Below, piece after piece: positions 1-64,000 of a stretch of 64,000 bases of DNA. The DNA lies in contig CAZHYS010000002.1 of the NCBI GenBank assembly GCA_964536975.1, forward strand, positions 12,288 through 76,287. Reading direction: 5' to 3'. The stretch's first letter is position 1. The number at the start of each line of letters is the position of its first letter. The position numbers and the translations under genes are program-made. The DNA comes from an uncultured Gammaproteobacteria bacterium (GTDB taxonomy: Bacteria > Patescibacteriota > Patescibacteriia > 2-01-FULL-39-33). The notes under the pieces were generated by a model. The model saw nothing but the letters and a program-made list of their open reading frames with translations. It did no database searches and had not been told where the DNA came from.

Positions 1-568
1 GATATTTTTTTGTAGTATCAAGCAATAACTCCCGGCCGATCTCAGCCATTTTTTGATGCAAGGATTCGTTTGTTTCTTCTCCAGTCAAAGCGATTTGTTC
101 TTGGGCTAGAATCGGGCCGTGATCCATTCTTTCATCCATCAGCATAATGGTCACGCCAGAGACATCGTCACCAGCCAAAATTGCCGCCTGAACCGGCGAA
201 GCGCCGCGGTGGCGAGGCAAAAGGGAAGGATGGACGTTGATATTGCCGCGGGGAAAAATATCCAGAATCACCTGTGGAATAATCAATCCATACGCTACCA
301 CCACCATGATGTCAGCGCCGAGAGTTTTAAGTTCGTCGGCGAGCTCAAGGTTGTCTTTGAGTGTTTCCGGCTGGAAAATTTTAAACCCATGTTTTATCGC
401 CAGCTCCTTGATCGGCGGGGGAGTAAGAGTTTGTTTGCGGCCGGCCGGTTTGTCCGGCTGGGTGATAATGCCGACAATTTCAAAATCAGCGTCTGACGCC
501 AATTTTTCCAAAAAAGGCACGGCAAATTCCGGCGTGCCCGCAAAGACAATTTTTGTTTTATTATTCAT
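1..568 (-). CDS. fmt: Methionyl-tRNA formyltransferase, N-terminal ~189 aa; truncated by the window start
   Basis: My minus-strand translation from the ATG at 568 gives MNNKTKIVFAGTPEFAVPFLEKL...HPSLLPRHRGASPVQAAILAGD, a formyltransferase N-domain. It lies immediately downstream of def and overlaps it by 8 nt. It is absent from the ORF track because the stop codon lies outside the window. Confidence 0.8.
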   Translation of the reverse strand, partial: MNNKTKIVFAGTPEFAVPFLEKLASDADFEIVGIITQPDKPAGRKQTLTPPPIKELAIKHGFKIFQPETLKDNLELADELKTLGADIMVVVAYGLIIPQVILDIFPRGNINVHPSLLPRHRGASPVQAAILAGDDVSGVTIMLMDERMDHGPILAQEQIALTGEETNESLHQKMAEIGRELLLDTTKKY

Positions 569-1025
569 CAGTATCAAATTTTCTGATTTTTTTCGCTTTA
601 TCAATAAATAAAATTCCGTCCAGATGGTCAATTTCGTGCTGGGCGATGCGCGCCAACATCGCTTCAGCCTTGAGTATATGTTTTTTGCCGGCTTCATCAG
701 TGAATTCCACGGCTATTTTTTTATGGCGTTTGACTTCTCCGGCCAATCCGGGCAAGGACAAGCAGCCCTCTTCGCCCCATTCTTTGGCAAAAGATTTTTT
801 GATAATCCGGGGATTGATCATCGCGTAAGTTTCGCCTTCAAATTGAATCACGACAATGCGGATATTTTCACCGATCTGCGGCGCGGCCAACCCGACTCCA
901 TCGGCCACCAGCATAGTGTCAATCATTTGCGGAATAAGCCGTTGGATTTTTTCTACGCCAACATCAGTCACTGGTTGTGACTTTTGGCGCAAAATTGGGT
1001 TTGGATGGGTGATAATCTTCAACAT
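561..1025 (-). CDS. def: Peptide deformylase
   Basis: 154 aa with the GVGLAAPQIG, EGCLS and HEIDHLDG motifs. Confidence 0.9.
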   Translation of the reverse strand: MLKIITHPNPILRQKSQPVTDVGVEKIQRLIPQMIDTMLVADGVGLAAPQIGENIRIVVIQFEGETYAMINPRIIKKSFAKEWGEEGCLSLPGLAGEVKRHKKIAVEFTDEAGKKHILKAEAMLARIAQHEIDHLDGILFIDKAKKIRKFDTDE

Positions 1026-1072
1026 AATCGTCTATTATATTATGCCACACAATAATTGTCAAGGCAAAATAA

Positions 1073-1384
1073 TTGCCTGATTCAAGAAGAAATGTTAAAT
1101 TTTATTATATGGCAACAAATATCGGCCCCCAAAAAATAGAAGACCTTCTGATCGCCAAAATCAACAAGCGTCCTCCGGCTTATGAATGGCAGGATTTAGC
1201 TTTGCGAATAATCGGTGAACTGAATATTCCCGGGTTTAAGAAAGCCGCTGTTTTCAAGGTGTGCCGAGACAATCACAAGCAAATAATCCTCAAAGCGCTG
1301 AATGATACCAAGGAATTATGCGAATCAGGAGCTAGATGGCGTTACTTCTTCAAGATATTGGGTAAAAAAGATGATAAAAAATAG
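1073..1384 (+). CDS. Hypothetical small protein; the true start may be the internal Met at ~1109
   Basis: The ORF is divergent from def. I recognise no motif. Confidence 0.3.
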   Translation: MPDSRRNVKFYYMATNIGPQKIEDLLIAKINKRPPAYEWQDLALRIIGELNIPGFKKAAVFKVCRDNHKQIILKALNDTKELCESGARWRYFFKILGKKDDKK

Positions 1385-1388
1385 GGAC

Positions 1389-1417
1389 TTGACTTTTTTT
1401 CCTAAGTGTGCTAAAAT
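1389..1417 (+). promoter_or_regulatory. Sigma70-like promoter: TTGACT, 17-nt spacer, TAAAAT
   Basis: TTGACT lies at 1389-1394 and TAAAAT at 1412-1417. No protein gene follows on this strand. Confidence 0.5.
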
Positions 1418-1423
1418 TAATAT

Positions 1424-1744
1424 ACAAGGTAAATATCGTACCTTTCTATCCCATTGCGGTCGGCAGTCGGGATGCCGGCGCCAATCGCGGGCTTAATGGG
1501 CATAAGGAGTGGCTCGATTCCTCTTTCCCGTTTCTCCTTCCTTGGGGAGTTGAGCCACTCCAATTTAGTAGTTCCCCAAGGTGAGCCTCCTCTCGAACGG
1601 CCATTCGGGGGAGACTTCCTCGCTGAAGATGGCGGCTGTGTCTAGCAAGCTTCACAGCCGCCATCACATATGCCTTGTGCCGCTGGCAAAGCCAGCTCCC
1701 GAATGGGACGACGGAAACAGGCCCACGTCGTCCCTCTTTTTTTA
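1424..1744 (+). ncRNA. Candidate structured ncRNA of unknown class, ~320 nt and GC-rich
   Basis: The element is delimited by a strong promoter and two tandem intrinsic terminators. It contains a perfect 10-bp stem (1506-1515 pairing 1552-1561). No convincing ORF is present and it stands alone between def-side genes and a minus-strand gene. Confidence 0.4.
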
Positions 1745-1790
1745 CCAAAAAATCCTGTCCCGAGTCCTCGGGACAGGATTTTCTTCTATT
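1705..1790 (+). terminator. Two tandem rho-independent terminators
   Basis: The first is GGGACGACG...CGTCGTCCC followed by a T9 tract (1705-1744). The second is TCCTGTCCCGAG...TCGGGACAGGA followed by a T-rich tract (1751-1790). Confidence 0.55.
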
Positions 1791-1798
1791 TTAAAAAG

Positions 1799-2587
1799 CT
1801 ACAACTTAAATTGGCCAACCAGATAACCGACGCCAAACGGCGCTTCATAACTCAAGACTTCAAAATTGAAATTAATATTGTTTAATGCTCCGAGTAAAAT
1901 AAAAATCGATCTTAATCCGCATTCTGCCGCTCGTTCTGCTAAATCTTGATCAAAATTGACAACGCTTTGACTGTCGCCGTTTTTCAATAATTCAATCAGT
2001 TTCTCATCAAACTCTTTGCCCGCCGGATTAAAGGGTAGAGGAGCGTTCTCAGTCAAACAGTGAGAAAGATCGCCGGAAGCGATTATCGCCACCCGCTTAT
2101 CAGAGTTCATTATCGCTTCTTTGAGATTTTTGCCAAATTCAAAATGCGCCCGGCTATCCAAAAGCGAAAAGTAAATCGGAATTATCTTCACATCTTTGAG
2201 GTGTCGGGCGAGGTAAAACATCGGCACGCCGACTCCATGATCCAATTCTGATTCGGAAATGATATTGATGGGGGACTTGGCTTCAATTTTCTCTTTGTTG
2301 GAGGAAATTAGAACCGTATCGCCGTTAAGCTCCAATTGGGTGGAAAAATCTCCGAATGATTCAAAGTTTATCCGGTACTTATCGCAGATATTAATAGTGA
2401 AATAATCCGGATGGATTTCTCCATGCGGCGAAATAACTACCAAAATATCTGGCTTGGCAGCGTACAATTCGCGCTCCAGCCGCTCAAACGCCTCTTTGGT
2501 TTTGGCTATTTGTTTCAAATTATCCTTACCGATGGATGGTATTGCTATCGGCGGATGGGGCACGATCGCGGCAAATACGAGGGACAT
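1799..2587 (-). CDS. Class III extradiol dioxygenase / LigB-MEMO superfamily protein
   Basis: The N-terminus has AIVPHPP and ILVVISPHG motifs, similar to the LigB/DODA GHGSP...SAHW pattern. Confidence 0.55.
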   Translation of the reverse strand: MSLVFAAIVPHPPIAIPSIGKDNLKQIAKTKEAFERLERELYAAKPDILVVISPHGEIHPDYFTINICDKYRINFESFGDFSTQLELNGDTVLISSNKEKIEAKSPINIISESELDHGVGVPMFYLARHLKDVKIIPIYFSLLDSRAHFEFGKNLKEAIMNSDKRVAIIASGDLSHCLTENAPLPFNPAGKEFDEKLIELLKNGDSQSVVNFDQDLAERAAECGLRSIFILLGALNNINFNFEVLSYEAPFGVGYLVGQFKL

Positions 2588-2599
2588 AGAAGATTAGTT

Positions 2600-2745
2600 A
2601 AAAAGTTTATAAAGTCGAATTAATTTGAGCCAAGAGTCCAAAGTCAGCCATGTTTTGACTTTATAAACGGTTCGGCTTCGCTCACCACAAGCTTTACGAA
2701 CTTTATAGACTTTCGACTCCATGGATTTTAGACTATTTTTCTACC
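2600..2745. repeat. Copy of the main interspersed intergenic repeat (R1), MITE-like with inverted arms
   Basis: The core is GGTTCGGCTTCGCTCACCACAAGC at 2670-2694. The arms GAGTCCAAAGTC and GACTTTCGACTC are mutual reverse complements. Confidence 0.5.
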
Positions 2746-4087
2746 AATCCCCGGTGATGGTTTGGCCGAGGGGGTGAACATCCAGTGTTCCTTGGGAAAC
2801 AGTAATTACGTTGCTCCATTTGTAATTCATTTTCAAGAATATGTCGCCATTGAAAATAGGCAGACGCTTGCCTTCAGAGATGACATAAACCGTGTTAATT
2901 CCCTTGACTTTTATCAATTCGCCATCCGGCAGAGTGACCGGATTGCCGGAACGATATTTGTCCAGCTCCGCCGAATCAACTGCTTTTACCGTCAATCCCT
3001 GAAAATTAAAATTTTGGATTTCTTTATTTACTACCAAATGGCGACGATTGCTATTGACATAATATATCTCCTTTGTTTTTTTGTCTTGTAATAACGCGCC
3101 GGCTGGATAGATTGTATATTTAGTGATATTTGGCCCGTTTTCATATTGCGACAGCTCGTCATCAGAGACGGAAATTACTTCATCCTCCATAAAGCCAAGT
3201 GATTTAAAAACTTCCGCGCTTTCAATTCTTCTCTTGGTGTCGTCAATAATCATAAAGATATCGCCGACCGGATTTTTTAGCAAAGAATAATTAAGATATT
3301 TTATCGGTACTCCGTCATCATAAGAATTCAAATCTTCTTGGGATACCTCTACTACTTTGTCTTCATCAAATCGCGAAGCAAAAACCGCTTGAGAAGCAAT
3401 CTCCCGTTTTTTACCATTTTCAATCAGATAAGTTTTGGAATCGTTGGCCAAGCGAAGCAGCGATCCATCCGGCCATTTTTTGCCGAAATATTTATTCCAG
3501 AGATTCCAAAACAGCTGATTACCGTGGATATGGGGAGTGTAATTATACAAACCCGCGGTCGCGGTGCTTTTGGGGGTTACTTTTACTCCGTCGATATTGT
3601 AGGTTTTTCCCGGTTGGTAGTTGAATTCCGTGATGTTGTCCATATAATAACGAGTCTGCGCCGCCGCGGAATTGACCTGTTTATAAAAACCTTGCCAGCG
3701 AGAATCGCATCCGCCGCCATCCGGACAACCATAGCCGGTCGCCCAGTCGTATTGGCTTTGTTTGGGTGACGAATCGGTCAATAGGCTCATTTCTTTCTGG
3801 ACCAAAACCATCAGATACTTGGGATTTATCAGCCAGCGTTGAGCCACCTCAAAAAAAGTCTGGGTAGCAGTCTTGAAATTTCCTTCTTTGTCAATAGTGA
3901 TATAACTTTTGAGCGTGCCTTCGCGTTTGGCCAAAAAACGATCAATGTCATCCAAAGTCATGCTGCGGTAGTTGTTCATTTCATTGTCGGAAATGAGATA
4001 ATCGGGATCAAATTCGGCGGCCAGCGATTGGCCGGCAAAAATAAAAAATAAAGCAACGGAAATAAGAAGGGGATAGCGTAATTTCAT
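2741..4087 (-). CDS. Secreted protein with four tandem ~45-aa repeats
   Basis: A signal peptide MKLRYPLLISVALFFIFAGQSLA is present. The repeats follow the pattern Y-x-I-x-x-G-K-R-R-x-I..V-S-x-x-x-L-x-x-Y. Confidence 0.55.
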   Translation of the reverse strand: MKLRYPLLISVALFFIFAGQSLAAEFDPDYLISDNEMNNYRSMTLDDIDRFLAKREGTLKSYITIDKEGNFKTATQTFFEVAQRWLINPKYLMVLVQKEMSLLTDSSPKQSQYDWATGYGCPDGGGCDSRWQGFYKQVNSAAAQTRYYMDNITEFNYQPGKTYNIDGVKVTPKSTATAGLYNYTPHIHGNQLFWNLWNKYFGKKWPDGSLLRLANDSKTYLIENGKKREIASQAVFASRFDEDKVVEVSQEDLNSYDDGVPIKYLNYSLLKNPVGDIFMIIDDTKRRIESAEVFKSLGFMEDEVISVSDDELSQYENGPNITKYTIYPAGALLQDKKTKEIYYVNSNRRHLVVNKEIQNFNFQGLTVKAVDSAELDKYRSGNPVTLPDGELIKVKGINTVYVISEGKRLPIFNGDIFLKMNYKWSNVITVSQGTLDVHPLGQTITGDW

Positions 4088-4164
4088 GATATGAATAATA
4101 ATTATTTTTAAAATCTTCTTCTGTTAATTAATTATAGCATACGACGCAAGAAATGGCATCATCA

Positions 4165-5043
4165 TCAGATATTTCCCAAAACTATATTCTTTAGCCCCAT
4201 TTTTTGTCCGATTTGCCGCGCCTTTATTAGAGTCGTTTTGGGTGTCGGCGCTTGATCGGCAAATTTGTAGGTCGGATAAAAAGCGTTTAGATGCCAGGGC
4301 GTGTCCGGACTTAATTTTTCCAAAATAAATGCGGCAATTTGTTCCAATTCTTCTGTTGAATCATTGACTCCCGGCACTATTAAAGTGGTGATTTCCAAAT
4401 GAACGCCAAATCGCCTAATGGCAATCAAATTTTCCAAAATTGGCCCTAATTTCGCGCCGGCGATTTCAAGATAACTCTTCGGCCGGAAAAATTTCAAATC
4501 AATATTGGCGGCATCCAAAAACGGCAAAATGTCATTTAGCAACTCATTTGACATATAGCCATTTGACACCCAAATATTTTTTAGCCCCTTTTGCCGCGCC
4601 AGGGTCATTATGTCCAAAGCAAATTCGGCAAAAATAGTCGGTTCGGAATAAGTGTAAGAAATTGACGGACAACCGGCGGCAATCGCAGCCGATACGATTT
4701 CCGCTGGCTCTGTTTCCGGCAACTTTTCAAATTCCAAAAAATTTTTTCCGTCAAGTTGGGAAATTTGGGCGTTCTGGCAATAAAGGCAGCGCAAATTGCA
4801 ACCAAAACAGGCGATGGAATAAGTAAAGGTGCCGGGCAGAAAATAATTAAGCGGCTTCTTTTCAATCGGATCATTTTGTCTAGCGACAATTTTACCGTAA
4901 TTAAGTGAATACAAAATTCCGTCAATATTTCTTCTGACGCCACAAAGGCCGGTTCGATCCACATCAATGATGCAAAAGTGCCGGCATAGTTTGCAATGGA
5001 TTTGCCGATTAGATGTTTTGTTGTAATATCTAGCTCGTCTCAT
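4165..5043 (-). CDS. amrS: AmmeMemoRadiSam-system radical SAM enzyme (AmrS-like)
   Basis: The N-terminal zinc-ribbon-like segment CKLCRHFC...GLCGVR is followed by the radical SAM motif CNLRCLYCQN (CX3CX2C). Confidence 0.7.
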   Translation of the reverse strand: MRRARYYNKTSNRQIHCKLCRHFCIIDVDRTGLCGVRRNIDGILYSLNYGKIVARQNDPIEKKPLNYFLPGTFTYSIACFGCNLRCLYCQNAQISQLDGKNFLEFEKLPETEPAEIVSAAIAAGCPSISYTYSEPTIFAEFALDIMTLARQKGLKNIWVSNGYMSNELLNDILPFLDAANIDLKFFRPKSYLEIAGAKLGPILENLIAIRRFGVHLEITTLIVPGVNDSTEELEQIAAFILEKLSPDTPWHLNAFYPTYKFADQAPTPKTTLIKARQIGQKMGLKNIVLGNI

Positions 5044-5602
5044 ACATCTTTATCATAATTAAAAAGATAAAAAAAATACAGCCAAAATGACGGCTGAAAA
5101 AAAGCGCGGCCAGACGACGTGCATTCGTCTGACCGCTTGGGATTTCCGGATGAGCCAGTGGCTCGCCCGGGTGGTCGCGAAAATAAGTTGGAGGCGACGG
5201 ATTGGGGGATTGGAGGGCTCCGTCGCCTCCCGGTGCGGAAATCCAGCCTTCCACCGTGGGGGGCCGGAGAAGGCTGCTTGAAAGAACAATTTAGGGCGTC
5301 CTCGCCGCGCCGGTAGTCGCGGCGAGGACTATTCGCGCTTTCGGGACAAGAAAGTGCGAGGGGTAGCTTTTTGGCCGGCAGATCAGGAGAGAGAGAATAA
5401 TGTTTATGATACGAGACCATAATAGAGATAAACTCTCTCCCTGTGCTGCCGGGCAGCCAAGAGATTCTCCTCTTAGCAAGGAGAACCGTCCGTTAGATAT
5501 TATATATCATAAGTCTAAATTTGTCAAGCCCCTAATAAATTATTTCCCAAATAAGCTATTTTTGCTAAAATATAAGGCATGGAACAATAAAGCTAAAGGA
5601 AC

Positions 5603-6295
5603 ATGCGCATAGAAGAGAATTATTCCAAAATAGACTACCCTCAGCTATACCGGGGCGATAGGAATCGCCGCCGGCCGGCCAAAACCATTAGATTCTTCTT
5701 GTCGTTGCTGTTTGCCGCGGCCATTATTTTGGCATTAGCCATTTTGACAGTAAAGCTGGCGGTCGGGCCGATTATGAAACAGGTTGAATCTTTACCCGGT
5801 GATTTCCCGTCGGGATTGGATTTCTACGAATTAAGCCAAGCGCAAATAAAAATCCAAAACCCAGCCAGCCGAAAAAAAATTATTTCTTTGGTAGGAAAAT
5901 TTCCCGATTGGCTGATTGAACCAATAATCAAAAAGATTTCCCCTGATTTGCGACAAGAATTGGAAAAAACATTTGGTGGCTCGTCTTCCGGCATTGACCC
6001 GGGACAGCTTAGCGCCGAAGAATTTAAAAATATTCTCAACCGATCGGAATTGGAAAAAATAAAAAACCTTTCCTTGTCCTGGGTCGGACTAGAAAAAACC
6101 AAGGAAGATTTGGCCGACTATTATAAACAGCAGCTGCAAATCAACGGTTTTGAATTCAAAGAAAATATTGACGATTATGAGATCAGCCTCGGTTTTTGGA
6201 AGGAAGGGGTTTTTGGTGAAATTGATTTAAGCGCTAGTGGTAACAACCCGTCGCAGAGCGATGTAGATGTAAATATAAATTATTCTGACAAATAA
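5603..6295 (+). CDS. Hypothetical membrane-anchored protein
   Basis: An N-terminal transmembrane helix FFLSLLFAAAIILALAIL is followed by a soluble domain. Confidence 0.45.
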   Translation: MRIEENYSKIDYPQLYRGDRNRRRPAKTIRFFLSLLFAAAIILALAILTVKLAVGPIMKQVESLPGDFPSGLDFYELSQAQIKIQNPASRKKIISLVGKFPDWLIEPIIKKISPDLRQELEKTFGGSSSGIDPGQLSAEEFKNILNRSELEKIKNLSLSWVGLEKTKEDLADYYKQQLQINGFEFKENIDDYEISLGFWKEGVFGEIDLSASGNNPSQSDVDVNINYSDK

Positions 6296-6297
6296 TT

Positions 6298-7065
6298 ATG
6301 AAAGTGGAAATTCTCGGAGTGCGGCTTGATAATATAAATTTTGACGCCGTAATGAAAAAAATAGATGATTTTATCAATGGACCGACGCAAAATTTGATCG
6401 TCACCGTCAATCCGGAATTTATTGTTGCCGCCAATAAAAATTTTAATTTCAAAAGTACTCTAAACAGCGCCAGCCTGGCTGTTTGCGACGGTTTCGGCCT
6501 AGCTGTCGCGTCTAAATTATTGAAGCGGGGAAAATTATCGCGCATAACCGGCGTTGATTTGACAAAAAAGCTATTGACTCTGCCCAAAATAGGGAAAGGG
6601 CATCCCAAGATATACTTGCTTGGCGGTCAGAGCGGTTCGGCCGAGGCGGTGGCGCAAAAATATCCTGCTAATATCGTTGGCGCTGATTCGCAAGTCAGAT
6701 TGGCGGCTGATGGTCGGCTGGAAAATCAAGATCAAATTATTGCCAAAATAAATGACAGTGGCGCCAATGTTCTTTTGGTCGCTTTCGGACAAGTCAAACA
6801 AGAATTGTGGATCAGAGAAAGTCTTTCCCAGCTGCCGGCAGTTAAGGCGGCTATTGGCGTCGGCGGGACATTTGATTATTTGTCCGGTCAGGTGAGGCGC
6901 GCGCCAAAAACAATGCGCCGAATGGGATTGGAGTGGCTGTTTCGTTTGACAACCAACCCGAAGCGCGCCGGCCGGATATTTAACGCGCTAATCGTGTTTG
7001 GCTGGTTAGTGGCAGGGGAGTTAATATGGAAAAATTACAAATTCAAAATTACAAATAACAAATAA
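6298..7065 (+). CDS. WecB/TagA/CpsF family glycosyltransferase
   Basis: The EWLFRLTTNPKR motif and the typical ~250 aa size. Confidence 0.75.
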   Translation: MKVEILGVRLDNINFDAVMKKIDDFINGPTQNLIVTVNPEFIVAANKNFNFKSTLNSASLAVCDGFGLAVASKLLKRGKLSRITGVDLTKKLLTLPKIGKGHPKIYLLGGQSGSAEAVAQKYPANIVGADSQVRLAADGRLENQDQIIAKINDSGANVLLVAFGQVKQELWIRESLSQLPAVKAAIGVGGTFDYLSGQVRRAPKTMRRMGLEWLFRLTTNPKRAGRIFNALIVFGWLVAGELIWKNYKFKITNNK

Positions 7066-7109
7066 ATTTCAATTTGATTTTTTCACCTCAATAAACTAAA
7101 ATCATTCAT

Positions 7110-8609
7110 ATGCTTTCATTTGCCAAAAGAAAAATTCGCACCCGCTTCGCCCCCAGTCCGACCGGCTATCTCCATGTCGGCGGTTTGCGCACAGCGCTCT
7201 ATGCTTATCTTTTCGCCAAACAGAATCAAGGCAGATTTATTCTGCGAATAGAAGACACTGATCAGGCCAGAGAAGTTAAGGGGGCAGTAAAGAATTTATT
7301 AGACTCGCTAAAATGGGCTGGTTTGGAGCCGGATGAGGGAATTATCGCTAAATGGGGAAAAACCGCTGAAAAGGGCCGTTTTGGGCCTTACACGCAGTCC
7401 AAAAGGGTCAAAATATACCAAAAATATGCTCAAAAGCTGGTTGACAGCGGTCAAGCCTACTATTGCTTTTGTTCGCCCCAACGATTGGAATCATTAAGGC
7501 ATCAGCAAGAACAAGAAAAAAAACCGACTCGCTATGATTGGCATTGCCGCCATCTGACCGAAGAAGAAGTCAAAAAAAAGCTCAAAGCCAAAGAGCCGCA
7601 TGTCATTCGGATGAAGGTGCCGGAAAATCAAGAATTGGAATTTACTGATTGGGTGAGGGGGAAGGTGGTTTTTAATACCAATGATATTGACGACCAAGTG
7701 ATCATTAAGTCCGATGGTTTCCCGACTTATCATTTGGCCAGTGTTGTTGACGATCACCTGATGCAAATTACTCACGTCATCCGAGGCGAAGAATGGCTGT
7801 CGTCAACACCCAAACACATTCTTCTGTATATGTCTTTTGTTTGGCCGGTGCCGGAATTCATCCATTTACCGCTTCTGCTCAATCCTGATAAGTCAAAATT
7901 ATCCAAACGTCAGGGCGACGTGTCAGTGGAGGACTACCGCCAAAAAGGATACCTGCCGGAAGCGTTGGTCAATTTTGTCGCTTTGCTTGGCTGGAATCCG
8001 GGAACAGAGCAGGAGATTTTTTCTCTGGATGAGCTAATTAAAAAATTTAATTTGCAAAAAATAAACAAAAGCGGAGCGGTATTTGATGTTAAAAAGCTAG
8101 ACTGGATGAACAGTGAATACATCAAAAAACTGCCCGCAACCAAGTTCGCGGCTTTAGCTGGTCCGTTTCTGGCGGAAAAATTTCCGGAATTTGACTTTTC
8201 CGCTGATCCGAAAGCGGTCGCAAAAATTTTGGCGCTGGAACAAGATCGGATTATGCGATTAGACCAAATAGGCGATAACGCGAGCTTCTTTTTCACTGAC
8301 AAATTATCTTTCAAGTCGGAACTATTGGTATGGAAAAAATCAACCGCCATGGCGACAAAAGAAAATCTGGCATTATTGATTGAGGAATTAAAGAAGTTTT
8401 CGGCCGGCGAGTGGACAGCGGAAAAACTGGAAAATCTGGTCAAAAATATAATTGCCCAAAACAGCCTCGGCAACGGTGATGTCTTGTGGCCGATGCGGGT
8501 AGCGCTTACCGGCGAGGAAAAATCTCCGCCGCCTTTTATTGTCGCGGAAATACTTGGTCAAGAAAAAAGCCTGCAAAGATTGTCCGCGGCAATGGAGCTT
8601 TTAAAATAA
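7110..8609 (+). CDS. gltX: Glutamyl-tRNA synthetase
   Basis: RFAPSPTGYLHVGGLRTAL (a HIGH-region variant) and KLSKRQG (KMSKS). Confidence 0.9.
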   Translation: MLSFAKRKIRTRFAPSPTGYLHVGGLRTALYAYLFAKQNQGRFILRIEDTDQAREVKGAVKNLLDSLKWAGLEPDEGIIAKWGKTAEKGRFGPYTQSKRVKIYQKYAQKLVDSGQAYYCFCSPQRLESLRHQQEQEKKPTRYDWHCRHLTEEEVKKKLKAKEPHVIRMKVPENQELEFTDWVRGKVVFNTNDIDDQVIIKSDGFPTYHLASVVDDHLMQITHVIRGEEWLSSTPKHILLYMSFVWPVPEFIHLPLLLNPDKSKLSKRQGDVSVEDYRQKGYLPEALVNFVALLGWNPGTEQEIFSLDELIKKFNLQKINKSGAVFDVKKLDWMNSEYIKKLPATKFAALAGPFLAEKFPEFDFSADPKAVAKILALEQDRIMRLDQIGDNASFFFTDKLSFKSELLVWKKSTAMATKENLALLIEELKKFSAGEWTAEKLENLVKNIIAQNSLGNGDVLWPMRVALTGEEKSPPPFIVAEILGQEKSLQRLSAAMELLK

Positions 8610-8633
8610 ATCCGATCGTCAATATAAAAAAAG

Positions 8634-8676
8634 AAAACAGGACTTGGCCGAACGCCTTGTCCTGTTGTGTTTTTAG
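8634..8676 (+). terminator. Rho-independent terminator after gltX
   Basis: ACAGGAC...GTCCTGT followed by a T tract. Confidence 0.55.
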
Positions 8677-9076
8677 ATCCCGCCTCGGTCCTGGTTAGTT
8701 ATGGTTGTGTGCCGCCAACTCCCTTTCTTGAAGGTGACTTTGGAGCGGAATAGGAGTGGGAGGAGACACGTTGACCGAGGCGGGAAAGCAAAACTCCCGT
8801 TTTTCCCATCAGAAAGAAGTGAGCCATGGCCGCGGAGAGGTTTCTACTAGTACAGCCATCGCCCAAAAGGCAAGCGATCGCAGAACGCGCAGACAAGGAT
8901 GGGAAAGGGAGTAGTAAAGAACAGTTTATTGTTTGTAATGATAACACAATGCGTGGAAAAAGCAAATACTTTAACTTCTAATCGCGTATCTGCTTGTTGA
9001 TTACAGCTTTACAGATGGTTCGACTCCGCTCACCACAAGCTTTACAAACTTTATAGATTTTCGACTCCATGGGCTT

Positions 9077-9106
9077 TTGACTTTTTAGACTTATTTATGA
9101 TATAAT
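9077..9106 (+). promoter_or_regulatory. Putative promoter inside an R1 repeat: TTGACT, 18-nt spacer, TATAAT
   Basis: It lies about 45 nt upstream of the M23 peptidase gene. Confidence 0.4.
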
Positions 9107-9148
9107 TATTGCATAAAAATCACAATTTAATTTTCCATACTCAATCTC

Positions 9149-10402
9149 ATGCTTGTCGGCAGGTTCTCTCAATTAAAATATCATATTTTAGCGATTTTAA
9201 TAATGCTGCTGATTGTTTTTAGCGGCGTTTTTTGCTTAGGAAAAATTATTTTGGCTGAAGAATCGGAGGACTCTAGCGGACCAAATCAAACAGTAATAGA
9301 CGACTTGAACCGTCAAATCCAGGAACAGCAAGCAAAAATCGATCAAATTGCCCAAAAAATAGAGCAGTATAAAGACAATATTAAAAACGCCCAAAACGAA
9401 GCGACTAGCCTGAACAACCAAATCTACATCCTCAATAATCAAATTGCCAAGGCCGAGCTTGACATCACCGCCAAAGAAGAGGAGATAAAAGCGGTAGAAT
9501 TGGAAATTTCCCAGGTAGAATTGGAAATAAAAGACAGTGAAACAAAAATAGAAAACGCCAAGGAAGATTTATCTGCTTTTGTCAGAAGACTTGATCAATA
9601 CGACCAAAAAAACTATCTGATGGTACTTTTAAGCAATAATTCTTTTTCGGAATTTTTTGACCAAATCAAATATCTGGAAGGCATTGAAGAAGAAATCCAG
9701 CAAACACTCAACCGAGTGCAAGAATTGGTGGAAAAATTAAACAAGCAAAAAAACGGTTTGAATCAAAAAAAGCAAGAATTATCCGATCTTTTAAATAAAT
9801 TGGAAGATGATAAATTAGCGCTGGAAAGCCAAAAACAGACCAAGCAATACCTGATCGGTCAGACCAGAAACTCGGAGAAAAAATACCAGAATATGGTGAC
9901 TGACTTAAAAGCCGAGCAGGCTGCCGCTAACAACGCCATCGCCAGCCTGGAAAATGCCCTGCGCGAAGAATTGAAAAAAACCGAGGGTCAAGAGACTTTG
10001 GAATCATTTGGCGATGTCTATATGGGTTGGCCGACTGCCAGCCATAGAATTACTGCTTATTTTCACGATCAGGACTATCCCTTCCGCAACTTATTTGAAC
10101 ATTCGGGGATAGATCTCGGCGTAGGAATGGGCACTCCGGTCAAAGCCGCCGAATCCGGCTACATTGCCAAAATAGGCCTCAACACCAAATGGTACGGCAA
10201 TTACATTATGATTATTCACAATAATAATTTGGCGACGTTATATGCCCATTTGAGCAGTGTCAGCGTTTCTGCCGACGAGTTTATCCTAAAAGGACAAGTC
10301 ATTGCCGCCAGTGGCAATACGGGATTTTCTACTGGCCCGCATCTGCATTTTGAAGTCCGTTCCAACGGTATTCCAGTGGATCCATTGGATTACCTGCCTT
10401 AA
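9149..10402 (+). CDS. M23 family metallopeptidase with N-terminal coiled coil (EnvC-like)
   Basis: A TM/signal segment, a long coiled coil, and the C-terminal HxxxD...HLHFEV M23 motifs. Confidence 0.8.
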   Translation: MLVGRFSQLKYHILAILIMLLIVFSGVFCLGKIILAEESEDSSGPNQTVIDDLNRQIQEQQAKIDQIAQKIEQYKDNIKNAQNEATSLNNQIYILNNQIAKAELDITAKEEEIKAVELEISQVELEIKDSETKIENAKEDLSAFVRRLDQYDQKNYLMVLLSNNSFSEFFDQIKYLEGIEEEIQQTLNRVQELVEKLNKQKNGLNQKKQELSDLLNKLEDDKLALESQKQTKQYLIGQTRNSEKKYQNMVTDLKAEQAAANNAIASLENALREELKKTEGQETLESFGDVYMGWPTASHRITAYFHDQDYPFRNLFEHSGIDLGVGMGTPVKAAESGYIAKIGLNTKWYGNYIMIIHNNNLATLYAHLSSVSVSADEFILKGQVIAASGNTGFSTGPHLHFEVRSNGIPVDPLDYLP

Positions 10403-10690
10403 AATAAATTTCAAATTTGAAATTTTAAATTTCAAAACAATGGTTCGGCTTCGCTCACCACAAGTTTTTAATTTTCAAATCCGCCGCCGCGGATTGTTAA
10501 ATTGTCTAATTGCTATATTGTTTTTGTCTCTATTATGGAGATAAAACCCGACAATTTTACAATTTAACAATGTAACAATTCTTTAATTTGACTTTTTGAC
10601 TTTATAGACTTTAAGAACTCCTGCCTACCGCCTGCCTGCCGGTAGGCAGGGCAGGCAGGTTCAACTTTACGGACTTTATAAACTAAACCA

Positions 10691-11119
10691 ATGTTTGACC
10701 GACAAGAATTCGCTAAGAATATTTTCAATCTGGTTTTTAACATCGCCGGCTGGGTTTTCGTAATCATCGCGATTATTGTCGTTTATTTATTTTTTAATCC
10801 GGAATTGATTGAAAAATACGCGATGATACTTATTCCCGCGCTGATTTATGGCGGCGGAATGATTATCGCCTCCTGGTTCAACGCGAAAAAGAAAACCAGA
10901 ATGGAAAAAGGGGAGGGGACATCGGAATTCAATCTTTATATCAACCAGGTTGATTTTGCTAAACATGATTTGTTGATGTTTTTGACGCCGTTTTTCATAA
11001 TAATAATGTTCTATTGGTCAAAAGAAAAAATGGCCATGGCCGATATCTTCGCTTCGGCCATTGCTTTTGTCGGCTTATATCTATCAAAAAAAATCTACAC
11101 TCGAAAAATAAACAAATAA
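10691..11119 (+). CDS. Hypothetical multi-pass membrane protein
   Basis: Hydrophobic segments only. Confidence 0.45.
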   Translation: MFDRQEFAKNIFNLVFNIAGWVFVIIAIIVVYLFFNPELIEKYAMILIPALIYGGGMIIASWFNAKKKTRMEKGEGTSEFNLYINQVDFAKHDLLMFLTPFFIIIMFYWSKEKMAMADIFASAIAFVGLYLSKKIYTRKINK

Positions 11120-12202
11120 ATGTTCGGCCTCAAGCCAATCAAATTCCCGAGAGATGAAAACGCCCACCACAATATCATTGAATGGTGGTATTTTAACGGT
11201 CACTTGCGCGATAATAGCGGCCGTCCTTATGCTTTTATGGATTGCCTGTTTAAAGCCGACGTCAAAAAAGTCCGCATACCATTCCTGAAAAAGGTGCCTT
11301 ATCGCGACATTTATTTCGCCCATTCGCTGCTGTCAGATATCAAAAAGCAAGCCAACGAACGAGAGGTTCAATATCTAACCTTCATTTCCAAAGACAGTTT
11401 CAAGAAACCGGAACTTTTTGTTAATTATCGCAACCCCCTAGAATTGGCTGGCAGCTACACCAACTATGCCATTGAAAAAATCTCGCCGCAAAAATATCAT
11501 ATCAAGACACAGAACATGGATTTGATTTTGGACTCAACCAAAAAGCCTCTCCTTGAAGGAGGGGAGGGACATATCAAAGTCTGCGGCCGTAAAAGCTATT
11601 ATTATTCCCTGACCAATCTGAAAACCTCCGGCTGGATTAAGACGGGCGGAAAATATGTGGCGGTAAGCGGCAAATCCTGGATGGACCACCAATGGGCCGA
11701 TGTCAGCTACAGTAAAGACAAATGGACCTGGTTTTCCATCCAATTGAATAGCAATATTGAAATAATGGCTTGCGAATATAACGATGGCAACAGTCGGGCA
11801 TTGCTGGCGGATATTATTGACAAAAGCGGCCGGCAAAAAAACGTCTCTGATTTGATTATTGAACCCGGGGACAAATTTTTTTCTAGCCGATTAACCAAGG
11901 CGGACTATCCATTATCTTGGCAGATCAAAATTCCGTCACAAAAGATTTATCTTCGCGCCGAGGCATTGGCCAAAGACCAGGAAATGGTTTTTGGAACGAT
12001 AAATTACTGGGAGGGACCATTGAAAATATCCGGCAAAATCAAAGGAAAAACCGTTTCCGGCCAGGGCTTTGCCGAATTAGTCGGCTATCCGTCAAACTAC
12101 AATAATGTCTCTTTGGTAAAATCAAAAATCAAGCAGATAGTCGGTCGAGAGATAAGTAAATCAAGAAATATTTTTAAGAAAAGAAAGTTTTTTATTTTTT
12201 AA
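11120..12202 (+). CDS. CrtC/AttH-like lipocalin-domain protein
   Basis: The N-terminal FPRDENAHHNIIEWWYFNGHL motif typical of hydroxyneurosporene-synthase/AttH family. Confidence 0.45.
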   Translation: MFGLKPIKFPRDENAHHNIIEWWYFNGHLRDNSGRPYAFMDCLFKADVKKVRIPFLKKVPYRDIYFAHSLLSDIKKQANEREVQYLTFISKDSFKKPELFVNYRNPLELAGSYTNYAIEKISPQKYHIKTQNMDLILDSTKKPLLEGGEGHIKVCGRKSYYYSLTNLKTSGWIKTGGKYVAVSGKSWMDHQWADVSYSKDKWTWFSIQLNSNIEIMACEYNDGNSRALLADIIDKSGRQKNVSDLIIEPGDKFFSSRLTKADYPLSWQIKIPSQKIYLRAEALAKDQEMVFGTINYWEGPLKISGKIKGKTVSGQGFAELVGYPSNYNNVSLVKSKIKQIVGREISKSRNIFKKRKFFIF

Positions 12203-12324
12203 CGGGCAGGGATTAGTAATCAGCGATTAGCGTTTAGCCTTTAGCGATTTGCGCCCCAGGCGCATCCCCTCCATATAGACTTTACGAACTTTACTGACTT
12301 TATAGACTTTCGACTTTCCGGTTT

Positions 12325-13290
12325 TTACTTTTCGCCGCTATGAAACTTTTTGTGGACTTCCTTGAGATGGGGGTTGGTCAAGTGGGTGTAAATCTGAGTA
12401 GTAAGTATATTCTTGTGCCCCAAGAGTTCCTGAACACTGCGAAGATCGGCGCCCTGATTCAATAAATCTGTCGCGTAGCTATGGCGCAAGGTATGAGGCG
12501 TGGCGCTAATCGGCAAACCAGCCATGGCTGTGTATCGCTTGACCATCCTTTCAACTGATCTGATATTCAAACGATGTTCGTCTTTTTTGTCGGCGCTAGG
12601 ACGGTAATTGATAAATAGGGGAGGGCAGAGGTCATCTCTGGTCTGCAGATATTTGGCCAGCCAGCCCATTGACCGCCGGGAAAAATAAACCACTCGGCTG
12701 ACGCCGCCTTTACCAAAGATATTCAATTCGTAATCGGAAAATTTATTTTTCAACAAATCATTCTTATTGAATTGAGATATATTAAGCGACGTTAATTCTG
12801 ATACCCGCATCCCGGTAGAGAAGAGCGCCTCCAATATCGCTCGATCCCGCAAACCATCAACTGAAGATATGTCGGGCATCGCCAGCAGCTTTTCAATCTG
12901 TTCAAATTTCAAAAATTTTATTGCTTTGTCCTTGTCGGTTAATTTTGGCAATTTAACTTTATCTGCCGGCAGAGAAATAATATCTTTATCGGTAAAATAG
13001 CTCAAAAGATTACGTAAGGCGATCAAGTAATAGTTCTGGGTCGTCTTTTTGATATACTTGTCCTTATTATCCTTTTTTCGCGACAAATATAGACGATAAT
13101 CCCAAACATGGTCTGGGGTGAGCTCATGAGGCCTAAGATCGCTTAAATCGCGAATTTTGAGCCAATTGATGAACATCTTAAGGAAGTTATGATAATTGCG
13201 GGTAGAAGCCGGACTAAGGCCTTTTTCTACCTCACAGTAAGCCAGAAAATCAGGGATGTGCTTTATTATGGAAATAGTAGATTTTTTCAT
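12325..13290 (-). CDS. Tyrosine site-specific recombinase, XerC/XerD family
   Basis: C-terminal catalytic motifs HTLRHSYAT...LLGH...IYTHL. Confidence 0.8.
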   Translation of the reverse strand: MKKSTISIIKHIPDFLAYCEVEKGLSPASTRNYHNFLKMFINWLKIRDLSDLRPHELTPDHVWDYRLYLSRKKDNKDKYIKKTTQNYYLIALRNLLSYFTDKDIISLPADKVKLPKLTDKDKAIKFLKFEQIEKLLAMPDISSVDGLRDRAILEALFSTGMRVSELTSLNISQFNKNDLLKNKFSDYELNIFGKGGVSRVVYFSRRSMGWLAKYLQTRDDLCPPLFINYRPSADKKDEHRLNIRSVERMVKRYTAMAGLPISATPHTLRHSYATDLLNQGADLRSVQELLGHKNILTTQIYTHLTNPHLKEVHKKFHSGEK

Positions 13291-13383
13291 ATTTTGGGTC
13301 TATATCGTCTCTTAATCTATATTATACGACATTAGGTATATAAAAGAAAACGACTTATCCACAAACCCCAAACCACCCCTTCC

Positions 13384-14238
13384 CTATCTTTCCTTATAAA
13401 AAACTTTATCCCCGAATCTTACGTCAATATATTCCAATTTATTTTTGTCTTGGACTTTGCCATTCAAGACGAGTAGGAGATTATCCAAAGATAACTTCGG
13501 ATCGCTGTCGGCGGAAAAAAGACCCCGCCAGCCGTCTTTAGTAACCAAAACCACCTCCTCCCCTTCCCCCGCCTCATAACCATAAATCGCCAAGGAAGTT
13601 TTTTTGATTTCTTCATTGAGAGCAATTATAAAAGATGCCGGCTTGCCGCCAAGCGCTTGATCGCCGATGACAATGTCTTTATTGCCGACATTTAAAACCG
13701 GAAACCTGTCCCAATACCTTTCTGCTTCCTCTTGGCTTATTTCCATTGTTGCTCTCCCCTCTTCATCAGCGAAATAAAATTTTTGCTGATTATAAATTAT
13801 CAAAAAACTGACTTTTTCTTCAATATTTATTGATAATTTTTTCCAGCCCTTATCTATCATCAGATTTTTCAAGTTGTAACGCTCATTGATTTTCTCCGCC
13901 AATTGGCCGGTGTCCAAAAACAACAAATTCCGCCGCGGTATCAAATACCAACGCCAACTGTTTAATTCATCTTCTACCAGATTTGAAATTTCTTCCCGAT
14001 TAATCATATCCAAACCGTTTATCTCCACCTCTTTAATCCTGAATAAATCGCTGTATACAACCACATAAACAGCCAGCAACACCGCTAAAACCTTCAAATA
14101 AAAAACAACATCAAATTTCCCGCTTCGATTACGAAAATAAGGATTAACAAATTCTTTGTCTTGGTAATCCTTTTTTATTTTGTGGTGTTGTCGTAAATTT
14201 GGCGAGTCCGTAATCATCAGAAAAATTGCTATTGACAA
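13384..14238 (-). CDS. ftsQ: Cell division protein FtsQ/DivIB-like
   Basis: A single transmembrane helix followed by a POTRA-like segment FRIKEVEINGL. Confidence 0.55.
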   Translation of the reverse strand: MSIAIFLMITDSPNLRQHHKIKKDYQDKEFVNPYFRNRSGKFDVVFYLKVLAVLLAVYVVVYSDLFRIKEVEINGLDMINREEISNLVEDELNSWRWYLIPRRNLLFLDTGQLAEKINERYNLKNLMIDKGWKKLSINIEEKVSFLIIYNQQKFYFADEEGRATMEISQEEAERYWDRFPVLNVGNKDIVIGDQALGGKPASFIIALNEEIKKTSLAIYGYEAGEGEEVVLVTKDGWRGLFSADSDPKLSLDNLLLVLNGKVQDKNKLEYIDVRFGDKVFYKER

Positions 14239-14310
14239 AATTTATAATTTATACTACAATTATATTAGTGTTTCTTTGGCGCAATAAAACAAAAAAACAA
14301 CCGGGCTGCT

Positions 14311-14688
14311 ATGGAAAGGAAGGAGACCATGGCGAAAAAGATGAGCGGCAGAGAAAAAGAAAAAGCAGAGCGGCAACAAGTGGTGGAGGCTATCAAAGCA
14401 TTCGCCGGGCACCTCTTGTCAGAAGAGCCGCCAACCGAGGAGGAAATGGCGCAGCAACTGCCCATACTACTTAAGGAAATTGACCGACTCGGCTGTTACC
14501 CGGAAGCGGCGAATTTTCTGAGCGGCGTTGTCAAGAGGGTGCCGGAAACAACGAAGCGTTCGTTGGTCTATTCGCTTTTTCCCGCACTCAAGGCAGCCAA
14601 GTATGACGGCAATGCTAACACCGACCCTGTTCACGAGGACGTGTTAGACATGTTTGCCACATTAAGCCACGAGGAAAACGCGGCTTAG
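14311..14688 (+). CDS. Hypothetical protein in a GC-rich patch
   Basis: A 125-aa ORF. Local GC is visibly higher than in the flanks. Confidence 0.3.
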   Translation: MERKETMAKKMSGREKEKAERQQVVEAIKAFAGHLLSEEPPTEEEMAQQLPILLKEIDRLGCYPEAANFLSGVVKRVPETTKRSLVYSLFPALKAAKYDGNANTDPVHEDVLDMFATLSHEENAA

Positions 14689-14773
14689 CCCTTTCCGACA
14701 CCGCGCCTGCGCATCGGCGCGTATTCCTCCAGAGAGTCCAAGCAAGGTCACCCGACAGGCCTAGCTTGGACTC

Positions 14774-16030
14774 TTATTCTTTTACTTCAATTTTTTTGAA
14801 ACCAGTATATTTTCTAAGCGCCTTAGGAATAACAATTGACCCATCCTTTTGCTGGTATTGTTCCAAAATCGCCGGAAATAGCCGGCTGGTCGCCAATCCG
14901 GAAGCGTTTAGGGTGTGAACAAACTCATTCTTGCCGGTTGTGGCGTTCTTAAATCTGATATTGCCGCGCCGCGCCTGATAATCAAGCGCGTTGGAAGCGC
15001 TGGAGACTTCTTTATAAATTCCCATTGACGGGATCCACACTTCTATATCCATGGTTTTGGCCATGGCGGCACTGGCATCGCCAGCCGCCAACTGAACCGT
15101 CTGATAATGCAGTCCCAACCCTTCCACTAGTTTTTCAGCATTTTTGACCAGCTCGGCAAAAGCATCCCAGGAATTTTCTGGCTTAGTAAATTGGAACATT
15201 TCTATTTTGTTGAATTGATGGCCGCGGATCATTCCTCGCTCTTCCTTGCGATAACTGCCGGCCTCGCGCCGAAAACAGGCGCTATAAGCGCAATATTTCA
15301 GGGGCAATATTTTCTCATCTAACACTTCTTCCCGATGGAAGTTGCCCAACATCATCTCACTGGTGGCATTGAGGCAGGTTTGATCTTGGGTCCAGAACAG
15401 ATCATCGCGGAATTTTGGCAAATGGCCGGAGGTGTAGGCCGACTGTTCAGTCAGCATAAACGGCGCCAAAATGAAATCGTATTTATTTTTGGTATGAAAG
15501 TTTAGAAAATAATTCAAAAGCGCCCATTCCAGCAGCGCGCCCTTGCCTTTGTAAGCCCAAAACCCGGAACCGGCAATCTTCACTCCCCTCTCGTAGTCAA
15601 TTATATCCAGCGAAGTCGCCAGTTCAACATGATCTTTCGCCTGAAAATCAAATTCCGGTTTTTTGCCAAAAGTTTTAACAACCTTGTTATTTTCTTTGCC
15701 GCCGGCCAGGACATCATCAGCGGGAATATTGGGCAATTCAGACATTGCCGTTTTAAATTCTTCTTCCACGCTGTTTAATTCTTCATCAACTTTTTTTATC
15801 TCCTCCCCCACTCTCTTCATCTCGGCGATAATCTCCGGCGTCGGCTTGACTTTGGAATGCTTGTTCCTTTCCGCTTTCAGCTCTTCTGATTTTTTGATCA
15901 AATTCCGCCTCTTTTCGTCTGATGATAAAACTTTGTCCAGCAACGGCTCAATCACCGACGCTTCCGCCCGTTTGAGCAGTGCCTTTTTAATCCCCTCCTT
16001 GTCCTCGCGAATTCTATTGATGTCTAGCAT
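14774..16030 (-). CDS. serS: Seryl-tRNA synthetase; start taken at MLDINRIRED
   Basis: An N-terminal coiled-coil arm and a class II core. Confidence 0.9.
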   Translation of the reverse strand: MLDINRIREDKEGIKKALLKRAEASVIEPLLDKVLSSDEKRRNLIKKSEELKAERNKHSKVKPTPEIIAEMKRVGEEIKKVDEELNSVEEEFKTAMSELPNIPADDVLAGGKENNKVVKTFGKKPEFDFQAKDHVELATSLDIIDYERGVKIAGSGFWAYKGKGALLEWALLNYFLNFHTKNKYDFILAPFMLTEQSAYTSGHLPKFRDDLFWTQDQTCLNATSEMMLGNFHREEVLDEKILPLKYCAYSACFRREAGSYRKEERGMIRGHQFNKIEMFQFTKPENSWDAFAELVKNAEKLVEGLGLHYQTVQLAAGDASAAMAKTMDIEVWIPSMGIYKEVSSASNALDYQARRGNIRFKNATTGKNEFVHTLNASGLATSRLFPAILEQYQQKDGSIVIPKALRKYTGFKKIEVKE

Positions 16031-16099
16031 ATGGTAAATTTTTAATTTAAAATTTTCAATTCTCAAACATTATATAAACAGTATGATTTTGTCATGAAG

Positions 16100-17566
16100 C
16101 TACTTCTCCGGCCGCATAAAGGGAAACAGAATCACATCGCGGATTGATGGTTGATTGGTGAGCAGTATCGTCAATCGATCAATCCCGAGCCCATAGCCGG
16201 CGGTTGGCGGCATGCCGTGGCGCAAAGCTGCGACAAAATCATCATCCATCGGCATCGCTTCGGCGTCTCCGCCACGCAACAACTTGGCCTGCTCTTTGAG
16301 CCGGTTTTCCTGATCAATCGGATCATTTAGTTCATCATATGCCTTGACCATCTCCGCACCATCAACAATCAGCTGAAAGGTGTTAATCAGCCGCGGGTCG
16401 TCTTCGTTCCTTTTGGCCAAGGCAATCATCTCTACCGGATAATGTGTCAGGAATGTCGGCTGGATAATGCTCGGCCGAGCCACTCTCTTGTATAATTCGT
16501 CTAATAGCGCGCCATAATGCTTCGCGCCTTTTATATCTACTTCTTTTAGATTTTTATCTTTGATTGCTTTTTTTAACTTTTCAAAGTCATCGGCTTTAGC
16601 CAAATCAATGCCCGTTTTATCCTTGATTAGGTCGGCGAACCTCATTTTTTTGATATTTTTAAAATTCAACTTTTTTCCCTGATATTCAATTGTCTCACCC
16701 AATCCTAATTCTTTGAATATTTTTTTCAGCAATTCTTCAGTCATGGTCATCAATTTTTCATAATCAGCATAGGCGCAGTAGAATTCCAGCATCGTAAACT
16801 CCGGATTGTGGAATTTGTCTATACCTTCATTGCGAAAATTTTTGCTGATAGTGAATACTTTGTCCAGTCCGCCGACAATCAATCGCTTGAGATAAAGCTC
16901 CGGCGAAATAGACAGAAATAGGTCAATATCCAAAGCGTTCAAATGAGTCTTAAAAGGCGTGGCTGAAGCGCCGCCGTAAATCGCTTGCAGATTCGGCGTT
17001 TCCACTTCTATAAAATCATTGTTTTTCAAATAATTTCTGACCGCGTCAATAATTTTTGATCGTTTGATAAAAACTTCTTTGACTTCATCATTGGCAATAA
17101 GATCCAGATAGCGCTGACGGTAGCGGATTTCTTTGTCTTGCAATCCATGCCATTTTTCCGGCAAAGGCAGTAGCGCTTTGGCAAGTAATTGGTATTTTTT
17201 GACCAAGACAGAGATCTCACCCTTTTTGGTGACAAACATCTTTCCTTCCACGCCGATAAAATCACCGATATCAAAGTTGGCGGCAAAAAAATCAAAATCT
17301 TTTTCACTGATTTCATTGGTATTGAAAACGATCTGCAAGCGGCCGGAAGCGTCAGACAGATGGCAAAAAGCGATTTTGCCCATTATCCTTATGGACATTA
17401 TCCGACCGGCAGTTTTGACCTTTGCCCCCTCTTTGGCGGCCTTGGCTTCGGCCAGCGATTCTTGTTTGTCAAATTTATTGGGAAAAGGATTTACTCCGGC
17501 GGCTTTTATCCGCTCCAGCTTTTCCAAACGGGCTTGTTGTTCGTCAAGTAATGGTTTTTCCGCCAT
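16100..17566 (-). CDS. lysS: Lysyl-tRNA synthetase, class II
   Basis: The FRNEGIDKFHNPEFTMLEFY motif. Confidence 0.9.
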   Translation of the reverse strand: MAEKPLLDEQQARLEKLERIKAAGVNPFPNKFDKQESLAEAKAAKEGAKVKTAGRIMSIRIMGKIAFCHLSDASGRLQIVFNTNEISEKDFDFFAANFDIGDFIGVEGKMFVTKKGEISVLVKKYQLLAKALLPLPEKWHGLQDKEIRYRQRYLDLIANDEVKEVFIKRSKIIDAVRNYLKNNDFIEVETPNLQAIYGGASATPFKTHLNALDIDLFLSISPELYLKRLIVGGLDKVFTISKNFRNEGIDKFHNPEFTMLEFYCAYADYEKLMTMTEELLKKIFKELGLGETIEYQGKKLNFKNIKKMRFADLIKDKTGIDLAKADDFEKLKKAIKDKNLKEVDIKGAKHYGALLDELYKRVARPSIIQPTFLTHYPVEMIALAKRNEDDPRLINTFQLIVDGAEMVKAYDELNDPIDQENRLKEQAKLLRGGDAEAMPMDDDFVAALRHGMPPTAGYGLGIDRLTILLTNQPSIRDVILFPFMRPEK

Positions 17567-17695
17567 ATTGTTGGGTGTTTGAGGTTAAATTATAATCTAA
17601 TTTTACAGGATTAAATGATTTTTGACAAGAAAAAGAGGGCTAAGCTCTCGTGTCTTGAGAACTCGCCCTCGTTTTGACGCTCGGTCGCGTCTTAC

Positions 17696-18730
17696 TTAAT
17701 TTACTCGTGCCCGGTTGTCCGCCGTTTCTCTCGCCAAGAATAGCTCCAGGAGCTTATACAGGACAATGCCAACAGCCATGGCAATCAGTCCGCCCGTTGC
17801 AATGAGGAGCGCCTGTTGAAATATAGTCATTCCCGGCCGATAGAACAACCCGCACGCAATCGCGCCGCCGATGACACCGCTGATGCCGCACAACACCCGC
17901 TTACTAGAATGGATCAGACGGAATAGTCTGAACAGAAACTTAAATGCATCATAAACCAAAAGAACCAGCCCTCCCAAAACAAAGCGCGCGGCATCATAAA
18001 GAAAAAGGGAAATATGAATCGGCGTTCTGATGATCAATGCCGCCAGCCCAATAGTAAGCCACCGAAAAGCTGACAAATAAGTCAGCCGCGTTTCACTCAT
18101 CCCCTTTTCTTCAAGCTGCGCGTAACGCCTTTCCTTATTGTAGTCGCTGTAGTCAACGAAGAGTTCCTGATAGAAAAAGGGCATTGGACGCCAATATCTG
18201 TTCGTCAATGTCGCGCCCAGATAAGTCGCCGTCGAGAAAAGCCAATACGGGATCAGGAAACTCCCCGCCAGTGCAACCATCAGAAGACCACCGAGTGTAA
18301 CTCCTCCATCTCCATTCGGGGCAGTCTTTGCTAACGCAAAGGCATAAACCGCCATGGGAGTGATCCATGACCAGAACAATGTCCACATCACCAATGTGAC
18401 ATGAAAGAGCGGCCTGGTCTTGAGCAGCCAATCAGCCGCCGGATGAGCGTTCTTCCGGACCATATACAGAGTCTGCCGCGCGGCAATCGGTACTGACCGA
18501 ATCACATCGCGGAATTCGTAGCTGATGTAGCCGGCGGCAAAGCCAGCCACAATGGCCAACGGCCAATACTGTGGCAAAGCCAACCAAACCATGACACACA
18601 CCACTCCACCAATTACGCACGCCTTAAGAAAGTTTATCACGATTTTACCCTCCTTCCGCCGCGGCGGATTATATTGTGACAGTACGTTTTGACAGACCAT
18701 GGTGTCCATCAACAATACATTATAAATCAA
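17696..18730 (-). CDS. Hypothetical multi-pass membrane protein in a GC-elevated patch
   Basis: 344 aa with many transmembrane segments. Confidence 0.45.
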   Translation of the reverse strand: MIYNVLLMDTMVCQNVLSQYNPPRRKEGKIVINFLKACVIGGVVCVMVWLALPQYWPLAIVAGFAAGYISYEFRDVIRSVPIAARQTLYMVRKNAHPAADWLLKTRPLFHVTLVMWTLFWSWITPMAVYAFALAKTAPNGDGGVTLGGLLMVALAGSFLIPYWLFSTATYLGATLTNRYWRPMPFFYQELFVDYSDYNKERRYAQLEEKGMSETRLTYLSAFRWLTIGLAALIIRTPIHISLFLYDAARFVLGGLVLLVYDAFKFLFRLFRLIHSSKRVLCGISGVIGGAIACGLFYRPGMTIFQQALLIATGGLIAMAVGIVLYKLLELFLARETADNRARVN

Positions 18731-18875
18731 AACGCCAAGAAAGTCAACCCCGAAAAAACCGGAATTTAATCCGGTTTTTTGTGGTAATAGGCCTAAATAT
18801 ACCCCTCCCTAACCCTCCCCTTCAAACAAGGGGAGGGAACGGCCAATTGTAAATTGGGTTGTTAATTTTTATAGT

Positions 18876-19169
18876 TTATTTCTTTTTTTTGCCTTTTTTC
18901 TCGTTTTTCTTTTCCCAAAATCTTTCCGCCAGCTTGCCACCGGCTTCAATCAGCGGCGGAAGATAATTGGCGGTAGTTTCCACCTTCTTCTTGATTGACT
19001 CCAAAATCTGATCAAGGAGTGTCATCTTTTTGCGCAAGCTCTTAGTGATGGTTTTAACATCGCGAAGAATAAGCACAAAATAAAAAATCCCCCAGGCCGA
19101 TGTTATGCCGATTAGCAAAATAACAAGCGATAATGACAGCCAAAGGATGTCTTTTGAGGTGGTAAGCAT
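18876..19169 (-). CDS. Small membrane protein
   Basis: An N-terminal transmembrane helix and a K-rich tail. Confidence 0.35.
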   Translation of the reverse strand: MLTTSKDILWLSLSLVILLIGITSAWGIFYFVLILRDVKTITKSLRKKMTLLDQILESIKKKVETTANYLPPLIEAGGKLAERFWEKKNEKKGKKKK

Positions 19170-19349
19170 GGGAGTATGTTGATTAATTTCTAATTTTTAA
19201 TTTAAAATTTTAAAACAATTTTTAATGGTTCAGCTTCGTTCACCACAAGTTTTCGATTTAAAATTTACAATGAATTTTCAATTATCAATTTTTAAAATTA
19301 CTGATTACCGCCTTACAGACTTTTGACTTTATGGACTTTAGACTTTTGA

Positions 19350-21776
19350 CTACCTTACTTTTACATTATATTCCTTTTTTAGCTTGTCAACAACTTTATC
19401 GTGGACTTTTTGCGCCTCGGCGAGCTCCAAGGTTTTCTCTTCGTCGCGATAAACCACCCGAATCGCCAAAGCTTTTTTGCCTTCGGGAATGTCTTTGCCT
19501 CTAAAGACAGACAAAAACCTTGCCTCTCTGATGAGCGGATCAACACTCATGGCAGTCTCAACGACATTGCCGTACAACACCTCATCCCCGATCTCCATAG
19601 ACAAGTCCAATTCTATGCCGGGAAACTTCGGCAATGACCGGTAAGTCGGCGAGGGCTTGGCCAGTTTGGCCAGTTTTTCAAAATCAATATCAATTATGCC
19701 GACATCAGATTTAATACCAAATAGATGAAGTGCTTCGCGATCAACAATCCCGATCCGGCCAACACTCTCTTTTCCTTCGCTCGCCAAAATAGAAAAAACG
19801 CTGCCCGGTTGCCAGATCCGACTGCTCTCGCCATCAGCCGCCGCCAGAGAAAAATCCTTGATGTTTAATTTTTCCAACAGAACAGACAAGGCGCCCTTAG
19901 CCGCCAAAAATGCCTCCTCCCCTCCCCGGCCGGCAACAGCCAAACAGAGATTGGTAATTTCATCGGGCAGATCGTTTGGTTTATTCAAATACACCTTGCT
20001 CAATTCAAAAATGCTCATTTCCTTGTAACTGTTCTCATTGTCGGCAATCGCTTGCAAAATTCCGGGCACCAAAGACGTCCGCATATACTCAAAATCAACA
20101 TTGAGCGGATTGGATATTTTGACGTGGTCTTCCACTGACAAGCCGCAATTCTTGATTAATTTTTCCGAAATAAAGCTATAATTATAGTTTTCCGAAAAAC
20201 CCAAGCCGACGATGATGTCTTTGACCTTATCTTCCAGTTGAAAAGGAGAGACGGCGGCAACATCAACGGGAATTTCGCCAGCCGGCAATATCGCCGGCAG
20301 ATTGTGATAGCCGTAGACGCGAGCGATTTCTTCAATCAAATCATGCGGTCCCTCAATGTCACGATCGCGCCAATAAGGCACCTTCACTTTGATCTGTTTG
20401 TCCCCGGCCGCTCTAAATCCCAGATTATCCAAAATTTCTTTTATTCGCGCCGACTTTATTTCTACGCCCAATATTCGCCGAACATCTTCCAGCGCCAGTG
20501 TCAACTCTTTGGCTTTGAATTTGTAATCTTTTTCGTCAAAAATCTTGGACGCGACTTTCCCGCCCGCCAATTCCACTACTAGTTCCACCGCTCGCAATAA
20601 AGCAGGGGTGGTTCCCTCAGGATTAAGACCCTTTTCAAAAAGATTAGAGCTGTCTGAATGCAAATTCAGGACTCTGGCAGTCTTTCTAATGGAAACAGGA
20701 TCAAAGGTGGCCGCCTCCAAAACAATCGTTTTAGTGCCATCTGACACCGCGGATAGCTCTCCGCCCATGATACCGGCGACTGCCGCCGGATTCTTGCCAT
20801 CGGCAATAACCAGATTGCTACTGCCCAATTCATAAGTCTTTCCATCCAGCGCCAAAATTTTTTCACCCGATTTTGCAAGACGGACAATTATCTCCGCCTT
20901 ATTCTCCCTCCCATTTACAAGGGGAGGGACAGGGTGGGGTAATAATTTTTCATAATCAAAAACATGCATCGGCTGACCGAATTCCAACAGAATATAATTG
21001 GTGATATCTACCAGGTTATTAATCGGCCGCAAACCCGACGCCAATAGTCGCTGTTGCAGCCATAGCGGCGAAACATCCACTTTCACGCCGGTCATCACAA
21101 TCGCCTGATAGCGCGGGCAGAGTTTTGGTTCTTTGACTGTGACCTTCAGAGACGGGGCATGCCCGGTCTCTACGGAAGCAATTCTTAGATTCGGCTTTGG
21201 TTCGCGGTATAAAAACTTTTCGCCCATAATCGCCGCCGCCTCACGCGCCAACCCGATGACACTCATGGCATCCGGCCGATTGGAAGTAACCTCAATATCA
21301 AAAATATAATCCTCCACTGGCATCACTTTTTCAAACGGCAGACCGACTTTGAGGTAATCGGGCATAATATAAATACCGGTATGATCGTCGCCGACACCGA
21401 GCTCGCGCTGGCTGCACATCATCCCAAAGCTATCCACCCCGCGGAGTTTGGCTTCTTTCACTTCCATCTCCCCCACTCTGCCGCCGATTAACACCACCGG
21501 CACTTTCTGCCCGGCTTTGATATTCGGCGCGCCGCAAACTATCTGGAGCGGCTCTTTCTCGCCGATATCAACTTTGCAGACATGTAGCTTGTCGGCGTTC
21601 GGATGATTGTTTATTTCCAAAATCTCGCCCACAACCACCTTGGAAAATTTCGCTTCATTGTGATGAATAAAATCAACCGTCGGTCCGCTTTGCGACAGCG
21701 CTTTGGCAAAATCCGCGGCCGATTTTTTCGTCGCGATATGCTCTTTGAGCCAGTTGTAGGATATGTTGAGGTTCAT
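19350..21776 (-). CDS. pheT: Phenylalanyl-tRNA synthetase beta subunit
   Basis: 808 aa with a tRNA-binding N-domain HPNADKLHVCKVDIG. Confidence 0.9.
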   Translation of the reverse strand: MNLNISYNWLKEHIATKKSAADFAKALSQSGPTVDFIHHNEAKFSKVVVGEILEINNHPNADKLHVCKVDIGEKEPLQIVCGAPNIKAGQKVPVVLIGGRVGEMEVKEAKLRGVDSFGMMCSQRELGVGDDHTGIYIMPDYLKVGLPFEKVMPVEDYIFDIEVTSNRPDAMSVIGLAREAAAIMGEKFLYREPKPNLRIASVETGHAPSLKVTVKEPKLCPRYQAIVMTGVKVDVSPLWLQQRLLASGLRPINNLVDITNYILLEFGQPMHVFDYEKLLPHPVPPLVNGRENKAEIIVRLAKSGEKILALDGKTYELGSSNLVIADGKNPAAVAGIMGGELSAVSDGTKTIVLEAATFDPVSIRKTARVLNLHSDSSNLFEKGLNPEGTTPALLRAVELVVELAGGKVASKIFDEKDYKFKAKELTLALEDVRRILGVEIKSARIKEILDNLGFRAAGDKQIKVKVPYWRDRDIEGPHDLIEEIARVYGYHNLPAILPAGEIPVDVAAVSPFQLEDKVKDIIVGLGFSENYNYSFISEKLIKNCGLSVEDHVKISNPLNVDFEYMRTSLVPGILQAIADNENSYKEMSIFELSKVYLNKPNDLPDEITNLCLAVAGRGGEEAFLAAKGALSVLLEKLNIKDFSLAAADGESSRIWQPGSVFSILASEGKESVGRIGIVDREALHLFGIKSDVGIIDIDFEKLAKLAKPSPTYRSLPKFPGIELDLSMEIGDEVLYGNVVETAMSVDPLIREARFLSVFRGKDIPEGKKALAIRVVYRDEEKTLELAEAQKVHDKVVDKLKKEYNVKVR

Positions 21777-21908
21777 AGTTTAAGCGATTAGCTTTTAGCG
21801 TTTAGGGATTAGTAACTAGGAGTTAGGAGTTAGGAATTAGAGTCATTATTTGTCATTCCGACCGGAACGATCCGCCTCGGGCGGAAGAGATTAAAAAAAT
21901 CTTAATTT

Positions 21909-22970
21909 CTAGAATTGGCTTATCACTCTCAAATCATTTCTATACAACAGCCTAATATCATCAATCGCCAGTCCTGATTTCATCATATAACAGCGTTCCA
22001 CGCCCCAGCCGAAAGCAAACCCGCTATATTTCTTCGGATCAATACCGCCGAATTTCAAAACATTTGGGTGGACCATGCCGGCGCCGGCGAGTTCCAGCCA
22101 GCCCTCTTTGCACAGCTTGCAACCCGCCTCCGCTTCGCTACGGCGAGGCGAGCCCTTGCCGCCGCAGACGCCGCAAGAAATATCCACTTCAAAGCTCGGC
22201 TCCGTAAATTTGAAATGATGCGGCCGCAGACGAATCGTGCGCTCGGGGCCGAAAAACTTTTTGACAAAATACTCCACTGTGCCTTTGAGATGAGTAATGT
22301 TGATATCTTTGTCAATCACTAGTCCTTCAAATTGATGGAACATCGGCACATGAGACGCGTCTATCTGCCGGCGATAAGTCTTGGAGATATTCATCATCCG
22401 AATCGGCAGTTTCCCCTTCTCCATTTCCCGCAACTGTCCGGATGAAGTGTGCGGCGTCAAAACGCGCTGCCCCATTTTCTTGTTAATCGGCTGACGATCA
22501 ATAAAAAAAGTTTCCCACTCATCGCGCGCCGGATGGTCGGACGGCATATTCAAAGATTCAAAAGCATAATAATCCCATTCCACCTCCGGATAACGCACCC
22601 GCTGAAAGCCGATTTTTTCAAAAATAGCGGAAATTTCCCGAATCGCCTGGGTCGCCAGATGCAAGTGGCCGACCGGATATTCCTTGCCCGGCAAAGTGTA
22701 GTCAAAACTGCCGGCGCTAGCCGGATGGTTCAAATCATTTTTGAGCAGGCTGATTTTTTCGGCGATTTCAATCTTTAGCCGGTTGGCAGTCTGGCCGAAC
22801 TCGGCGATTTGTTCCTTGGGGATGCTTTTGAGCTCTTTCATGAGATCAGTAAGAAGTCCCTTCTTACGGCCCAAAAATCTGTTTTCCAGAGATTCCAAAT
22901 CCGCCGCCGTCTTCACCTGACCGACAGCCGCCTCAAACTCCCGCTTGACTGCTTCTATTTTTGACTTCAT
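21909..22970 (-). CDS. pheS: Phenylalanyl-tRNA synthetase alpha subunit
   Basis: The PSDHPARDEWETFFI class II motif. Confidence 0.9.
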   Translation of the reverse strand: MKSKIEAVKREFEAAVGQVKTAADLESLENRFLGRKKGLLTDLMKELKSIPKEQIAEFGQTANRLKIEIAEKISLLKNDLNHPASAGSFDYTLPGKEYPVGHLHLATQAIREISAIFEKIGFQRVRYPEVEWDYYAFESLNMPSDHPARDEWETFFIDRQPINKKMGQRVLTPHTSSGQLREMEKGKLPIRMMNISKTYRRQIDASHVPMFHQFEGLVIDKDINITHLKGTVEYFVKKFFGPERTIRLRPHHFKFTEPSFEVDISCGVCGGKGSPRRSEAEAGCKLCKEGWLELAGAGMVHPNVLKFGGIDPKKYSGFAFGWGVERCYMMKSGLAIDDIRLLYRNDLRVISQF

Positions 22971-23060
22971 ATTAAGTTAATTATAAGGGGAAAAGCTTTA
23001 TAAGTCAACAAAAATCCCGAGAATTCGGGATCTAATTGCCGGCGCGCCTGTTTGGCAAAA

Positions 23061-23441
23061 TCAGTACGGCCGGCGAGCGGACAGAAAGAAAAATTCCAAA
23101 ATAGCGACGCCAACCACTAGCAGAATCGCATTCCACCAGGTCAAAAGATCTTTGCCTTGCAAAAACAAAACCGTCGCCACCAGTAGGGCGAAAAAAAACG
23201 ACTGGCGAAAAGAAGTGCCGACAATCTTGTATTCCAAAGAAAACTTATTGAATAGTTTGCGAAAACCGAAGCTAAGTAGAAAAAAAGTCCCCAGTAGCGC
23301 GAAAAATAAACTCAAAAAAAATAACAAAAAACCCAAAAAATTCGTCTCAAACGGATTGACGGCAAAAAGCACCATTGCCCAGGCGGTCCAACACGCCAGG
23401 GTCGCTATCAAAACAACGATGATGAGCTGCTTGAGAGTCAT
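23061..23441 (-). CDS. Hypothetical membrane protein
   Basis: Hydrophobic segments only. Confidence 0.4.
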   Translation of the reverse strand: MTLKQLIIVVLIATLACWTAWAMVLFAVNPFETNFLGFLLFFLSLFFALLGTFFLLSFGFRKLFNKFSLEYKIVGTSFRQSFFFALLVATVLFLQGKDLLTWWNAILLVVGVAILEFFFLSARRPY

Positions 23442-24183
23442 AAAAAAATAATTCTACTATTGATATTATACCACAAAAATTATCAGCAAAAAAATATCCG
23501 TAATTTGAAATCCCGTCCAGTCCCGAGAGATCGGGAGCGGGACGGGATCCGGAGAAAGTTGATCGCTCTGCGAAAACTTCACTTATAAAAAAGAAAAAAG
23601 ATTTCTTGATTGTGAATGTTGGAAGCAAAACGATATATTCAACTCCTCTCCAAAGATTATAACAATGAAAAAAAATAAAGACAATAAATATTTTTTGTCA
23701 AGAGGAAAAAAATAAAATATTGTGATCGGCAATCAGTAATAATTGTAGAGACGCGATTCATCGCGTCTGGAAGTAATTAGTAACGAGTAACCGGTAACGG
23801 AACTCGTAATAGTGTGTCATCCCGACTGAGGACGCCCCAAGCGGACGAGTGGAGCCTGCCTGCCGGCAGGCAGGAGTCCGTAAAGTCATAATGTCATAAA
23901 GTCCAAGGTCAATCACATTTGACTTTATAGACTTTATGGACTTTTGACTTTTAACCAAGCTGCTCAAACATAAAAGCGGCGCTGACAAGTCAGAACCGCT
24001 TTTATGTTTTTGAAATTTAACACTGCCATTTTGGCAGCTATGGGAAAGAAAAAAAATATTTGAAAGAGCCCTTTCCCGCTTAAACCGGCAATTCAAATTG
24101 CTGGCTTGAGCGGAATGAGGAGATAGATAGTCAAAGAGCGAATCTCTTTTTTCTCTATCTCCTCAAGTTGTTCGGAGGGGGTC

Positions 24184-24369
24184 TCATGTCTCTACGGCCT
24201 CCCCTAGGCGGGAACAGCTATGCCGCTGTTGGCGGATTTGCGCGAACGCTTTGGCCGCGCAAACCGGACAATAGCCGTGGCTTATTTCTTCCCCTTCCAG
24301 GGAAACCACGGGAATAATCCAAGCACTACCTTCTCGAATCCGTTTGCATGCGCAGCATTGTACTACCAT
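24184..24369 (-). CDS. Small Cys4 zinc-ribbon protein
   Basis: 61 aa with CCACKR...CPVC. An AAAGGAG SD lies upstream. Confidence 0.4.
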   Translation of the reverse strand: MVVQCCACKRIREGSAWIIPVVSLEGEEISHGYCPVCAAKAFAQIRQQRHSCSRLGEAVET

Positions 24370-24940
24370 GCTGTGCTCCTTTCATACTTCCGGAGAAAAA
24401 CTATTTTTCCCCACCATGATACGAATAAGGCCAAAAAGAAAGTTATCGGCACATTTTTATTTTGTTTTGTTTTTGGCCGATCTTTCTTCCTTAGCCGTCC
24501 CTCCCGGTAAACAGGATGGTGACAAGCATTGCCTCCTTCGCATCAGGCTGGGGAAAATTTTTCAAACAACGATATAGAGGATGGCTATTCTCTGCCCGAT
24601 TCTGATTCCGATTGCTCGGGATAAATCGGGAGAGCGAGAGATTCCTTCCGGCCCTAATAATTTAAAAATATTTGTGACCTGGAATCTTTCTAATAATTAT
24701 GCCGTATTGCCGATCCGCGCTTTGGGCAAAGCCCGAAGGCAGATTCGGCCGCTGGCACCATTCCCCTCCTCTATATTGTTGTTTCAAATGATATTAAAGT
24801 ACATTCTTTTCAAAACTATCCCGCCAAATGGATTTCAATTCCCTCATAAAAAGTCTTTTCTGGAATATTCTACTTAGCAAGATAGTTTTGAGGGGAAGCG
24901 TCGCTAGCAACGAATGCGAGCGACACTTCCCTGAAATAGC

Positions 24941-25351
24941 TTACACAATACGACTGGGCCCCTCATAAGAGCCACTGCACCGTTCGCCGGAGCATAGGTG
25001 AAAAGCGAGTATTTCTTGCCCTCCTTCCACCATCAACGGTCTGACATCGCCACAATTCGGGCATTGGCCGAAGTGGTAGGGCTTTGAGAAAAGAATGCTC
25101 AAAACCGCCACCACAAACGCAATGTAGCCGAAGATCTCCATGTCGCTGCTCATATACGCAACATAAGCAGCGACGCACCCAACGAAAGACGCCAAGGAAG
25201 TCAACCATGACTTCCTCGTCACCCTCCCCTTGGAAAACCCTATGGTGCGGAGTGTGAAAAGTCCCGCCAGAACAGCAACAACGATGAGCAAAAACATGCC
25301 TCTTCTCCTTTTTTCTTCCCTTTCAAACCTCTTGTTATAGAGGCGGTACAT
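24941..25351 (-). CDS. Membrane protein with C-terminal zinc ribbon
   Basis: Two transmembrane helices followed by CPNCGD...HLCSGERC. Confidence 0.4.
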   Translation of the reverse strand: MYRLYNKRFEREEKRRRGMFLLIVVAVLAGLFTLRTIGFSKGRVTRKSWLTSLASFVGCVAAYVAYMSSDMEIFGYIAFVVAVLSILFSKPYHFGQCPNCGDVRPLMVEGGQEILAFHLCSGERCSGSYEGPSRIV

Positions 25352-25539
25352 CCAGATGACTGGCGCATCGCCCCTAACAAGAGATTTGAAAGATTGGGTT
25401 TAAATGTACTCTAATATATAATTATATCACATCTAAAAAAGTTTGTCAAGTCTTTTTTGCCTATTTTATTAAAAAATAGCTAAATTTAGCTATTTTATTA
25501 TAATTTTTACTAAAAATATTTGACTTAATCGTTTTGCCA

Positions 25540-25568
25540 TTGACAAAATAAAAATTTTTTTCTATACT
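25540..25568 (+). promoter_or_regulatory. Strong promoter: TTGACA, 17-nt spacer, TATACT
   Basis: TTGACA lies at 25540-25545 and TATACT at 25563-25568. Confidence 0.5.
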
Positions 25569-25633
25569 CTAAATATATCCTGAACTGGTCAGGATATGTA
25601 TATTCGCGTGGCGAATAATAAGGAGGACTAAGA

Positions 25634-25861
25634 ATGGGTTTCCAAAAATATCGGGACAATAAAACGGGTGAAATACGGGAAGGTATTGAAATAGCCCATG
25701 ATCCAGGTGAGCCTTCGGATCCTGTACTTAGTACGGTATCTTCCTGTATCTGCTTTATTACGGCTGGGTTGATTGACCTGCCGGACAATGGGCGCCCGGA
25801 ACATGGCACCTATCAAGATAAAGAATCTGGAGAACTCCGCTCAGGCACGAGAGCGCGATAA
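25634..25861 (+). CDS. Hypothetical 75-aa protein
   Basis: SD AGGAGG at 25621-25626 and ATG at 25634. Two perfect hairpins lie in the 5' UTR (25575-25597 and 25601-25617). Confidence 0.4.
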   Translation: MGFQKYRDNKTGEIREGIEIAHDPGEPSDPVLSTVSSCICFITAGLIDLPDNGRPEHGTYQDKESGELRSGTRAR

Positions 25862-25900
25862 ATTCACCAATAGACCCTCCCTCTGGCAAAGATGCCTTAA

Positions 25901-25931
25901 ACCGATGATCCTGAATCATCGGTATTTTTTT
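25901..25931 (+). terminator. Rho-independent terminator
   Basis: ACCGATGAT-CCTGA-ATCATCGGT followed by T8. Confidence 0.55.
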
Positions 25932-26116
25932 AACTCAAAAAATCCCCTTAAACAAAAATCCACAATAAAACAGATAAAAATTAAAATAAATTTTCAATAA
26001 TTTAATTTTAAAATTACTAATTATAGACTTTACGAATGGTTCGGCTTCGCTCACCACAAGCTTTATGGACTTTTGACTTTACTGACTTTCGACTTTTAAC
26101 TGTTTAATCTTCCATG

Positions 26117-29100
26117 TTACGTGTTCCTAAACTCGCAAATATTATAAAAATCGCAATACTTGCACAGCTCGCTCGGCCGAGGCGGAAAATCGCCTTTTTT
26201 TATTTCTTCAATTGTCGCGATAATTTTGTCCTCCACCTTGCCCAGTTCTTTGTCATTGCCCAAAAAAGAAACTTCCCGATTGTTATCCAGATAATAAAAA
26301 ACCAATTCCGCCGCCTCTTCTTTCATTACTCGCCGAGCGGCAATCTGATAAATCAGCAGCTGCTCCTTGTCTTCGGCTGACAATTTATCTTTGGCGTTTC
26401 CCGTCTTATAATCAACAATCCTAATCTTACCCCCGGCCTCGTCAATCCGGTCAATAACGCCCCGAATGATATAGCGGCCGCCTTCCCCTATCCGCAAACT
26501 GAATGGGTATTCCAAGTTTTTTACCTCCGGCTTCTCCGCCGAATATTTTTGGAAAAAAACTTTCAAGATGTCTTCGCCTTTTTTAAAAAAATCTTCTTTG
26601 GTTTTCTTGTCCGGATACCAATCGTCAATAAAAGACTCCTGATATATCTTACGCAAATCTTCCCACTTCACTTCTTCTGGCTGCCCGGCCGACTGCCCGA
26701 ATAAATCCGGCTGGCGGCTATTTTTCCGGCGATTCACTTCTTGAAAAAATCTTTGCAAAGTCAAATGCATTGTCCGGCCAAAAGAAAACTGCGGCTTGCC
26801 GCGAGCGGGAACTTTCAAGATATGGGCAAAACGATATTGGTACGGGCAATTCTCAAACGCTTTGAGCTGGGTAAACGAAAACCGGCTCGGCGGCAGATAA
26901 GCCGCGCCATTGTCCGCTCCGGCCGGCCGTTCTTTTTTGGCCGGGGATAAATCTTCTTCGCTTTTTTCCGCTCCCTTGGCCAGCTTCAAGCCGCGTTCTT
27001 CAAGCTCCGCCAAAAACCGAGACAATCTTTTCTTCCGGGCGCCGCCGTAATCATCGGCGGACGAAAAATACAAGCCCGTCTTGGCGCGCGTCATCGCCAC
27101 ATAAAACAATCGCCGTTCCTCTTGCAAATGAATGTCCCCTTCCGGCACTATCTCTTTGACCAATTTGGCCGGCAGATCTATCGCTTCGCCACGGGCAATA
27201 GTCGGAAACCGCTTGTCCACCAGATTGGGCAAGAAAACATATTTGAATTCCAAGCCCTTGGCAGCGTGAATAGTCATCACTTTGACACTGTCTGGACTTT
27301 CTTCTTCCCAGTTTTGCGCGAGTGTCCCCTCTTCGCCCGCCTCCGTCTCCAAATCCATAAACGCCAAAAAATTCTTGAGCGATTTGTCGGCATTTTCTTT
27401 TTCAAATTCCTGAATTTTTTTGTAGAACTGATTGAGATAATTGAGCTGCTGGCGATTTTCCCGCGTATCTTTGGTAGTCAGCGTTTGCAGATAGCCGCTG
27501 TCGGCCAAAAACGCCTGGATGATTTCCGTGGTGTTTTTGTTTTGCCGCGTCAGTTGGCAATGCCGATCCAGTATCGCCAGAATCTCGGCGATTTTTTTCT
27601 TGCCCGCCTCGGAAACATCATTTAACGCTGCCGCTTGCCGGCACGTTTCATAAAGCGACTGGCTTTTGCGACTGGCAAAATAATTCAAATTGACGATATC
27701 CTGATGCGACAAGCCCCAAAGCGGCAATGACAACAGGCGATACATGGCCGGACCTTCGTGATAATCATCCAGCAATTTGAAATAAGCCAAGAGATCCAAA
27801 ATAATCTTTTTGCCATACAATCCCTTGGAGGCGAAAAATTGATAAGGGATCCCCGCCTGCTCCAAGGCATAAGCAAAATCATCAGCGCCGGAATTCGCGC
27901 GGACCAGAATGGCAAAATCCGACCAGTTGGTCTCTTGGCTTTGGTTGTACAGCTCGGTTATTTTGCTGATGACCAGTTTGACCTCATCGGCGAGCCGGCG
28001 GCCGTGAAGATGGAGGATTTCGCCGCTATCTGATGTGGCGGAAATAAGTTTCTTGGATAATTTCTGGCTGTCGCCGGCGAGCTTCACTTCCAAACGATAA
28101 GGATTGTTCTGACAGATAAAATCATAAGACAAATCCAGGATATTCTGGCGACTGCGGTAATTCTGATTCAAAAATATTTCTTTGGCCTCTGGATAATCGT
28201 CTTTGAATTGCAGGATATTGGAAATGGACGCGCCGCGGAATTTGTAAATCGCCTGATCGTCATCACCGACGACCGTAATATTGTTACTCGGCGCCGCTAG
28301 CAATTTGACCAGTTCATATTGGGCATAATTGGTATCCTGAAATTCATCAACCAAAATATATTTGAATTGGCGACGATAACGCGCCAGGATATTTTTTCTT
28401 TCATTGAATAATTTCAAGCAATAATTAATTAAATCGCCGAAATCCAAAGCGTTATTATCAAGCAAGAGCTGCTGATAGACATGATAAGCGTTGGCGATTT
28501 CTTCTTGTTTGGTTATTTCTTGCGCCAATACTTCTTTGAGCTCGGCCTTGTCCATTTTTTCCAATTGCTCATCGTCAACGACCGTACGGATAAATTCGGC
28601 CGAATCGGCGTTCAGCTTGAGCTCCTCCACATAAGCCAGATAATCCTTGGCTGAAACATTTTCATCCTTGGCGCGGGAAAAATGACGGATGAGCGCGTGG
28701 ATGAATTTGGTCGGATTGCCAAGCGGACGATAATAATCCAAATTAAACTTATCCAAATTCTGCCGCACCAGCAGCCATTGCTGGGTGGTATTGAGCAATT
28801 TGAAATCATGCGGCAAGCCGATTTCCAAGCCATGGTCATGAAGAATCCGCTCGGCGAAAGAGTGAAAAGTGGAAATCCACAAATCCACATAACCGTACGG
28901 CAATAATTGATCCACTCGTTCTTCCATCTCGCCGGCGGCCTTATCGGTAAAAGTGAGCGCCAAAATTTCGTCAGTGGCGCATTTGCCGTCGGTGATAAGA
29001 TGGGCAATTCTCCTGGTGATGACTGCGGTTTTACCGGTACCGGCGCCGGCCACGATTAAAAGCGGCCCCTTGTCATGAGTGACCGCCTCCTGTTGCGCCT

Positions 29101-29164
29101 GATTAAGATTATTTAGTTTTTCCATCATTGCTTTTATCTTAACAAAACCATCAGTTTGCTTCAA
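26117..29164 (-). CDS. UvrD/PcrA-family helicase fused to a C-terminal PD-(D/E)XK nuclease with a Cys cluster
   Basis: Walker A AGAGTGKT. The C-terminus carries IDRIDE..RIVDYKTG and C...CKYCDFYNIC. The true start may be MMEKLNN at ~29128. Confidence 0.8.
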   Translation of the reverse strand: MKQTDGFVKIKAMMEKLNNLNQAQQEAVTHDKGPLLIVAGAGTGKTAVITRRIAHLITDGKCATDEILALTFTDKAAGEMEERVDQLLPYGYVDLWISTFHSFAERILHDHGLEIGLPHDFKLLNTTQQWLLVRQNLDKFNLDYYRPLGNPTKFIHALIRHFSRAKDENVSAKDYLAYVEELKLNADSAEFIRTVVDDEQLEKMDKAELKEVLAQEITKQEEIANAYHVYQQLLLDNNALDFGDLINYCLKLFNERKNILARYRRQFKYILVDEFQDTNYAQYELVKLLAAPSNNITVVGDDDQAIYKFRGASISNILQFKDDYPEAKEIFLNQNYRSRQNILDLSYDFICQNNPYRLEVKLAGDSQKLSKKLISATSDSGEILHLHGRRLADEVKLVISKITELYNQSQETNWSDFAILVRANSGADDFAYALEQAGIPYQFFASKGLYGKKIILDLLAYFKLLDDYHEGPAMYRLLSLPLWGLSHQDIVNLNYFASRKSQSLYETCRQAAALNDVSEAGKKKIAEILAILDRHCQLTRQNKNTTEIIQAFLADSGYLQTLTTKDTRENRQQLNYLNQFYKKIQEFEKENADKSLKNFLAFMDLETEAGEEGTLAQNWEEESPDSVKVMTIHAAKGLEFKYVFLPNLVDKRFPTIARGEAIDLPAKLVKEIVPEGDIHLQEERRLFYVAMTRAKTGLYFSSADDYGGARKKRLSRFLAELEERGLKLAKGAEKSEEDLSPAKKERPAGADNGAAYLPPSRFSFTQLKAFENCPYQYRFAHILKVPARGKPQFSFGRTMHLTLQRFFQEVNRRKNSRQPDLFGQSAGQPEEVKWEDLRKIYQESFIDDWYPDKKTKEDFFKKGEDILKVFFQKYSAEKPEVKNLEYPFSLRIGEGGRYIIRGVIDRIDEAGGKIRIVDYKTGNAKDKLSAEDKEQLLIYQIAARRVMKEEAAELVFYYLDNNREVSFLGNDKELGKVEDKIIATIEEIKKGDFPPRPSELCKYCDFYNICEFRNT

Positions 29165-29257
29165 GCCGATGCCATATTGACCTCCTTGGCTAAAAGGAAT
29201 AATATTTACTCAAGCGAAATAGATGCTATTTAGGAGGACAAAAAGGGAGGGCTTAAC

Positions 29258-29476
29258 ATGCTGAATCAAATAATTACCGTCTGTGGGTTTGGGGGAGTCT
29301 TGGCCAAAATAAATTTTGAAAAATCCGAAGAAACCATAACCTGCAGTGAATGTGGCCAAGAGACGTCGGGAGAGCTTCTTGAAGAAGATCCCGCGTCAGG
29401 ACGAATGGTTTGTTCTGAATGTTTAGGGGCAACAGGAACGGATGACGGATTAGCAGACACGGGGGATGATTTGTAG
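29258..29476 (+). CDS. Small Cys4 zinc-ribbon protein
   Basis: SD GGGAGG lies 7 nt upstream. The protein has CSECGQ...CSEC. The stop codon is embedded in an R2 hairpin. Confidence 0.45.
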   Translation: MLNQIITVCGFGGVLAKINFEKSEETITCSECGQETSGELLEEDPASGRMVCSECLGATGTDDGLADTGDDL

Positions 29477-29978
29477 AGACGAGGCATGCCTCGTCTCTAC
29501 AAAATAACATGAAAGGAGTTGGAATAATGAACCAAGGAGGCCATAAAATGTGGTGGGAATCGGCCGCATCCGAGCCGACCAAAAAACCGGCGACATTCCA
29601 TCACGCCGGTTAGTCCATAATAAGCGCGGGGAGGGAGCGACACGCGTCACCCCTTCCCCATCAACCACAAACTTCATTTTTAATTTTTATTATAGTGTAT
29701 TTTTCCTGCCGCACTGAAAAATTTGGAATAAGCGAAAGGCAAAATGTCCGCCGCGGCGGACAAAATTTTTATTGTTTGAGTCCGTCCGCCGCGGCGGACG
29801 GACAAGTTTAAAAATTTTGTTAGAATTTTGCCTGGAGTGCCAAATTTTTCAACTGCGGCGACTTTTTGCGCTACTTTTTCCTAGAAAAAGTGGCAAAAAA
29901 ATAATTTTGCAAACAACCAAAAATCCCGTCCCAAGTGTTCGGGACGGGATTTTTGGTTTATTAAGCTGAAAATTAAAA

Positions 29979-30395
29979 TTAACGTTTGCTCCACTGCGGG
30001 GCGCGCCGGGCGCGTCTCAAACCAGGCTTCTTTCTTTCCTTGACTCTCGGATCGCGTTTCAAAAATCCTTCTGCCTTTAGCACCGGCCGCAAAGTTTCAT
30101 CCAAAGCGATGAGCGCTCTGGCAATGCCATGCCGGCAAGCTTCGGCTTGCGCCACCACTCCCCCGCCTTTGACCATTATCTCCACGTCAACGGCTTTGAG
30201 CTTATCGGTAATCCGCAAAGCATCCTGGCAAATATCCTGAAATCTCTTGAGCGGAAAATATTCAACAATCTTCTTGCCGTTGACCGAATACTCGCCCTTG
30301 CCCTTGGGCCAAAGCTTGACCCGAGCCAAAGCGGTCTTTCTGGCGCCGCGCGCGTAGATATATTTGTCTTTTCTGGTTTTATTATCTTGTTCCAT
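29979..30395 (-). CDS. rpsI: 30S ribosomal protein S9
   Basis: The C-terminus GGGVVAQAEACRHGIARAL...KKPGLRRARRAPQWSKR. Confidence 0.9.
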   Translation of the reverse strand: MEQDNKTRKDKYIYARGARKTALARVKLWPKGKGEYSVNGKKIVEYFPLKRFQDICQDALRITDKLKAVDVEIMVKGGGVVAQAEACRHGIARALIALDETLRPVLKAEGFLKRDPRVKERKKPGLRRARRAPQWSKR

Positions 30396-30397
30396 AA

Positions 30398-30766
30398 TTA
30401 TTTTATTGTAAGTCTTTTGATCATTTCATCGCGAAGCTTGTTTTTCGGCAACATGCCATAAACTGCCCGCCGCAATATTTCGCCCGGATTTTTGGCAAAT
30501 ACTTCAGACATCTTTTTGCTCTTTAAGCCGCCCGGATAATTGCTATGCCAAATATATTCTTTTTTGGCCAATTTGCCGCCGGTAAATTTCATTTTATCGC
30601 AATTAACGACTTCTACCTTGTCGCCGGCGTCAATGTGCGGCTCAAACGACGGCTTATTTTTGCCGCGCAACAAAATGACGATTTCCGTCGCCAAACGACC
30701 CGCCGGCCGCCCGGTCGCGTCCAACTGATGAACTTTCCGATCAATTTTATTTGCTATTTTTTTCAT
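30398..30766 (-). CDS. rplM: 50S ribosomal protein L13
   Basis: 122 aa matching L13. Confidence 0.85.
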   Translation of the reverse strand: MKKIANKIDRKVHQLDATGRPAGRLATEIVILLRGKNKPSFEPHIDAGDKVEVVNCDKMKFTGGKLAKKEYIWHSNYPGGLKSKKMSEVFAKNPGEILRRAVYGMLPKNKLRDEMIKRLTIK

Positions 30767-30770
30767 AAGA

Positions 30771-31130
30771 TTATGCTTTGTCCACTAATTCCAATATTGC
30801 CATCTCCGCGCCGTCGTTTTTCCGCGGAGCGATTTTGACGATACGAGTATAGCCGCCTTGGCGCTCCTGAAACCGCGGCCCCAATACTTCAAATAATTTT
30901 TTGACAGCCGTCTGCAAATAAAGCTCTTTCAATGCCTGTCGGCGATTGTGCAAAGTGTCTTTCTTGGCCAAGGTAATGAGCCGCTCCACCTGGGGTCGCA
31001 ACAATTTGGCCTTGGCTTTGGTAGTTTTCACTTTTTCATAAACAACAAAACTGGTCGCCAAATTGCGGAACATCGCTTTGCGCGGCGCTGCCTTTCTGCC
31101 TAAAGTTTTTCCTTTTTTCTGATGTCTCAT
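30771..31130 (-). CDS. rplQ: 50S ribosomal protein L17
   Basis: 119 aa matching L17. Confidence 0.9.
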   Translation of the reverse strand: MRHQKKGKTLGRKAAPRKAMFRNLATSFVVYEKVKTTKAKAKLLRPQVERLITLAKKDTLHNRRQALKELYLQTAVKKLFEVLGPRFQERQGGYTRIVKIAPRKNDGAEMAILELVDKA

Positions 31131-31160
31131 ATATGCTTGACTTTACTTGCAAAATATTAA

Positions 31161-32042
31161 TTATTCTTCGGTCTCGGTCTTTTTGGGCCGGCCTCTTTTC
31201 TTCGGCTTGTCTTCTCCCTCCGGCTCGTCTGCTATTTCTTCTTCTTCGGATTCCCGGACTTCTTTCTTTAACGCTTCAATCAGTTCTTCCTGCGGCTTTT
31301 CCGGCATAATCACCGGCGCTTCCACATCCACTTCCGCGATTTCTTCCCGTCCGCCTTCCATTAGCCACGAAAATTGATTGACCAGAATCTCGGCCGCTTT
31401 CTGGATCGCTGATTCCGGATCAATCGTGCCATCGGTTTCTATATTTAAAATCAATTTGTCATAATCCACTTTCTGGCCCACGCGAGTCGCGCCCACTTCC
31501 ACGCCGACATTAACTACCGGCGTAAATATGGAATCCACCAGCATCAAGCCGATTTCCCCTTTTTCCTTGCTTTCTTCCCGTTCTTCCACCGGCACGTAAC
31601 CGATGCCCTTGGCAACAGTAATATCCATTTCCAATTCCGAATTCTTATCGTTTAAAGTGGCAATAACCTGATTTTTGTTGATTACCTCAGCATCAGACGA
31701 CGCCTCAATGTCCGCGCCAGTCACTTCCTTCTCGCCCTTGGCTTTCAATTTGAGTGTCACCGGTTCATCGGTGTGCACTTTGATTCTCAATTTTTTCAAA
31801 TTCAAAACGATATTGACGACATCCTCACTGACATTATCAATCGTGCTGAATTCGTGCTGAACGCCTTTGATTTTGACAGCTGTCACTGCGCCGCCCGGCA
31901 AAGACGACAACAGCACCCGCCGCAACGCATTGCCCAGCGTCAAGCCGTATCCGGGAAAACAGGGCTCAATAATCACCTTGGCTTTTTTGCCCTTCTCTTC
32001 TTCCTCAACGATGAATTTTTTGGGTAAGGAAATGTGTTTCAT
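31161..32042 (-). CDS. rpoA: RNA polymerase alpha subunit with an atypical C-terminus
   Basis: The NTD is conserved. The C-terminus is an acidic linker ending in KKRGRPKK instead of the HhH alpha-CTD. Confidence 0.8.
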   Translation of the reverse strand: MKHISLPKKFIVEEEEKGKKAKVIIEPCFPGYGLTLGNALRRVLLSSLPGGAVTAVKIKGVQHEFSTIDNVSEDVVNIVLNLKKLRIKVHTDEPVTLKLKAKGEKEVTGADIEASSDAEVINKNQVIATLNDKNSELEMDITVAKGIGYVPVEEREESKEKGEIGLMLVDSIFTPVVNVGVEVGATRVGQKVDYDKLILNIETDGTIDPESAIQKAAEILVNQFSWLMEGGREEIAEVDVEAPVIMPEKPQEELIEALKKEVRESEEEEIADEPEGEDKPKKRGRPKKTETEE

Positions 32043-32093
32043 AATTTTTTTCCTCCTAGTTTATTTAAGGGGTTAAAGTTAAATCAAATATGA

Positions 32094-32720
32094 TTACTTG
32101 GAATAGAACTCGATGATAACGCGCCAATCAATGTTGCGTTCCACGTTATCCAAAGCCGGCTTACCAGTCACCTTGCCTTTTAGCTCTTTGGCATCAACAC
32201 TAAGCCAAACGACAGTTTCCTTCTTGGCCAAGGTTTCCGCCAAATTGGCAAACAGCGGCGATTTGGCGCTGGCCGGATCAAGGGAAATAATATCGCCGAC
32301 TCTGACCTGAAATGACGGAATATCAGTCTTCTGACCATTGACCAAAAAATGAGCATGACTGACCAGCTGTCTGGCTTGGCGCCGAGACGCGGCAAATCCC
32401 AAGCGATAAACAGTGTTATCAAGCCGATTTTCCAAAAATCCGAACAAAATTTCGGCGGTATTGCCAATTTTGGTCAAAGCTTTATCAAAATAATTTCTAA
32501 ACTGTTTTTCTCTGATGCCATAAACCCGCTTGGCCTTCTGTTTTTCCATCAATTGCCGGCCATAATTGGTCAATTTGCCAAAACCTTTGGCGCCATGAGC
32601 GCCCGGCGGAAAATTGCGGCTGATCATCGGGCATTTCGGAGAGTTGCATTTTTCACCTTTGAGAAAAAGTTTCTCGCCGGCCCGGCGGCATTTTTTACAT
32701 TGTTTGTCTACTGCTGACAT
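32094..32720 (-). CDS. rpsD: 30S ribosomal protein S4; start taken at MSAVDKQCKKC
   Basis: An N-terminal zinc motif CKKCRR...CNSPKC and the S4 body. Confidence 0.9.
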   Translation of the reverse strand: MSAVDKQCKKCRRAGEKLFLKGEKCNSPKCPMISRNFPPGAHGAKGFGKLTNYGRQLMEKQKAKRVYGIREKQFRNYFDKALTKIGNTAEILFGFLENRLDNTVYRLGFAASRRQARQLVSHAHFLVNGQKTDIPSFQVRVGDIISLDPASAKSPLFANLAETLAKKETVVWLSVDAKELKGKVTGKPALDNVERNIDWRVIIEFYSK

Positions 32721-32745
32721 GGTATTTTGCTTTTGGTTAATTTTA

Positions 32746-33228
32746 TTAGACTCGTCTCGGTTTGGGCGCGCGGCAACCATTATGCGGAATCGGCGTCACA
32801 TCTTTGATGGAGCTGACGTTGAGGCCATTAGCATTAAGCGCTCTAATCGCGGCTTCGCGACCGCCGCCGATACCTTTGACAAAAACCGATACTTCTTTCA
32901 AATTGTGCTTTTTGACTTTTTCGCAGGCATCTTTGACGATTATTGTCGCGGCGTACGGAGTGGCCTTTTTCGGACCCTTAAAACCGCATTGGCCGGCCGA
33001 AGCCCATGACAAAACATTGCCATTCTGATCGGTCAAGGTGACAATGGTATTATTGTAAGTCACTTTGATATAAGCGCGACCGGAGCTGACTTGCCTAGCC
33101 AAGCCCTTTTTGGCGCCTTTTCGTCTGATCTTTGACGCGCCCGCTGTTTTTTTCGCGGACTTATCAGCCGAATCAGCCGGCTGCGGAGCCGGATTCTGTT
33201 CTTCAATTTTTTTTGCTTCTTCTGACAT
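32746..33228 (-). CDS. rpsK: 30S ribosomal protein S11 with an N-terminal K-rich extension
   Basis: The C-terminus [16 protein letters not shown]. Confidence 0.9.
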
Positions 33229-33251
33229 TTATTTGAAAGCTAAATTAATTT

Positions 33252-33644
33252 TTAGGTCTTTTGGGCGGCGTCTTTGCGACCGGAACCCATGGTCTTTCTG
33301 ACATTGCCGCGAACAGTACGGTTATTGGTTTTGGTGCGCTGCCCGCGGGCCGGCAAATTTTTGGCATGGCGGGTGCCGCGGTAGCACTTGATTTCTTTGA
33401 GTCGCTTGATATTACCGATTACCTCCCGTCGCAAATCGCCTTCTACGCGATAATTCTTTTCCACAATAGTACGCAAAGCATTGGCCTGATCCTCAGTCAA
33501 ATCCTTGACCCGGATATCCGGGCTAACTTTGGCCTTGGCCAAAATTTCGTTGGATAATTTGCGACCAATGCCCAAAATATAGGTCAAACCGATCTCTATT
33601 CTTTTTTCATTGGGTAATATTGTGCCTGCTATTCTTACTGCCAT
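33252..33644 (-). CDS. rpsM: 30S ribosomal protein S13
   Basis: 130 aa matching S13. Confidence 0.9.
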
Positions 33645-33744
33645 AATACTTATTAGCTTGTTAGCTGATTAGCTATTTAGCTTATTAGCTTGTTAATTTT
33701 AATTAATTCCAATCAAACTCCAATCAAACAGCCGATTTGTTTGG

Positions 33745-33858
33745 TTAGCCTTGGCGTTGTTTGTGTTTGGGATTTTTGCAAATAACCACCAATCTTTTTT
33801 TACGGCGAACGACTTGGCAATCTTTGCAGATTTTTTTGACGGATGAACGGACTTTCAT
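33745..33858 (-). CDS. rpmJ: 50S ribosomal protein L36
   Basis: My own translation gives [37 protein letters not shown]. The gene is too short to appear in the ORF track. Confidence 0.85.
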
Positions 33859-33862
33859 TTTT

Positions 33863-34102
33863 TTAATAGCGATAAGTTATTCTTCCTCTGGTCAGATCGT
33901 ATGGTGTCATCTGGACTTTAACGCGATCGCCCGGCAAAATCCGAATGTTGAACATTCGCATCTTCCCCGACAAATGAGCCAAAATCTCATGGCCGCTATC
34001 CAGTTTGACCTTGAAACTGGCGGCCGGCAACAGTTCGACAATCTCCCCGTCTACCTCAAGAAAATCCTTGGAAGCCGGGGTGTTGTTTTGGTTTTTGGAC
34101 AT
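33863..34102 (-). CDS. infA: Translation initiation factor IF-1
   Basis: 79 aa with an S1-like fold sequence. Confidence 0.9.
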
Positions 34103-34447
34103 TAAAATTTATCAATTTAGACAGTTATCCCCAATTTGAGGATAAATAAAATTCATGGCAACCGTTTTTGTACCCGTCGGTTAGCCAGGATTTTAGCTGA
34201 AATAAGCTAAATTTTGTCTGTTTTTTCACTAAATCTATTATAGCAGATTTAATGTGTTTGTCAATAACATTGTCAGTTTAGCGGAAAAAATCTAACAAGT
34301 CAAGGGAAAATTACAAAACATAAAACACATAACATGGAACATTGGGGCATTGTAGAGACGCGATTAATCGCGTCTCTGGAACTCGGCAACAATACAAAAC
34401 ACGCCCGGAACACGACTGCTCCGGGCGATAATGTGTGGGGTAAAATG

Positions 34448-34774
34448 CTACACCGGCTGATAGTGACGTTTCTTGGCCGCAGCCTTGTGATAAGCGGCCA
34501 CCATGCCGCTAACCGCCTTTTTCATTTCAACCAGCGAATCAAAGGAATAATCAGAGTCGCCCCGGAAATCTTTGAAACCGCGCTCCGCGATCGCGTCACG
34601 AACATCGTTATCTTTCTCCGTCTGCAAGGTCATGTCTGACGCGAAATTCATAAACGCCGGAATGCCATTGGGTTGAGAGAAGTAAAAATCCCCCGTTTGC
34701 GGATTAACCGCCAAAAGCTGCATATCTCCTGTCCTCATTGCCTTCTCCTTCCTTCCTTGTTTTGCTTTTACCAA
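34448..34774 (-). CDS. Hypothetical protein
   Basis: A 108-aa ORF. An R2 hairpin lies downstream of its stop codon. Confidence 0.3.
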   Translation of the reverse strand: MVKAKQGRKEKAMRTGDMQLLAVNPQTGDFYFSQPNGIPAFMNFASDMTLQTEKDNDVRDAIAERGFKDFRGDSDYSFDSLVEMKKAVSGMVAAYHKAAAKKRHYQPV

Positions 34775-35080
34775 CCAACCATTATTATAAATTATTTTTC
34801 AGAAAGTGTCAACATAGATCAATATAAAAAATTTCAGCCGCTCGAGACATAGTTTCGAGCGGCTGTTTGAGTTTGGGTATATTGTCAGGCCCTACCCAAG
34901 GGGCCTAAGCGCTCCCGTTGCAACAATGAGCGGTCCGCGGAACAAAGAACCTCCGCATTGCCATCCCTCCTTTCTTTCCTTTAATTCCGACTATTTTAGT
35001 CGGTTTTATTATTATATAAAAGAAAAATCGGCTTGTCAAGAGCTTACTGCGATATTGCGATTACTATAAAATTTATCACC

Positions 35081-35109
35081 TTGACAAATGATCTTTTTTT
35101 TGCTAAAAT
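35081..35109 (+). promoter_or_regulatory. rnpB promoter: TTGACA, 17-nt spacer, TAAAAT
   Basis: It lies directly upstream of the RNase P RNA 5' end. Confidence 0.5.
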
Positions 35110-35116
35110 TCAATCG

Positions 35117-35524
35117 TCCAAACAAGCTGGATGACTGCCCGGGCTCAACCTAAAAAATTAAGCGCGGGAGGAAAGTCCGAACACCCTTTCCGAGCAATCG
35201 GAATGTCATGGCAATGGCTAACGGCCATCCGTTCCGCCGCGAGACGGAATGAGGACCAGTTCCACAGAGACAATACTATCCCGAATCTTTCGGGACAAAG
35301 GTGAAAAGTGTGAAGGTGTTTTAAATTGGGTCAGAGATATCTCCTCAACTTAAAGCTGCTTCACTCGGCCTCTGGCAACAGAGTGCCCGTGGTAAACTCT
35401 GCCTGGTGCAACCCCAAATACAGTCGGGGGCTTGAGCCGGCCAGTAATGACCGGCCCAGATAGATAGTCATCGCTTTGCTCTTATGGCAAAGAACAGAAT
35501 TCGGCTTACAAGCTTGTTGGGACG
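35117..35524 (+). ncRNA. rnpB: RNase P RNA, bacterial type A
   Basis: The P4 strands GGAAAGTCCGAAC and ACAGAATTCGGCTTA are present. The segments GTGCCCGTGGTAAACTCTGCC and GCTTGAGCCGGCC align to E. coli M1 RNA. The P1 ends are complementary and a terminator follows at 35524-35572. Confidence 0.85.
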
Positions 35525-35627
35525 ACAAAAAATCCATCCTTTCCGAATCTTCGGCGAGAATGGATTTTTTGATTGACTTTTTTGAAACAAAAAGCGAGAG
35601 TAAGAACCCCAAAACATTCTCCCCTGT

Positions 35628-36023
35628 TTAAGTCGCTTCATCAATTGCCTCATTAACTAGCCGATCTGCCTCCTTGTTGCTTTCCCGAAAAATATGTTTG
35701 AATGATATTTTTTCAAAACCCTGCGCCAGATTCCAAACTTTGACAAATAACGGCGCGATGCCTTCATTTTTGACTTTATATTCCCGATTCAACTGCTTTA
35801 CCACTAATTCCGAATCAAGCAAGCATTCCACTTCGGTCGCGCCAGCCGCTTTGGCTTTTTCCAAGCCCAAGATGAGCGCCTGGTATTCCGCCTGATTATT
35901 GGTAGCCTCGCCGATATATTTTTTGAATTGTTCTTTCCTGCCGTCAATCTCCAAAACAACGCCAATGCCGGCCGGCCCGGGATTGCCTCGCGCTCCTCCG
36001 TCAGTATGTAAAATCGTTTTCAT
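35628..36023 (-). CDS. rnhA: Ribonuclease HI
   Basis: 131 aa with HTDGGARGNPGPAGIG. Confidence 0.85.
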   Translation of the reverse strand: MKTILHTDGGARGNPGPAGIGVVLEIDGRKEQFKKYIGEATNNQAEYQALILGLEKAKAAGATEVECLLDSELVVKQLNREYKVKNEGIAPLFVKVWNLAQGFEKISFKHIFRESNKEADRLVNEAIDEAT

Positions 36024-36094
36024 AATTTTTATAAAATTTCTAATTTTAATCTCATCTTTCCCATCTCGCTACCGGTTACTCGTTACTGGTTACT

Positions 36095-37834
36095 TTATTC
36101 GCTCAACCTCAAATCCACAATCTTCAACTGCAATTCCCTGTTCCCATTCCACTCATTTACTCCCAAATCAAACACCACATCTATCTTATCGCCTGATTTC
36201 AGTTTAGCACACCAACCGCCAAAGGAAAAACCGATTAGCTTATGGATATCCGGGCTGGATTCTTGGCTGGCCAACACCCGCAAATGCCGGCCGTCAGCGC
36301 CAACGACCTGCGCGCTTTCCACTATAAGCCCCGAAACGCAAAACAACGGTTTGGGATTGCCCTCGCCAAACGGCTCAAATTTCTCCAGTTCTTCCCAAAG
36401 ATCCCAGTTGATATCTTTTAATTCCACTTCCGCCTCCACCTCCAATAGCGACCGCAAATCAACGCCAGCCAGCTGCTTCTCGGCCAATTCATCCAACCGG
36501 GTTTTGAACTTTTGAAAATTATCATCGCCAATGACAGTAAATCCGCAAGCCTGGCTATGTCCGCCGAATCGCTGTAGAAATTCCGCGACCTCGCCAAGCG
36601 CGGCGGTAATATTGAATTCTTCAATACTCCGCCCCGAACCGACATATTTATCGCCAGCGCGGGAAATTACCAAAGCCGGCCGATGATATTTATCGGCCAA
36701 TCTCCCGGCCACCAATCCGACAATGCCGCCGGGCCAATTGTCCCCCACCACCCACAACATCTTTTTCTTTTCCAATTCCGGCTCAACTTGGCTTTCCGCT
36801 TCTTTTAGCAGTTCCACGGTGATTTGCTGGCGTTCCCGGTTATTGTTCTCCAAAATTTCCACCAGCCTTTCCGCTTCCGCCTCTGATCGGGAATTTAGCA
36901 AATTGAAAGCGACCGAAGCATGATCCACCCGTCCAGCGGCGTTTATCCGCGGCACCACTCGCCAGCCGAGATATTGCGTATCAATGCCGGCGGCAGTATT
37001 GTTTATTTTCGCCATCATTTTTTTGAGTCCCAACCGCTTGGTTTTTTTGAGTACCACCAGTCCGTACTTCACCAGCACCCGATTTTCACCCAGCAGATCG
37101 CAAATATCCCCTACGGTCGCGATTGCCGTCAAATCCAACAGCCACTTGTCAAATCCGGCCGGCAATTTCAGCGGCAGATCATCCTTGTTCTGCCGGATGA
37201 TCATCGCTTGCGCCAATTTGAAAGCGACGCCCGCGCCAGACAACCCCGAAAAGGGGTAGCCCGAGTCCTTAACTGACGGATTGATTATCGCCAGCGCCGG
37301 CGGCAATTTTTCCGGCTCCTGGTGATGATCGGTAACAATGACATCCACGCCGGCTTCATTGAAAATCTCTATTTCTTCCCAATTGGAGATGCCGCAGTCA
37401 ACCGTCACCACCAATTGAAAACCTTGTTTGATTATCTGCCGGGCTATTTCTTTATTGAGGCCATACCCTTCCGTCTCGCGAAAAGGAATATAAATATCGG
37501 TATCCAGCCCCAGACTCCGGAAAGTCTGGTATAAGATCGTTGACGCACAGACGCCGTCGGCGTCATAGTCGCCATAAACCATCACTTTTTGCTTTTTTGC
37601 CACCGCGGCAAAAATCCTGTCCACGGCTTTATTCATATCCTTGAACAAAAACGGATCCAAAACCTGTTCGTCATAATTTGGATTCAAAAAATCGTCAATT
37701 GCTTTTTTGTCCTTTAGTCCCCGATTAAAAAGCAACTGGACAATAATGTTGTTCATCTCCGGAAACCGCTCGCTGTCGGCCGGAGTCATTTTTGGCAATA
37801 GCTGCCACCTTTTTTCCATAAAAAATTTTGACAA
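36095..37834 (-). CDS. recJ: Single-stranded-DNA-specific exonuclease RecJ
   Basis: DHH-family motifs GDYDADGVCAS and DHH. Confidence 0.85.
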   Translation of the reverse strand: MSKFFMEKRWQLLPKMTPADSERFPEMNNIIVQLLFNRGLKDKKAIDDFLNPNYDEQVLDPFLFKDMNKAVDRIFAAVAKKQKVMVYGDYDADGVCASTILYQTFRSLGLDTDIYIPFRETEGYGLNKEIARQIIKQGFQLVVTVDCGISNWEEIEIFNEAGVDVIVTDHHQEPEKLPPALAIINPSVKDSGYPFSGLSGAGVAFKLAQAMIIRQNKDDLPLKLPAGFDKWLLDLTAIATVGDICDLLGENRVLVKYGLVVLKKTKRLGLKKMMAKINNTAAGIDTQYLGWRVVPRINAAGRVDHASVAFNLLNSRSEAEAERLVEILENNNRERQQITVELLKEAESQVEPELEKKKMLWVVGDNWPGGIVGLVAGRLADKYHRPALVISRAGDKYVGSGRSIEEFNITAALGEVAEFLQRFGGHSQACGFTVIGDDNFQKFKTRLDELAEKQLAGVDLRSLLEVEAEVELKDINWDLWEELEKFEPFGEGNPKPLFCVSGLIVESAQVVGADGRHLRVLASQESSPDIHKLIGFSFGGWCAKLKSGDKIDVVFDLGVNEWNGNRELQLKIVDLRLSE

Positions 37835-38015
37835 ATTTCCGTCGTCAAGGTATTATTTCAAATATGAACAAATCCAAACGAAAAAATATTCTCAAAAACA
37901 CCTGGGCGATCATCGTCGTTATCATGATCCTGTCGATGGTCTTTTTTACAGTCATGCCGTTTTTCTATTAGACCGGCAAGTCGTCCAAAAAATCACAATA
38001 ATCCGCCGCGGCGGA

Positions 38016-39794
38016 TTATTTTTTTAATACCGCCAAGAAGGCGTCAGTCGGTATATCCACCTTGCCCATGCTCATCATTTTTTTCTTGCCTTTTTTCTGC
38101 TTTTCCAGCAATTTGGCGCGCCGGCTCCAGTCGCCGCCATAAAGCTTAGCTGTCACATCTTTTCGCAAAGCCGAAATCCGTTCAGCCGCGACCACCTTGC
38201 CGCCAATCGCCGCCTGGATTTTCAGGACGAACTGCTGGCGCGGCAGCTCTTCCTTCAAGATTGAAACAATCCGTTTGCCGACCTGATGAGCAGTGTCTTT
38301 GTAAGTGATAATGGACAAGGCGTCCACCTTTTCTTCTGCCACCAGGATCTCCATTTTGACCACTTCCGTCGGCTGATGGCCGTAAAAATCATAATTCAAG
38401 CTGGCATAGCCGGCGGAAATTGATTTGAGCTTGTCATAAAAATCAACGATCAATTGGGTCAAAGGAATGTAATAATGCAAAATCGCCACATCAGCGTCCA
38501 GGTATTCGGTGTTGATATATTCGCCTCGCTTTTCGGTCGCCAGCTGCATAATCCCGCCTATATAGCGTTGGGGCGTAAAAATATCCACTTTCATGATCGG
38601 CTCCTCAACGCGATCAATAAATGTCGGATCAGGAAAATTTATCGGATTGTACACCGTCTCCTCGCCGCCGGTTTTTAGATATACCTTGTATGCCACGCTC
38701 GGCACAGTGACAATGAGATCAAGATCAAATTCGCGCCGCAATCTTTCTTGGAAAATTTCCAAATGAAGCAGTCCCAAAAAACCGCAACGAAAGCCAAAGC
38801 CGAGCGCCTGGGAATTTTCCGGCTCATAGTTCAAAGCGGCGTCATTGAGCTTTAATTTTTCAATCGCTTCCCGCAGTTTATCAAAATCACTACCATCTTT
38901 GCAAAACACGCCAGCATAAACCATCGGCTTGACCTCTTTGTATCCCGGCAAGGGCGTGACCGGCTTATCCGCCGGCGCAATTGTATCGCCGACTTTGCAT
39001 TGGGACACCTCTCTTAAGCCGGTCACGATATAACCGACCTCGCCGGAAGAAATCGTTTTGTCTTTTATCGGCTTGGGAGTAAAATATCCCACTTCAATAG
39101 CATTGGCTCTAGCGCCGTTGGAAACGAATTTCAATTGGTCGCCTGCCGCCGCCCGCCCGGAAAAAACCCGAACATAGGCGACGACACCCTTGTATTCGTC
39201 ATAAATAGAATCAAAAATAAGCGCCTGAAAATCTCCGGCCGCGTCAAATTTCGGATCCGGCACTTTGGCGATAACCGCCCGCAAAACCTCTGGCACGCCC
39301 TCGCCGGTCTTGGCTGAAACTTTGTAAATATCTTCCGGCTGGCAACCAATAAGGCTGACGATCTCGGCAATGGTTTTTTCCGGATTGGCGTTGGGCAAAT
39401 CTATTTTGTTTATCACCGGGATGATTTCCAAATTTTGATCCAGCGCCAAATACAAATTCGCCAGGGTCTGCGCCTGAATACCCTGGGTGCAATCTACGAG
39501 CAATATCGCCCCTTCCACCGCCATTAGACTGCGGGACACTTCATAAGTAAAATCCACGTGTCCGGGCGTATCAATCAGATTGAGCTCATAGCCGTCATAA
39601 TTCATCCGAACCGGCTGGAGTTTGATGGTGATGCCACGTTCCTGCTCAATATCCATCTGATCAAGCAATTGTTCTTTCATCTCTCTCTTGCTGACCGTGC
39701 CAGTAATTTCCAGCATCCGGTCGGCCAAAGTGGACTTGCCGTGATCAATGTGGGCGATAATGCAAAAATTTCTTATTTTTCTGCTGTCAATCAT
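38016..39794 (-). CDS. lepA: Elongation factor 4
   Basis: An N-terminal GTPase domain AHIDHGKSTLADR and LepA-specific C-terminus. Confidence 0.9.
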   Translation of the reverse strand: MIDSRKIRNFCIIAHIDHGKSTLADRMLEITGTVSKREMKEQLLDQMDIEQERGITIKLQPVRMNYDGYELNLIDTPGHVDFTYEVSRSLMAVEGAILLVDCTQGIQAQTLANLYLALDQNLEIIPVINKIDLPNANPEKTIAEIVSLIGCQPEDIYKVSAKTGEGVPEVLRAVIAKVPDPKFDAAGDFQALIFDSIYDEYKGVVAYVRVFSGRAAAGDQLKFVSNGARANAIEVGYFTPKPIKDKTISSGEVGYIVTGLREVSQCKVGDTIAPADKPVTPLPGYKEVKPMVYAGVFCKDGSDFDKLREAIEKLKLNDAALNYEPENSQALGFGFRCGFLGLLHLEIFQERLRREFDLDLIVTVPSVAYKVYLKTGGEETVYNPINFPDPTFIDRVEEPIMKVDIFTPQRYIGGIMQLATEKRGEYINTEYLDADVAILHYYIPLTQLIVDFYDKLKSISAGYASLNYDFYGHQPTEVVKMEILVAEEKVDALSIITYKDTAHQVGKRIVSILKEELPRQQFVLKIQAAIGGKVVAAERISALRKDVTAKLYGGDWSRRAKLLEKQKKGKKKMMSMGKVDIPTDAFLAVLKK

Positions 39795-40272
39795 AAATAA
39801 AAGCTGATAATACTAAACTATTATATCAGCCAAGAGAGAGAAAATCAAGAACACCGGGGTTGAGGGGTAGTAATTAGTAATCGATAATAATCGTGGAGAC
39901 GCGATAAGCTCGCGTCTAAAAGTAATCAGTAACGAGTAATCGGTAACGGAACTCGGCAGACAGTGTCATCGCGAGTCCGCCGTGGCGGACGTGGCGATCC
40001 CATATTTATATTGTCATCCCGACTGAGGACGCCCCAAGCGGACGAGTGGAGGGATCCCCTGCCTACCGGCAGGCAGGCTCCACTTGTCTGCTTGAGGCAC
40101 CTGTCCGCATTGGGTGGAGACTCGCAATGACAACAGTGACGGATTTAAAAATAAAAATCAAAAAAAATCACCCCCGCAATCGCTACAAAAAAGCAATTGC
40201 GGGGGCTAATGGGCTAAGGATCCAAAGGCAAAAAAATCCAAAGAACCTTTGCCTGCCTGCTGGCAGGCAAGT

Positions 40273-41113
40273 TCAAAGGGCTAATTCTTGCGGGACGGAC
40301 CAGGCGAAACCGCCACCGTCATACCACTGGCGGCCAGGATGGCCGTAATACGCGTGCAGCCGCCGACCAGTGTCGTAGCGGAGCGCGGCCAGGAGGCGCG
40401 GGCGGCCGCCAGAATCAGGGATGGGAGGATGCATGACGACGATGTACTGAAAACCAAGGGCTTTAATTTCCTCGTCCGTGAGATAATCGCGGATAAGGCA
40501 GCCAACCTCGGGGTTCGGATCGGTGAGGTTCTGACCGTTGGTAAATGCCCCGGTCTCGGCGTCTTGACGCATGTGCTGCGTCAGTCGCTCGTTGTCCCGC
40601 CAGAGCTTGGCTGGCAGAATGGCGATGCGGTGGACAACACCGGTGGTCGGCTGGAACTGTTTGGAGCGAAGGACGCTTTTGGCGTAATCGCTCAAGTCAT
40701 CGCCCTTCTGCTGGAAGTAAGTGATCCACTTTTTCCCTGTCCGTCCGGTAGTGGCGGGAAAGGTGATATAGATCACGCCGTTGGTGGCGACTGTCCACTT
40801 CGGTTTGAGACACTTCTGGTAATCCTCAACTGAGATGGTGCCTTGGGGGGCTGACTAGTGACGCCAGCATCTTAAAATCGACGACATATGGAACAAGGGG
40901 CGTGGAAGGGACGGCCGGGGTAGGACGGGCGGTGATGACCAAATCACCGGAATTTACCCGCCGGATTGCTTCATCCGGACTGTCGGCGCCGGTCTCTCTC
41001 ATAATATTTTTGACCAACGCGTTGAGCTTACCCAACCCGGGTAGCACCTCCATAATGGCAAGTCGCGGCTTCGCCCTTTCCGTTCCCTGATTTTCTGCGT
41101 CTCTATTTCCCAT
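40273..41113 (-). pseudogene. GC-rich foreign ORF split by a frameshift or stop (95-aa and 167-aa pieces)
   Basis: The two minus-strand ORFs are adjacent but in different frames. An in-frame TAG at 40855-40857 interrupts the downstream frame. GC content is far above the flanks. Confidence 0.35.
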
Positions 41114-41228
41114 GATTATCTCCTCACTCGCTCAATTGCGAGTTTCTGTTTTCCCTCTCATCCGAGGGCAGAACCACGGCTACCACAGTAGCAGCCACAG
41201 CCAAAAGATTTCAATAAAGTCCTCCCGT

Positions 41229-41440
41229 GTCATCCCGACTGAAGCGATCCGCCTCGGGCGGAGAGCGAAATGGAGGGATCCCTCCATGCGTTCATCCCGA
41301 GTACTCGGGACTCACTTAGTCGGGATGACACTATAATCAATATCTTTTGGCTATGGCCGCTTTTTTTACCAATTATTGTTTCAAGGTACTTATATATAAT
41401 TATAACACGCCTTAAATGTTTTGTCAATGGCAACCCAATA
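41229..41440. mobile_element. MITE-like palindromic element (R5) plus a shared ~100-bp tail
   Basis: It has terminal inverted repeats GTCATCCCGAC...GTCGGGATGAC and a near-copy at 47204-47450. Confidence 0.5.
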
Positions 41441-41480
41441 TTTTGTTTAAAATAAGGAAAAAAAATAAAAAAATTGTTAA

Positions 41481-41693
41481 ATTGTCCGCCGCGGCGGATT
41501 GTCAAATCGTCATTAACTCCCGAATTTAGAGTCAACACCCAACAATATAACAATATGACAATTTAACAATTGCCGTTTTAAAATTGAAGCATTGAAAACT
41601 TGTGGTGAGCGAAGCCGAACCATTCATTGAAAATTTAAAATTATAAATTAGAAATTTTATTAGAAATTAGACATTAGAAATTAGAAATTTTTC
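41481..41693. repeat. Left inverted repeat flanking murJ; perfect or near-perfect reverse complement of 43576-43789
   Basis: I reverse-complemented one arm and compared it base-for-base by eye with the other over ~213 bp. Each arm contains the R4 palindrome, the R1 core, and TAGAAAT-type heptamer repeats. Confidence 0.7.
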
Positions 41694-41723
41694 TAACTCC
41701 TAATCCCTAAACGCCAATCGCTG

Positions 41724-43445
41724 TTATACCCCTTCTCCTTCCCTCATCACATCTTCGGCCACCGCTGGACTGACCTTCTTGAGTAGTTTCTTCCTCATTG
41801 ACGCGACAAAAATCGCCATCTCTTCCATATTTAGCAGCCAGCCAAACAGCCAATAGCCAAGCATTCCGCCGCCGCCGGCGATTCCGCCTTGCAATAAAAT
41901 TCCCAAAAAAGTATCAGTGGCCACATATACATTAAGCGCCTGAAGCAAGCTGTAAGTAATCAGCCCGGCGGCCAAAGAAGCGAATAAAATCCTAATTGAT
42001 GAATCAACGATTTTCCGGCCGTCCAATCGGCCGATTTTAAACTTAAGCCAAATCATCAGCAGAATCAGATTGACAACCGAAGAAGCGCCAATCGCCGCCG
42101 GCAAAGCAAGAATGCGCAAGTCCCCCACTTCCCACAAATCAGCGATTTTTAGGATAGCGACAGTAAAAAAAGAAAACCAATTATCAAAACTGAATATCCA
42201 GCGGAAAAAGAATAACGCCGCCAAATTCGCCGCCAACGAAAAAACTCCGATATAAAAGGGTGTCCGACTGTCATGCAAGGCATAAAAAGCGCGAATCAGC
42301 AGCGGTAAGGCGCTCTGGGCAAACAAGCTCAAGGCAAAAATTGCCAGACTGGCGGCGGTCAACCGCGTGTCCAGCCAGTCAAACTGGCCGGCACCGAGAA
42401 TAACTCTGACGATTTGCGCCCTTAGCACGTAAAACAGAATTGACACCGGCACGATCAAAAATAGCACCTGACGGAAAGTGACAGAAAAAGTTTCAACGAA
42501 TCCGGTTAAATTCTTTTTTGCCGCAAGCAGAGACAGAGCCGGCAAAGCCGCCACCGCGAAAGAAACGCCAAAAATTCCCAAGGGAAAACTTTGCAAATTA
42601 TTGGCCAAATTAAAAATCGCCAATGAGCCGACGGCCAAAGTGGAAGCGACCATGGTTACTGTCAAAATATTTACCTGATTGATTACCAGCGTCAAGGTGC
42701 GCGGGATCATCATCCGGCCGACCAAGCGGACGTTTTTGTCTTTTAACCCAAAAATCGGCGCGTAGCGATAGCCGGAGGAAAAAACTGTCGGCAATTGGAC
42801 CAACAGATGCATTGCCGCGCCCAAAACCACGCCCCAGGCCAAACCATAAAGTCCCCACTCGGGAACAAAATAAATCGCGCCGATGATAATGCCGATGTTA
42901 TAAAAAATCGGCGCGAGCGAATAAGCGAAAAATTGTTTGAATGATTGGAGAATTGAGCCAATCACCGCCGAAATGCCCAAAATCAGCGGGCTCAAAAACA
43001 TTATCCGTGACAATTGCGTCACCAGCGCCAATTTTTCCTCATCAAATCCGGGCGTAATTAGTGGCATTATTTGAGGAGCAAAAACAAAAAAAATTCCGCA
43101 AATTATTACCAGCCCGGCAATCACCAAATTCAAAATGCTATTTATCAGCCGCCAAGCTTCTTTTTTCTTGCCGCTTAGAAACGAGCTATTCTCTATCAGT
43201 CCGGTAAACACCGGGATTAGGCCGGCAGAAATCGCGCCCAAAACCAAAAGATTATACACCAAATCTGGCAGACGAAATGCCGCGTAATAAATATCCAGTT
43301 CGTTGCCCGCGCCAAAATGCGACGCCAGAATCCGGTCGCGAAAAATGCCGAGAAACCGGCTGACCAAAGACAGGGCGCCGATGATGATCGCCGCCGAAGT
43401 AATTGTCCTGGCTTGGGAATTAATAATTTTTTTGAACCCAAACAT
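41724..43445 (-). CDS. murJ: Lipid II flippase MurJ
   Basis: 573 aa, a multi-pass MviN/MurJ family protein with the N-terminus RFLGIFRDRILASHFGAG. Confidence 0.85.
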   Translation of the reverse strand: MFGFKKIINSQARTITSAAIIIGALSLVSRFLGIFRDRILASHFGAGNELDIYYAAFRLPDLVYNLLVLGAISAGLIPVFTGLIENSSFLSGKKKEAWRLINSILNLVIAGLVIICGIFFVFAPQIMPLITPGFDEEKLALVTQLSRIMFLSPLILGISAVIGSILQSFKQFFAYSLAPIFYNIGIIIGAIYFVPEWGLYGLAWGVVLGAAMHLLVQLPTVFSSGYRYAPIFGLKDKNVRLVGRMMIPRTLTLVINQVNILTVTMVASTLAVGSLAIFNLANNLQSFPLGIFGVSFAVAALPALSLLAAKKNLTGFVETFSVTFRQVLFLIVPVSILFYVLRAQIVRVILGAGQFDWLDTRLTAASLAIFALSLFAQSALPLLIRAFYALHDSRTPFYIGVFSLAANLAALFFFRWIFSFDNWFSFFTVAILKIADLWEVGDLRILALPAAIGASSVVNLILLMIWLKFKIGRLDGRKIVDSSIRILFASLAAGLITYSLLQALNVYVATDTFLGILLQGGIAGGGGMLGYWLFGWLLNMEEMAIFVASMRKKLLKKVSPAVAEDVMREGEGV

Positions 43446-43575
43446 TGTCTGGCTGTATAAAAACCGTTAACTTAATTTTGATTTGGCGATTAGAGCGACC
43501 ACCACACCGACAAAAATAATGCCAAAAATTACGTAGGTCATGGGCTAGGAATTAGGAGTTAGGGATTAGGGATTG

Positions 43576-43789
43576 GAAAAATTTCTAATTTCTAATGTCT
43601 AATTTCTAATAAAATTTCTAATTTATAATTTTAAATTTTCAATGAATGGTTCGGCTTCGCTCACCACAAGTTTTCAATGCTTCAATTTTAAAACGGCAAT
43701 TGTTAAATTGTCATATTGTTATATTGTTGGGTGTTGACTCTAAATTCGGGAGTTAATGACGATTTGACAATCCGCCGCGGCGGACAATT
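43576..43789. repeat. Right inverted repeat flanking murJ
   Basis: See the left arm at 41481-41693. Confidence 0.7.
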
Positions 43790-43827
43790 AGTCAATTTGA
43801 CTTTACAGACTTTATAAACTTTTGACT

Positions 43828-45888
43828 TTATGAACTCATTCTCACATCCACGATCTTCGCGCCTTTGCCTTTGACGCCGACCATCACCGGATTGAAATCC
43901 ATTTCCTTCACCTGCGGATAGCGCTGGGCAAAATCGCCAGTCTTTACCAATATCTCCGCCACTGCCTCAATATCCAGCGGTTTTTGGCCGCGCGCGCCGG
44001 CAAACATTTTGGCAATTTTTAGATCACCGATCATCGCTCTGGCGGCCGCTTTATCAAACGGCGCGATTCTAAACGCGACATCCTTGAATATCTCGGCGTA
44101 AATCCCGCCCGCGCCGACCATTACCAGCGGGCCGAATTGCGCGTCGCGCTTCATACCGACAATTACCTCAAACCCTTTGACCATCTCCCCCACCAAAAAC
44201 CCGTCCAGCGCCGGAATCTTTTTTTTCATCTCGGCGATGGCCGCTGTCATCTCCTCAGTGTTTTTTATGTTTAATTTCACTCCGCCGACATCAGACTTGT
44301 GAGTGATTTTTTCCGACACGATCTTTATCGCCACCGGCCAGCCGATTTTTTCCGCCGCGCCAATCGCCGCTTTTCCATCGGCAGCAAACTCGGCTCGGTG
44401 CAAATTGAATCCCAAAGGCAATAATAATTTTCTAGCGTCAATTTCCGTCAACACCGCTTGATTGAAAATCTTATTTTCCGACGGTTTGATTTTTGATTTT
44501 GCGATTGTTAGCGGCGCCATCCTCATCCGGCTATACTGCCACATCCGGCCGAGCGTTTCCACTGCCTGATTGGGAAAATTATATACCGGCAAAGAATATT
44601 TTTGAAAAATATCATAATGGCCGGTGATCTTGGCTTCACCCATGAAACACGCCAATACCGTCTTGGTCGTCTTTTTGGCCAGGCGGCCGACAATCTCCGC
44701 GGTCTTGGCCACATCCGTCATCTTCTGCGGGGTTAATGCCACTATGACCGCGTCAACATTTTTGTCCTTCAAAGCCTCGCCCAGCGCCCATTCATAGCGA
44801 TCAGCGCCGGCATCGCCCAGAACATCAATGGGATTTTTGACGCTGGCCGCCGGGGGCAATTTTGATTTTATTTTTTTGGCCGCGGACGCGGACAACTCCG
44901 CCAATTCCAATCCGTGCGCCGACAGCAAATCCGTCAGCAATACGCCCGGCCCGCCGGCGTTGGTGATAATAGCCACGCGCTTGCCCTTTGGCAGCGCCTG
45001 CCAAGAAAAGCCTTTGGCCAAATTGAAAAAATCTTCCAAATCCCTCGCCTCAATCAATCCTGATTGGGCGAAGGCCGTACTATAAGCTTGCGCTGAACCG
45101 GCCAATGAGCCAGTATGCGAGGACACTGCCTGGCTGCCCTTCTCTGTTTTGCCGGCTTTTAGCACAACCACTGGCTTTTGGCCGGAGACGCGACTCGCCG
45201 TTTCCATGAACCGCCGGCCATCCCTGATATCTTCAAGGTAAGATATGATCACTTTGACTTTATCGTCGCTTCCGCAATATTCCAATAAATCATTTTCGTC
45301 AATGTCTAATTTGTTTCCCATACTGACAAAATAAGCCAAGCCGACTTTTTGCGCCTCCGCCAAGTCCAAAAATGCCGTACCCAAAGCGCCCGATTGGGAA
45401 AGAAAGGCGACATTGCCCCGCGTCGGCGTGCCGGGCGCGAAAGAAGCGTTGACCGGCAAAAGAGCGGAAATAAAGCCAAGACAGTTTGGTCCCAAAATTC
45501 TGATCTGATATTTTCCGGCAATTTTTTTGATTTCATTTTCCAGCGCCACCCCCGCTTCGCCTAATTCGCGGAAGCCGGCGGAAATAATGACGATGTTTTG
45601 GCATTTCTTCTTGCCACATTCTTCCACTGCTTCGGCGACAAATTGAGCCGGAATGACGATTATCGCCAAATCCACCGGCCCAGGCACTTTGGCAATGGAC
45701 GGATAAGCCGAAAGACCGGCAATGTTTTTTTCATCCAAATTGATCGGATAGATTTTGCCGGCAAAACTGTTTTTGAGATTGACCACAATATCATTGCCGA
45801 CCTTGCCCGGTTTGGCCGACGCGCCAATGACCGCGACTGATTTGGGATTGAAAAAAGGTTTGAGATTGGTTTTATTTTTAATTGGCAT
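43828..45888 (-). CDS. ADP-forming acetyl-CoA synthetase (NDP-forming acyl-CoA synthetase, fused alpha/beta)
   Basis: A CoA-binding N-domain VAVIGASAKPGKVGN and an ATP-grasp C-domain. Confidence 0.8.
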   Translation of the reverse strand: MPIKNKTNLKPFFNPKSVAVIGASAKPGKVGNDIVVNLKNSFAGKIYPINLDEKNIAGLSAYPSIAKVPGPVDLAIIVIPAQFVAEAVEECGKKKCQNIVIISAGFRELGEAGVALENEIKKIAGKYQIRILGPNCLGFISALLPVNASFAPGTPTRGNVAFLSQSGALGTAFLDLAEAQKVGLAYFVSMGNKLDIDENDLLEYCGSDDKVKVIISYLEDIRDGRRFMETASRVSGQKPVVVLKAGKTEKGSQAVSSHTGSLAGSAQAYSTAFAQSGLIEARDLEDFFNLAKGFSWQALPKGKRVAIITNAGGPGVLLTDLLSAHGLELAELSASAAKKIKSKLPPAASVKNPIDVLGDAGADRYEWALGEALKDKNVDAVIVALTPQKMTDVAKTAEIVGRLAKKTTKTVLACFMGEAKITGHYDIFQKYSLPVYNFPNQAVETLGRMWQYSRMRMAPLTIAKSKIKPSENKIFNQAVLTEIDARKLLLPLGFNLHRAEFAADGKAAIGAAEKIGWPVAIKIVSEKITHKSDVGGVKLNIKNTEEMTAAIAEMKKKIPALDGFLVGEMVKGFEVIVGMKRDAQFGPLVMVGAGGIYAEIFKDVAFRIAPFDKAAARAMIGDLKIAKMFAGARGQKPLDIEAVAEILVKTGDFAQRYPQVKEMDFNPVMVGVKGKGAKIVDVRMSS

Positions 45889-46041
45889 ACCGCATTGACT
45901 TTATAAATGGTTCGACTTCGCTCACCACAAGCTTTACGAACTTTATGACTTTTGACTTTATGAACTATCTCCATTCTACCACAAATTTTAAGATAAAAAA
46001 ACGCCCGCGCTTCTCTTCCGTGAGAAACGCGGGGTAATTGT

Positions 46042-46407
46042 CTACTTAGTTGCCATATCGCACAGCAACTTAGTCATGTCACTGCCGATAGCAGCCGCTT
46101 CTTCCGGCGGCAACGGCTTGGCAAACAGAAATGTCGCTTTCGTGCCGGCTGCCGGCATTTCTATCTGGACTGGATAGTAGCCGACGCGTTGAAATCTGTC
46201 CGCGTTGTCTTGGTGGGGAAAAACAATCACGAAACTTTCCCCGAAGAACAACGCTGATTTCACCGGCGATTGTCCTGCCCGCGCCCGGCCATTCTCTTCA
46301 AAAAACAAGACGCCTTTGAATATGATTTGCGAACCACCTAAGACACTCATTCCTTCTGTCCTCCTAATCTTATTTTCCGTCATAATTATATTCAGCGCCG
46401 ATCTCAC
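46042..46407 (-). CDS. Hypothetical protein
   Basis: A 121-aa ORF in a GC-elevated insert. Confidence 0.3.
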   Translation of the reverse strand: MRSALNIIMTENKIRRTEGMSVLGGSQIIFKGVLFFEENGRARAGQSPVKSALFFGESFVIVFPHQDNADRFQRVGYYPVQIEMPAAGTKATFLFAKPLPPEEAAAIGSDMTKLLCDMATK

Positions 46408-46492
46408 ATCAATCGACGCTTAAGCCGCAACAGACAAATCCAAAGGGCTAAGGATCCAAGGGCTTAATCCCAAAGGATCTTAGCGCTAAGGA

Positions 46493-47128
46493 CTAGTTAC
46501 TTGCGGGCACCGCAGCCGGATCATCGCCGTTAAAGTCGTGGACAAGCCAGTTGCAGTGCCAGTGCCACCCGCCGCCGCGCCAGACGAGGTAACGGACGCG
46601 CAAGTAGCCATCCGAGCCGCGATAGATGGTACCCCAGAAGAATATGGCTTTGCCCTTCCATTCTTCCGGAATGAGCTCGGGATGAGCCAGGAGGTAGTCC
46701 AAGAGACAGGCGTTGTAGACCGGCTTGCCGTTGAGCTTCTTACGAAGCTTGTTGCCGACGATCACACCGCCATTCTTTTGTTTTTCGTCCAGGTAGAGCA
46801 CTACCTTGGACGGATCCCACTCCATTTGACCGCCCTTGATGTGCTCTTCTACTTGCCAACCATCCGGTACGAACGGGTCGGCGTCCAGATCAATGAGGTG
46901 CTTTTGTTTGAACCCACCATCAAGTGAAGACAAAAAATCGGTAAGCTCCGCCGATTTTTCAATCCAGCTTTGTGCTACGGCCGATTCCAAAATCGGCACG
47001 CCGCGAATAAGTTGGACGATAAACTCTCGCCACTGGCGGAGAGCTTTTTTGACCGCCACTTTAACAATGCAGTCAACCTCTTCCTGAGTATACATCTTTT
47101 CTTTTGAGGCTTGTTCCGTTTTTTTCAC
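46493..47128 (-). CDS. Hypothetical protein with a Trp-rich C-terminus
   Basis: 211 aa in a GC-elevated insert. I recognise no family. Confidence 0.4.
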   Translation of the reverse strand: MKKTEQASKEKMYTQEEVDCIVKVAVKKALRQWREFIVQLIRGVPILESAVAQSWIEKSAELTDFLSSLDGGFKQKHLIDLDADPFVPDGWQVEEHIKGGQMEWDPSKVVLYLDEKQKNGGVIVGNKLRKKLNGKPVYNACLLDYLLAHPELIPEEWKGKAIFFWGTIYRGSDGYLRVRYLVWRGGGWHWHCNWLVHDFNGDDPAAVPASN

Positions 47129-47203
47129 GGCTTATTCCTCCTTCTTAGTACGCGCCAGCGGGCTGCCCAATGCAGCCATAGCCAGAAAATACCAATTGTA
47201 GCG

Positions 47204-47450
47204 TCATCCCGACTAAGTGAAGCCCTCCCGTCCCGAGTGCCCGGGACGGGAGGGACGAACGCATGGAGGGATCCCTCCACGGAGTTTACCCTGAGCGTAG
47301 TCGAAGGGGTCGGGATGACACGGGAGGACTTTATCAAGATAATATTTCAGTATCTTTTGGCTATGGCCGTTTTTTTGCCAATAATTGCTTGTAAGGTACT
47401 AATATATAATTATAGCATATCTAAAATATTTTGTCAATAGTTAAATCAGC
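47204..47450. mobile_element. Second copy of the MITE-like R5 element with an inverted core
   Basis: It has the same terminal repeats and tail as 41229-41440. The central segment is in the opposite orientation. Confidence 0.5.
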
Positions 47451-48154
47451 TAAAAATAATAAAAGTGGCTAAAATTAGAGAAAAAATATATCACCATAAA
47501 TCTACAAATCAGCCGCGGCATCTGCCTCCTCTATAGGCGCTTGCCAGCCTTTGGCGGGGACGAGCGCCCGTAATGGGGACGGTTTCCAATGATTGGATTA
47601 TTGTGTTTTATGCGACCATTAATAAATCTTGTGCTAATTTTATGCGAAAGCGAGCGCTAAAAATTTTCGCAAGCGAAGCGTCAGAAAATTTTAGCGAGCG
47701 AAGCATAAAATTTAGCCATGATTTATTACCGGTCGCGACTTTTGCGCCACTTTTCTAGAAAAGTGGCATAAAAAAATAATTTATTTTTAAAATAAGATCG
47801 CCACGTCCGCCATTGCGCCTGTCCGCCTTGGGTGGAGACTCGCGATGACACGACTTGCCGAGTTCCGTAAAAACGCCCCGGCAGAGTGTTCCTGTGCTGG
47901 CGCAATTAAATTTTAATTTCATCAAAAAGAGACGCCCCGAATATTCGGGACGTCTCTGCAAATTGGGCGGGGGCATCCGCCTCCGCGCGAGCTACGGCGA
48001 GACAAGCGCCCCGCCCCTACAAATATTTTTGCTCCGTGTTATTTGATTTTCTTGGTTCCGTAAAGACGTTGCGTCGCGACGTCTCTACAAAATTCCTATT
48101 ACTGATTACCGATTACAGATTACAGATTACAGATTACTGGTTACTAATTATTTA

Positions 48155-50806
48155 TTACTTTTTCTCCCTCACCACTGCCTGCGCCGCGGCCAATCTGGCA
48201 ATCGGCACTCTAAATGGAGAGCAAGACACATAAGTGAAACCCTCGCGATGGCAGAATTCCACCGAGGCCGGGTCACCGCCATGCTCACCGCAAATGCCGA
48301 TTTTCAAATCCGGCTTGACACTGCGGCCTTTGGCAATGGCGATTCGGATTAATTCGCCGATACCTTCCTGGTCCAAAGATTGGAACGGATCGCGGTCATA
48401 AATGCCTTGAGAGACATACTCTTTGAGGAATTTGCCGGCGTCGTCACGGCTAAAACCGGCGCCCATTTGCGTCAAATCATTGGTGCCAAAAGAAAAGAAT
48501 TCGGCGTACTTGGCAATCTGATCGGCAGTGACGGCCGCCCGCGGCACCTCAATCATCGTGCCAATCTTATAAGCCATTTCCATGCCAGCTGATTTCAACC
48601 TTTCTTCAACTATATCCACCACGCGTTTCTTCAATATTTCCAATTCTTTGGCGGTGCCGACAAGCGGAATCATTATTTCCGGCTTGACATCGGATTTGCG
48701 GCCGCATTTCGGACACTCCTGCGCTACTTCTATCGCCGCTTCAATAATCGCTCTCACCTGCATATCATAAATTTCCGGAAAAGTGATCGCCAAGCGGCAG
48801 CCGCGATGGCCAAGCATCGGGTTGAACTCGTGGAGCTCGGCGATTTTGGCTTTCAAAGTGCCGGCGTCCACTTCCATTTCCCGCGCCAAATCATAAATAT
48901 CTTTTTCTTCAGTCGGCAAAAATTCGTGTAGCGGTGGATCTAAAAGTCTGATCGTTACGCCAAAACCATCCATCGCGTGAAACAATCCGATAAAATCTTC
49001 TTTTTGATAAGGCAACAACTTTGCCAGTGCTTTCTCGCGTCCAGCGACATCAGCGGCCAAAATCATTTCCCGCACTGCCTTAATTCTGTCACCCTCAAAA
49101 AACATGTGTTCAGTCCGGCATAGGCCGATTCCTTCGGCGCCGAATTTTCTGGCTACTTGCGCGTCATGAGGGGTATCCGCGTTGGTGCGAACACCAAGCT
49201 TTCTAATTTCATCCGCCCAACTCATAATGGTAGCAAAGTCGCCGGAAAGCTCCGGATCACGCGTTGTCACTTTGCCCTGATATACTCGGCCGTCGCTGCC
49301 GTCCAAAGTGATAAAATCGCCTTCTTTGATGACAATGCCTTTGCTCTTTATAGTGAATTTCTTTCCTTTTTCATCAATATTAAGATCCGCGCAACCGGCG
49401 ACGCAGCAAGTACCCATGCCCCGAGCAACTACAGCGGCGTGCGAAGTCATACCGCCACGGGCGGTCAAAATGCCTTTGGCGCTGTGCATACCGTCAATAT
49501 CTTCCGGGGAAGTTTCCAGCCGCACCAAAATAACGTCCAAACCCTGCTGGGCTTTTTCAAACGCTTCTTGAGCGGTAAACACCACCTGGCCGACTGCCGC
49601 GCCCGGTGACGCCGGAAGACCTTGGGCGATCTCTTCCGCTTCTTGCTTGGCGACCGGATCGATTTGTTTGTGTAGTAATTGATCCAATTGAGCGGCCTCT
49701 ACTTTCAACAACGCCTCTTTCTTGGTCAATTTTCCCTCGGCTACCAAGTCAACGGCAATTTTGACAGCCGCAGTCGCAGTGCGTTTTCCATTTCTAGCCT
49801 GCAAAATAAAAAGTCGACCATTTTGGATGGTAAATTCCATATCCTGCATATCCCGATAATGATCTTCTACCTTGGTGCAAATATCCACCAATTCTTTGTA
49901 GATTTCCGGATTCTGTTCAGCCAAGGCAGCCACCGGCTGCGGTGTGCGGATGCCGGCGACGACATCTTCGCCCTGGGCGTTCATCAGATATTCGCCATAA
50001 AATTTATTCTCGCCAGTGGACGGGTTCCTAGTAAAGCACACGCCCGTACCGCTCTCTTCGCCCAAATTGCCGAAGACCATCGCCTGGATGTTGACGGCCG
50101 TGCCAATGAGTCCTTTGATATTATTGATTTCGCGGTAACGAATCGCCCGATAGTTGTTCCAGGAATTAAACACCGCATCAATGGCCAATCGCAGCTGCTC
50201 TTTGGGATCTTGAGGAAAATCAAATCCTTTGAGCTCCTTAACTTTTTGCTTATAGCGACTGATAATCTCCCGCAGATCTTCGGCTGTCAGATCAGTATCG
50301 TATTGCGCGCCCTTGGTATCTTTGACATTTTCCAAGATCTCTTCAAACTCCGCCGAGTCAATACCCAAAACAACATCGCCGAACATTTGAATCAAACGGC
50401 GATAAGAGTCAAAAGCAAACCGCTGATTGCCGGTTTTTATGGCCAAGCCCATTGTAGATTGATCGTTAAGACCCAGGTTCAAGATCGTATCCATCATTCC
50501 CGGCATTGATGAAGCGGCACCGGAACGAACAGAAACCAAAAGCGGATCATTGGGATCGCCCAGTTTCTTGCCCATATTATGCTCCAATTCGGCCAGTTTT
50601 TCTTCTACCTGCCGCAACACCTCCACTGGATAAGCCTTGTTGTTTCTGTGATAGGCGTCGCAAACCTCGGTGGTAATAGTGAAACCGGGCGGAACATTTA
50701 TTCCCAGAGCGCTCATCTCGGCCAAATTGGCGCCCTTGCCACCCAAAATCTCTTTCATGTCTTTGTTACCCTCTTTAAAAGAGTAAACGTACTTTTTTTC
50801 AGACAT
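48155..50806 (-). CDS. ppdK: Pyruvate phosphate dikinase
   Basis: 883 aa containing the PEP-utilising His domain and the TIM barrel. Confidence 0.9.
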   Translation of the reverse strand: MSEKKYVYSFKEGNKDMKEILGGKGANLAEMSALGINVPPGFTITTEVCDAYHRNNKAYPVEVLRQVEEKLAELEHNMGKKLGDPNDPLLVSVRSGAASSMPGMMDTILNLGLNDQSTMGLAIKTGNQRFAFDSYRRLIQMFGDVVLGIDSAEFEEILENVKDTKGAQYDTDLTAEDLREIISRYKQKVKELKGFDFPQDPKEQLRLAIDAVFNSWNNYRAIRYREINNIKGLIGTAVNIQAMVFGNLGEESGTGVCFTRNPSTGENKFYGEYLMNAQGEDVVAGIRTPQPVAALAEQNPEIYKELVDICTKVEDHYRDMQDMEFTIQNGRLFILQARNGKRTATAAVKIAVDLVAEGKLTKKEALLKVEAAQLDQLLHKQIDPVAKQEAEEIAQGLPASPGAAVGQVVFTAQEAFEKAQQGLDVILVRLETSPEDIDGMHSAKGILTARGGMTSHAAVVARGMGTCCVAGCADLNIDEKGKKFTIKSKGIVIKEGDFITLDGSDGRVYQGKVTTRDPELSGDFATIMSWADEIRKLGVRTNADTPHDAQVARKFGAEGIGLCRTEHMFFEGDRIKAVREMILAADVAGREKALAKLLPYQKEDFIGLFHAMDGFGVTIRLLDPPLHEFLPTEEKDIYDLAREMEVDAGTLKAKIAELHEFNPMLGHRGCRLAITFPEIYDMQVRAIIEAAIEVAQECPKCGRKSDVKPEIMIPLVGTAKELEILKKRVVDIVEERLKSAGMEMAYKIGTMIEVPRAAVTADQIAKYAEFFSFGTNDLTQMGAGFSRDDAGKFLKEYVSQGIYDRDPFQSLDQEGIGELIRIAIAKGRSVKPDLKIGICGEHGGDPASVEFCHREGFTYVSCSPFRVPIARLAAAQAVVREKK

Positions 50807-50942
50807 AATGATTTTATTATGATTAGAAATTAGAAACCGCGAGCGAATTTACGCCCTCGCCGGCAGTTTTCAATCGCCAATCTGCAAGGCAAATAAAAAT
50901 GACAGACCATCACTGGCCCATCACCTTCCAATTTCCCAGCAA

Positions 50943-51902
50943 TTACCGCATTACTTGTTTCTTGGAGAGTAAGCCGTTCTGCGCGCCTATTTTGGCAACG
51001 ACAGAAGCGGAATTAGTTATCCCCCATTTCAATGCGTCCTTAATACTTTTACCATAAATCAAAGCGCTTGTAAAGGCAGAAGCAAAAGCGTCCCCCACTC
51101 CGACCGTGTCAGCATTCTTGGCCGGCCGGGCTTTGAGAAAATAATACTTTTTGCCGTCATAAGCATAGGCGCCCTCTTCGCCATCGGTGATTACTACCGC
51201 TTTAGGGCCGAGATCTTTGATGTACTTGATCAAATTTTTTATATTTTTCAACTTTTTAAACTCCAACGCCTCATCACGATTGAGAATAAGAACGCTCGTT
51301 TGGGGCAAAAACTTTTTGACTTTAGCCAAATCAGCCAGTTGTTTCACGCCCGGATTCCAAGCCAATTTTTTCTTTTGCCCGATAACCGCTTTCATTATCT
51401 TGTCCCAGCTTTTTTCCGGCAGAGATGAGACATAAAACCAATCGGTGTTTAATTGTATGAGCGGCAAATCCGCTACCGATAAATCATCGCTGGCGCCGCG
51501 GTAAGTAAATAAGATATGTTCTTTGGCGGCAGTATTGAGCGTCAAAATCATTGAGAAGCCGGTTTTTTTGCTATGGTCTATTTTTATAAATTTTGTCTCA
51601 ACGCCACGATTCTTCAGATTGGCCAACGCCGCCCGGCCGTTTTCATCTCCGCCCAATCGGCAAACTGTGCCGGTTTTAAGCCCCAAAGAAGCGAATGATA
51701 CCGCCGTATTGGCCGCGCCGCCGCCGAAAGAAAAAAATAAATCATCAGCCATTATCTTGGCGCCATATTCAAAAGCCAGGAGTTTCTGCTTGGTCAGATT
51801 GCCGGTAGACACCAATTCGCCCTCGCCGGAATAAAACATAATATCGCGAGTCGCGCCGCCGACCGTGATGACATCAAATTTTTGCGGTTTATTTTTCTTC
51901 AT
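50943..51902 (-). CDS. PfkB-family carbohydrate kinase
   Basis: The VITVGGATRD and DTVGVGDAF motifs. Confidence 0.8.
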   Translation of the reverse strand: MKKNKPQKFDVITVGGATRDIMFYSGEGELVSTGNLTKQKLLAFEYGAKIMADDLFFSFGGGAANTAVSFASLGLKTGTVCRLGGDENGRAALANLKNRGVETKFIKIDHSKKTGFSMILTLNTAAKEHILFTYRGASDDLSVADLPLIQLNTDWFYVSSLPEKSWDKIMKAVIGQKKKLAWNPGVKQLADLAKVKKFLPQTSVLILNRDEALEFKKLKNIKNLIKYIKDLGPKAVVITDGEEGAYAYDGKKYYFLKARPAKNADTVGVGDAFASAFTSALIYGKSIKDALKWGITNSASVVAKIGAQNGLLSKKQVMR

Positions 51903-51998
51903 ATAAGGATATTATAGCAAGGACGAAAAATATTGACAAATTACCACCGGAGCGATATCATAATTAGTAATTCAAACAACCGAAATGGGAGGAAGGAA

Positions 51999-52082
51999 AT
52001 GGCTTGGCAAACAATTATGACGATCATGGCGCTTGTGGTTATTGGGCTAATCTGGCTGGAGATTGGCGACGCCAGACACTGA
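51999..52082 (+). CDS. 27-aa hydrophobic peptide
   Basis: SD GGGAGGAAGG precedes it. The sequence is MAWQTIMTIMALVVIGLIWLEIGDARH. The TTGACA-17-TATCAT promoter lies at 51933-51961. Confidence 0.4.
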   Translation: MAWQTIMTIMALVVIGLIWLEIGDARH

Positions 52083-52096
52083 CAGGAGGGACAGGA

Positions 52097-52198
52097 ATGT
52101 GGTTGTATGCTCTTTTCGCAACATTGGCACTTTTTTGCATCGGATTAACAGGGGTGGTTTTCTACTTTTGGCGCAAGAATCCCCTTGGCCGCATGTGA
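52097..52198 (+). CDS. 33-aa hydrophobic peptide
   Basis: SD AGGAGGG lies 6 nt upstream. The sequence is MWLYALFATLALFCIGLTGVVFYFWRKNPLGRM. A hairpin terminator follows at 52212-52255. Confidence 0.4.
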   Translation: MWLYALFATLALFCIGLTGVVFYFWRKNPLGRM

Positions 52199-52267
52199 CA
52201 CGCCAACAAAAAAATAGCTCCGCCTTGGCACAAGAATCAAAGCGGAGCTATTTCAATTGTAAAAAAA

Positions 52268-53395
52268 TTATTTTTTCCTCCTTTTTTCTTCTTTTTTGGC
52301 CGCTTTTTCCCAGCCGTTTATGGGCATATCAATAAAAAATGCCGTCCCCTTCCCTTCTTCCGATTCAAACCAGACTTTGCCGCCGGCTTTTTCCACTGAT
52401 AATTTGATCAAATACAATCCCAGTCCCGACCCTTCCGTGACTTTTTCTTTGGCATTGTCCGCCCGAAACAATCTGGTAAATATCTTGTTTTGCTGATGTT
52501 GGGGAATGCCCATGCCGGTATCTTGGATTTTGATAAACAGCCGCGAGCCCTTCTTGGCGACCGTCAAATAGACTTTGCCGTTATCGCGATTGTATTTGAC
52601 GGCATTGGACAGAAGATTTTGAAAAATAATCCGCAAAAATTTGGCATCTGATCTGATCGGTTTCAACCGAGAATCATAGTTCTTGATGACTTTGACGTTT
52701 TTCAATTTGATTTTCGGGATCAATTCGCCAAGAACATCTTCGGCCAACTCAATCACGTCTACCCTTTCAATGTTTATTTCTATTGTCCCCAAATCCACTC
52801 GGGAAACATTTAATAAGTCATTGACCAGTTCAATCATCCGCTGATTGCCATTATAAATTTCTTTCAGATATTCCTTGAGCTCTTTAGTGACACCGCCAAT
52901 ATCGCCATTAAGCATCATTTCCGCGTACCAATTGATCGCCGAGAGCGGCGTCCGCAATTGGTGAGACGCTAGGGAGACAAATTCCGTCTTGGATCGATCA
53001 GCCGCTTTGTCTTGAGTGATATCCTTTTCTACTCCGATGAAATATTTTATCCTTTTTGCTATGTCCAAAACCGGCGCAATCCTAATCATGGCATCGTATT
53101 TTTCTCCGTTTTTTTTCTTATTTTCCAATTCCGCCGAAAAAGTCTGTTTCTTGATTTTTATCGTCTGCCACAATTTTTCATAAAAGTCCTTGGTCATTAG
53201 TCCGCCCCACAATTCATTGCTGCCTGCCTTTTTGCCCAAAACTTCCCTGACCTTAAAACCGGTCACCCCTTCAATGGCGCTATTGGCATAGATGACTTTT
53301 CCATCCGCGTCAGTAACAATAATACCGTCGGCAATATTGTCTAAAGCCGCGGCAAAAATGTCCGAATTGATTTTTTTGGTCTTACGGTTAAACAT
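52268..53395 (-). CDS. PAS-domain sensor histidine kinase
   Basis: A PAS domain, a HisKA H-box HQLRTPL and an HATPase_c domain. Confidence 0.8.
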   Translation of the reverse strand: MFNRKTKKINSDIFAAALDNIADGIIVTDADGKVIYANSAIEGVTGFKVREVLGKKAGSNELWGGLMTKDFYEKLWQTIKIKKQTFSAELENKKKNGEKYDAMIRIAPVLDIAKRIKYFIGVEKDITQDKAADRSKTEFVSLASHQLRTPLSAINWYAEMMLNGDIGGVTKELKEYLKEIYNGNQRMIELVNDLLNVSRVDLGTIEINIERVDVIELAEDVLGELIPKIKLKNVKVIKNYDSRLKPIRSDAKFLRIIFQNLLSNAVKYNRDNGKVYLTVAKKGSRLFIKIQDTGMGIPQHQQNKIFTRLFRADNAKEKVTEGSGLGLYLIKLSVEKAGGKVWFESEEGKGTAFFIDMPINGWEKAAKKEEKRRKK

Positions 53396-53461
53396 TTTGT
53401 CCTTCCATCCTATAGCAAAGATTGCCCCGAGAATACTCGGGACAACTTTTGATATATGATC

Positions 53462-53905
53462 TTATCTGGTGACAGAAATAGTCTGGCTCTGCTCGGCATC
53501 CGGAGCGCTGACTGTGACTCTGCCGGTAGTCGCGTCTTGGGAGATTTCATAGCAAACTCCGCCGGTGGCGCAGCTGCCGCTGGGATCAACCGGAATAGAC
53601 ACGATGTACATGCCGTTATCGGTCAAATCCGACAAATCAATCAACCCGGTGCAAGCAGTGGCATCGGTGGCGCAGATTTCCGTGGAAGTGCTGGTAATAT
53701 TGCCTGGCAAATTGCCATTGTTGTCAATGGCGTATTGATACACCGCGTTCAAAATGGTGTTGACATCAATACTGCGCTGGGCATTTCTGGTGTCGGCCAA
53801 TTGCTTGCCAGGATTAATGGCAATAATGACAATACCGGCCAAGATGGCAATCGCCGCCACTACCAAAAGGATTTCCAGCAAAGTAAAACCTTTTCGGTTT
53901 CTCAT
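53462..53905 (-). CDS. Type IV pilin (major pilin-like)
   Basis: A prepilin leader and methylation site KGFTLLEILLVVAAIAILAGI. Confidence 0.8.
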   Translation of the reverse strand: MRNRKGFTLLEILLVVAAIAILAGIVIIAINPGKQLADTRNAQRSIDVNTILNAVYQYAIDNNGNLPGNITSTSTEICATDATACTGLIDLSDLTDNGMYIVSIPVDPSGSCATGGVCYEISQDATTGRVTVSAPDAEQSQTISVTR

Positions 53906-54086
53906 AGTTTTGCTTAGTTTATTATTTAAATTTATTAACGACCTTTAAATTAGTCAGGAGTCTAAAGTCATAGAGTCTATAAAGTCAAAATGCAACTGAC
54001 TTTGGACTCCATGGCTTTCGACTTTATGGACTTTACAGACTTTTGACTTTATAGACTTTAGGCTTGTTTATATTATAACACACTTT

Positions 54087-54545
54087 TTAATTAAAATCCG
54101 CTACTGGCCGCCAGCTGACAATACTTATTGAAGGAGAAACTTGATCTATGATTATCCGCCATCGGCTTACGGCCGCGCTGACATAAGCCGAGACATTGAT
54201 TGTCACGTTGCCCCCGCCAGCCTGCTGAACATCATAGTCGCATGCTCCGCTGCCCAAAATCAAGTTATATTGCCCGGAAAAAGAAGAGTTGCTTTTCAAA
54301 TTCATCAGCGCCTGCTCGGCGCAAGCGTCGGCAATCGCCTTGGCTTGCGAATGCTGATAAATAATCAAGTCATTCTTTGACTGATTGGTGCTAAAAATCA
54401 ACAGCGAGGCCGCTATCGCCAAACCGACAACGCTAATAAGCAAAACACTGACCAAGGTGACTATCCCCGACTGTTGATTATTTTTTGATTCCGACCGAAC
54501 CATAGAAAGTTTTTGAATAATTGAATTCTTGACGGCTATTGTCAT
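54087..54545 (-). CDS. Minor pilin or pilus-assembly protein-like
   Basis: A single N-terminal transmembrane helix in a pilin operon context. Confidence 0.4.
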   Translation of the reverse strand: MTIAVKNSIIQKLSMVRSESKNNQQSGIVTLVSVLLISVVGLAIAASLLIFSTNQSKNDLIIYQHSQAKAIADACAEQALMNLKSNSSFSGQYNLILGSGACDYDVQQAGGGNVTINVSAYVSAAVSRWRIIIDQVSPSISIVSWRPVADFN

Positions 54546-54990
54546 TGATATAGCTCAAATCAAAACTAAACCGAATCAAATCCGGCGTACCACTGGTAGC
54601 GGTGTTTTCAAACAACAAATTGGCGGCAGTGGTCCAGTCGGAATTCAACTCCACCGGCAACCCCGACCCTTCCGTAATTCTAATTTTTCCCCCGCTCAAA
54701 TCAAAAATAATCGGATTAATCATTGATTCATCTCTGCCGATGGATAATGATGACGAACTGGCACCGATAGCGGGAATATTGACGATTGCACCGCCCTCTA
54801 CTGCCGACTGAATCAAAAAGACAATTTGCCGGCCCTGTTGTTCCACCTCGCTGATCGCCCGGTTCTTGACTTGGGAACTCAAAATCACTGACAAAAATAT
54901 TGACACGCCCAAAAGAACCGCCCCGGCCAAGCCGACATACAACAAAAGCTCAATTAAAGTAAAACCATCGCTGTATTTTTTTATAATCAT
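54478..54990 (-). CDS. Prepilin-type N-terminal cleavage/methylation domain protein
   Basis: The GFTLIELLLYVGL motif. Confidence 0.7.
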   Translation of the reverse strand: MIIKKYSDGFTLIELLLYVGLAGAVLLGVSIFLSVILSSQVKNRAISEVEQQGRQIVFLIQSAVEGGAIVNIPAIGASSSSLSIGRDESMINPIIFDLSGGKIRITEGSGLPVELNSDWTTAANLLFENTATSGTPDLIRFSFDLSYINDNSRQEFNYSKTFYGSVGIKK

Positions 54991-55000
54991 AAATAATATT

Positions 55001-56647
55001 TTACCGGCATCTATTACCTATACACCATCGAGCGCAAGTCTGGATCTCCCGTTCCGACAAACACCCATAAACACAAGTCCGATCTCGCGCTCTCGTCCGG
55101 ATATCCAAACAATACCATCTCCCCCACGCGCCGCAAGTATCCAAGACGCATTGCGTTTGACTGTCGCAACCAAACGCGCAAGTCCGTGCCTGTGCCATGT
55201 AATCGCTGCCGCAGCCGCCCAAACCGCAACCCTGATCCACCCAAGCAGTGCAAGAGTCATCCACGCACTGCTCTTCAATATCACAACCGGCAATAGAACA
55301 TGTCCTAGTCTGATACAGCTGAGTCGCGCTGCAGCCATTGCCACCGCATTGATTGTTTGTCCAGTTAGAACACTCGCAAGCCGGATAAAGCGCCGGCGCG
55401 GCAAAGGCAACAAAGCCGAAAGTTTCGCCGCCATGACTTCTCTCCGTGTCGGTATACTGGTCTTCTTCTGCTTGTAAACCGATTTGTATCGCGCTATTGC
55501 TGCAAATCACCCCCCAGGAGCCGTCGTTATCGTCCATTTCCTGTTGACTGGCCAGAGCCAGGGGCGGATTTGAATAACTGTTTTGATAACCAAAAGTAAA
55601 GCAGCCATTGTCTTTGCCCCTGACGGTATTACTGGTCTGATAACTTTCAAAAATATTTGTTGCGATTGTCGTCGTACTGCCGGCATCCACCGCCACCCAG
55701 CCGATTGTTTCAATGTTGTGAGTAGTATAGGCCTCCGCTCCATTTAAAGCGATCCTCATGCCTTGAGCGTCCGGCGGATCAGTCCGGCTGTTTAAGTTGC
55801 TAACATAAGTCGTAATCCAACGTGAATCGTTGAAACTCATTACCTGATGCAAAACAATCAAATTGCCGGCAAAACTCTGATTGAAAGTCTGCGTATCATA
55901 AAGCCAATTATTTTTCCGGCCGACGGTATTGGTATCGTATTTTCCCGCCTCAATTTTTACTCCCTCCATGTCCCACGATCCTTCTTCCACCACCCAATAA
56001 GCGATTTCTTCCGCTGAAAGATTGCGGTTTCTCGGCTCCTGCAATCTTATTTCGCAGCCGGTCTCGGTCATATTCCTGATTCTGACTGAAGCCGAACGGG
56101 AATTGACCGCGCTATAACGCGTCGCGACAACAACCGGACTGATATAGGTATTGATAAAATTAATCGCGAGCCAATTTTCATCAGTAGAAATTAATCCCGA
56201 CTCCATTTTGAACTCTCCGCTCGTGCCGCGCCAATCAGTCAAATAGCTGTCCAAAGAAATCTCTCCGCTCTTGGCGCCGTATTGCCAATTGACGCGCGAA
56301 ATTATTCTTTTTGTGCTTTGATCAATAGTTTGAATTTCTATCGCTCTGGTAAAATTTCCGTTGACATCGGAAGAACCGGAAAATTGCCACTGCCCGCCGG
56401 ATAGCGCCAAACCGTAAATTCCATCGTTCAAATTTAAAAAGTCGTTATTGCGGATATTTCTCACAACCGCCAAACCCTCCTCGGCGACTAGTAGCGCCTG
56501 GGATCTCACCCCGGACAAAACAATCCCTTCTTGGCCGTAAAAAATCGCCCCGCTGAAAGCCGCTACCACTATTACAAAAAGAGAGACCGATAAAATCGCC
56601 TCTACCATGGAAAACCCCGAATTAGTAATCAACCATCCCTTTTTCAT
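55001..56647 (-). CDS. Large pseudopilin with a Cys-rich C-terminal repeat domain
   Basis: A pilin-like N-terminus GFSMVEAIL and ~30 Cys in the last 130 aa. Confidence 0.6.
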   Translation of the reverse strand: MKKGWLITNSGFSMVEAILSVSLFVIVVAAFSGAIFYGQEGIVLSGVRSQALLVAEEGLAVVRNIRNNDFLNLNDGIYGLALSGGQWQFSGSSDVNGNFTRAIEIQTIDQSTKRIISRVNWQYGAKSGEISLDSYLTDWRGTSGEFKMESGLISTDENWLAINFINTYISPVVVATRYSAVNSRSASVRIRNMTETGCEIRLQEPRNRNLSAEEIAYWVVEEGSWDMEGVKIEAGKYDTNTVGRKNNWLYDTQTFNQSFAGNLIVLHQVMSFNDSRWITTYVSNLNSRTDPPDAQGMRIALNGAEAYTTHNIETIGWVAVDAGSTTTIATNIFESYQTSNTVRGKDNGCFTFGYQNSYSNPPLALASQQEMDDNDGSWGVICSNSAIQIGLQAEEDQYTDTERSHGGETFGFVAFAAPALYPACECSNWTNNQCGGNGCSATQLYQTRTCSIAGCDIEEQCVDDSCTAWVDQGCGLGGCGSDYMAQARTCAFGCDSQTQCVLDTCGAWGRWYCLDIRTRARDRTCVYGCLSEREIQTCARWCIGNRCR

Positions 56648-57053
56648 TGATTGTTATTGTTTTACTGTCATTGACATTGCCAATCAAAATATCACCGACA
56701 GCCGAGGGCAATCCGGTCACTTTGGAAAAAACTACTTCCGACAATCCGCTGAATTGGATTATGCCGGATAAATCATAAATCTCATCATAACCGATGTCAC
56801 GACTGGAAAAATTGTCGCCCTTAAAAATTGTCGCTTGATTCTGATCAATATTTACTCCCCAAGCGCTATCCCCCTCCATAGTAATTGATCTGATTTGCGC
56901 CCGCCGCAAGCTTTGAGCGATCGTGCCGCCAGATACTTCCAAATCGCTGCGCTGTTGCAATGACCGATAAACCGGAATACCGATTGCCGTCAAAATCGCC
57001 ATCAAAGAGATGGACAATAGAACTTCCAGCAAGGTAAATCCCTTTTTATCCAT
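56622..57053 (-). CDS. Prepilin-type pseudopilin
   Basis: KGFTLLEVLLSISLMAIL. Confidence 0.7.
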   Translation of the reverse strand: MDKKGFTLLEVLLSISLMAILTAIGIPVYRSLQQRSDLEVSGGTIAQSLRRAQIRSITMEGDSAWGVNIDQNQATIFKGDNFSSRDIGYDEIYDLSGIIQFSGLSEVVFSKVTGLPSAVGDILIGNVNDSKTITINEKGMVDY

Positions 57054-57059
57054 ATGCGA

Positions 57060-58580
57060 TTATTCTTCAATTATTTCTACATAGGTGCCAATCACCCAGC
57101 CGGTCTCTCCGTCGGCGAGAATTATCTCATACCAATTTGATTTTTCTTCGCGATACTGATAAATTTCGCCGGTAATCGCTTTGGCCACGATTTTTCCCGC
57201 CGTGGATGGAGAATTGCGGACATTGAGATAGCCAATACCGGTAGACAAAATTCTTAATTCACCAAGCACTTCATCCGGCATTGATTCCGGTATAGTCAGT
57301 AAGTCAGCCGTGCCGGTAGCTGTCGCCGGCGAAGATGTCGCCATCGCCTCTTGAGGCGTTGTAGTGGAGACCTTAAAAACTGTTTTGGCCGGCGTCTCAC
57401 TGACCGATCGAGGTCCAGTAGTGGAAACGGAAGTTTGCTTATTGAGTCCGCCAATCAAGCTATAAATCGGCAAAATCACGGCCAGCGCCACTGCTACGAC
57501 GCCCAGCCAGATTATCACTAACATCAACGGCTCCAATAAAACCGATAAATTTTTGGTAGTATTTTCGGTTTTTTCTTCATAAATCCCCCCCACTTTGAGC
57601 AGTATCTCCGGCAACTTGCCCGACTGTTCGCCGGAAGCAATCATCTGCTGGACCGGCAAAGGGATTATCTTGTCGCTTCCCTTGAACAATTCAAATGTCC
57701 GCTGAAAAGAATTTCCTTCTTCTATTTTTCCTTTGGCAAAAATAAAAAACTTCTTATAGCTGTAAAAGGTCGTCGCCTCATTGAGCGAAGACAATGCTTC
57801 AATAATCGGCAGACCGGCGTCCAAAAGCGTCCCCAAAATATAGCCCAGCTGGGCGACTTCCACCTCTTGAACCAACTTTTTTATCGCCGGCAAATGAAAC
57901 AAAATCGCCTGACCAATAAATTTGGTCCGCCGATAGAAGAACAAAAAATACAACAAAACGCCCAGCGCCACAAACAGCGCCGGAACGACAACTTGGCCGT
58001 AAACCTTGACAAACTCGCCAATGCCGATGAGAATCCTGGTTATGGCCGGCAAGTCTAGATTGAGTTGGCTAAATACCGATGATAATCTGGGCAGGATAAA
58101 CCAAGCCACACCCGCCCCGATGACAGCAGTCAGCCCCAGAACCAACACCGGATACATCATCGCCGAGCGGATTTTCGCTTTGAAGCTCCTTTCTTTTTGT
58201 TGCTGTTCTACGATGACTTTCAAATTTTCCGCCAGCCGACCCGATTCCTCGCCGATCATAATCAAGGAAATGACATGATCGGGCATTAGCTTGGTGGCGG
58301 CCAGGGCATCAGACAGAGAAGTGCCGGCGTCAATATCGGCTGTCATCCGATCAATCGTTTCTCTCATGTAGCGGGACTTCATGCCTTTTTTTATCGCGGC
58401 CAGGGCGAATATGATATCCATTCCGGCCTCCAAAAGCATCGCCAAATTCTCCACAAAAAAATCCTTTTCATCGCCGACATTTAATTTTGACAAATTAGAA
58501 AAAAAGGAGTTTGGTTTTTTGGAATTTTGGGCCATCTCCTTTTTGGCTGGTTTCTTTTTTGTCACCTTCCTCCCGAACAT
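57060..58580 (-). CDS. pilC: Type IV pilus / T2SS platform protein PilC/GspF with a C-terminal SH3b-like domain
   Basis: Two GspF repeats. The C-terminus has NWYEIILADGETGWV. Confidence 0.8.
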   Translation of the reverse strand: MFGRKVTKKKPAKKEMAQNSKKPNSFFSNLSKLNVGDEKDFFVENLAMLLEAGMDIIFALAAIKKGMKSRYMRETIDRMTADIDAGTSLSDALAATKLMPDHVISLIMIGEESGRLAENLKVIVEQQQKERSFKAKIRSAMMYPVLVLGLTAVIGAGVAWFILPRLSSVFSQLNLDLPAITRILIGIGEFVKVYGQVVVPALFVALGVLLYFLFFYRRTKFIGQAILFHLPAIKKLVQEVEVAQLGYILGTLLDAGLPIIEALSSLNEATTFYSYKKFFIFAKGKIEEGNSFQRTFELFKGSDKIIPLPVQQMIASGEQSGKLPEILLKVGGIYEEKTENTTKNLSVLLEPLMLVIIWLGVVAVALAVILPIYSLIGGLNKQTSVSTTGPRSVSETPAKTVFKVSTTTPQEAMATSSPATATGTADLLTIPESMPDEVLGELRILSTGIGYLNVRNSPSTAGKIVAKAITGEIYQYREEKSNWYEIILADGETGWVIGTYVEIIEE

Positions 58581-58586
58581 TGAAAA

Positions 58587-60281
58587 TTATTTTTTGATTT
58601 TTGTTTCTTTTTTCTTATTGCTAGCCGAGCCATTCATATCCGGCGGCGTGGCAATGCGGAACAACTCTTCCATTGTTGTCAGGCCACTTTTGACTTTTTG
58701 CAATCCATCCTCAAACAACGACACCGCCCCTTCCCGCCGCGCCAAGTCCCAAATTTGCTTGGTGGACGGATTGGTCAAAATCAATTCTTCCATCGCCGGA
58801 GTTATCGGCACGAATTCAAAAATCGCCACCCGACCGCTATAGCCGGTATTGTTGCAGGCGCTGCAACCCTTGCCTTTGTACAAAGTGGTCTTATTGCCGG
58901 AAAAAAATTTCTCCAATTTGGGAAATTGCCGGAACAATTCTTTGTTGTCCATCGGATAACTGTAGCGGCATTTTTCACAAATTCGCCGCACCAATCTCTG
59001 CGCCACCACCAGTTCCAAAGTGGACGCCATAAGAAACGGCTCAATCCCCATATCCAATAGCCGCGGAATGGCCGTCGGCGCGTCATTGGCATGAAAGGTG
59101 GACAAAAGCAGATGGCCGGTGAGTGAGGCATTGACGGCGATTTCCGCCGTCTCTTCATCGCGGATTTCTCCGACCAAAATAATATCCGGATCCTGACGAA
59201 CGATTGACCGCAGTCCCTTGGCAAAAGTGAGATTGGTCCGCTGATTGACCTGGATCTGATTGACACCAGTGATTTTGTACTCCACTGGATCTTCAATGGT
59301 AGTAATATTGACCGTGGAGCGATTAAGCGGCTTGAGCAAGGCATACAAAGTAGTGGTCTTGCCACTGCCGGTCGGACCAGTGACAAGAATCATGCCAAAC
59401 GGCTTTCTGGCCGCTTCCCAAAGCAAGTCCTGATCGCGACTGGATAAGCCGATATCAGTCAGGGAAAAACCGCGGACATATTCCGACAGAATTCTCATCA
59501 CGACTTTTTCGCCGTCCAAGGTTGGAATGACCGAGACGCGGAAATCGGTGGAACGGCCGTCACTGCGTTTGTACCTAATGGCGCCGTCCTGCGCCGCCAA
59601 ATGCTCATCTGTCCGCAAATGCGCCTGAACTTTTATCCGATTGATGATGTTCTCATAATAATCCTTATTCAATCGTCCCGCTTCCTGCAACACGCCGTCA
59701 ATGCGAAAACGAATGACTAGTTCTTTTTCCTGCGGCTCAAAATGGATATCCGAAGCGCGATACAAAATCGCGTCTTCAAAAATCTCGTCAATGATTTCCG
59801 GCGCGATCCGATCCTGGCTCTTGATAATGCGGGCAAAACGGGTATCCAAAGACTTTTGATAATGGACAAAAATATCATCAATGTCTTCCGCCAAAGAATA
59901 AGCAATGGTGATTTTTGCCTTGGGAAAAATCGCTTGCGCCGCCGCCAGCGATTTTTTCTTGTCCAGGCTGTCAGTAGCCACCGTCAGCTCCTTTTTGTTT
60001 TCACCAAACAAAACCAAGCGGCTCTTCTTGGCCGCCGCCTCCGGAATTTTGAGCACCTGCTCCCGTGATGGACGATTGGTGTTGAGATCGGCATAAGGCA
60101 TTTGAAAGCTCTCGGCAATCGCCTGCCCCAACAAATCCTTGTTGATGAGCTGTTCGCTAAGGAGATAATCAACCACCGTCAAGTTTTTCAATTTGGAAAA
60201 TTTTTCCGCTTTGTCAAAATCCTCCTTGGAAACATAACTGCCATCCAAGAGAATCTGCTTCAGCTTGGCAGTATCAAGCAT
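58587..60281 (-). CDS. pilB: Type IV pilus assembly ATPase PilB/GspE
   Basis: Walker A VTGPTGSGKTTTLYA and a C-terminal CxxC...CxxC motif. Confidence 0.9.
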   Translation of the reverse strand: MLDTAKLKQILLDGSYVSKEDFDKAEKFSKLKNLTVVDYLLSEQLINKDLLGQAIAESFQMPYADLNTNRPSREQVLKIPEAAAKKSRLVLFGENKKELTVATDSLDKKKSLAAAQAIFPKAKITIAYSLAEDIDDIFVHYQKSLDTRFARIIKSQDRIAPEIIDEIFEDAILYRASDIHFEPQEKELVIRFRIDGVLQEAGRLNKDYYENIINRIKVQAHLRTDEHLAAQDGAIRYKRSDGRSTDFRVSVIPTLDGEKVVMRILSEYVRGFSLTDIGLSSRDQDLLWEAARKPFGMILVTGPTGSGKTTTLYALLKPLNRSTVNITTIEDPVEYKITGVNQIQVNQRTNLTFAKGLRSIVRQDPDIILVGEIRDEETAEIAVNASLTGHLLLSTFHANDAPTAIPRLLDMGIEPFLMASTLELVVAQRLVRRICEKCRYSYPMDNKELFRQFPKLEKFFSGNKTTLYKGKGCSACNNTGYSGRVAIFEFVPITPAMEELILTNPSTKQIWDLARREGAVSLFEDGLQKVKSGLTTMEELFRIATPPDMNGSASNKKKETKIKK

Positions 60282-60301
60282 GGGAATTGTGATTATGATT
60301 T

Positions 60302-60694
60302 TTAAGAATTCAAAACTTTATTGACATGGTCAACGACTCTGGAAATCGGCGTGTCTGATTTGACAAAATAATCCTTGGCGCCGAGCTCCTTTACTCTCTT
60401 GATATCTTCTTCCTGACTTAAATTGCTGGAAACAATCACCGGCGTATGATCTTTTCTGTCTTTGAGTTCGGCCAGTACCGCAAAACCGTCCACTCGCGGC
60501 ATCATTAAATCTAACAATAGCAAATCAAACTTCTCCGCCTTCATCGCGTCAAGCGCTTCCCGCCCATTACCGACTGTTTTCACCTCAAAGCCTTCTTTAG
60601 TCAATTTTAATTCCAAGGCTTTGGCCATCGGCCGTTCATCATCGGCTACCAAAATTTTTTTTGGCTTTCCCGCCATAAATTGAGTTATCAACAA
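60302..60694 (-). CDS. Single-domain response regulator (CheY-like)
   Basis: A receiver domain with DLLLLDLMMP. Confidence 0.8.
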   Translation of the reverse strand: MLITQFMAGKPKKILVADDERPMAKALELKLTKEGFEVKTVGNGREALDAMKAEKFDLLLLDLMMPRVDGFAVLAELKDRKDHTPVIVSSNLSQEEDIKRVKELGAKDYFVKSDTPISRVVDHVNKVLNS

Positions 60695-60737
60695 TTGATA
60701 TTATAACATTTTTTATATCAAAAAACAAAACGAATTT

Positions 60738-61367
60738 TCATCTTATGTCCACTGCGCCCGAACGGAGCACTTCCGGCTCACTGGAAATTAGTGACGCCAA
60801 TGTTGACGGCGCCGATTCTTGCCGGCCAATGTCAACATAAAAATCAACGCTATTGCCAAAATAATCTTTAGCTTCTGTGGCAGTCATAGCTGGCGGCAAG
60901 CCCTCGGGATTGGCGCTTGGCGCGACCAGTGGTCCGGTCTGCCGGACAAGATCGCGGAGCTCATCATTGTCCGGCAGACGGAATGCCAGACTGTTTGTAC
61001 CGCGATGAAGATAGGCAAATTTTTCTTCCGCGCAAGCAAAAATAATGCTAATCTTTCCCGGCCAATATCGCTGACAAAAATTTTTCTGCTTATCTGACAA
61101 AACTATACCGAATAAATCCAAGCCGCCGATATCGGCAATCAAAATTATCAGCGGCTTGTCCGGCCGCCTTTTTCTGACTTGATAAATTCGCTCCACTGTA
61201 TCCGGATTTAACGCCCGGCCGACCAAGCCATAAATCGTATCCGTCGGCAACACACCGATGCCGCCGGATTTTAAAATGTTAATTGTTTTTTGAGTAAAAT
61301 TTTTCTTCATAAGCACGATTTTATTTATTCCTTCCTCTTCCCAAGTGAAGAAACGGAGAGGGGTCAT
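60738..61367 (-). CDS. tsaC: L-threonylcarbamoyladenylate synthase, TsaC/YrdC family
   Basis: VLPTDTIYGLVG...PLIIL. Confidence 0.8.
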   Translation of the reverse strand: MTPLRFFTWEEEGINKIVLMKKNFTQKTINILKSGGIGVLPTDTIYGLVGRALNPDTVERIYQVRKRRPDKPLIILIADIGGLDLFGIVLSDKQKNFCQRYWPGKISIIFACAEEKFAYLHRGTNSLAFRLPDNDELRDLVRQTGPLVAPSANPEGLPPAMTATEAKDYFGNSVDFYVDIGRQESAPSTLASLISSEPEVLRSGAVDIR

Positions 61368-61425
61368 GCCTTTTATTCCCTCCCCTTGTCTGAAGGGGAG
61401 GGATAGGGAGGGGTCTAAAACCCAA

Positions 61426-62124
61426 TTATTTATTAAAAAATTTACCCAACTTCTCCACTCTTATCGCGTCCTTCGCCTCAAACTCCCCCACTCTGCTTCG
61501 TTCCAAATCAGACAAATAACCGCCGACACCCAGCTCCTGGCCAATATCGCGAGCCAAAGCGCGAATGTATGTCCCCTTGCCACAAATGACTTTTATCCGC
61601 AAATCAGGATATTTATATTTTAAAATTTTTATTTCCCTGATTTCCACCGGTCGAGGCAAAAGTTCCACCTCCTTGCCGGCGCGAGCGGATTTATACGCTC
61701 GCCTCCCCTTCACTTTTATCGCGCTAAACTGCGGCGGAATCTGATTGATCTGCCCGACGAATTGTTTTATTATTTTTTCAATTTTAATTTTACTGACGAT
61801 TCGACTCCGCTCACCACAAGCTTTACGGACTTTTGACTTTATGGACTTTATAGACTTAATTCCTTCTTCATCATCAGTCGTACTCGTCATGCCCAATCTA
61901 ATGTCAGCAATGTATTCTTTTTCCTGGCCGACGATTTCCGACAGTTGCCTGGTTGCTTCGCGGCCGACGCCAATCACCAAAACGCCGCTGGCCAAAGGAT
62001 CCAGAGTGCCGGCATGACCGACTTTTTTGACTCCGGACAATTTTCTCACTCTGGCGACAATATCAAAAGAGGTCGGCCCCTTCGGCTTGTAAATACCAAA
62101 GATATTTTTAGTTTTGACATCCAT
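61426..62124 (-). CDS. truB: tRNA pseudouridine(55) synthase carrying an in-frame repeat insertion
   Basis: KPKGPTSFDIV...HAGTLDPLASGVL...TTDD. The start at 62124 (MDVKTK) is preferred over the upstream ATG at 62160 in the ORF track. Confidence 0.85.
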   Translation of the reverse strand: MDVKTKNIFGIYKPKGPTSFDIVARVRKLSGVKKVGHAGTLDPLASGVLVIGVGREATRQLSEIVGQEKEYIADIRLGMTSTTDDEEGIKSIKSIKSKVRKACGERSRIVSKIKIEKIIKQFVGQINQIPPQFSAIKVKGRRAYKSARAGKEVELLPRPVEIREIKILKYKYPDLRIKVICGKGTYIRALARDIGQELGVGGYLSDLERSRVGEFEAKDAIRVEKLGKFFNK

Positions 62125-62318
62125 ATTAAATTTGCTGCGCTCTAATATTCTTGCTGCCACCGCTCAGGGCAAGCTCCTTCGGCTTGTAAATACCAAAGAT
62201 ATTTTTAGTTTTGACATCCATATTAAATTTGCTGCGCTCTAATATTCTTGCTGCCACCGCTCAGGGCAAGCTCCTTCGGCTTGTAAATACCAAAGATATT
62301 TTTAGTTTCTTTCTCCAT
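62086..62318. repeat. 97-bp tandem direct repeat, two perfect units plus a diverged partial third
   Basis: A repeat marker recurs at 62087, 62184 and 62281, giving a period of 97. Each unit contains the truB start codon and its first 15 codons. Confidence 0.8.
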
Positions 62319-62393
62319 TGATTTATTCTAAACCATCTGATATAATTCCGACAAATAGTGCTATAAATCAAAGAACGGCGAAAGGAGGCAGAA

Positions 62394-62588
62394 ATGGATC
62401 GTTGCGTCGTTGAACTGGAAGTATGCAACTGTGATTGCCACAAGGGAATTCCGATGAATCACTTCGTGTCGTGCTGCGAAATTTGTCCTAGTTGTGGCCG
62501 GAACATCAAATCGGAGTGCTACCAGGCGCATCTTGCACGGTGCAACCCGGAAAAAGCATACGAAGCATACTTAGAATCATTCCAGTAA
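62394..62588 (+). CDS. Small Cys-rich metal-binding protein
   Basis: SD AAAGGAGG precedes it. The protein has CNCDCHKG...CCEICPSCGRN...C...C. Confidence 0.45.
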   Translation: MDRCVVELEVCNCDCHKGIPMNHFVSCCEICPSCGRNIKSECYQAHLARCNPEKAYEAYLESFQ

Positions 62589-62804
62589 TTCGCCGGCGGG
62601 TACGATGGTTAACCTTACACAACTCTTGACAAAATAGCCAAAACGCGCTAAACTGTCGTCGTTGAGGTAGCCTCAATTGCCGACAGAAAAATTCCGGATC
62701 TGACGGCATAAAAGACAGTAGCAACCGGTTGACTGGCAGTAATGTTCCGACTGCCGGAATATAAAGGACAAATGGAATGCCTCGCGACTTAGGGCTTGCG
62801 GGGC

Positions 62805-63977
62805 TTATTTTTTTCTATCAAATTTCCTGCGCTTTTGCCGGCTGGCGCGATTGCCAAAACGATGCGCTTCATCCCGTACTTTTAGTAATTGCTTTCTTGA
62901 TGCTTCGGCGAGTTCCTTGATCGGCTTTTTCGTGTCAGACGGAAACACCAGTTTATCACCGCCGAATTTGGAAATCCCGACCAGCGGAATACTGACATTT
63001 CTCGCCCGAAAAATCTTAACCACATAATCCACCTGCGGCTTGCCGCCATCAATCATAATCAAATCCGGCCGTGGCCACTCGGTATGGCTAAGCCGCCGGA
63101 TTATCATCTCTCCCAAAGCCGCCAAGTCATCACCGGCTGGCGCGGTCTTTATCTTGAACAAGCGGTACTGGGATTTATCCGGCTCGCCGCCGGTGAGCAC
63201 TGCCATCGCGCCATAAGTCTCGCGACCGGACAAGTGGCTGATATCATACCCTTCTATCCGATTAACACCGCGAGTGGATGCCGCTTCGTCGGCAGTGATA
63301 AGAGTGACATCCTGCAAACGCGACAATGCCGCCGCCCGCTCGGGGTGGTCTTTTTTAAGTTTAGCGATAAGCCGCTTTTTCTTGCCAGCAAAAAGCAAGA
63401 TGAGATTTGAGATATTACGCTGATAATCTGCTCGGCTGATAGCTTCAACGCAAATTCCTGGACACAAGCCGACCTGATGATCAAAACATGGCCGTCCCTG
63501 GCCTGGCCGGCAAGTGCTATAGGGAAAAATCCGGCGCACCAGTCGAAGGGCGTTTTTGAGCATGGTGGCATTTTGATACGGACCGAAAATCCTCCCTCGG
63601 CCGGCGGGAAATTTGTTGAGTTCCCGCTCGCGGACGATAAGCGGCCGTGGATAATCATCATCCGTAAAAACGACATAGACAAACGACCGATCATCTTTGT
63701 CTTTGATATTGTATTTCGGCCAATGCTTTTTGATCAAATTCGCCTCCAAAATAACGCTGTCCAAAATCGTCTCCGTGATTTGGTATTTGATGTCAGCCGC
63801 TGTTCTCGTCATTTCCGCGATTCGCGGCTCAATGTCTTTGCGAAAATATTGAGCAACTCGCTTTTTCAAATTAGTCGCGCGGCCGATATACAATATTTCC
63901 TTTTTCGGCCCCAGCCAAAAATACACGCCGGGCGCGTCAGGAAATTTTTTGGTTTTAGCGATTAATTTTTCGTTCAT
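62805..63977 (-). CDS. UvrC-family excinuclease, short (Cho-like); lacks the C-terminal HhH region
   Basis: An N-terminal GIY-YIG domain (GVYFW...YIGRA), the UvrC Cys motif CFDHQVGLCPGIC, and an endonuclease V-like segment. Confidence 0.7.
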   Translation of the reverse strand: MNEKLIAKTKKFPDAPGVYFWLGPKKEILYIGRATNLKKRVAQYFRKDIEPRIAEMTRTAADIKYQITETILDSVILEANLIKKHWPKYNIKDKDDRSFVYVVFTDDDYPRPLIVRERELNKFPAGRGRIFGPYQNATMLKNALRLVRRIFPYSTCRPGQGRPCFDHQVGLCPGICVEAISRADYQRNISNLILLFAGKKKRLIAKLKKDHPERAAALSRLQDVTLITADEAASTRGVNRIEGYDISHLSGRETYGAMAVLTGGEPDKSQYRLFKIKTAPAGDDLAALGEMIIRRLSHTEWPRPDLIMIDGGKPQVDYVVKIFRARNVSIPLVGISKFGGDKLVFPSDTKKPIKELAEASRKQLLKVRDEAHRFGNRASRQKRRKFDRKK

Positions 63978-64000
63978 TTGTTTTGATCTGTAGAGACGCC

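What the first reader, a model, noticed from the sequence alone, without database searches (positions are those of the whole stretch)
1389..1790. Stand-alone ~320-nt structured RNA candidate with a near-consensus promoter and double terminator
A TTGACT-17-TAAAAT promoter and two consecutive intrinsic terminators delimit a GC-rich, ORF-poor transcript between def and a minus-strand gene. I could not match it to tmRNA (no tag frame or T-arm), RNase P (located elsewhere) or the SRP RNA domain IV consensus, so its class is open. The expected tmRNA and SRP RNA genes are not otherwise visible in this window.
Basis: partly seen in the sequence, partly recalled or inferred. Interest (0 to 1): 0.6.

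Follow-up and report, generated by a model that had tools for sequence, protein, structure and literature searches.

The report
Lineage-restricted structured small RNA gene
This is a real, separately transcribed, highly folded non-coding RNA gene of about 320 nt in an uncultured Patescibacteria (CPR) bacterium; it matches no described RNA family, is found only in the three closest lineages available, and its function is unknown.

Summary
Window 1389-1417 carries a TTGACT-17-TAAAAT promoter with a TG extension. It is followed by a G+C-rich stretch (0.53-0.61, against about 0.40 in the flanks) that folds far better than shuffles (z = -7.3). This ends in a hairpin plus U-run at 1705-1743.

The same unit sits at the same genomic slot, in the same orientation, in two related lineages:
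- type A: L068
- type B: L069, L073-L080, L101, L120

All three share these features:
- a TTGAC-17-TAWWAT promoter with TG
- a conserved 5' hairpin, P1, with a GAUG loop
- a short closing helix, P0
- several G+C-rich hairpins
- a terminator whose stem covaries

Of 56 aligned pairs, 17 show changes on both sides.

No reading frame is conserved. Rfam 15 and ARAGORN find nothing, so it is not tmRNA, SRP RNA, 6S RNA, RNase P RNA or a riboswitch. More distant relatives (neighbouring LigB-like protein 73% identical or less) have no such RNA at this slot.

Verdict: a new, narrowly distributed, fast-evolving bacterial small RNA. It probably acts in trans, but the mechanism is not established. Interest is moderate to low.

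The parts
1389..1417 (+). Sigma-70-type promoter: -35 TTGACT (1389-1394), 17-nt spacer, TG (1409-1410), -10 TAAAAT (1412-1417). The predicted transcription start is near 1424.
   Evidence: Scan (10/12 plus TG). The equivalent TTGACA-17-TATTAT promoter with TG scores 11/12 in L073 and L068. In L078 an IS481 element lies directly upstream of the -35 and leaves the promoter intact.
1424..1743 (+). Predicted primary transcript of about 320 nt. The start is inferred from the -10 position and the 3' end from the U-run.
   Evidence: MFE z = -7.3. G+C is 0.53-0.61. A covariance model built only from relatives hits 1454-1742 on the + strand at 18.2 bits, E about 9e-5. This is the only full-length hit in the 64 kb window.
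1426..1444 (+). A+U-rich 5' hairpin (AAGGUA/UACCUU). It is specific to the window lineage; types A and B start about 30 nt closer to P1.
   Evidence: alignment.
1457..1487 (+). P1, the conserved 5' hairpin. Helices: CGGU/AUCG, GGC/GCC (1462-1464 with 1480-1482) and GUCGG/CCGGC (1466-1470 with 1475-1479). The loop is GAUG (1471-1474). The 3' flank AAU is invariant.
   Evidence: Fold. The pattern GGTNNNCNGNCGRGATGNCGNNGNNAAT occurs once in the window. Three pairs show compensatory changes among the three lineages, and there is a conserved G-U pair.
1488..1491 (+). 5' strand of P0 (CGGG). This short helix closes the central multi-hairpin domain; its partner is 1698-1701 (CCCG).
   Evidence: RNAalifold consensus of types A and B. 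The model alignment places the window's CGG/CCG here, with one C-G versus G-C exchange. The helix is weak (3-6 bp). In the window it competes with the 9-bp pairing 1601-1609/1698-1706.
1506..1561 (+). Long hairpin S1. The perfect 10-bp core is GGAGUGGCUC (1506-1515) with GAGCCACUCC (1552-1561). It extends to 18 bp with four G-U pairs. The pyrimidine-rich loop is UUUCCCGUUUCUCCUUCCUU.
   Evidence: (-33.7 kcal/mol, z = -5.1). The G-U pairs fit the + strand only.
1540..1581 (+). S2: CCUUGGGGA (1540-1548) pairs with UCCCCAAGG (1573-1581). It can form an H-type pseudoknot with the 10-bp core of S1. By sequence (CUUGG...CCAAG) it is the likely counterpart of helix P2 in type B.
   Evidence: Perfect 9-bp inverted repeat. 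The comparison with type B P2, CUUGGAAGGGA/UCCCUUCCAAG, is my inference and is not tested by covariation.
1590..1611 (+). Hairpin CUCUCGAA/UUCGGGGG (8 bp, two G-U pairs). It is preceded by the unpaired sequence GAGCCUCCU.
1628..1665 (+). Perfect 13-bp hairpin GAUGGCGGCUGUG/CACAGCCGCCAUC with a 12-nt loop. By position it corresponds to P3.
1682..1696 (+). Hairpin GCUGGC-AAA-GCCAGC. By position and sequence it is the likely counterpart of P4 (type A has GCCUGGCG/CGCCAGG). It is preceded by AUGCCUU, which is shared with type B.
   Evidence: (shared 7-mer). The correspondence is my inference.
1698..1701 (+). 3' strand of P0 (CCCG), lying directly before the terminator.
1705..1743 (+). Intrinsic terminator T1 of the RNA: a 9-bp G+C-rich stem, a 12-nt loop and UCUUUUUUU.
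   Evidence: The homologous terminators are called in L073 and L068. The stem keeps the motif GGG.CGAC/GUCG.CCC, with three compensated pairs.
1749..1782 (.). Hairpin T2 (16 bp), a bidirectional terminator. It is primarily the terminator of the convergent LigB-like gene and a back-up stop for the RNA.
   Evidence: -24.8 kcal/mol on the + strand, -27.1 on the - strand, U-runs on both sides. In L068 the equivalent hairpin is called as a terminator on the LigB strand only.
1109..1384 (+). Upstream neighbour: a conserved 91-aa protein of unknown function. It has no terminator of its own before the RNA promoter, so its mRNA probably reads into the RNA and ends at T1.
   Evidence: Relatives occur in 58 genomes, most of which lack the RNA.
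1799..2587 (-). Downstream convergent neighbour: AmmeMemoRadiSam system protein B (LigB/Memo fold).
   Evidence: TIGR04336, 43.7 bits against a cutoff of 26.

Best explanation
Window 1389-1743 is an independent gene for a structured non-coding RNA, about 320 nt here and about 190-240 nt in the two related lineages.

How it is made and folded:
- A strong extended -10 promoter drives it.
- The transcript folds into a conserved 5' hairpin (P1, GAUG loop).
- P1 is followed by a domain of several G+C-rich hairpins, closed by a short helix (P0).
- Transcription stops at its own intrinsic terminator (T1).
- The next hairpin (T2) terminates the convergent AmmeMemoRadiSam-B gene.

Origin: the gene was gained in a small clade of ABY1-type Patescibacteria, at a variable intergenic slot, and it evolves fast outside P1 and T1.

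What is shown and what is inferred:
- Shown: the transcription signals, the structure, its conservation with compensatory changes, and the absence of a conserved reading frame.
- Inferred: that it is made as a discrete abundant RNA.
- Inferred with low certainty: that it works in trans as a regulatory RNA, through its invariant elements (the P1 apical loop with its AAU flank, and the pyrimidine-rich unpaired linkers), which would contact another RNA or a protein.

My confidence that it is a real RNA gene is about 0.8. My confidence in the trans-acting mechanism is about 0.35. The confidence of 0.6 given for this explanation is a compromise between those two figures.
For: Transcription signals: the promoter is and is conserved at 11/12 plus TG in L073 and L068.

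Folding: z = -7.3, -5.8 and -6.3 for the three types. G+C is raised against an A+T-rich genome.

Synteny: the unit lies in the same slot and the same orientation in L068 and in L069/L073-L080.

Independent detection: a covariance model built from types A and B alone finds window 1454-1742 on the + strand as the only full-length hit in 64 kb.

Covariation: 95% of cells are paired, against 39-50% when partners are slid. 17 of 56 pairs change on both sides, against 4.4 +/- 1.7 in shuffles. A G-U pair is conserved in all sequences, and S1 contains G-U pairs; both fit the + strand only.

Not coding: no conserved frame exists, and types A and B have stops in all frames.

Selection:
- An IS481 insertion in L078-L080 removed the upstream gene but left the promoter and RNA intact.
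- Strains with 22 SNPs in the neighbouring 276-nt gene have one SNP in the 414-nt RNA interval.

Not a known family.
Against: - There are no expression data.
- Only three independent lineages are known, so the covariation statistics are weak, and the alignment used for counting was fitted to the model.
- The window's model score (18.2 bits) is no higher than that of chance P1-pattern matches in G+C-rich DNA (up to 17.9 bits). Homology therefore rests on synteny, promoter, P1 and terminator taken together.
- The central part of the window RNA cannot be aligned confidently to types A and B.
- No target was found. Complementarity to the start regions of neighbouring genes is not above shuffles.
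- The idea that CU-rich linkers mask Shine-Dalgarno sites is weakened, because only 2 of 42 long ORFs in the window have GGAG or GAGG upstream.
- Long, perfect G+C-rich stems are also typical of selfish or purely terminator-like DNA.
Confidence: 0.6

Rival explanations
1. It is a cis-acting antisense or interference element for the convergent AmmeMemoRadiSam operon. Transcription from the strong promoter runs head-on toward the LigB-like gene. Leaky termination at T1 would give antisense RNA or polymerase collisions that tune that operon.
For: The RNA is always convergent with the LigB-like gene and directly abuts its 3' end. It stays linked to that side when the other neighbour is replaced by an IS element. 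In the window, the 9-bp pairing 1601-1609/1698-1706 overlaps the first 2 nt of the T1 stem.
Against: - T1 is a strong, conserved terminator.
- In the window T2 is a second stop on the + strand.
- The competing helix removes only 2 bp of T1.
- Nothing resembling a ligand-sensing aptamer is known for this RNA.
- Relatives run the same operon without the RNA.
Confidence: 0.1
2. It is a structured mRNA for a small protein. The invariant AUG in the P1 loop (1472-1474) would start a peptide of 57 aa in the window, 24 aa in type A and 23 aa in type B.
For: - The AUG is invariant and exposed in a loop.
- In types A and B the frame ends at a UAA inside the conserved AAAGCUCYUUAAG motif.
- Three of four point differences among type B variants are synonymous in that frame. 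This is my reading of the sequences; I estimate p at about 0.06.
- The genome rarely uses Shine-Dalgarno sites, so the lack of one is not an objection.
Against: - The peptides are unrelated beyond residues dictated by the P1 stem.
- Lengths differ from 23 to 57 aa.
- The common type B2 variant carries a 10-nt insertion that shifts the frame.
- Substitutions preserve base pairing rather than amino acids.
- There are no relatives in 5.8 billion proteins for the ORFs tested and no Pfam match.
Confidence: 0.08
3. It has no function of its own. It would be a remnant of inserted foreign or selfish DNA, or an expanded terminator region between convergent genes, with a promoter-like sequence that arose by chance.
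For: - The slot is a hotspot. Relatives carry unrelated small genes or IS elements there, or nothing at all.
- The distribution is very narrow.
- The stems are perfect and long.
- No homologue was found in phage, plasmid, viral or metagenome searches.
Against: - A near-consensus promoter with identical 17-nt spacing and a TG extension is kept in three lineages whose RNA bodies have diverged almost beyond alignment.
- Compensatory changes are present.
- Polymorphism is very low within the species compared with the adjacent gene.
- The element is single copy in the window, without terminal inverted repeats.
Confidence: 0.1
4. It is a very divergent form of a universal RNA (6S RNA, SRP RNA or tmRNA) that Rfam models fail to recognise in Patescibacteria.
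For: None of these RNAs is found in the 64 kb window. The RNA has a strong promoter, as housekeeping RNAs do. Type B is about 190 nt, which is similar in size to 6S RNA.
Against: - No Rfam match appears even at E <= 10 or for types A and B.
- ARAGORN finds no tRNA-like domain or tag frame.
- The 5' and 3' ends do not pair, so there is no 6S-type rod with a central bubble.
- No SRP helix-8 GNRA loop or symmetric-loop motif is visible.
- Length varies from 190 to 320 nt among close relatives.
- The RNA is absent from the syntenic site in relatives, with nothing similar within 3 kb.
Confidence: 0.04

Closest known systems
Trans-encoded bacterial small RNAs with their own promoter and intrinsic terminator (for example RNAIII, RsaE/RoxS in Firmicutes and Spot 42 in enterobacteria); general class, from my own knowledge
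   Same: It is a stand-alone unit in an intergenic region, with a sigma-70 promoter, several hairpins, C/U-rich unpaired stretches and a Rho-independent terminator. It is conserved only in a narrow lineage, and the best-conserved parts are one hairpin and the terminator.
   Different: No sequence or model similarity to any of them. No target or chaperone is known. The host rarely uses Shine-Dalgarno sites, so the usual mode of masking the ribosome-binding site is doubtful. At about 320 nt it is larger and more G+C-rich and structured than most base-pairing sRNAs.
sRNAs derived from the 3' end of an mRNA with an internal promoter (the type described for enterobacterial 3'UTR sRNAs; from my own knowledge)
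   Same: The promoter starts 5 nt after the stop codon of the 91-aa gene. There is no terminator in between, so the mRNA and the RNA share terminator T1.
   Different: The RNA persists when the 91-aa gene is displaced by an IS481 element. Most genomes with the 91-aa gene lack the RNA.
Large structured non-coding RNAs found as G+C-rich intergenic regions in A+T-rich genomes (candidates of the raiA, OLE and HEARO kind in Rfam)
   Same: It shows the same diagnostic signature: a long intergenic region, raised G+C, strong predicted structure and compensatory changes.
   Different: None of those families matches. The distribution here is far narrower, and conservation of unpaired nucleotides is low.
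TIGR stem-loop guide arrays of Patescibacteria and phages (PMC12045711)
   Same: It occurs in a related host group (Buchananbacteria are named in that paper) and consists of a run of variable palindromic hairpins.
   Different: No adjacent Nop-domain Tas gene is present; the neighbours are a 91-aa protein and the LigB-like protein. There is no repeated unit of fixed length. No box C (RUGAUGA) is seen in the sequence.

Membership tests
tmRNA (RF00023 and permuted forms) | A tRNA-like domain (acceptor stem, T-arm, CCA end) plus a tag reading frame | tested here: not met
   ARAGORN finds no tmRNA or tRNA in the window. There is no Rfam match even at E <= 10.
SRP RNA (RF00169, RF01854) | Helix 8 with a GNRA tetraloop and conserved symmetric and asymmetric loops | tested here: not met
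   No SRP model matches at E <= 10 in 1300-1900, or at E <= 0.1 in types A and B. No hairpin in the fold has the motif.
6S RNA (RF00013) | The 5' and 3' ends pair into a long rod with a large central bubble; length about 180-200 nt | tested here: not met
   No Rfam match. The consensus fold is a 5' hairpin plus a multi-branch domain plus a terminator, and the ends are unpaired.
RNase P RNA | A match to the bacterial class A or B model | tested here: not met
   The genuine RNase P RNA is at 35119-35524 (178.8 bits). Nothing matches in 1300-1900.
Riboswitch or T-box leader | A known aptamer fold, followed by an expression platform that controls a downstream gene on the same strand | tested here: not met
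   No Rfam aptamer matches. The next gene is convergent, so there is no downstream gene on the + strand.
Stand-alone bacterial sRNA gene (generic kind) | Its own promoter and Rho-independent terminator in an intergenic region | tested here: met
Stand-alone bacterial sRNA gene (generic kind) | Secondary structure conserved through compensatory substitutions, with no conserved reading frame | tested here: met
   (17 of 56 pairs). The caveat is that only three lineages are known.
Stand-alone bacterial sRNA gene (generic kind) | A discrete transcript is detected | not testable with these tools
   No expression data are available.
TIGR guide array | An adjacent Tas (Nop-domain) gene, and tandem units with box C/D motifs flanking two 8-12-nt spacers (PMC12045711) | tested here: not met
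   The neighbours have no Nop domain. There are no tandem units.
MITE or other repeated mobile element | Multiple copies, terminal inverted repeats and a target-site duplication | tested here: not met
   The element is single copy in the window; only terminator-like hairpins recur. There are no terminal inverted repeats. The only flanking direct repeat is a T-run.

The most novel reading that the evidence does not exclude
The RNA could be the founding example of a Patescibacteria-specific class of abundant structured RNAs. Its invariant hairpin displays an AUG (the RGAUG loop plus AAU). In a host that initiates translation largely without Shine-Dalgarno pairing, that hairpin might act as a decoy or docking site for the initiating 30S subunit, initiator tRNA or an initiation factor, or it might nucleate a new ribonucleoprotein. 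It would then not be an ordinary base-pairing sRNA.
Probability: 0.07. Interest if true: 0.65.

Novelty: new member of a known kind. Interest (0 to 1): 0.35.

Why it matters
Almost nothing is known about regulatory or structural RNAs in Patescibacteria (CPR); my two literature searches returned no study of such RNAs. These organisms have tiny genomes with very short intergenic regions, so a 414-nt spacer devoted to a strongly promoted, structure-conserving RNA is a deliberate investment. This finding gives a concrete candidate to test, with a promoter, defined ends, a conserved hairpin and three natural variants. It can be used in metatranscriptome mapping and as a seed for a covariance model. 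Its narrow distribution and unknown function limit its wider importance.

Tried and rejected
Searches for known families and for more homologues:
1. Rfam at gathering threshold on the whole window, and at E <= 10 on 1300-1900, gave only terminator-like chance hits. Types A and B gave nothing.
2. ARAGORN found no tRNA or tmRNA.
3. blastn and nhmmer of the region against 58 syntenic loci from GTDB genomes gave no hit. The region is absent at that slot in those genomes.
4. I used the spurious 100-aa minus-strand ORF as a degenerate DNA probe against metagenome and viral contigs and the 5.8-billion-protein set. Nothing was found. The 49-aa ORF called in L077 found only itself.
5. blastn against phages and plasmids gave nothing meaningful.
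6. A P1 pattern scan of metagenome contigs recovered only type B again (L101, L120). The viral scan gave four chance hits.
7. Lineages whose LigB-like protein is 71-73% identical (P0004, P0005, P0006) have no RNA.

Hypotheses tested and dropped:
8. Coding hypothesis: six-frame comparison among the three types found no conserved frame.
9. Anti-Shine-Dalgarno seed hypothesis: the CUCCUU and CCUCC motifs are present, but the shared 10-mer between the window and type A is not significant (38 of 500 shuffles), and the genome rarely uses SD sites (2 of 42).
10. Target search against the start regions of neighbouring genes in all three lineages showed no enrichment (all |z| < 1.6).
11. TIGR array, MITE and DGR template readings were rejected. 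There is no Tas or reverse transcriptase gene next to the RNA and no second copy or variable repeat in the window.
12. The weak model hit in L017 (5670-5876, minus strand) is a different promoter-plus-terminator unit, not a family member.

Full report
**What is in the sequence**

The stop codon of a 91-aa gene on the + strand lies at 1382-1384. Five bases later comes TTGACT (1389-1394), then a 17-nt spacer ending in TG-C, then TAAAAT (1412-1417). From about 1424 to 1743 the DNA is G+C-rich: 0.53-0.61, against 0.32-0.45 on either side.

As RNA the + strand folds at -147 kcal/mol, z = -7.3 against dinucleotide shuffles. The - strand gives z = -5.4.

The region ends in a 9-bp G+C-rich hairpin (1705-1734) followed by UCUUUUUUU. 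This hairpin folds at -17.6 kcal/mol, z = -4.1. The scanner misses it only because its loop is 12 nt.

A second, 16-bp hairpin lies at 1749-1782 and has U-runs on both strands. The convergent gene at 1799-2587 is an AmmeMemoRadiSam system protein B with a LigB/Memo fold. One correction is that the upstream neighbour is the 91-aa gene, not def.

**It is not a known RNA or a degraded gene**

- Rfam 15 finds only RNase P RNA in the window, at 35119-35524.
- In permissive mode the region gives only chance matches to its terminator hairpins.
- ARAGORN finds no tRNA or tmRNA.
- The mechanical ORFs that cross the region have no Pfam match and no relative among 5.8 billion proteins.

**Comparative evidence**

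The arrangement def, 91-aa gene, LigB-like gene is conserved in 58 Patescibacteria genomes; the named ones are Buchananbacteria, Falkowbacteria and Moranbacteria. None of these contains the region.

In L002 the two convergent genes actually overlap at their stops. Other genomes carry unrelated small genes or an IS element at that spot. The 414 bp between 1385 and 1798 is therefore a lineage-specific addition at a variable slot.

I then fetched the contigs that encode the closest LigB-like proteins.
- Identical protein: the same species, with the same 414-bp interval.
- 77% identity (L068, 'type A') and 78% identity (L069, L073-L080, 'type B'): intervals of 385 and about 290 bp. These align to the window at the promoter, at a 5' hairpin and at the terminator, but hardly in between.
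- 71-73% identity: no such interval.

**Shared architecture**

All three types have the following features:
- A TTGAC(A/T)-17-TAWWAT promoter with TG; it scores 11/12 in L073 and L068.
- Hairpin P1, which fits GGTNNNCNGNCGRGATGNCGNNGNNAAT, with a GAUG loop.
- A short helix P0 (GGG.../...CCC) that encloses the remaining hairpins.
- A long G+C-rich hairpin P2, with further hairpins P3 and P4.
- A terminator with the motif GGG.CGAC/GUCG.CCC plus a U-run.

The RNAalifold consensus of types A and B contains 56 pairs, 11 of them with compensatory changes.

A covariance model built from types A and B alone finds window 1454-1742 on the + strand. This is a full-length match at 18.2 bits, E about 9e-5, and is the only meaningful hit in 64 kb.

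On the model-based alignment of six distinct sequences:
- 95% of cells are paired, against 39-50% when partners are slid.
- 17 of 56 pairs show changes on both sides, against 4.4 +/- 1.7 in shuffles.
- A G-U pair in P1 is kept in all sequences, which fits the + strand only.

The folds of types A and B are also far better than shuffles, at z = -5.8 and -6.3.

Three caveats apply:
- There are only three independent lineages.
- The alignment used for counting was fitted to the model.
- Chance matches to the P1 pattern in G+C-rich DNA reach 17.9 bits, so homology rests on the combination of synteny, orientation, promoter, P1 and terminator.

**Signs of selection**

- In L078-L080 an IS481-family element (rve domain) sits immediately upstream of the -35 element and replaces the 91-aa gene. 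The promoter and RNA remain intact. The RNA is therefore a unit of its own, linked to the LigB side.
- Within the window's species, strains that differ at 22 positions in the 276-nt 91-aa gene differ at one position (1449) in the 414-bp interval.

**The second terminator**

In types A and B the second hairpin has its U-run only on the strand of the LigB-like gene. In L068 the scanner calls it on that strand. In the window it is bidirectional.

**Anatomy in the window**

| Element | Coordinates | Note |
|---|---|---|
| Lineage-specific 5' hairpin | 1426-1444 | |
| P1 | 1457-1487 | |
| P0 | 1488-1491 with 1698-1701 | |
| S1 | 1506-1515 with 1552-1561 | extendable to 18 bp with four G-U pairs |
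| S2 | 1540-1548 with 1573-1581 | |
| Hairpin | 1590-1611 | |
| Perfect 13-bp hairpin | 1628-1665 | |
| Hairpin | 1682-1696 | |
| T1 | 1705-1743 | |

S2 can form an H-type pseudoknot with S1. By its CUUGG...CCAAG ends it is probably the true counterpart of type B helix P2. A 9-bp pairing, 1601-1609 with 1698-1706, competes with P0.

The motifs AGC(C)UCCU after P2 and AUGCCUU before P4 recur in the same order in the other types. This suggests the three types are collinear over their whole length. That is my inference and has not been tested statistically.

**Function**

I tested several ideas.

*Coding.* The invariant AUG in the P1 loop opens frames of 57 aa (window), 24 aa (type A), 23 aa (type B1) and 30 aa (type B2). 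Three of four point differences among type B variants are synonymous in that frame. Against this, the peptides are unrelated, a common variant has a frameshifting 10-nt insertion, and substitutions follow base pairing rather than codons. I rate this reading at about 0.08.

*Masking of Shine-Dalgarno sites by the CU-rich linkers.* The motifs CUCCUU and CCUCC are present. However, the shared 10-mer is not significant, and only 2 of 42 long ORFs in the window have GGAG or GAGG upstream.

*Regulation of neighbouring genes by pairing to their start regions.* There is no enrichment in any of the three lineages.

*Divergent 6S, SRP or tmRNA.* The fold and the model searches speak against this.

*TIGR guide array.* Such arrays are known in Buchananbacteria (PMC12045711). 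Here there is no Tas gene, no box C/D motif and no tandem unit.

What remains is a strongly promoted, terminator-bounded, structure-conserving RNA. Its invariant parts are the P1 hairpin and the terminator. The most economical reading is a trans-acting regulatory RNA, with P1 as the likely contact for a partner RNA or protein. A cis role against the convergent operon by read-through is the main alternative. Neither is demonstrated.

**Novelty and score**

This is a new family, absent from Rfam 15 and not found in the literature searches. Its kind, a lineage-specific bacterial small RNA gene, is familiar. It is of some interest because regulatory RNAs of Patescibacteria are essentially uncharted and the evidence for this one is clean. 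Its distribution is very narrow and its mechanism is unknown. Interest: 0.35.

Noticed in passing
window 35119-35524 (+): Bacterial class A RNase P RNA, a full-length match (178.8 bits, E = 4.5e-56). It has long insertions relative to the model.
   Followed up: no
window 1385-1798 slot, compared with L001, L002, L004, L013, L015, L045, L047, L078: The spot between the 91-aa gene and the LigB-like gene is a hotspot for gene gain. Relatives carry nothing there (the stops overlap in L002), or unrelated small ORFs (L004, L015, L045, L047), or an IS481/rve transposase (L001, L078).
   Followed up: partly
window 1109-1384 (+): The 91-aa protein has no Pfam or NCBIfam match but is conserved next to def in at least 58 Patescibacteria genomes. 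Within the species it is far more polymorphic than its neighbours: up to 22 SNPs in 276 nt, against 0-1 in the LigB-like gene and 1 in the RNA interval.
   Followed up: partly
window ~2594-2740, contig ends at 2705: Nine independent Logan assemblies of this species all break at window position 2705, in the intergenic region upstream of the LigB-like gene. That region contains a 12-bp inverted repeat (GTTTATAAAGTC / GACTTTATAAAC). This suggests strain-variable or repeated sequence beyond that point.
   Followed up: no
window ~39800-40270 (- strand as read): A second G+C-rich, hairpin-dense intergenic stretch. It includes motifs of the GTCATTGCGAG... and ...GGGATGAC type and a low-complexity run (CCGTTACCGATTACTCGTTACTGATTAC). 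A similar run occurs in L045. It may be a repeat element or another RNA. There is no Rfam match.
   Followed up: no
L017 5670-5876 (-): In a Buchananbacteria contig, an intergenic unit of about 200 nt with a TG-extended -10 (TAGAAT) and a strong terminator (GGGGCCGTC...GGCGGCCCC plus a T-run). It gave a weak, probably terminator-driven hit to the model (12.1 bits) and has no Rfam match. It may be a different small RNA.
   Followed up: partly
window, all long ORFs: Only 2 of 42 ORFs of at least 150 aa have GGAG or GAGG within 20 nt upstream of the first ATG. This suggests largely Shine-Dalgarno-independent initiation in this organism. Start assignment was crude.
   Followed up: partly
window 29919-29953, 47226-47251, 41295-41311: Hairpins similar in sequence to terminator T2 (AAAATCCTGTCCC...GGGACAGGATTTT; 81-94% identity over 17-35 nt) recur elsewhere in the window. 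This may be a shared terminator motif.
   Followed up: no
L073-L075, L101, L120 (type B2), just 3' of P1: A 10-nt insertion creates GGGGUCAUCUGUCCC followed by UCCUUUUU. The scanner calls this a terminator inside the RNA, so it may be an early stop or attenuator in that variant.
   Followed up: no
window 1393-1405 and 1736-1748: A 13-nt T-rich direct repeat (CTTTTTTTCCTAA / CTTTTTTTACCAA, 85% identical) brackets the RNA body, from the promoter spacer to the terminator tail. It is probably low-complexity coincidence, but could be a trace of the insertion event.
   Followed up: no

What the first reader, a model, noticed from the sequence alone, without database searches (positions are those of the whole stretch)
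10441..10610. Interspersed ~100-215-bp intergenic repeat family (R1) with 10-bp-phased GACTTTAT arrays
The core TGGTTCG(G/A)CT(T/C)CGCTCACCACAAG recurs at ~2670, 9018, 10441, 19235, 26041, 43646, 45901 and 61806 on the plus strand and at 41596 on the minus strand. Most copies are followed or flanked by arrays of decamers (TTTATAGACT, TTTACGGACT, TTTATGGACT) at one-helical-turn spacing. Further arrays occur at 12265-12310, 19310-19345, 23905-23950, 43795-43830, 45930-45965 and 54000-54060. Several arrays contain TTGACT -35-like boxes, for example the 9077-9106 promoter. They often abut gene ends directly. Copies show MITE-like inverted arms. This RpoA lacks an alpha-CTD but carries an AT-hook, so phased A/T-tract arrays could be architectural promoter elements.
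Basis: partly seen in the sequence, partly recalled or inferred. Interest (0 to 1): 0.6.

Follow-up and report, generated by a model that had tools for sequence, protein, structure and literature searches.

The report
Tiny 24-base mobile repeat family
The repeats are real, but their conserved heart is a 24-base mini-insertion found almost unchanged in bacteria of more than ten phyla, sitting in short tandem-repeat arrays, at hairpin tips and even in frame inside essential genes, and it does not look like a promoter-shaping element.

Summary
The core TGGTTCGRCTYCGCTCACCACAAG is real: 9 copies in the window against 0 expected. The GACTTT arrays are also real, but their units are spaced 7 and 9 nt apart, never 10. 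Only 1 of about 11 arrays forms a good sigma-70 promoter. One copy is not intergenic: it lies in frame inside truB.

The same 23-mer occurs exactly in more than 113 species genomes from at least 10 phyla, with unrelated flanks. It sits at unit boundaries of 7-9-nt tandem arrays, at the apex of palindromes, nested inside copies of itself, or in frame in conserved enzymes such as PurT, GAPDH and an nSTAND1 NTPase.

A filled site compared with an empty one shows a clean 24-nt insertion with no target duplication. Copies show no tail of decayed versions. No transposase lies nearby, the core has no stable fold of its own, and neither Rfam nor the searchable literature matches it.

Best reading: R1 is nested selfish DNA. 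A very small mobile repeat, like the cyanobacterial "small dispersed repeats", is embedded in lineage-specific microsatellite arrays, and larger modules are copied by recombination. The machinery that moves it is unknown.

The promoter-architecture idea is largely unsupported, although RpoA does lack an alpha-CTD and does carry an RGRP motif.

The parts
2668..2691 (+). 24-nt core copy (CGGTTCGGCTTCGCTCACCACAAG), between two minus-strand genes
   Evidence: 1 mismatch; context
2620..2745 (+). Short-form R1 module: inverted AAAGTC/GACTTT arms, core near the apex, GACTCCATGG submotif; abuts the stop codon of gene 2741-4087(-)
   Evidence: D2, D3: 86-89% identical to 9007-9086; fold z = -2.9
9016..9039 (+). 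24-nt core copy (centre ACTCCG)
   Evidence: 0 mismatches
9007..9106 (+). Short-form R1 module whose last GACTTT unit supplies the -35 box of the only good promoter found in an array (TTGACT-18-TATAAT), upstream of the M23 peptidase gene 9149-10402
10441..10464 (+). 24-nt core copy (the reported one)
10465..10666 (+). 202-bp block directly 3' of the core, absent in a 98.5-99.6% identical strain (L122). It holds the GC palindrome TCCGCCGCCGCGGA (10480-10493), ATTGTTAA/ACAATTTA arrays, a GACTTT array (10587-10613) and the palindrome CCTGCC...GGCAGG (10620-10659)
10406..10436 (+). AAATTTC heptamer array on the 5' side of the core
19226..19249 (+). 24-nt core copy (2 mismatches)
19183..19351 (+). 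Long-form module: TAATTTC/AATTTTC arrays, core, GACTTT array abutting the stop codon of pheT 19350-21776(-)
26037..26060 (+). 24-nt core copy
26028..26107 (+). Short-form module abutting the stop codon of the AddA-like helicase-nuclease gene 26117-29164(-)
41599..41622 (-). 24-nt core copy, the only minus-strand copy
41471..41710 (-). Left arm of a 240-nt inverted duplication of the long-form module (about 215 nt identical), flanking murJ
   Evidence: I1, 98%
43559..43798 (+). Right arm of the same inverted duplication; contains core 43647-43670
43799..43829 (+). GACTTT array abutting the stop codon of gene 43828-45888(-)
45908..45931 (+). 24-nt core copy (centre ACTTCG)
45899..45978 (+). Short-form module, 19 nt from the annotated start of gene 43828-45888(-)
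61797..61820 (+). 24-nt core copy inside truB, read on the other strand as ..A-CGERSRI..; exactly 8 extra codons relative to the nearest orthologue
61788..61867 (+). Array plus core inside the truB CDS (61426-62124, -), translated as IKSIKSIKSKVRKACGERSRIV
12265..12320 (+). GACTTT/AACTTT array without a core, between convergent gene ends (11120-12202 + and Xer-like recombinase 12325-13290 -)
23881..23953 (+). Core-less inverted AAAGTC/GACTTT arrays (hairpin, z = -3.9)
53964..54075 (+). Core-less inverted AAAGTC/GACTTT arrays with GACTCCATGG (hairpin, z = -4.25)

Best explanation
R1 is layered selfish DNA, not a regulatory device.

Layer 1: AT-rich 7-9-nt microsatellite arrays fill much of this Patescibacteria-type genome's non-coding DNA. 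GACTTT(N1-3) is one of at least 10 unit types.

Layer 2: a 24-nt very small mobile repeat, GGTTCG-N6-CTCACCACAAG-Y, here mostly with the centre GCTTCG. It is added precisely, without target duplication, after (A/T)T. It lands preferentially where DNA can become single-stranded or extruded: unit boundaries of tandem arrays, tips of palindromes, and the centre of its own copies. It lands occasionally in coding DNA, where only copies in tolerable reading frames survive.

Layer 3: array-plus-core modules of 80 to 240 nt, and a 202-bp block, are duplicated, inverted or lost by recombination between copies.

Shown: the family itself, the clean 24-nt presence/absence, the lack of target duplication, the target contexts, the cross-phylum spread, the within-genome homogeneity and the absence of decayed copies.

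Inferred: that a trans-acting machinery, encoded elsewhere or on a broad-host-range vector, copies the element through a single-stranded DNA or RNA intermediate.

Effects on the host are by-products: one donated -35 box, stop codons supplied to gene ends, and an 8-residue loop added to TruB.
For: Family and enrichment:
- 9 copies against 0 expected.
- 8 of 9 copies lie in the 22% of the window that is non-coding (P = 4e-5).
- Removing the 24 nt restores a continuous array in phase.

Cross-phylum spread:
- Nothing is conserved beyond -2 (A or T), -1 (T, 110 of 114) and +1 (T or C).

Clean insertion:
- In an nSTAND1 NTPase the empty site is GGGAT|ATATC and the filled site is GAGAT[GGTTCGACTTCGCTCACCACAAGC]ATTTC. 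That is 24 nt with no duplication, and 40 homologues are empty.
- PurT carries exactly +8 aa relative to E. coli PurT.
- truB of this window carries exactly +8 codons relative to its nearest orthologue.

Target context:
- Direct repeats of 6 nt or more span the core in 28 of 120 copies (null 4.9%). Inverted repeats of 6 nt or more span it in 22 of 120 (null 4.8%).
- Core-in-core nesting occurs at CTT^CGC.

Reading frames:
- In-CDS sense copies fall 36:4:1 among the three frames, mostly GS(T/A)xLTTS. Every frame of the sense strand is open, so this points to selection on translated copies.

Turnover and local amplification:
- The window holds 6 exact copies, 1 with 1 mismatch and 2 with 2 mismatches, and none with 3-6.
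- 6 of 9 window copies share the centre GCTTCG, against 19% of copies in other genomes (P = 0.0025).

Module dynamics:
- A 240-nt inverted duplication (215 nt identical) flanks murJ.
- A 202-bp block is present or absent between strains exactly at the core's 3' end.

No cis-encoded enzyme: no gene family recurs next to the core in 119 loci.
Against: - No mobilising enzyme, donor copy or intermediate was identified, so 'mobile' rests on presence/absence and on the pattern of copies.
- The absence of decayed copies and the extreme cross-phylum identity could equally mean strong purifying selection for an unknown function.
- The three-taxon comparison at the nSTAND1 site could not be rooted (16, 19 and 17 informative sites). 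Neither excision nor repeated insertion is therefore shown.
- The cross-phylum set was found by exact pattern, so conservation of the arms is partly ascertainment.
- The 8:1 strand bias in the window is unexplained (P = 0.04, or 0.07 if the inverted duplicate pair is counted once).
Confidence: 0.6

Rival explanations
1. One reading: the A/T-rich arrays, with the core as a spacer, are architectural promoter elements. They would be bound by the AT-hook of an RpoA that lacks the alpha-CTD and would act like UP elements.
For: - RpoA has no alpha-CTD Pfam hit and ends in KKRGRPKK.
- The 9077-9106 promoter takes its -35 box from an array.
- The long-form module lies 45-285 nt upstream of the 12/12 promoter at 41427(-).
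Against: - Unit spacing is 7 or 9 nt, so the T-tracts are not in helical phase.
- Only 1 of about 11 arrays gives a promoter match of 10 or more out of 12, and the strongest promoters have no GACTTT array.
- Arrays lie between convergent genes, right after stop codons and inside truB, and they keep one strand irrespective of gene direction.
- The core occurs in phyla not examined for RpoA and inside coding sequences.
Confidence: 0.08
2. The 24-mer is a functional cis element kept by selection. It would be a binding site for a widely conserved protein or RNA, for example in replication, repair, chromosome organisation or RNA processing, and the arrays are merely where it is tolerated.
For: - It is near-invariant across phyla, with variation concentrated in a 6-nt centre between constant arms.
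- There is no tail of decayed copies.
- The right arm almost never occurs without the left arm (251 of 268).
- The window shows a strand bias of 8:1.
Against: - Copies are inserted in frame into unrelated enzymes and are absent from close orthologues.
- Orientation relative to genes is inconsistent.
- The core has no stable fold and no Rfam match.
- It nests inside itself and forms tandem runs.
- The arms were fixed by the search patterns, so their constancy is partly ascertainment.
Confidence: 0.17
3. The 24-mer is a scar or a recombination site of a larger element: two constant ends joined across a variable junction, or an att-like site into which cassettes such as the 202-bp block are inserted.
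For: - Constant arms flank 65 different central hexamers in 126 copies.
- The 202-bp block starts exactly at the core's 3' end.
- In L068 a core is split by a 27-nt hairpin.
- A Xer-like tyrosine recombinase gene lies at 12325-13290.
Against: - Solo arms are rare: at most 5 of 268 right arms lack a left arm.
- No full-length element or recurrent recombinase lies near the cores.
- The most common centres (RCTNCG) are themselves strongly preferred, which is unlike random junctions.
Confidence: 0.1
4. It is an uptake-signal-like sequence, or another product of molecular drive, that accumulates by point substitution and biased recombination.
For: - It is over-represented.
- It shows reading-frame bias inside genes, as seen for USS/DUS (own knowledge).
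- There is no tail of decayed copies.
Against: Copies are insertions of 24 nt, not substitutions. The identical sequence occurs in unrelated phyla.
Confidence: 0.03
5. It is an assembly, library or contamination artefact.
For: Short-read contigs often break at the copies.
Against: - Identical copies appear in independent assemblies of several runs.
- Copies are present in an isolate genome and in complete genomes.
- Inside genes the copies are in frame.
- Variants are specific to each genome.
Confidence: 0.01

Closest known systems
[quoted passage not shown] 2008, Genome Res 18:1484. The paper is not held here. Its content is recalled from my own knowledge, and it is cited in PMC5861425.
   Same: - Unit size in the 21-27 nt range.
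- Dispersed, with no transposase of its own.
- Embedded in tandem heptamer-type repeats and hairpin structures.
- Mobility inferred from filled against empty orthologous sites.
- Mechanism unknown.
   Different: - PMC5861425 states that SDRs were not found outside the Nostocaceae. This core is in a Patescibacteria-type genome and in at least 10 other phyla with the same sequence.
- It inserts in frame in conserved enzymes.
- Sequence identity to SDR1-8 could not be checked. Only a partial 22-nt match was found in Nostocales, on Anabaena sp. 90 pANA02.
REP / REPIN elements mobilised by RAYT (Y1 HUH) transposases (PMC3116915)
   Same: Short (about 20-35 nt), abundant, mostly extragenic, no target duplication, maintained without decay, acted on in trans.
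   Different: - REPs are stable palindromes specific to a species and flank their own RAYT gene.
- This core has no stable hairpin, no inverted doublet organisation and no RAYT nearby, and it is shared across phyla.
MITEs (for example Nezha, Chunjie, Correia; PMC3184786)
   Same: Non-autonomous dispersed repeats, shown by filled against empty sites, sometimes fused to reading frames.
   Different: MITEs are 100-400 bp with terminal inverted repeats and target-site duplications matching a parent IS. Here there are 24 nt, no TIR, no TSD and no parent IS.
Rickettsia palindromic elements (RPE), 'selfish DNA in protein-coding genes' (own knowledge; several papers mention them)
   Same: Selfish repeats that insert in frame into conserved genes and add peptide segments that are tolerated.
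   Different: RPEs are about 100-150 bp, palindromic and confined to Rickettsia.
GC clusters of yeast mitochondrial DNA (own knowledge)
   Same: Short GC-rich units scattered in AT-rich spacers, occasionally in frame inside a gene, with an unknown mobilising activity.
   Different: They are organellar and palindromic, have AT-rich target duplications, and are not shared across distant lineages.
STRR heptamer arrays of cyanobacteria and other 6-9-nt bacterial SSRs (abstract of PMC4692102)
   Same: The flanking arrays are tandem 7-9-nt units in non-coding DNA, as in this window and beside the core in other phyla.
   Different: These describe only the arrays, not the 24-nt core. The unit sequences differ between lineages.

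Membership tests
SDR-like very small mobile repeats | Dispersed unit of about 21-27 nt, many near-identical copies per genome | tested here: met
   24 nt; 9 copies in 64 kb, 6 of them exact; insertion length is exactly 24 nt
SDR-like very small mobile repeats | Embedded in tandem heptamer-type repeats or hairpin structures (feature recalled from Elhai et al. 2008; paper not held) | tested here: met
   The core lies at unit boundaries of 7-9-nt arrays and at palindrome tips, 23% and 18% of copies against about 5% in the null
SDR-like very small mobile repeats | Mobility: filled against empty orthologous sites | tested here: met
   nSTAND1 site L093/L104 against L132; truB against L125; PurT against 1kj8
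SDR-like very small mobile repeats | Sequence belongs to one of the described families SDR1-8 / lineage Nostocaceae | not testable with these tools
   PMC2527708 is not held. No paper holds the sequence. The only hit in Nostocales is a partial 22-nt match on an Anabaena plasmid.
MITE | Terminal inverted repeats | tested here: not met
   The core has none. Inverted array arms occur at only 3 of about 11 loci.
MITE | Target-site duplication | tested here: not met
   The empty/filled alignment shows none. Direct repeats beside the core are the pre-existing array continuing in phase.
MITE | Parent IS with matching ends and a transposase | tested here: not met
   No transposase beside any copy in the window and no recurrent neighbouring gene in 119 loci. 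Whole genomes were not searched.
REP/REPIN-RAYT | Stable imperfect palindrome (hairpin) | tested here: not met
   Minimum free energy -1 to -4.5 kcal/mol, z between -0.7 and +0.4
REP/REPIN-RAYT | Cognate RAYT gene flanked by the repeats | tested here: inconclusive
   None among the ORFs scanned in the window or near the cores elsewhere. The rest of the genome is not available.
UP-element-like or curved-DNA promoter architecture | A/T tracts in helical phase (about 10-11 nt) | tested here: not met
   Spacing is 7, 8 or 9 nt only
UP-element-like or curved-DNA promoter architecture | Position just upstream of a -35/-10 promoter that faces a gene | tested here: not met
   1 of about 11 arrays (9077+). 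The others lie at 3' ends, between convergent genes or inside truB.
Intrinsic terminator | GC-rich hairpin followed by a T run, in the orientation of the gene | tested here: not met
   No core or array appears among the terminator-like sites, and the core has no stable stem
Uptake signal sequences (USS/DUS) | Copies arise by substitution within existing sequence | tested here: not met
   Genic copies add exactly 8 codons
Known RNA families (Rfam 15), tRNA, tmRNA | Match to a covariance model, or overlap with a tRNA gene | tested here: not met
   No hit on any copy at E up to 5-10. No core out of about 240 overlaps a tRNA, and 2 lie within 30 nt of one.

The most novel reading that the evidence does not exclude
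The 24-mer, with constant arms GGTTCG and CTCACCACAAG around a free 6-nt centre, is the smallest known broadly distributed mobile element. It would be copied with nucleotide precision and without target duplication into hairpin tips, microsatellite arrays and reading frames in more than ten bacterial phyla. That would imply an unrecognised and widely shared insertion machinery, possibly based on single-stranded DNA or reverse transcription and carried by a broad-host-range vector. The SDRs of Nostoc would then be one local manifestation of the same process.
Probability: 0.35. Interest if true: 0.85.

Novelty: new member of a known kind. Interest (0 to 1): 0.7.

Why it matters
If the core is what it appears to be, a 24-nt unit is being written precisely into genomes across much of the bacterial tree, by something nobody has identified.

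- Finding that activity would explain a long-noticed but ignored class of 'junk' repeats and spurious small ORFs in environmental genomes.
- It would also explain why short-read assemblies of such genomes break where they do.
- It could offer a natural mechanism for scarless short insertions.

Practical consequences already follow:
- The element adds 8-residue loops to essential enzymes (TruB here; PurT, GAPDH, LysRS-like and MurD-like proteins elsewhere).
- It supplies stop codons and occasionally -35 boxes.
- It gives presence/absence markers between close strains.

For this window specifically, the arrays should not be annotated as promoter elements.

Tried and rejected
- Transposon flanked by inverted copies. 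The 240-nt inverted repeat flanks murJ, an ordinary lipid II flippase, not a transposase.
- tRNA or tmRNA origin. GGTTCGACTCC resembles a T arm and ..ACCA a 3' end, but Rfam finds nothing even on 46 nt. No core overlaps a tRNA, and the commonest variants break the canonical A58 and C61 positions.
- Stable hairpin or REP. Folds are no better than shuffles.
- Associated enzyme. All-against-all clustering of 2,123 ORFs from 119 loci gave no family in more than 8 loci. Small ORFs in the repeat-rich stretches of the window have no Pfam hit.
- Phage or plasmid vector. Only 6 of 2.9 million viral contigs carry the core, in the same kinds of context as in cellular genomes. There were no phage records and one partial plasmid hit.
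- Strain polymorphism for the core itself in this species. Logan contigs end inside the repeats, so only the 202-bp block polymorphism could be seen. Two look-ups found no record.
- Rooting the nSTAND1 filled/empty pattern to show excision or re-insertion: unresolved.
- Target-site-duplication cycles as the origin of the arrays. Rejected because genic insertions show no duplication.
- Literature. The sequence and its halves are in no searchable paper. General searches on repeats gave nothing specific. One search was wasted on the ambiguous term 'SDR4'.

Full report
THE OBSERVATION

The motif TGGTTCGRCTYCGCTCACCACAAG occurs nine times in the window with at most two mismatches. Eight copies are on the + strand (2668, 9016, 10441, 19226, 26037, 43647, 45908, 61797) and one is on the - strand (41599). 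None is expected in dinucleotide-preserving shuffles.

The spacing between successive units is 7 nt (nine times), 9 nt (eleven times) or 8 nt (once), and never 10. The 'one-helical-turn' description is therefore wrong.

Tandem Repeats Finder shows that GACTTT arrays are only one of at least ten kinds of 7-, 8- and 9-nt array in the non-coding DNA of this window: AAATTTC, AATTTCT, ACAATTTA, ATTACAG, TAGGAGT, GTTTAGC and others.

The copies fall into a short form of about 80 nt (2659-2738 and 9007-9086 are 86-89% identical) and a long form. Independent assemblies from other sequencing runs reproduce them exactly.

THE GENOMIC SETTING

The window carries ordinary housekeeping genes of a Patescibacteria-type genome: GluRS, PheT, MurJ, an AddA-like helicase-nuclease, TruB, ribosomal proteins, RpoA and RNase P RNA. 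The closest TruB relatives are named Patescibacteria, Parcubacteria or Falkowbacteria by their sources.

No transposase lies next to any copy. A 240-nt inverted duplication of the long form, with about 215 nt identical, flanks murJ.

Eight of nine cores lie in the 22% of the window not covered by ORFs of 120 aa or more (P = 4e-5).

The ninth copy, 61797 with its array, lies inside truB and in frame, read as IKSIKSIKSKVRK-ACGERSRI-VSK. Solved TruB structures and 29 Patescibacteria homologues show that this loop is variable in length. The nearest orthologue (71% identity, locus L125) is exactly eight codons shorter at the position of the core and carries no GACTTT array.

THE CORE IS NOT SPECIFIC TO THIS ORGANISM

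The genomes include:
- Omnitrophota, Bacteroidota, Planctomycetota, Chloroflexota, Acidobacteriota and Fibrobacter;
- Zixibacteria, Ignavibacteria, Margulisbacteria and Methylomirabilis;
- Brocadia (a complete genome);
- many Patescibacteria;
- a cultured Marinilabiliaceae isolate.

The flanks are unrelated between genomes. Only position -1 (T in 110 of 114), position -2 (A 71, T 26) and position +1 (T 60, C 40) show a preference.

A metagenome scan with the six central bases left free found 65 different centres in 126 copies: ACTTCG 19, ACTACG 9, GCTTCG 7 and many others. The family is therefore best written as GGTTCG-N6-CTCACCACAAG.

The right arm almost never occurs without the left arm (251 of 268).

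Six of the nine window copies share the centre GCTTCG, which makes up 19% of copies in other genomes (P = 0.0025). This points to amplification or homogenisation within the genome.

WHERE THE CORE SITS

Across 120 copies from other genomes, 28 have a direct repeat of 6 nt or more spanning the core (null 4.9%) and 22 have an inverted repeat of 6 nt or more (null 4.8%).

- The direct cases are tandem arrays, mostly of heptamers (TTATCAA, TTTGGGA, TTCGTAA, TTTGCGA, TAGGCAG). These arrays continue in phase across the core, exactly as the GACTTT arrays do here.
- The inverted cases are palindromes or known hairpin repeats with the core at their exact centre. Examples are GGGCGAGGCA|core|TGCCTCGCCC and TTCCCGCCT|core|TCGCGGGAA.
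- Cores also nest inside cores and inside related units, at CTT^CGC.

CORES INSIDE GENES

- In long reading frames, the sense-strand copies fall 36:4:1 among the three frames, mostly as GS(T/A)xLTTS, although every frame of the sense strand is open.
- In PurT the copy is an exact 8-residue insertion relative to E. coli PurT.
- In GAPDH it lies in a 12-residue insertion.
- In an nSTAND1 NTPase, two Bacteroidota species carry it, while a 91%-identical protein and 40 further homologues lack it. The DNA alignment shows 24 added bases and no target duplication.
- Rooting that comparison with an outgroup failed (16, 19 and 17 informative sites), so neither excision nor parallel insertion can be claimed.

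WHAT THE CORE IS NOT

- It has no stable fold as DNA or RNA (z between -0.7 and +0.4).
- It matches no Rfam family, even in a 46-nt search.
- It does not overlap tRNA genes.
- It is nearly absent from phage and plasmid collections. The one partial plasmid hit is again an in-frame genic copy, in Anabaena sp. 90.
- No gene family recurs near it.
- There is no tail of decayed copies: the window has six exact copies, one with one mismatch, two with two mismatches, and none with three to six.

MODULE DYNAMICS IN THIS SPECIES

A strain 98.5-99.6% identical to the window (L122) has core 10441 followed directly by the CTTTACGG array. It lacks the 202 bp at 10465-10666.

That block is itself a mosaic of arrays and two GC-rich mini-palindromes. 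These palindromes recur elsewhere in the window (TCCGCCGCGGCGGA seven times; CCTGCC..GGCAGG four times) and likewise interrupt arrays.

THE PROMOTER HYPOTHESIS

The premise is correct. RpoA has only the N-terminal domains and ends in an acidic tail with KKRGRPKK.

The rest does not hold:
- Only one array (9077+) yields a good sigma-70 match, and the best promoters in the window lie elsewhere.
- The arrays are not helically phased.
- They lie at 3' gene ends, between convergent genes and inside truB, and they keep one strand regardless of gene direction.

I therefore regard promoter effects as incidental.

BEST EXPLANATION

R1 is nested selfish DNA. A 24-nt very small mobile repeat is embedded in lineage-specific microsatellite arrays, and larger modules are shuffled by recombination.

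Shown: the precise insertion, the target contexts, the spread across phyla and the within-genome homogeneity.

Inferred: a trans-acting copying machinery and a single-stranded intermediate.

The main rival is that the 24-mer is a selected binding site of unknown function. That would also explain its invariance and the missing decay tail. It fits poorly with in-frame insertions that are absent from close orthologues, with self-nesting, and with orientation that ignores genes.

COMPARISON WITH WHAT IS KNOWN

The closest described phenomenon is the small dispersed repeats (SDR, 21-27 nt) of Nostoc punctiforme and relatives (Elhai et al. 2008). As I recall, these are embedded in tandem heptamer repeats and hairpins and were inferred to be mobile. 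The paper is not held here.

A later paper says that SDRs were not found outside the Nostocaceae (PMC5861425). Neither the core nor its halves occur in any searchable paper.

I file the element as a new member of that kind. Its host range is far wider, and it has the added feature of in-frame genic insertion. MITE, REP/RAYT, terminator, UP-element and uptake-signal memberships each fail at least one defining test (see the membership table).

Noticed in passing
window 62076-62308: A perfect 97-bp tandem triplication. It repeats the first 48 nt of truB plus 49 nt upstream, so the gene start is present three times.
   Followed up: partly
window 10480, 18655, 29747, 29785, 38002, 41485, 43771: A second dispersed mini-element, the 14-nt GC palindrome TCCGCCGCGGCGGA (one variant is TCCGCCGCCGCGGA). 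It is embedded in AT-rich arrays in the same way as the core.
   Followed up: partly
window 10620-10659, 23855-23874, 40058-40077, 40249-40270: CCTGCCTGCCGGCAGGCAGG-type palindromes. The one at 10620 interrupts a GACTTT array, which continues in phase on the other side.
   Followed up: partly
window 41337-41428 and 47347-47438 (minus strand): Two 12/12 sigma-70 promoters with an upstream TG (41427-, 47437-). Each is followed by about 60 nt that are 78% conserved between the two sites, possibly two copies of a small gene or sRNA.
   Followed up: no
window 31161-32042 (-): RpoA has no alpha-CTD Pfam hit. It ends in an acidic tail with KKRGRPKK, an AT-hook-like RGRP motif.
   Followed up: partly
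window 41471-41710 / 43559-43798: A 240-nt inverted duplication (about 215 nt identical) brackets murJ (41724-43445). It could allow inversion of the gene.
   Followed up: partly
window 23440-24220, 39800-41720, 47130-48150: Long repeat-rich stretches with no Pfam-recognisable ORFs, sharing several further repeat families (TGTCATCCCGACTGA..., GTAACGAGTAACCGGTAACGG...). A core-like unit with CCC/GGG stems lies near 47281-47310 on the minus strand.
   Followed up: no
window 18798-18839 and 61376-61417: The hairpin CCCTCCCCTT..AAGGGGAGGG occurs twice in inverted orientation. Similar sequences appear in loci from other phyla, for example L049.
   Followed up: no
TruB homologues P0003, P0005, P0009, P0014, P0044, P0069 and others (alignment A2): The loop after DDEEG in Patescibacteria TruB varies by up to about 25 residues. 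It often reads like translated repeats (FPISNFQF, NYELRITNYE, PPARGGEERSA), which suggests a hot spot for repeat insertion.
   Followed up: partly
L183 844-921; L027, L036, L100: Cores also occur as tandem runs, with three copies at a 27-nt period read as GSTTLTTRS x3, or head to tail with 1-8 nt between them.
   Followed up: no
window 37946-38031 (-): A sub-threshold match to GA-cis RNA (27.6 bits against a gathering score of 34.7).
   Followed up: no
window 35119-35524 (+): Bacterial RNase P RNA class A, 178.8 bits.
   Followed up: no

What the first reader, a model, noticed from the sequence alone, without database searches (positions are those of the whole stretch)
41229..41440. Two copies of a MITE-like hairpin element (R5) whose core is inverted between copies
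41229-41335 and 47204-47320 both have terminal inverted repeats GTCATCCCGAC / GTCGGGATGAC. The internal ~85 bp of one copy is the reverse complement of the other, while the flanking arms (CCATAGCCAAAAG / CTTTTGGCTATGG) and the ~100-bp tail (ATCTTTTGGCTATGGCCG-T7-...AAGGTACT-ATATATAATTATA) keep the same orientation. This could be a small invertible segment or just a long near-palindrome. Fragments of the same element occur at 21843-21880, 23808-23850 and 40011-40050.
Basis: seen in the sequence. Interest (0 to 1): 0.55.

Follow-up and report, generated by a model that had tools for sequence, protein, structure and literature searches.

The report
Hairpin repeat inside conserved leader RNA
The two "R5" copies are ordinary selfish hairpin repeats of a known, widespread kind. 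Each has landed, in opposite orientation, in the tip of a conserved and so far undescribed leader-RNA hairpin of a candidate-phyla-radiation bacterium. They are not a DNA switch.

Summary
Both loci carry GTCATCCCGAC/GTCGGGATGAC-bounded cores, and their asymmetric landmarks point in opposite directions relative to shared flanks.

The parts are not one element. The "tail" is a perfect sigma-70 promoter on the minus strand. The "arms" are the stem of a structured 5' leader RNA conserved in at least 43 loci of Patescibacteria (CPR). Covariation for it is strong: 18 of 22 pairs show compensatory changes, and it has no Rfam match. In relatives the apical loop is 3-7 nt. In this window it holds inserts of 122 nt and 151 nt.

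Each insert is an inverted dimer of TGTC/CGTC-tagged hairpin repeats. It shares its ends and its GGAGGGAYC box with more than 117 loci across many phyla. This matches the "CGTC REP" superfamily, which includes Neisseria dRS3/NTS. In relatives, such repeats bracket small GIY-YIG (Ssn-type) nuclease genes.

The stem's conserved wobble pairs keep their ancestral orientation right up to the loop in both copies. So the flipped unit is exactly the insert, and no inverted repeat sits at its boundaries. The best reading is two acquisitions in opposite orientation, not an invertible segment. Orientation heterogeneity could not be tested.

Interest is modest. The leader RNA is the more novel by-product.

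The parts
41399..41427 (-).
   Evidence: 12/12 consensus match. It is one of 8 perfect matches in the window against 0 expected. The same promoter-to-hairpin layout occurs in 36/39 homologous loci.
41337..41360 (-). Copy 1 leader-RNA stem P1, 5' strand (GCGGCCATAGCCAAAAGATATTGA), the promoter-proximal 'arm'
   Evidence: Covariance model R1 hits 41157-41365(-) at 39.2 bits, E=4.6e-8. Alignment.
41215..41336 (.). Copy 1 insert (122 nt) in the apical loop of P1: TTATAGT, then the TIR-bounded core 41229-41329, then ACGGGAGGACTTTA (as read on the minus strand)
   Evidence: The loop is 3-7 nt in 38/43 homologous leaders and 122 nt here. Both strands fold as ssDNA at -36/-37 kcal/mol, z about -7.
41191..41214 (-). 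Copy 1 P1 stem, 3' strand (TTGAAATCTTTTGGCTGTGGCTGC), the gene-proximal 'arm'
   Evidence: The conserved U.G pair (columns 27-305) keeps its ancestral orientation.
40826..41113 (-). 95-aa ORF served by leader copy 1 (GAGGAG, 6 nt, ATG)
   Evidence: No Pfam hit. Not detectably homologous to the 211-aa family.
47409..47437 (-). Copy 2 promoter: TTGACA, 17 nt, TATAAT
   Evidence: 12/12 match.
47347..47370 (-). Copy 2 P1 stem, 5' strand (ACGGCCATAGCCAAAAGATACTGA)
   Evidence: R1 hits 47140-47375(-) at 46.7 bits, E=3.7e-10.
47196..47346 (.). Copy 2 insert (151 nt) in the apical loop of P1, in the opposite orientation to copy 1; TIR-bounded core 47203-47319
   Evidence: ssDNA folds at -37/-39 kcal/mol on the two strands.
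47172..47195 (-). Copy 2 P1 stem, 3' strand (TTGGTATTTTCTGGCTATGGCTGC)
   Evidence: Both conserved wobble pairs (G.U at 22-310, U.G at 27-305) are kept. The stem is nearly identical to the insert-free relative L167.
46493..47128 (-). 211-aa gene served by leader copy 2; member of a conserved hypothetical family of Patescibacteria
   Evidence: 1068 homologs, 60-70% identical over the C-terminal two thirds. AF2 model pLDDT 87.6, with no PDB fold match.
39965..40131 (.). Composite of the same repeat superfamily: outer pair GTCATCGCGAG ... CTCGCAATGAC enclosing a GTCATCCCGAC arm (40013-40051) and other small hairpins
23816..23874 (+). Solo arm GTCATCCCGACTGAGG...GAGTGGAG plus the CCTGCCTGCCGGCAGGCAGG module (40 nt identical to 40012-40051)
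   Evidence: (D17, I5).
21852..21886 (+). Solo variant arm GTCATTCCGAC plus the CCGCCTCGGGCGG module shared with copy 1

Best explanation
"R5" is a composite of two unrelated things.

(1) A conserved expression signal of Patescibacteria (CPR), shown here. It consists of a consensus sigma-70 promoter on the minus strand, about 40 nt of A-rich leader, then a long RNA hairpin (P1: GYRGYCATAGCCAAAAG...loop...TTTTCTGGCTATGRCYRC) upstream of CPR-specific genes. The "tail" is the promoter plus the 5' end of the leader.

(2) An insert in the 3-7-nt apical loop of P1, found only in this organism among the leaders examined. It is 122 nt at copy 1 and 151 nt at copy 2. Each insert is an inverted dimer of TGTC/CGTC-tagged hairpin repeats (tag + ATCCCGAC ... 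GGAGGGAT + CC). The two units abut at GGAGGGATCCCTCC, and their loops carry further nested mini-hairpins. The insert belongs to the cross-phylum CGTC-REP / NTS-like repeat superfamily. Relatives of this superfamily bracket small Ssn-type GIY-YIG ssDNA nuclease genes.

The two leaders are old paralogues, and each acquired the insert in the opposite orientation. That it was acquired is shown. The route is inferred: either independent insertion into the loop of an extruded hairpin, or ectopic copying between the two leaders, which the palindromic stem would allow in either orientation.

The insert is itself a hairpin that stacks on P1, so either orientation preserves the leader's basal stem. The insert is therefore probably tolerated rather than functional (inferred).
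For: Promoters are 12/12 matches on the minus strand. The whole leaders fold into one long multibranch hairpin: -125.8 kcal/mol (z -9.8) and -114.6 kcal/mol (z -6.3).

The 211-aa gene is a CPR family. Insert-free homologous loci carry the same hairpin. Covariance model R1 finds it on the sense strand in 43 unique instances, the two window loci among them.

On a structure-blind MAFFT alignment of 34 leaders, 93.9% of cells are paired, against 75% for shuffled and at most 46% for slid controls. 18 of 22 pairs have double-sided changes. The covariation score is 0.555, against 0.206 for shuffled and at most 0.119 for slid controls. Conserved G.U (30/34) and U.G (27/34) pairs indicate selection on the sense RNA. 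A promoter with at least 10/12 matches lies upstream in 36/39 loci.

Loop lengths are 3-7 nt in 38/43 leaders, 24 nt in L188, 38-39 nt in L122/L123, and 122 and 151 nt in the window. The P1 wobble pairs are unflipped in both window copies, and copy 2's stem matches insert-free L167.

The core family occurs in more than 117 loci across Acidobacteriota, Alphaproteobacteria, Bacteroidota, Gemmatimonadota, Chloroflexota, CPR and others. 90/116 carry GGAGGGAYC or its complement, and the base before the TIR is T or C in 112/116. Gene context is 32 convergent against 9 divergent. About 14% are nested in larger palindromes.

The published definition of CGTC REPs, and their nesting inside palindromes, comes from PMC3733652. 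GIY-YIG genes sit between such repeats. The Ssn/NTS system is described in PMC11893778.
Against: The window's repeat units have 31-45-nt loops instead of 4-5 nt, and they fail the published SRM search pattern. No Ssn or RAYT gene lies in the 64-kb window, and the rest of the genome could not be read, so the mobilising enzyme is unknown here.

Only two full copies are available, so insertion junctions and target-site rules are not resolved. Independent insertion cannot be separated from ectopic conversion. Orientation heterogeneity within a population was not testable: short-read contigs break at these repeats.
Confidence: 0.75

Rival explanations
1. A past in-situ inversion. One insertion predated or was copied between the two leaders, and the segment then flipped in place in one of them, for example by template switching within the palindrome. 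It does not switch today.
For: The insert lies between 24-nt inverted arms. The whole insert, including sequence outside the TIRs, is flipped. Exact 26-, 22- and 18-nt blocks are shared between the copies, although the surrounding leaders are only about 78% identical.
Against: Recombination between the arms should flip the inner part of the arms too, turning the conserved G.U and U.G pairs into A.C mismatches on the sense strand. Both copies keep the ancestral pattern up to the last stem pairs. The insert termini (TTRTAGY / ACGGGAGGACTTTA) are not inverted repeats of each other.
Confidence: 0.12
2. An active phase-variable DNA switch. A recombinase inverts the segment between promoter and gene and so changes expression, as in the 5'-UTR switches of Clostridioides difficile (cwpV, flgB; from my own knowledge).
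For: The position between a strong promoter and the start codon, flanked by inverted arms. One tyrosine recombinase gene lies in the window at 12325-13290.
Against: The arms are a covarying RNA stem present without any insert in 41 of 43 homologous leaders. The flip boundaries do not lie in any inverted repeat. Both orientations give equivalent hairpins on either strand, so no ON/OFF asymmetry is apparent. The recombinase is 28 kb away and looks like an ordinary Xer-type gene. The one independent assembly (L001) has the same orientation as the window at copy 2.
Confidence: 0.04
3. A classical MITE: a deletion derivative of a DDE-transposase insertion sequence with 11-12-bp TIRs, moved by cut-and-paste with a target-site duplication.
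For: Perfect TIRs. Possible 4-bp direct repeats at the insert ends, read in the orientation of the insert: ATAA/ATAA at copy 1 and ATAA/ACAA at copy 2.
Against: Cross-phylum copies show no direct repeats at their ends, only further inverted complementarity. No IS with these ends was seen. Neighbour-gene clustering over 117 loci found no transposase, only small GIY-YIG genes. The unit architecture (tag, stem starting AT, tail, inverted dimer) is that of REP-type repeats.
Confidence: 0.07

Closest known systems
CGTC-tagged REPs (Di Nocera et al. 2013, PMC3733652), including Neisseria dRS3 and Rickettsia RPE-4/RPE-6
   Same: The terminal tag is CGTC or TGTC, and the stem begins with A-T then T-A (ATCCC.../...GGGAT). 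There is a C-rich tail, and the units are organised as inverted dimers that can fold into one long stem-loop. The location is intergenic and mostly downstream of genes. Dimers are sometimes nested in the centre of longer palindromes, and the distribution is cross-phylum. Relatives such as L018 (TGTC|ATCCCGAC|GAAA|GTCGGGAT|CCAG) fit the definition exactly.
   Different: In the window the unit loops are 31-45 nt with nested mini-hairpins, not 4-5 nt. The stem has a tandem G.A/A.G interruption, and the two units abut with no spacer. Patescibacteria were not among the five phyla reported. Here the host palindrome is a functional RNA hairpin.
NTS/SRM repeats and Ssn GIY-YIG ssDNA nucleases (Chenal et al. 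2025, PMC11893778)
   Same: Tagged hairpin repeats related to CGTCATTCCCGC...GCGGGAATCC. Repeats with the window's exact ends, or lineage variants of them, bracket about 95-aa single-domain GIY-YIG genes in Acidobacteriota and Reyranella-like Alphaproteobacteria. This is the published repeat-gene-repeat layout.
   Different: The published SRM search pattern matches neither the window's units nor the ATCCCGAC-type relatives. No Ssn homologue lies in the window. Membership of the GIY-YIG genes I saw in cd10448 was not tested.
REPINs and RAYT transposases (Bertels & Rainey 2011, PMC3116915; PMC3337134)
   Same: Two inverted REPs forming a hairpin of about 100 nt. The element is non-autonomous and multi-copy, and the associated enzyme gene is single-copy, syntenic and flanked by the repeats.
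   Different: REPINs carry a GTAG-type tag and depend on a Y1 HuH transposase. Here the tag is TGTC/CGTC, and no Y1 transposase was found in the window.
5'-UTR invertible switches of Clostridioides difficile (cwpV, flgB); my own knowledge, not checked in a paper here
   Same: A segment flanked by inverted repeats, located between a promoter and the coding sequence.
   Different: Those flip at their own inverted repeats through a recombinase, and both orientations coexist at one locus. Here the two orientations are at two different loci, and the surrounding repeat is a conserved RNA stem that is not flipped.

Membership tests
CGTC-tagged REP superfamily (PMC3733652) | Unpaired terminal tag CGTC (TGTC or CCTC allowed) | tested here: met
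   The four ends read TGTC, TGTC, CGTC, TGTC. In 116 relatives the preceding base is T (74) or C (38).
CGTC-tagged REP superfamily (PMC3733652) | Stem of 8-9 bp whose first two pairs are A-T and T-A | tested here: inconclusive
   ATCCCGAC against GGAGGGAT gives A-T, T-A, three C-G pairs, tandem G.A/A.G, then C-G. The start is right, but the stem is interrupted.
CGTC-tagged REP superfamily (PMC3733652) | Loop of 4-5 nt | tested here: not met
   Window units have 31-45 nt between ATCCCGAC and GGAGGGAT, filled by nested hairpins. Relatives of type GTCATCCCGAC-GAAA-GTCGGGATCC do meet it.
CGTC-tagged REP superfamily (PMC3733652) | Inverted dimers able to fold as one large stem-loop; intergenic; multi-copy | tested here: met
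   Folds. There are 11 matches to GTCATYNNGAS in 64 kb; 10 are R5-type half-sites in intergenic stretches and the eleventh (33906, GTCATCTGGAC) was not examined. Genome-wide copy number is not testable.
NTS/SRM-Ssn system (PMC11893778) | Match to the SRM search sequence HGTCWYN(0-2)YYVSBRHN(0-5)WNVSBRGN(0-2)RNCYNB | tested here: not met
   One hit in the window at 37312, unrelated to R5, against a shuffle mean of 0.22. There were 8 hits in 864 kb of related loci. The canonical NTS control matches.
NTS/SRM-Ssn system (PMC11893778) | A single-domain GIY-YIG (Ssn) gene flanked by the repeats in the same genome | not testable with these tools
   None in the window by tblastn. In other organisms, repeats with the same ends do flank such genes.
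REPIN-RAYT | GTAG-type tag and a Y1 (HuH) RAYT gene flanked by the repeats | tested here: not met
   The tag is TGTC/CGTC. Pfam scans of 40 of the window's ORFs, almost all of them 150 aa or longer and 13 without any Pfam match, found no PF01797-type protein. Whole genome not testable.
Site-specific invertible DNA switch | Inverted repeats at the boundaries of the flipped segment | tested here: not met
   The flipped unit is the insert (41215-41336; 47196-47346). Its termini are not inverted repeats. The TIRs lie inside it, and the P1 stem outside it is not flipped.
Site-specific invertible DNA switch | Both orientations present at one locus in a population | not testable with these tools
   Only short-read contigs were available and they break at the repeats. 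L001 agrees with the window's orientation at the gene-proximal half of copy 2.
DDE-type MITE | Target-site duplication and a parent IS sharing the TIRs | tested here: inconclusive
   ATAA/ATAA and ATAA/ACAA are possible at the two window inserts. No direct repeats occur at 115 related copies. No parent IS was seen.
Any Rfam family (for the arms / leader hairpin) | Covariance-model match | tested here: not met
   No hit at the gathering threshold in the window. No relevant hit at E<=10 over 39800-47600; the two listed, sR34 and Glutamine-II, score far below gathering. None at E<=1 in six insert-free loci.

The most novel reading that the evidence does not exclude
The conserved hairpin may be the core of a new, CPR-specific cis-regulatory leader RNA serving several unrelated gene families from very strong promoters. 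Its apical loop may be a recurrent landing site for small hairpin repeats: the R5 dimers here, a CCTGCCTGCCGGTAGGCAGG module in L188, and a 38-nt extension in L122/L123. If so, NTS/CGTC-type repeats would spread by inserting into the single-stranded loops of extruded hairpins. That would be a first clue to how the Ssn-associated repeats move.
Probability: 0.3. Interest if true: 0.65.

Novelty: new member of a known kind. Interest (0 to 1): 0.42.

Why it matters
For the finding as posed, the result is deflationary. There is no phase-variation switch. There is a REP/NTS-type selfish repeat sitting where it does least harm.

Three things make it worth keeping:

- It extends the CGTC/NTS repeat superfamily to a Patescibacteria genome. 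It also shows exact 11-mer ends and a GGAGGGAYC box shared across at least seven phyla, including variants that the published SRM search pattern misses.
- It is a clean natural example of a repeat dimer occupying the apical loop of a functional RNA hairpin. The insert-free ancestral state is documented in dozens of relatives, which bears on how such repeats choose targets.
- It exposes a strongly covarying leader RNA, absent from Rfam, upstream of CPR-specific proteins of unknown fold and function. This is a tractable entry point into gene regulation in a group with almost no known regulatory RNAs.

Tried and rejected
- A metagenome scan for the arm plus T-run (ATCTTTTGGCTATGGCCGYTTTTTT) found nothing, so no second population was available from that collection.
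- Exact-protein look-ups for the 95-aa ORF and for the NCBI version of the 211-aa protein found nothing.
- Look-ups for MurJ and PPDK gave only contigs that end at the neighbouring repeats. No independent assembly spans R5.
- Full-text searches for the repeat strings returned only primer coincidences.
- Rfam gave nothing for either the core or the leader.
- I first treated the arms as the TIRs of a larger element, and the T7 run as a plus-strand terminator. I rejected this once the minus-strand promoter and the conserved A-rich 5' leader segment were seen in relatives.
- I suspected the two downstream genes were paralogues. BLASTP and profile comparison do not support that.
- I thought the GIY-YIG association might be new. 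It is published.
- An alternative pairing of the P1 3' strand with a downstream GGTAG segment holds only in a subgroup (13/34 leaders), so I do not build on it.
- A structure search for the 211-aa protein gave no significant PDB match.

Full report
THE OBSERVATION

Both reported copies are bounded by exact GTCATCCCGAC / GTCGGGATGAC repeats: 41229-41239 with 41319-41329, and 47203-47213 with 47309-47319. The 11-mer occurs 8 times in the window at up to 1 mismatch, against 0.65 expected.

Three blocks match between the loci only as reverse complement. These are 26 nt at 100%, 28 nt at 96% and 57 nt at 81% (I25, I21, I3). By contrast, a 92-nt flank matches directly at 78% (D12). For the region between the arms, a global alignment scores 107 in the inverted orientation and 51 in the direct one. 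Shuffled controls gave a mean of -41.

Each copy is itself near-palindromic, and about a third of the core consists of unrelated modules, so "reverse complement" is only about two-thirds true. The opposite orientation is nonetheless unambiguous. The fragments at 21852, 23816 and 40013 are real.

WHAT THE FLANKS ARE

All neighbouring genes lie on the minus strand: LepA, MurJ, an ADP-forming acyl-CoA synthetase, PPDK and RecJ. The window looks like a Patescibacteria chromosome.

The window has eight perfect promoters of this kind against none expected. The elements therefore sit in the 5' leaders of the 95-aa ORF 40826-41113 and the 211-aa gene 46493-47128, each of which has a good Shine-Dalgarno sequence. 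Both leaders fold into one long multibranch hairpin, with z-scores of -9.8 and -6.3.

The 211-aa protein belongs to a conserved hypothetical family of Patescibacteria with 1068 hits. Its predicted fold is confident (pLDDT 87.6) but has no significant PDB match.

THE ARMS ARE A CONSERVED LEADER RNA

Homologous loci from other samples carry the same arms closing a tiny loop. L121, for example, reads GTAGTCATAGCCAAAAGTCACTTA-GTTT-TAGGTGTTTTCTGGCTATGACTAC.

A covariance model built from seven such leaders finds the motif on the sense strand in 43 unique instances. The two window loci are among these 43 instances, at 46.7 and 39.2 bits, and nothing else in the window is found.

I then made a structure-blind MAFFT alignment of 34 leaders and counted pairs on it:
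- 93.9% of cells are paired, against 75% for shuffled and at most 46% for slid controls.
- 18 of 22 pairs show changes on both sides.
- The covariation score is 0.555, against 0.206 for shuffled and at most 0.119 for slid controls.
- A G.U pair (30/34) and a U.G pair (27/34) are conserved. On the opposite strand these would be A.C mismatches, so selection acts on the sense RNA.

A promoter matching at least 10 of 12 positions lies upstream in 36 of 39 loci, with its -10 element ending 30-82 nt (30-53 nt in 34 of the 36) before the 5' end of the aligned motif, 5 nt upstream of the stem. Rfam has no match, either in the window or in six insert-free loci.

At copy 1 the downstream ORFs are not detectably homologous to the 211-aa family. 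Other loci show the motif before yet other N-termini. The leader therefore serves more than one gene family.

THE CORE IS AN INSERT IN THE APICAL LOOP

The apical loop is 3-7 nt in 38 of 43 leaders, 24 nt in L188, 38-39 nt in L122/L123, and 122 and 151 nt in the window. The window inserts are 41215-41336 and 47196-47346.

The stem of copy 2 (GATACTGA ... TTGGTATT) is almost the same as that of insert-free L167 (GATACTGA-AAUU-TCGGTATT). In both window copies the conserved wobble pairs keep their ancestral orientation up to the last pairs of the stem.

The flipped unit is thus exactly the insert. In one orientation it reads TTRTAGY, then the TIR-bounded core, then ACGGGAGGACTTTA. Its termini are not inverted repeats of each other, the TIRs lie inside it, and the surrounding stem is not flipped. 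An inversion by recombination between the arms would have flipped the inner stem and turned the wobble pairs into A.C mismatches. I therefore read the two orientations as two acquisitions, not an inversion.

The two leaders also belong to different subtypes. The 3' part of copy 1 resembles L171/L180, while copy 2 resembles the AGYCCGCTRGC type. They are old paralogues, each of which has insert-free relatives.

Both strands of both inserts fold equally well as ssDNA, at -36 to -39 kcal/mol. Orientation therefore does not change hairpin-forming ability.

WHAT THE CORE IS

These came from Acidobacteriota, Alphaproteobacteria, Cytophagales/Chitinophagales, Gemmatimonadota, Chloroflexota, Bacillota, Melainabacteria and CPR.

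Family features from those loci:
- 90 of 116 copies carry GGAGGGAYC and/or its complement inside the ends.
- The base before the end is T or C in 112 of 116.
- Copies lie between convergent genes 32 times, tandem genes 54 times and divergent genes 9 times, so they sit mostly downstream of genes.
- About 14% are nested in larger, locus-specific palindromes.

This is the architecture of the "CGTC-tagged REPs" of Di Nocera et al. 2013: a tag CGTC or TGTC, a stem starting with AT, a short loop, a CCA tail and inverted dimers. Those repeats have been reported in five phyla, correspond to dRS3 in Neisseria and RPE-4/6 in Rickettsia, and in some species are regularly inserted in the centre of longer palindromes. 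Some relatives fit that definition exactly, for example TGTC|ATCCCGAC|GAAA|GTCGGGAT|CCAG in L018.

The window's units keep the tag, the ATCCC/GGGAT stem ends and the CC tail. They differ in having loops expanded by nested mini-hairpins and in abutting at GGAGGGATCCCTCC.

Other CPR loci almost lack such half-sites: 10 R5-type sites in the 64-kb window (GTCATYSSGAS pattern), against at most 1 in each of about 80 other CPR loci totalling about 215 kb. The family therefore expanded in this organism in particular.

THE ASSOCIATED ENZYME

I clustered the neighbouring ORFs of the 117 loci and found no transposase. I did find a GIY-YIG gene of about 94 aa sitting between repeat arms in four loci from two phyla.

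Homologues from Reyranella-like contigs lie in conserved synteny (Radical SAM, GIY-YIG, NTP_transf_6, RNase HII). They sit inside an inverted dimer of lineage-specific variant repeats: CGTCGTCTCGAC...GGAGAGACC on one side and GGTCTCTCC...GTCGAGACGAC on the other.

This association is already published. Chenal et al. 2025 describe the Ssn family of GIY-YIG site-specific ssDNA nucleases, flanked by NTS/SRM hairpin repeats in a repeat-gene-repeat layout. Their SRM search pattern does not match the ATCCCGAC-type units or the window's units. No Ssn homologue or Y1 transposase lies in the window, and the rest of the genome could not be read.

HOW IT MOST LIKELY WORKS

Shown:
- A strong promoter and a conserved structured leader lie upstream of the genes.
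- A REP/NTS-type inverted dimer occupies the apical loop of that leader.
- The dimer has opposite orientations at two paralogous leaders.
- The basal stem of the leader is intact at both.

Inferred:
- The insert arrived either by a single-strand, hairpin-loop-directed process typical of such repeats, or by ectopic copying between the two palindromic leaders.
- It persists because a hairpin stacked on the tip of P1 leaves the leader's function intact.
- It has no orientation-dependent role.

The rivals are a historic in-situ flip (0.12), a classical DDE-type MITE (0.07) and an active switch (0.04). Each is listed separately with the evidence for and against it and what would refute it.

WHAT COULD NOT BE DONE

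Orientation heterogeneity could not be tested. The only independent assemblies are short-read contigs that break in or next to these repeats. One of them, L001, agrees with the window's orientation for the gene-proximal half of copy 2. Genome-wide copy number and the presence of an ssn gene also could not be checked.

VERDICT

The "invertible segment" reading is not supported. The core is a new member of a known repeat superfamily. The arms and tail are a conserved promoter and a leader RNA absent from Rfam, and this leader is the more interesting by-product. Interest is 0.42.

Noticed in passing
window 41471-41710 and 43559-43798: A 240-nt inverted repeat, 98% complementary, brackets the MurJ gene (41724-43445, minus strand). 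Each arm is a mosaic of other window repeats (TCCGCCGCGGCGGA, the GGTTCGGCTTCGCTCACCACAAG box, AATTTCTAAT runs). Short-read contigs of MurJ from other samples end within about 160 nt of the gene, inside the arms. A 2.3-kb segment between such arms could invert by homologous recombination.
   Followed up: partly
L121-L202 (e.g. L121:455-545, L199:1237-1325, L152:1224-1313); window 41157-41365(-) and 47140-47375(-): The leader hairpin is a CPR-wide structured RNA candidate with no Rfam match. It also occurs twice in tandem in L171 (1111, 1291) and L184 (1297, 2701), and it lies upstream of genes with unrelated N-termini. Many of the start codons sit in a small palindrome (e.g. GTGGACAATGTCCAC). 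A conserved AGYCCGCTRGCA segment follows the hairpin in one subtype.
   Followed up: partly
window 2659-2738, 9007-9086, 10406-10472, 19191-19257, 26028-26107, 41591-41657(-), 43612-43678, 45899-45978, 61788-61867: A second abundant intergenic repeat family. It has a GGTTCG(G/A)CT(T/C)CGCTCACCACAAG box, usually followed by arrays of a 9-nt period (GACTTTATA/GACTTTTGA...). There are at least 9 copies in 64 kb (D1-D3, D5, I2, I6-I8, I12).
   Followed up: no
window 18655, 29747, 29785, 38002, 41485, 43771 (and variant at 39976): The 14-nt perfect palindrome TCCGCCGCGGCGGA recurs six times in intergenic DNA (D11, 39).
   Followed up: no
window 23855-23874, 40058-40078, 40249-40270; L188:~210-233: A small palindromic module CCTGCCTGCCGGCAGGCAGG recurs in the window. 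A near-identical module occupies the apical loop of the same leader hairpin in an unrelated CPR contig, L188. This suggests the loop is a recurrent landing site.
   Followed up: partly
window 62076-62308: A 97-nt unit is repeated head to tail about 2.4 times at 97-99% identity. It overlaps the start of ORF 61426-62160 on the minus strand (D10, D14).
   Followed up: no
L206-L230 (e.g. L216:611-1180, L226:620-1120); L062:2570-3093; L057:3991-4560: Small GIY-YIG (Ssn-like) genes sit inside inverted dimers of lineage-specific tagged repeats (CGTCGTCTCGAC...GGAGAGACC), in conserved synteny (Radical SAM, GIY-YIG, NTP_transf_6, RNase HII). Neither these repeat variants nor the ATCCCGAC type are captured by the published SRM search pattern.
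   Followed up: partly
window 46493-47128 (-): The 211-aa CPR family has a confident AlphaFold model (pLDDT 87.6; C-terminal domain above 95) but no significant Foldseek match in the PDB (best E 0.3, TM below 0.3). The best hits are faintly like C-type lectins.
   Followed up: partly
window 1034, 5499, 25421, 34237, 34784, 35011, 41399, 47409 (all minus strand): Eight perfect TTGACA, 16-18 nt, TATAAT promoters occur in 64 kb, against none expected. Three of them (25421, 41399, 47409) also share TATAATTATATATWAG after the -10 element (D9, 21, 23).
   Followed up: partly
window 35119-35524 (+): Bacterial RNase P RNA class A (178.8 bits). It was the only Rfam hit in the window at the gathering threshold.
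   Followed up: no
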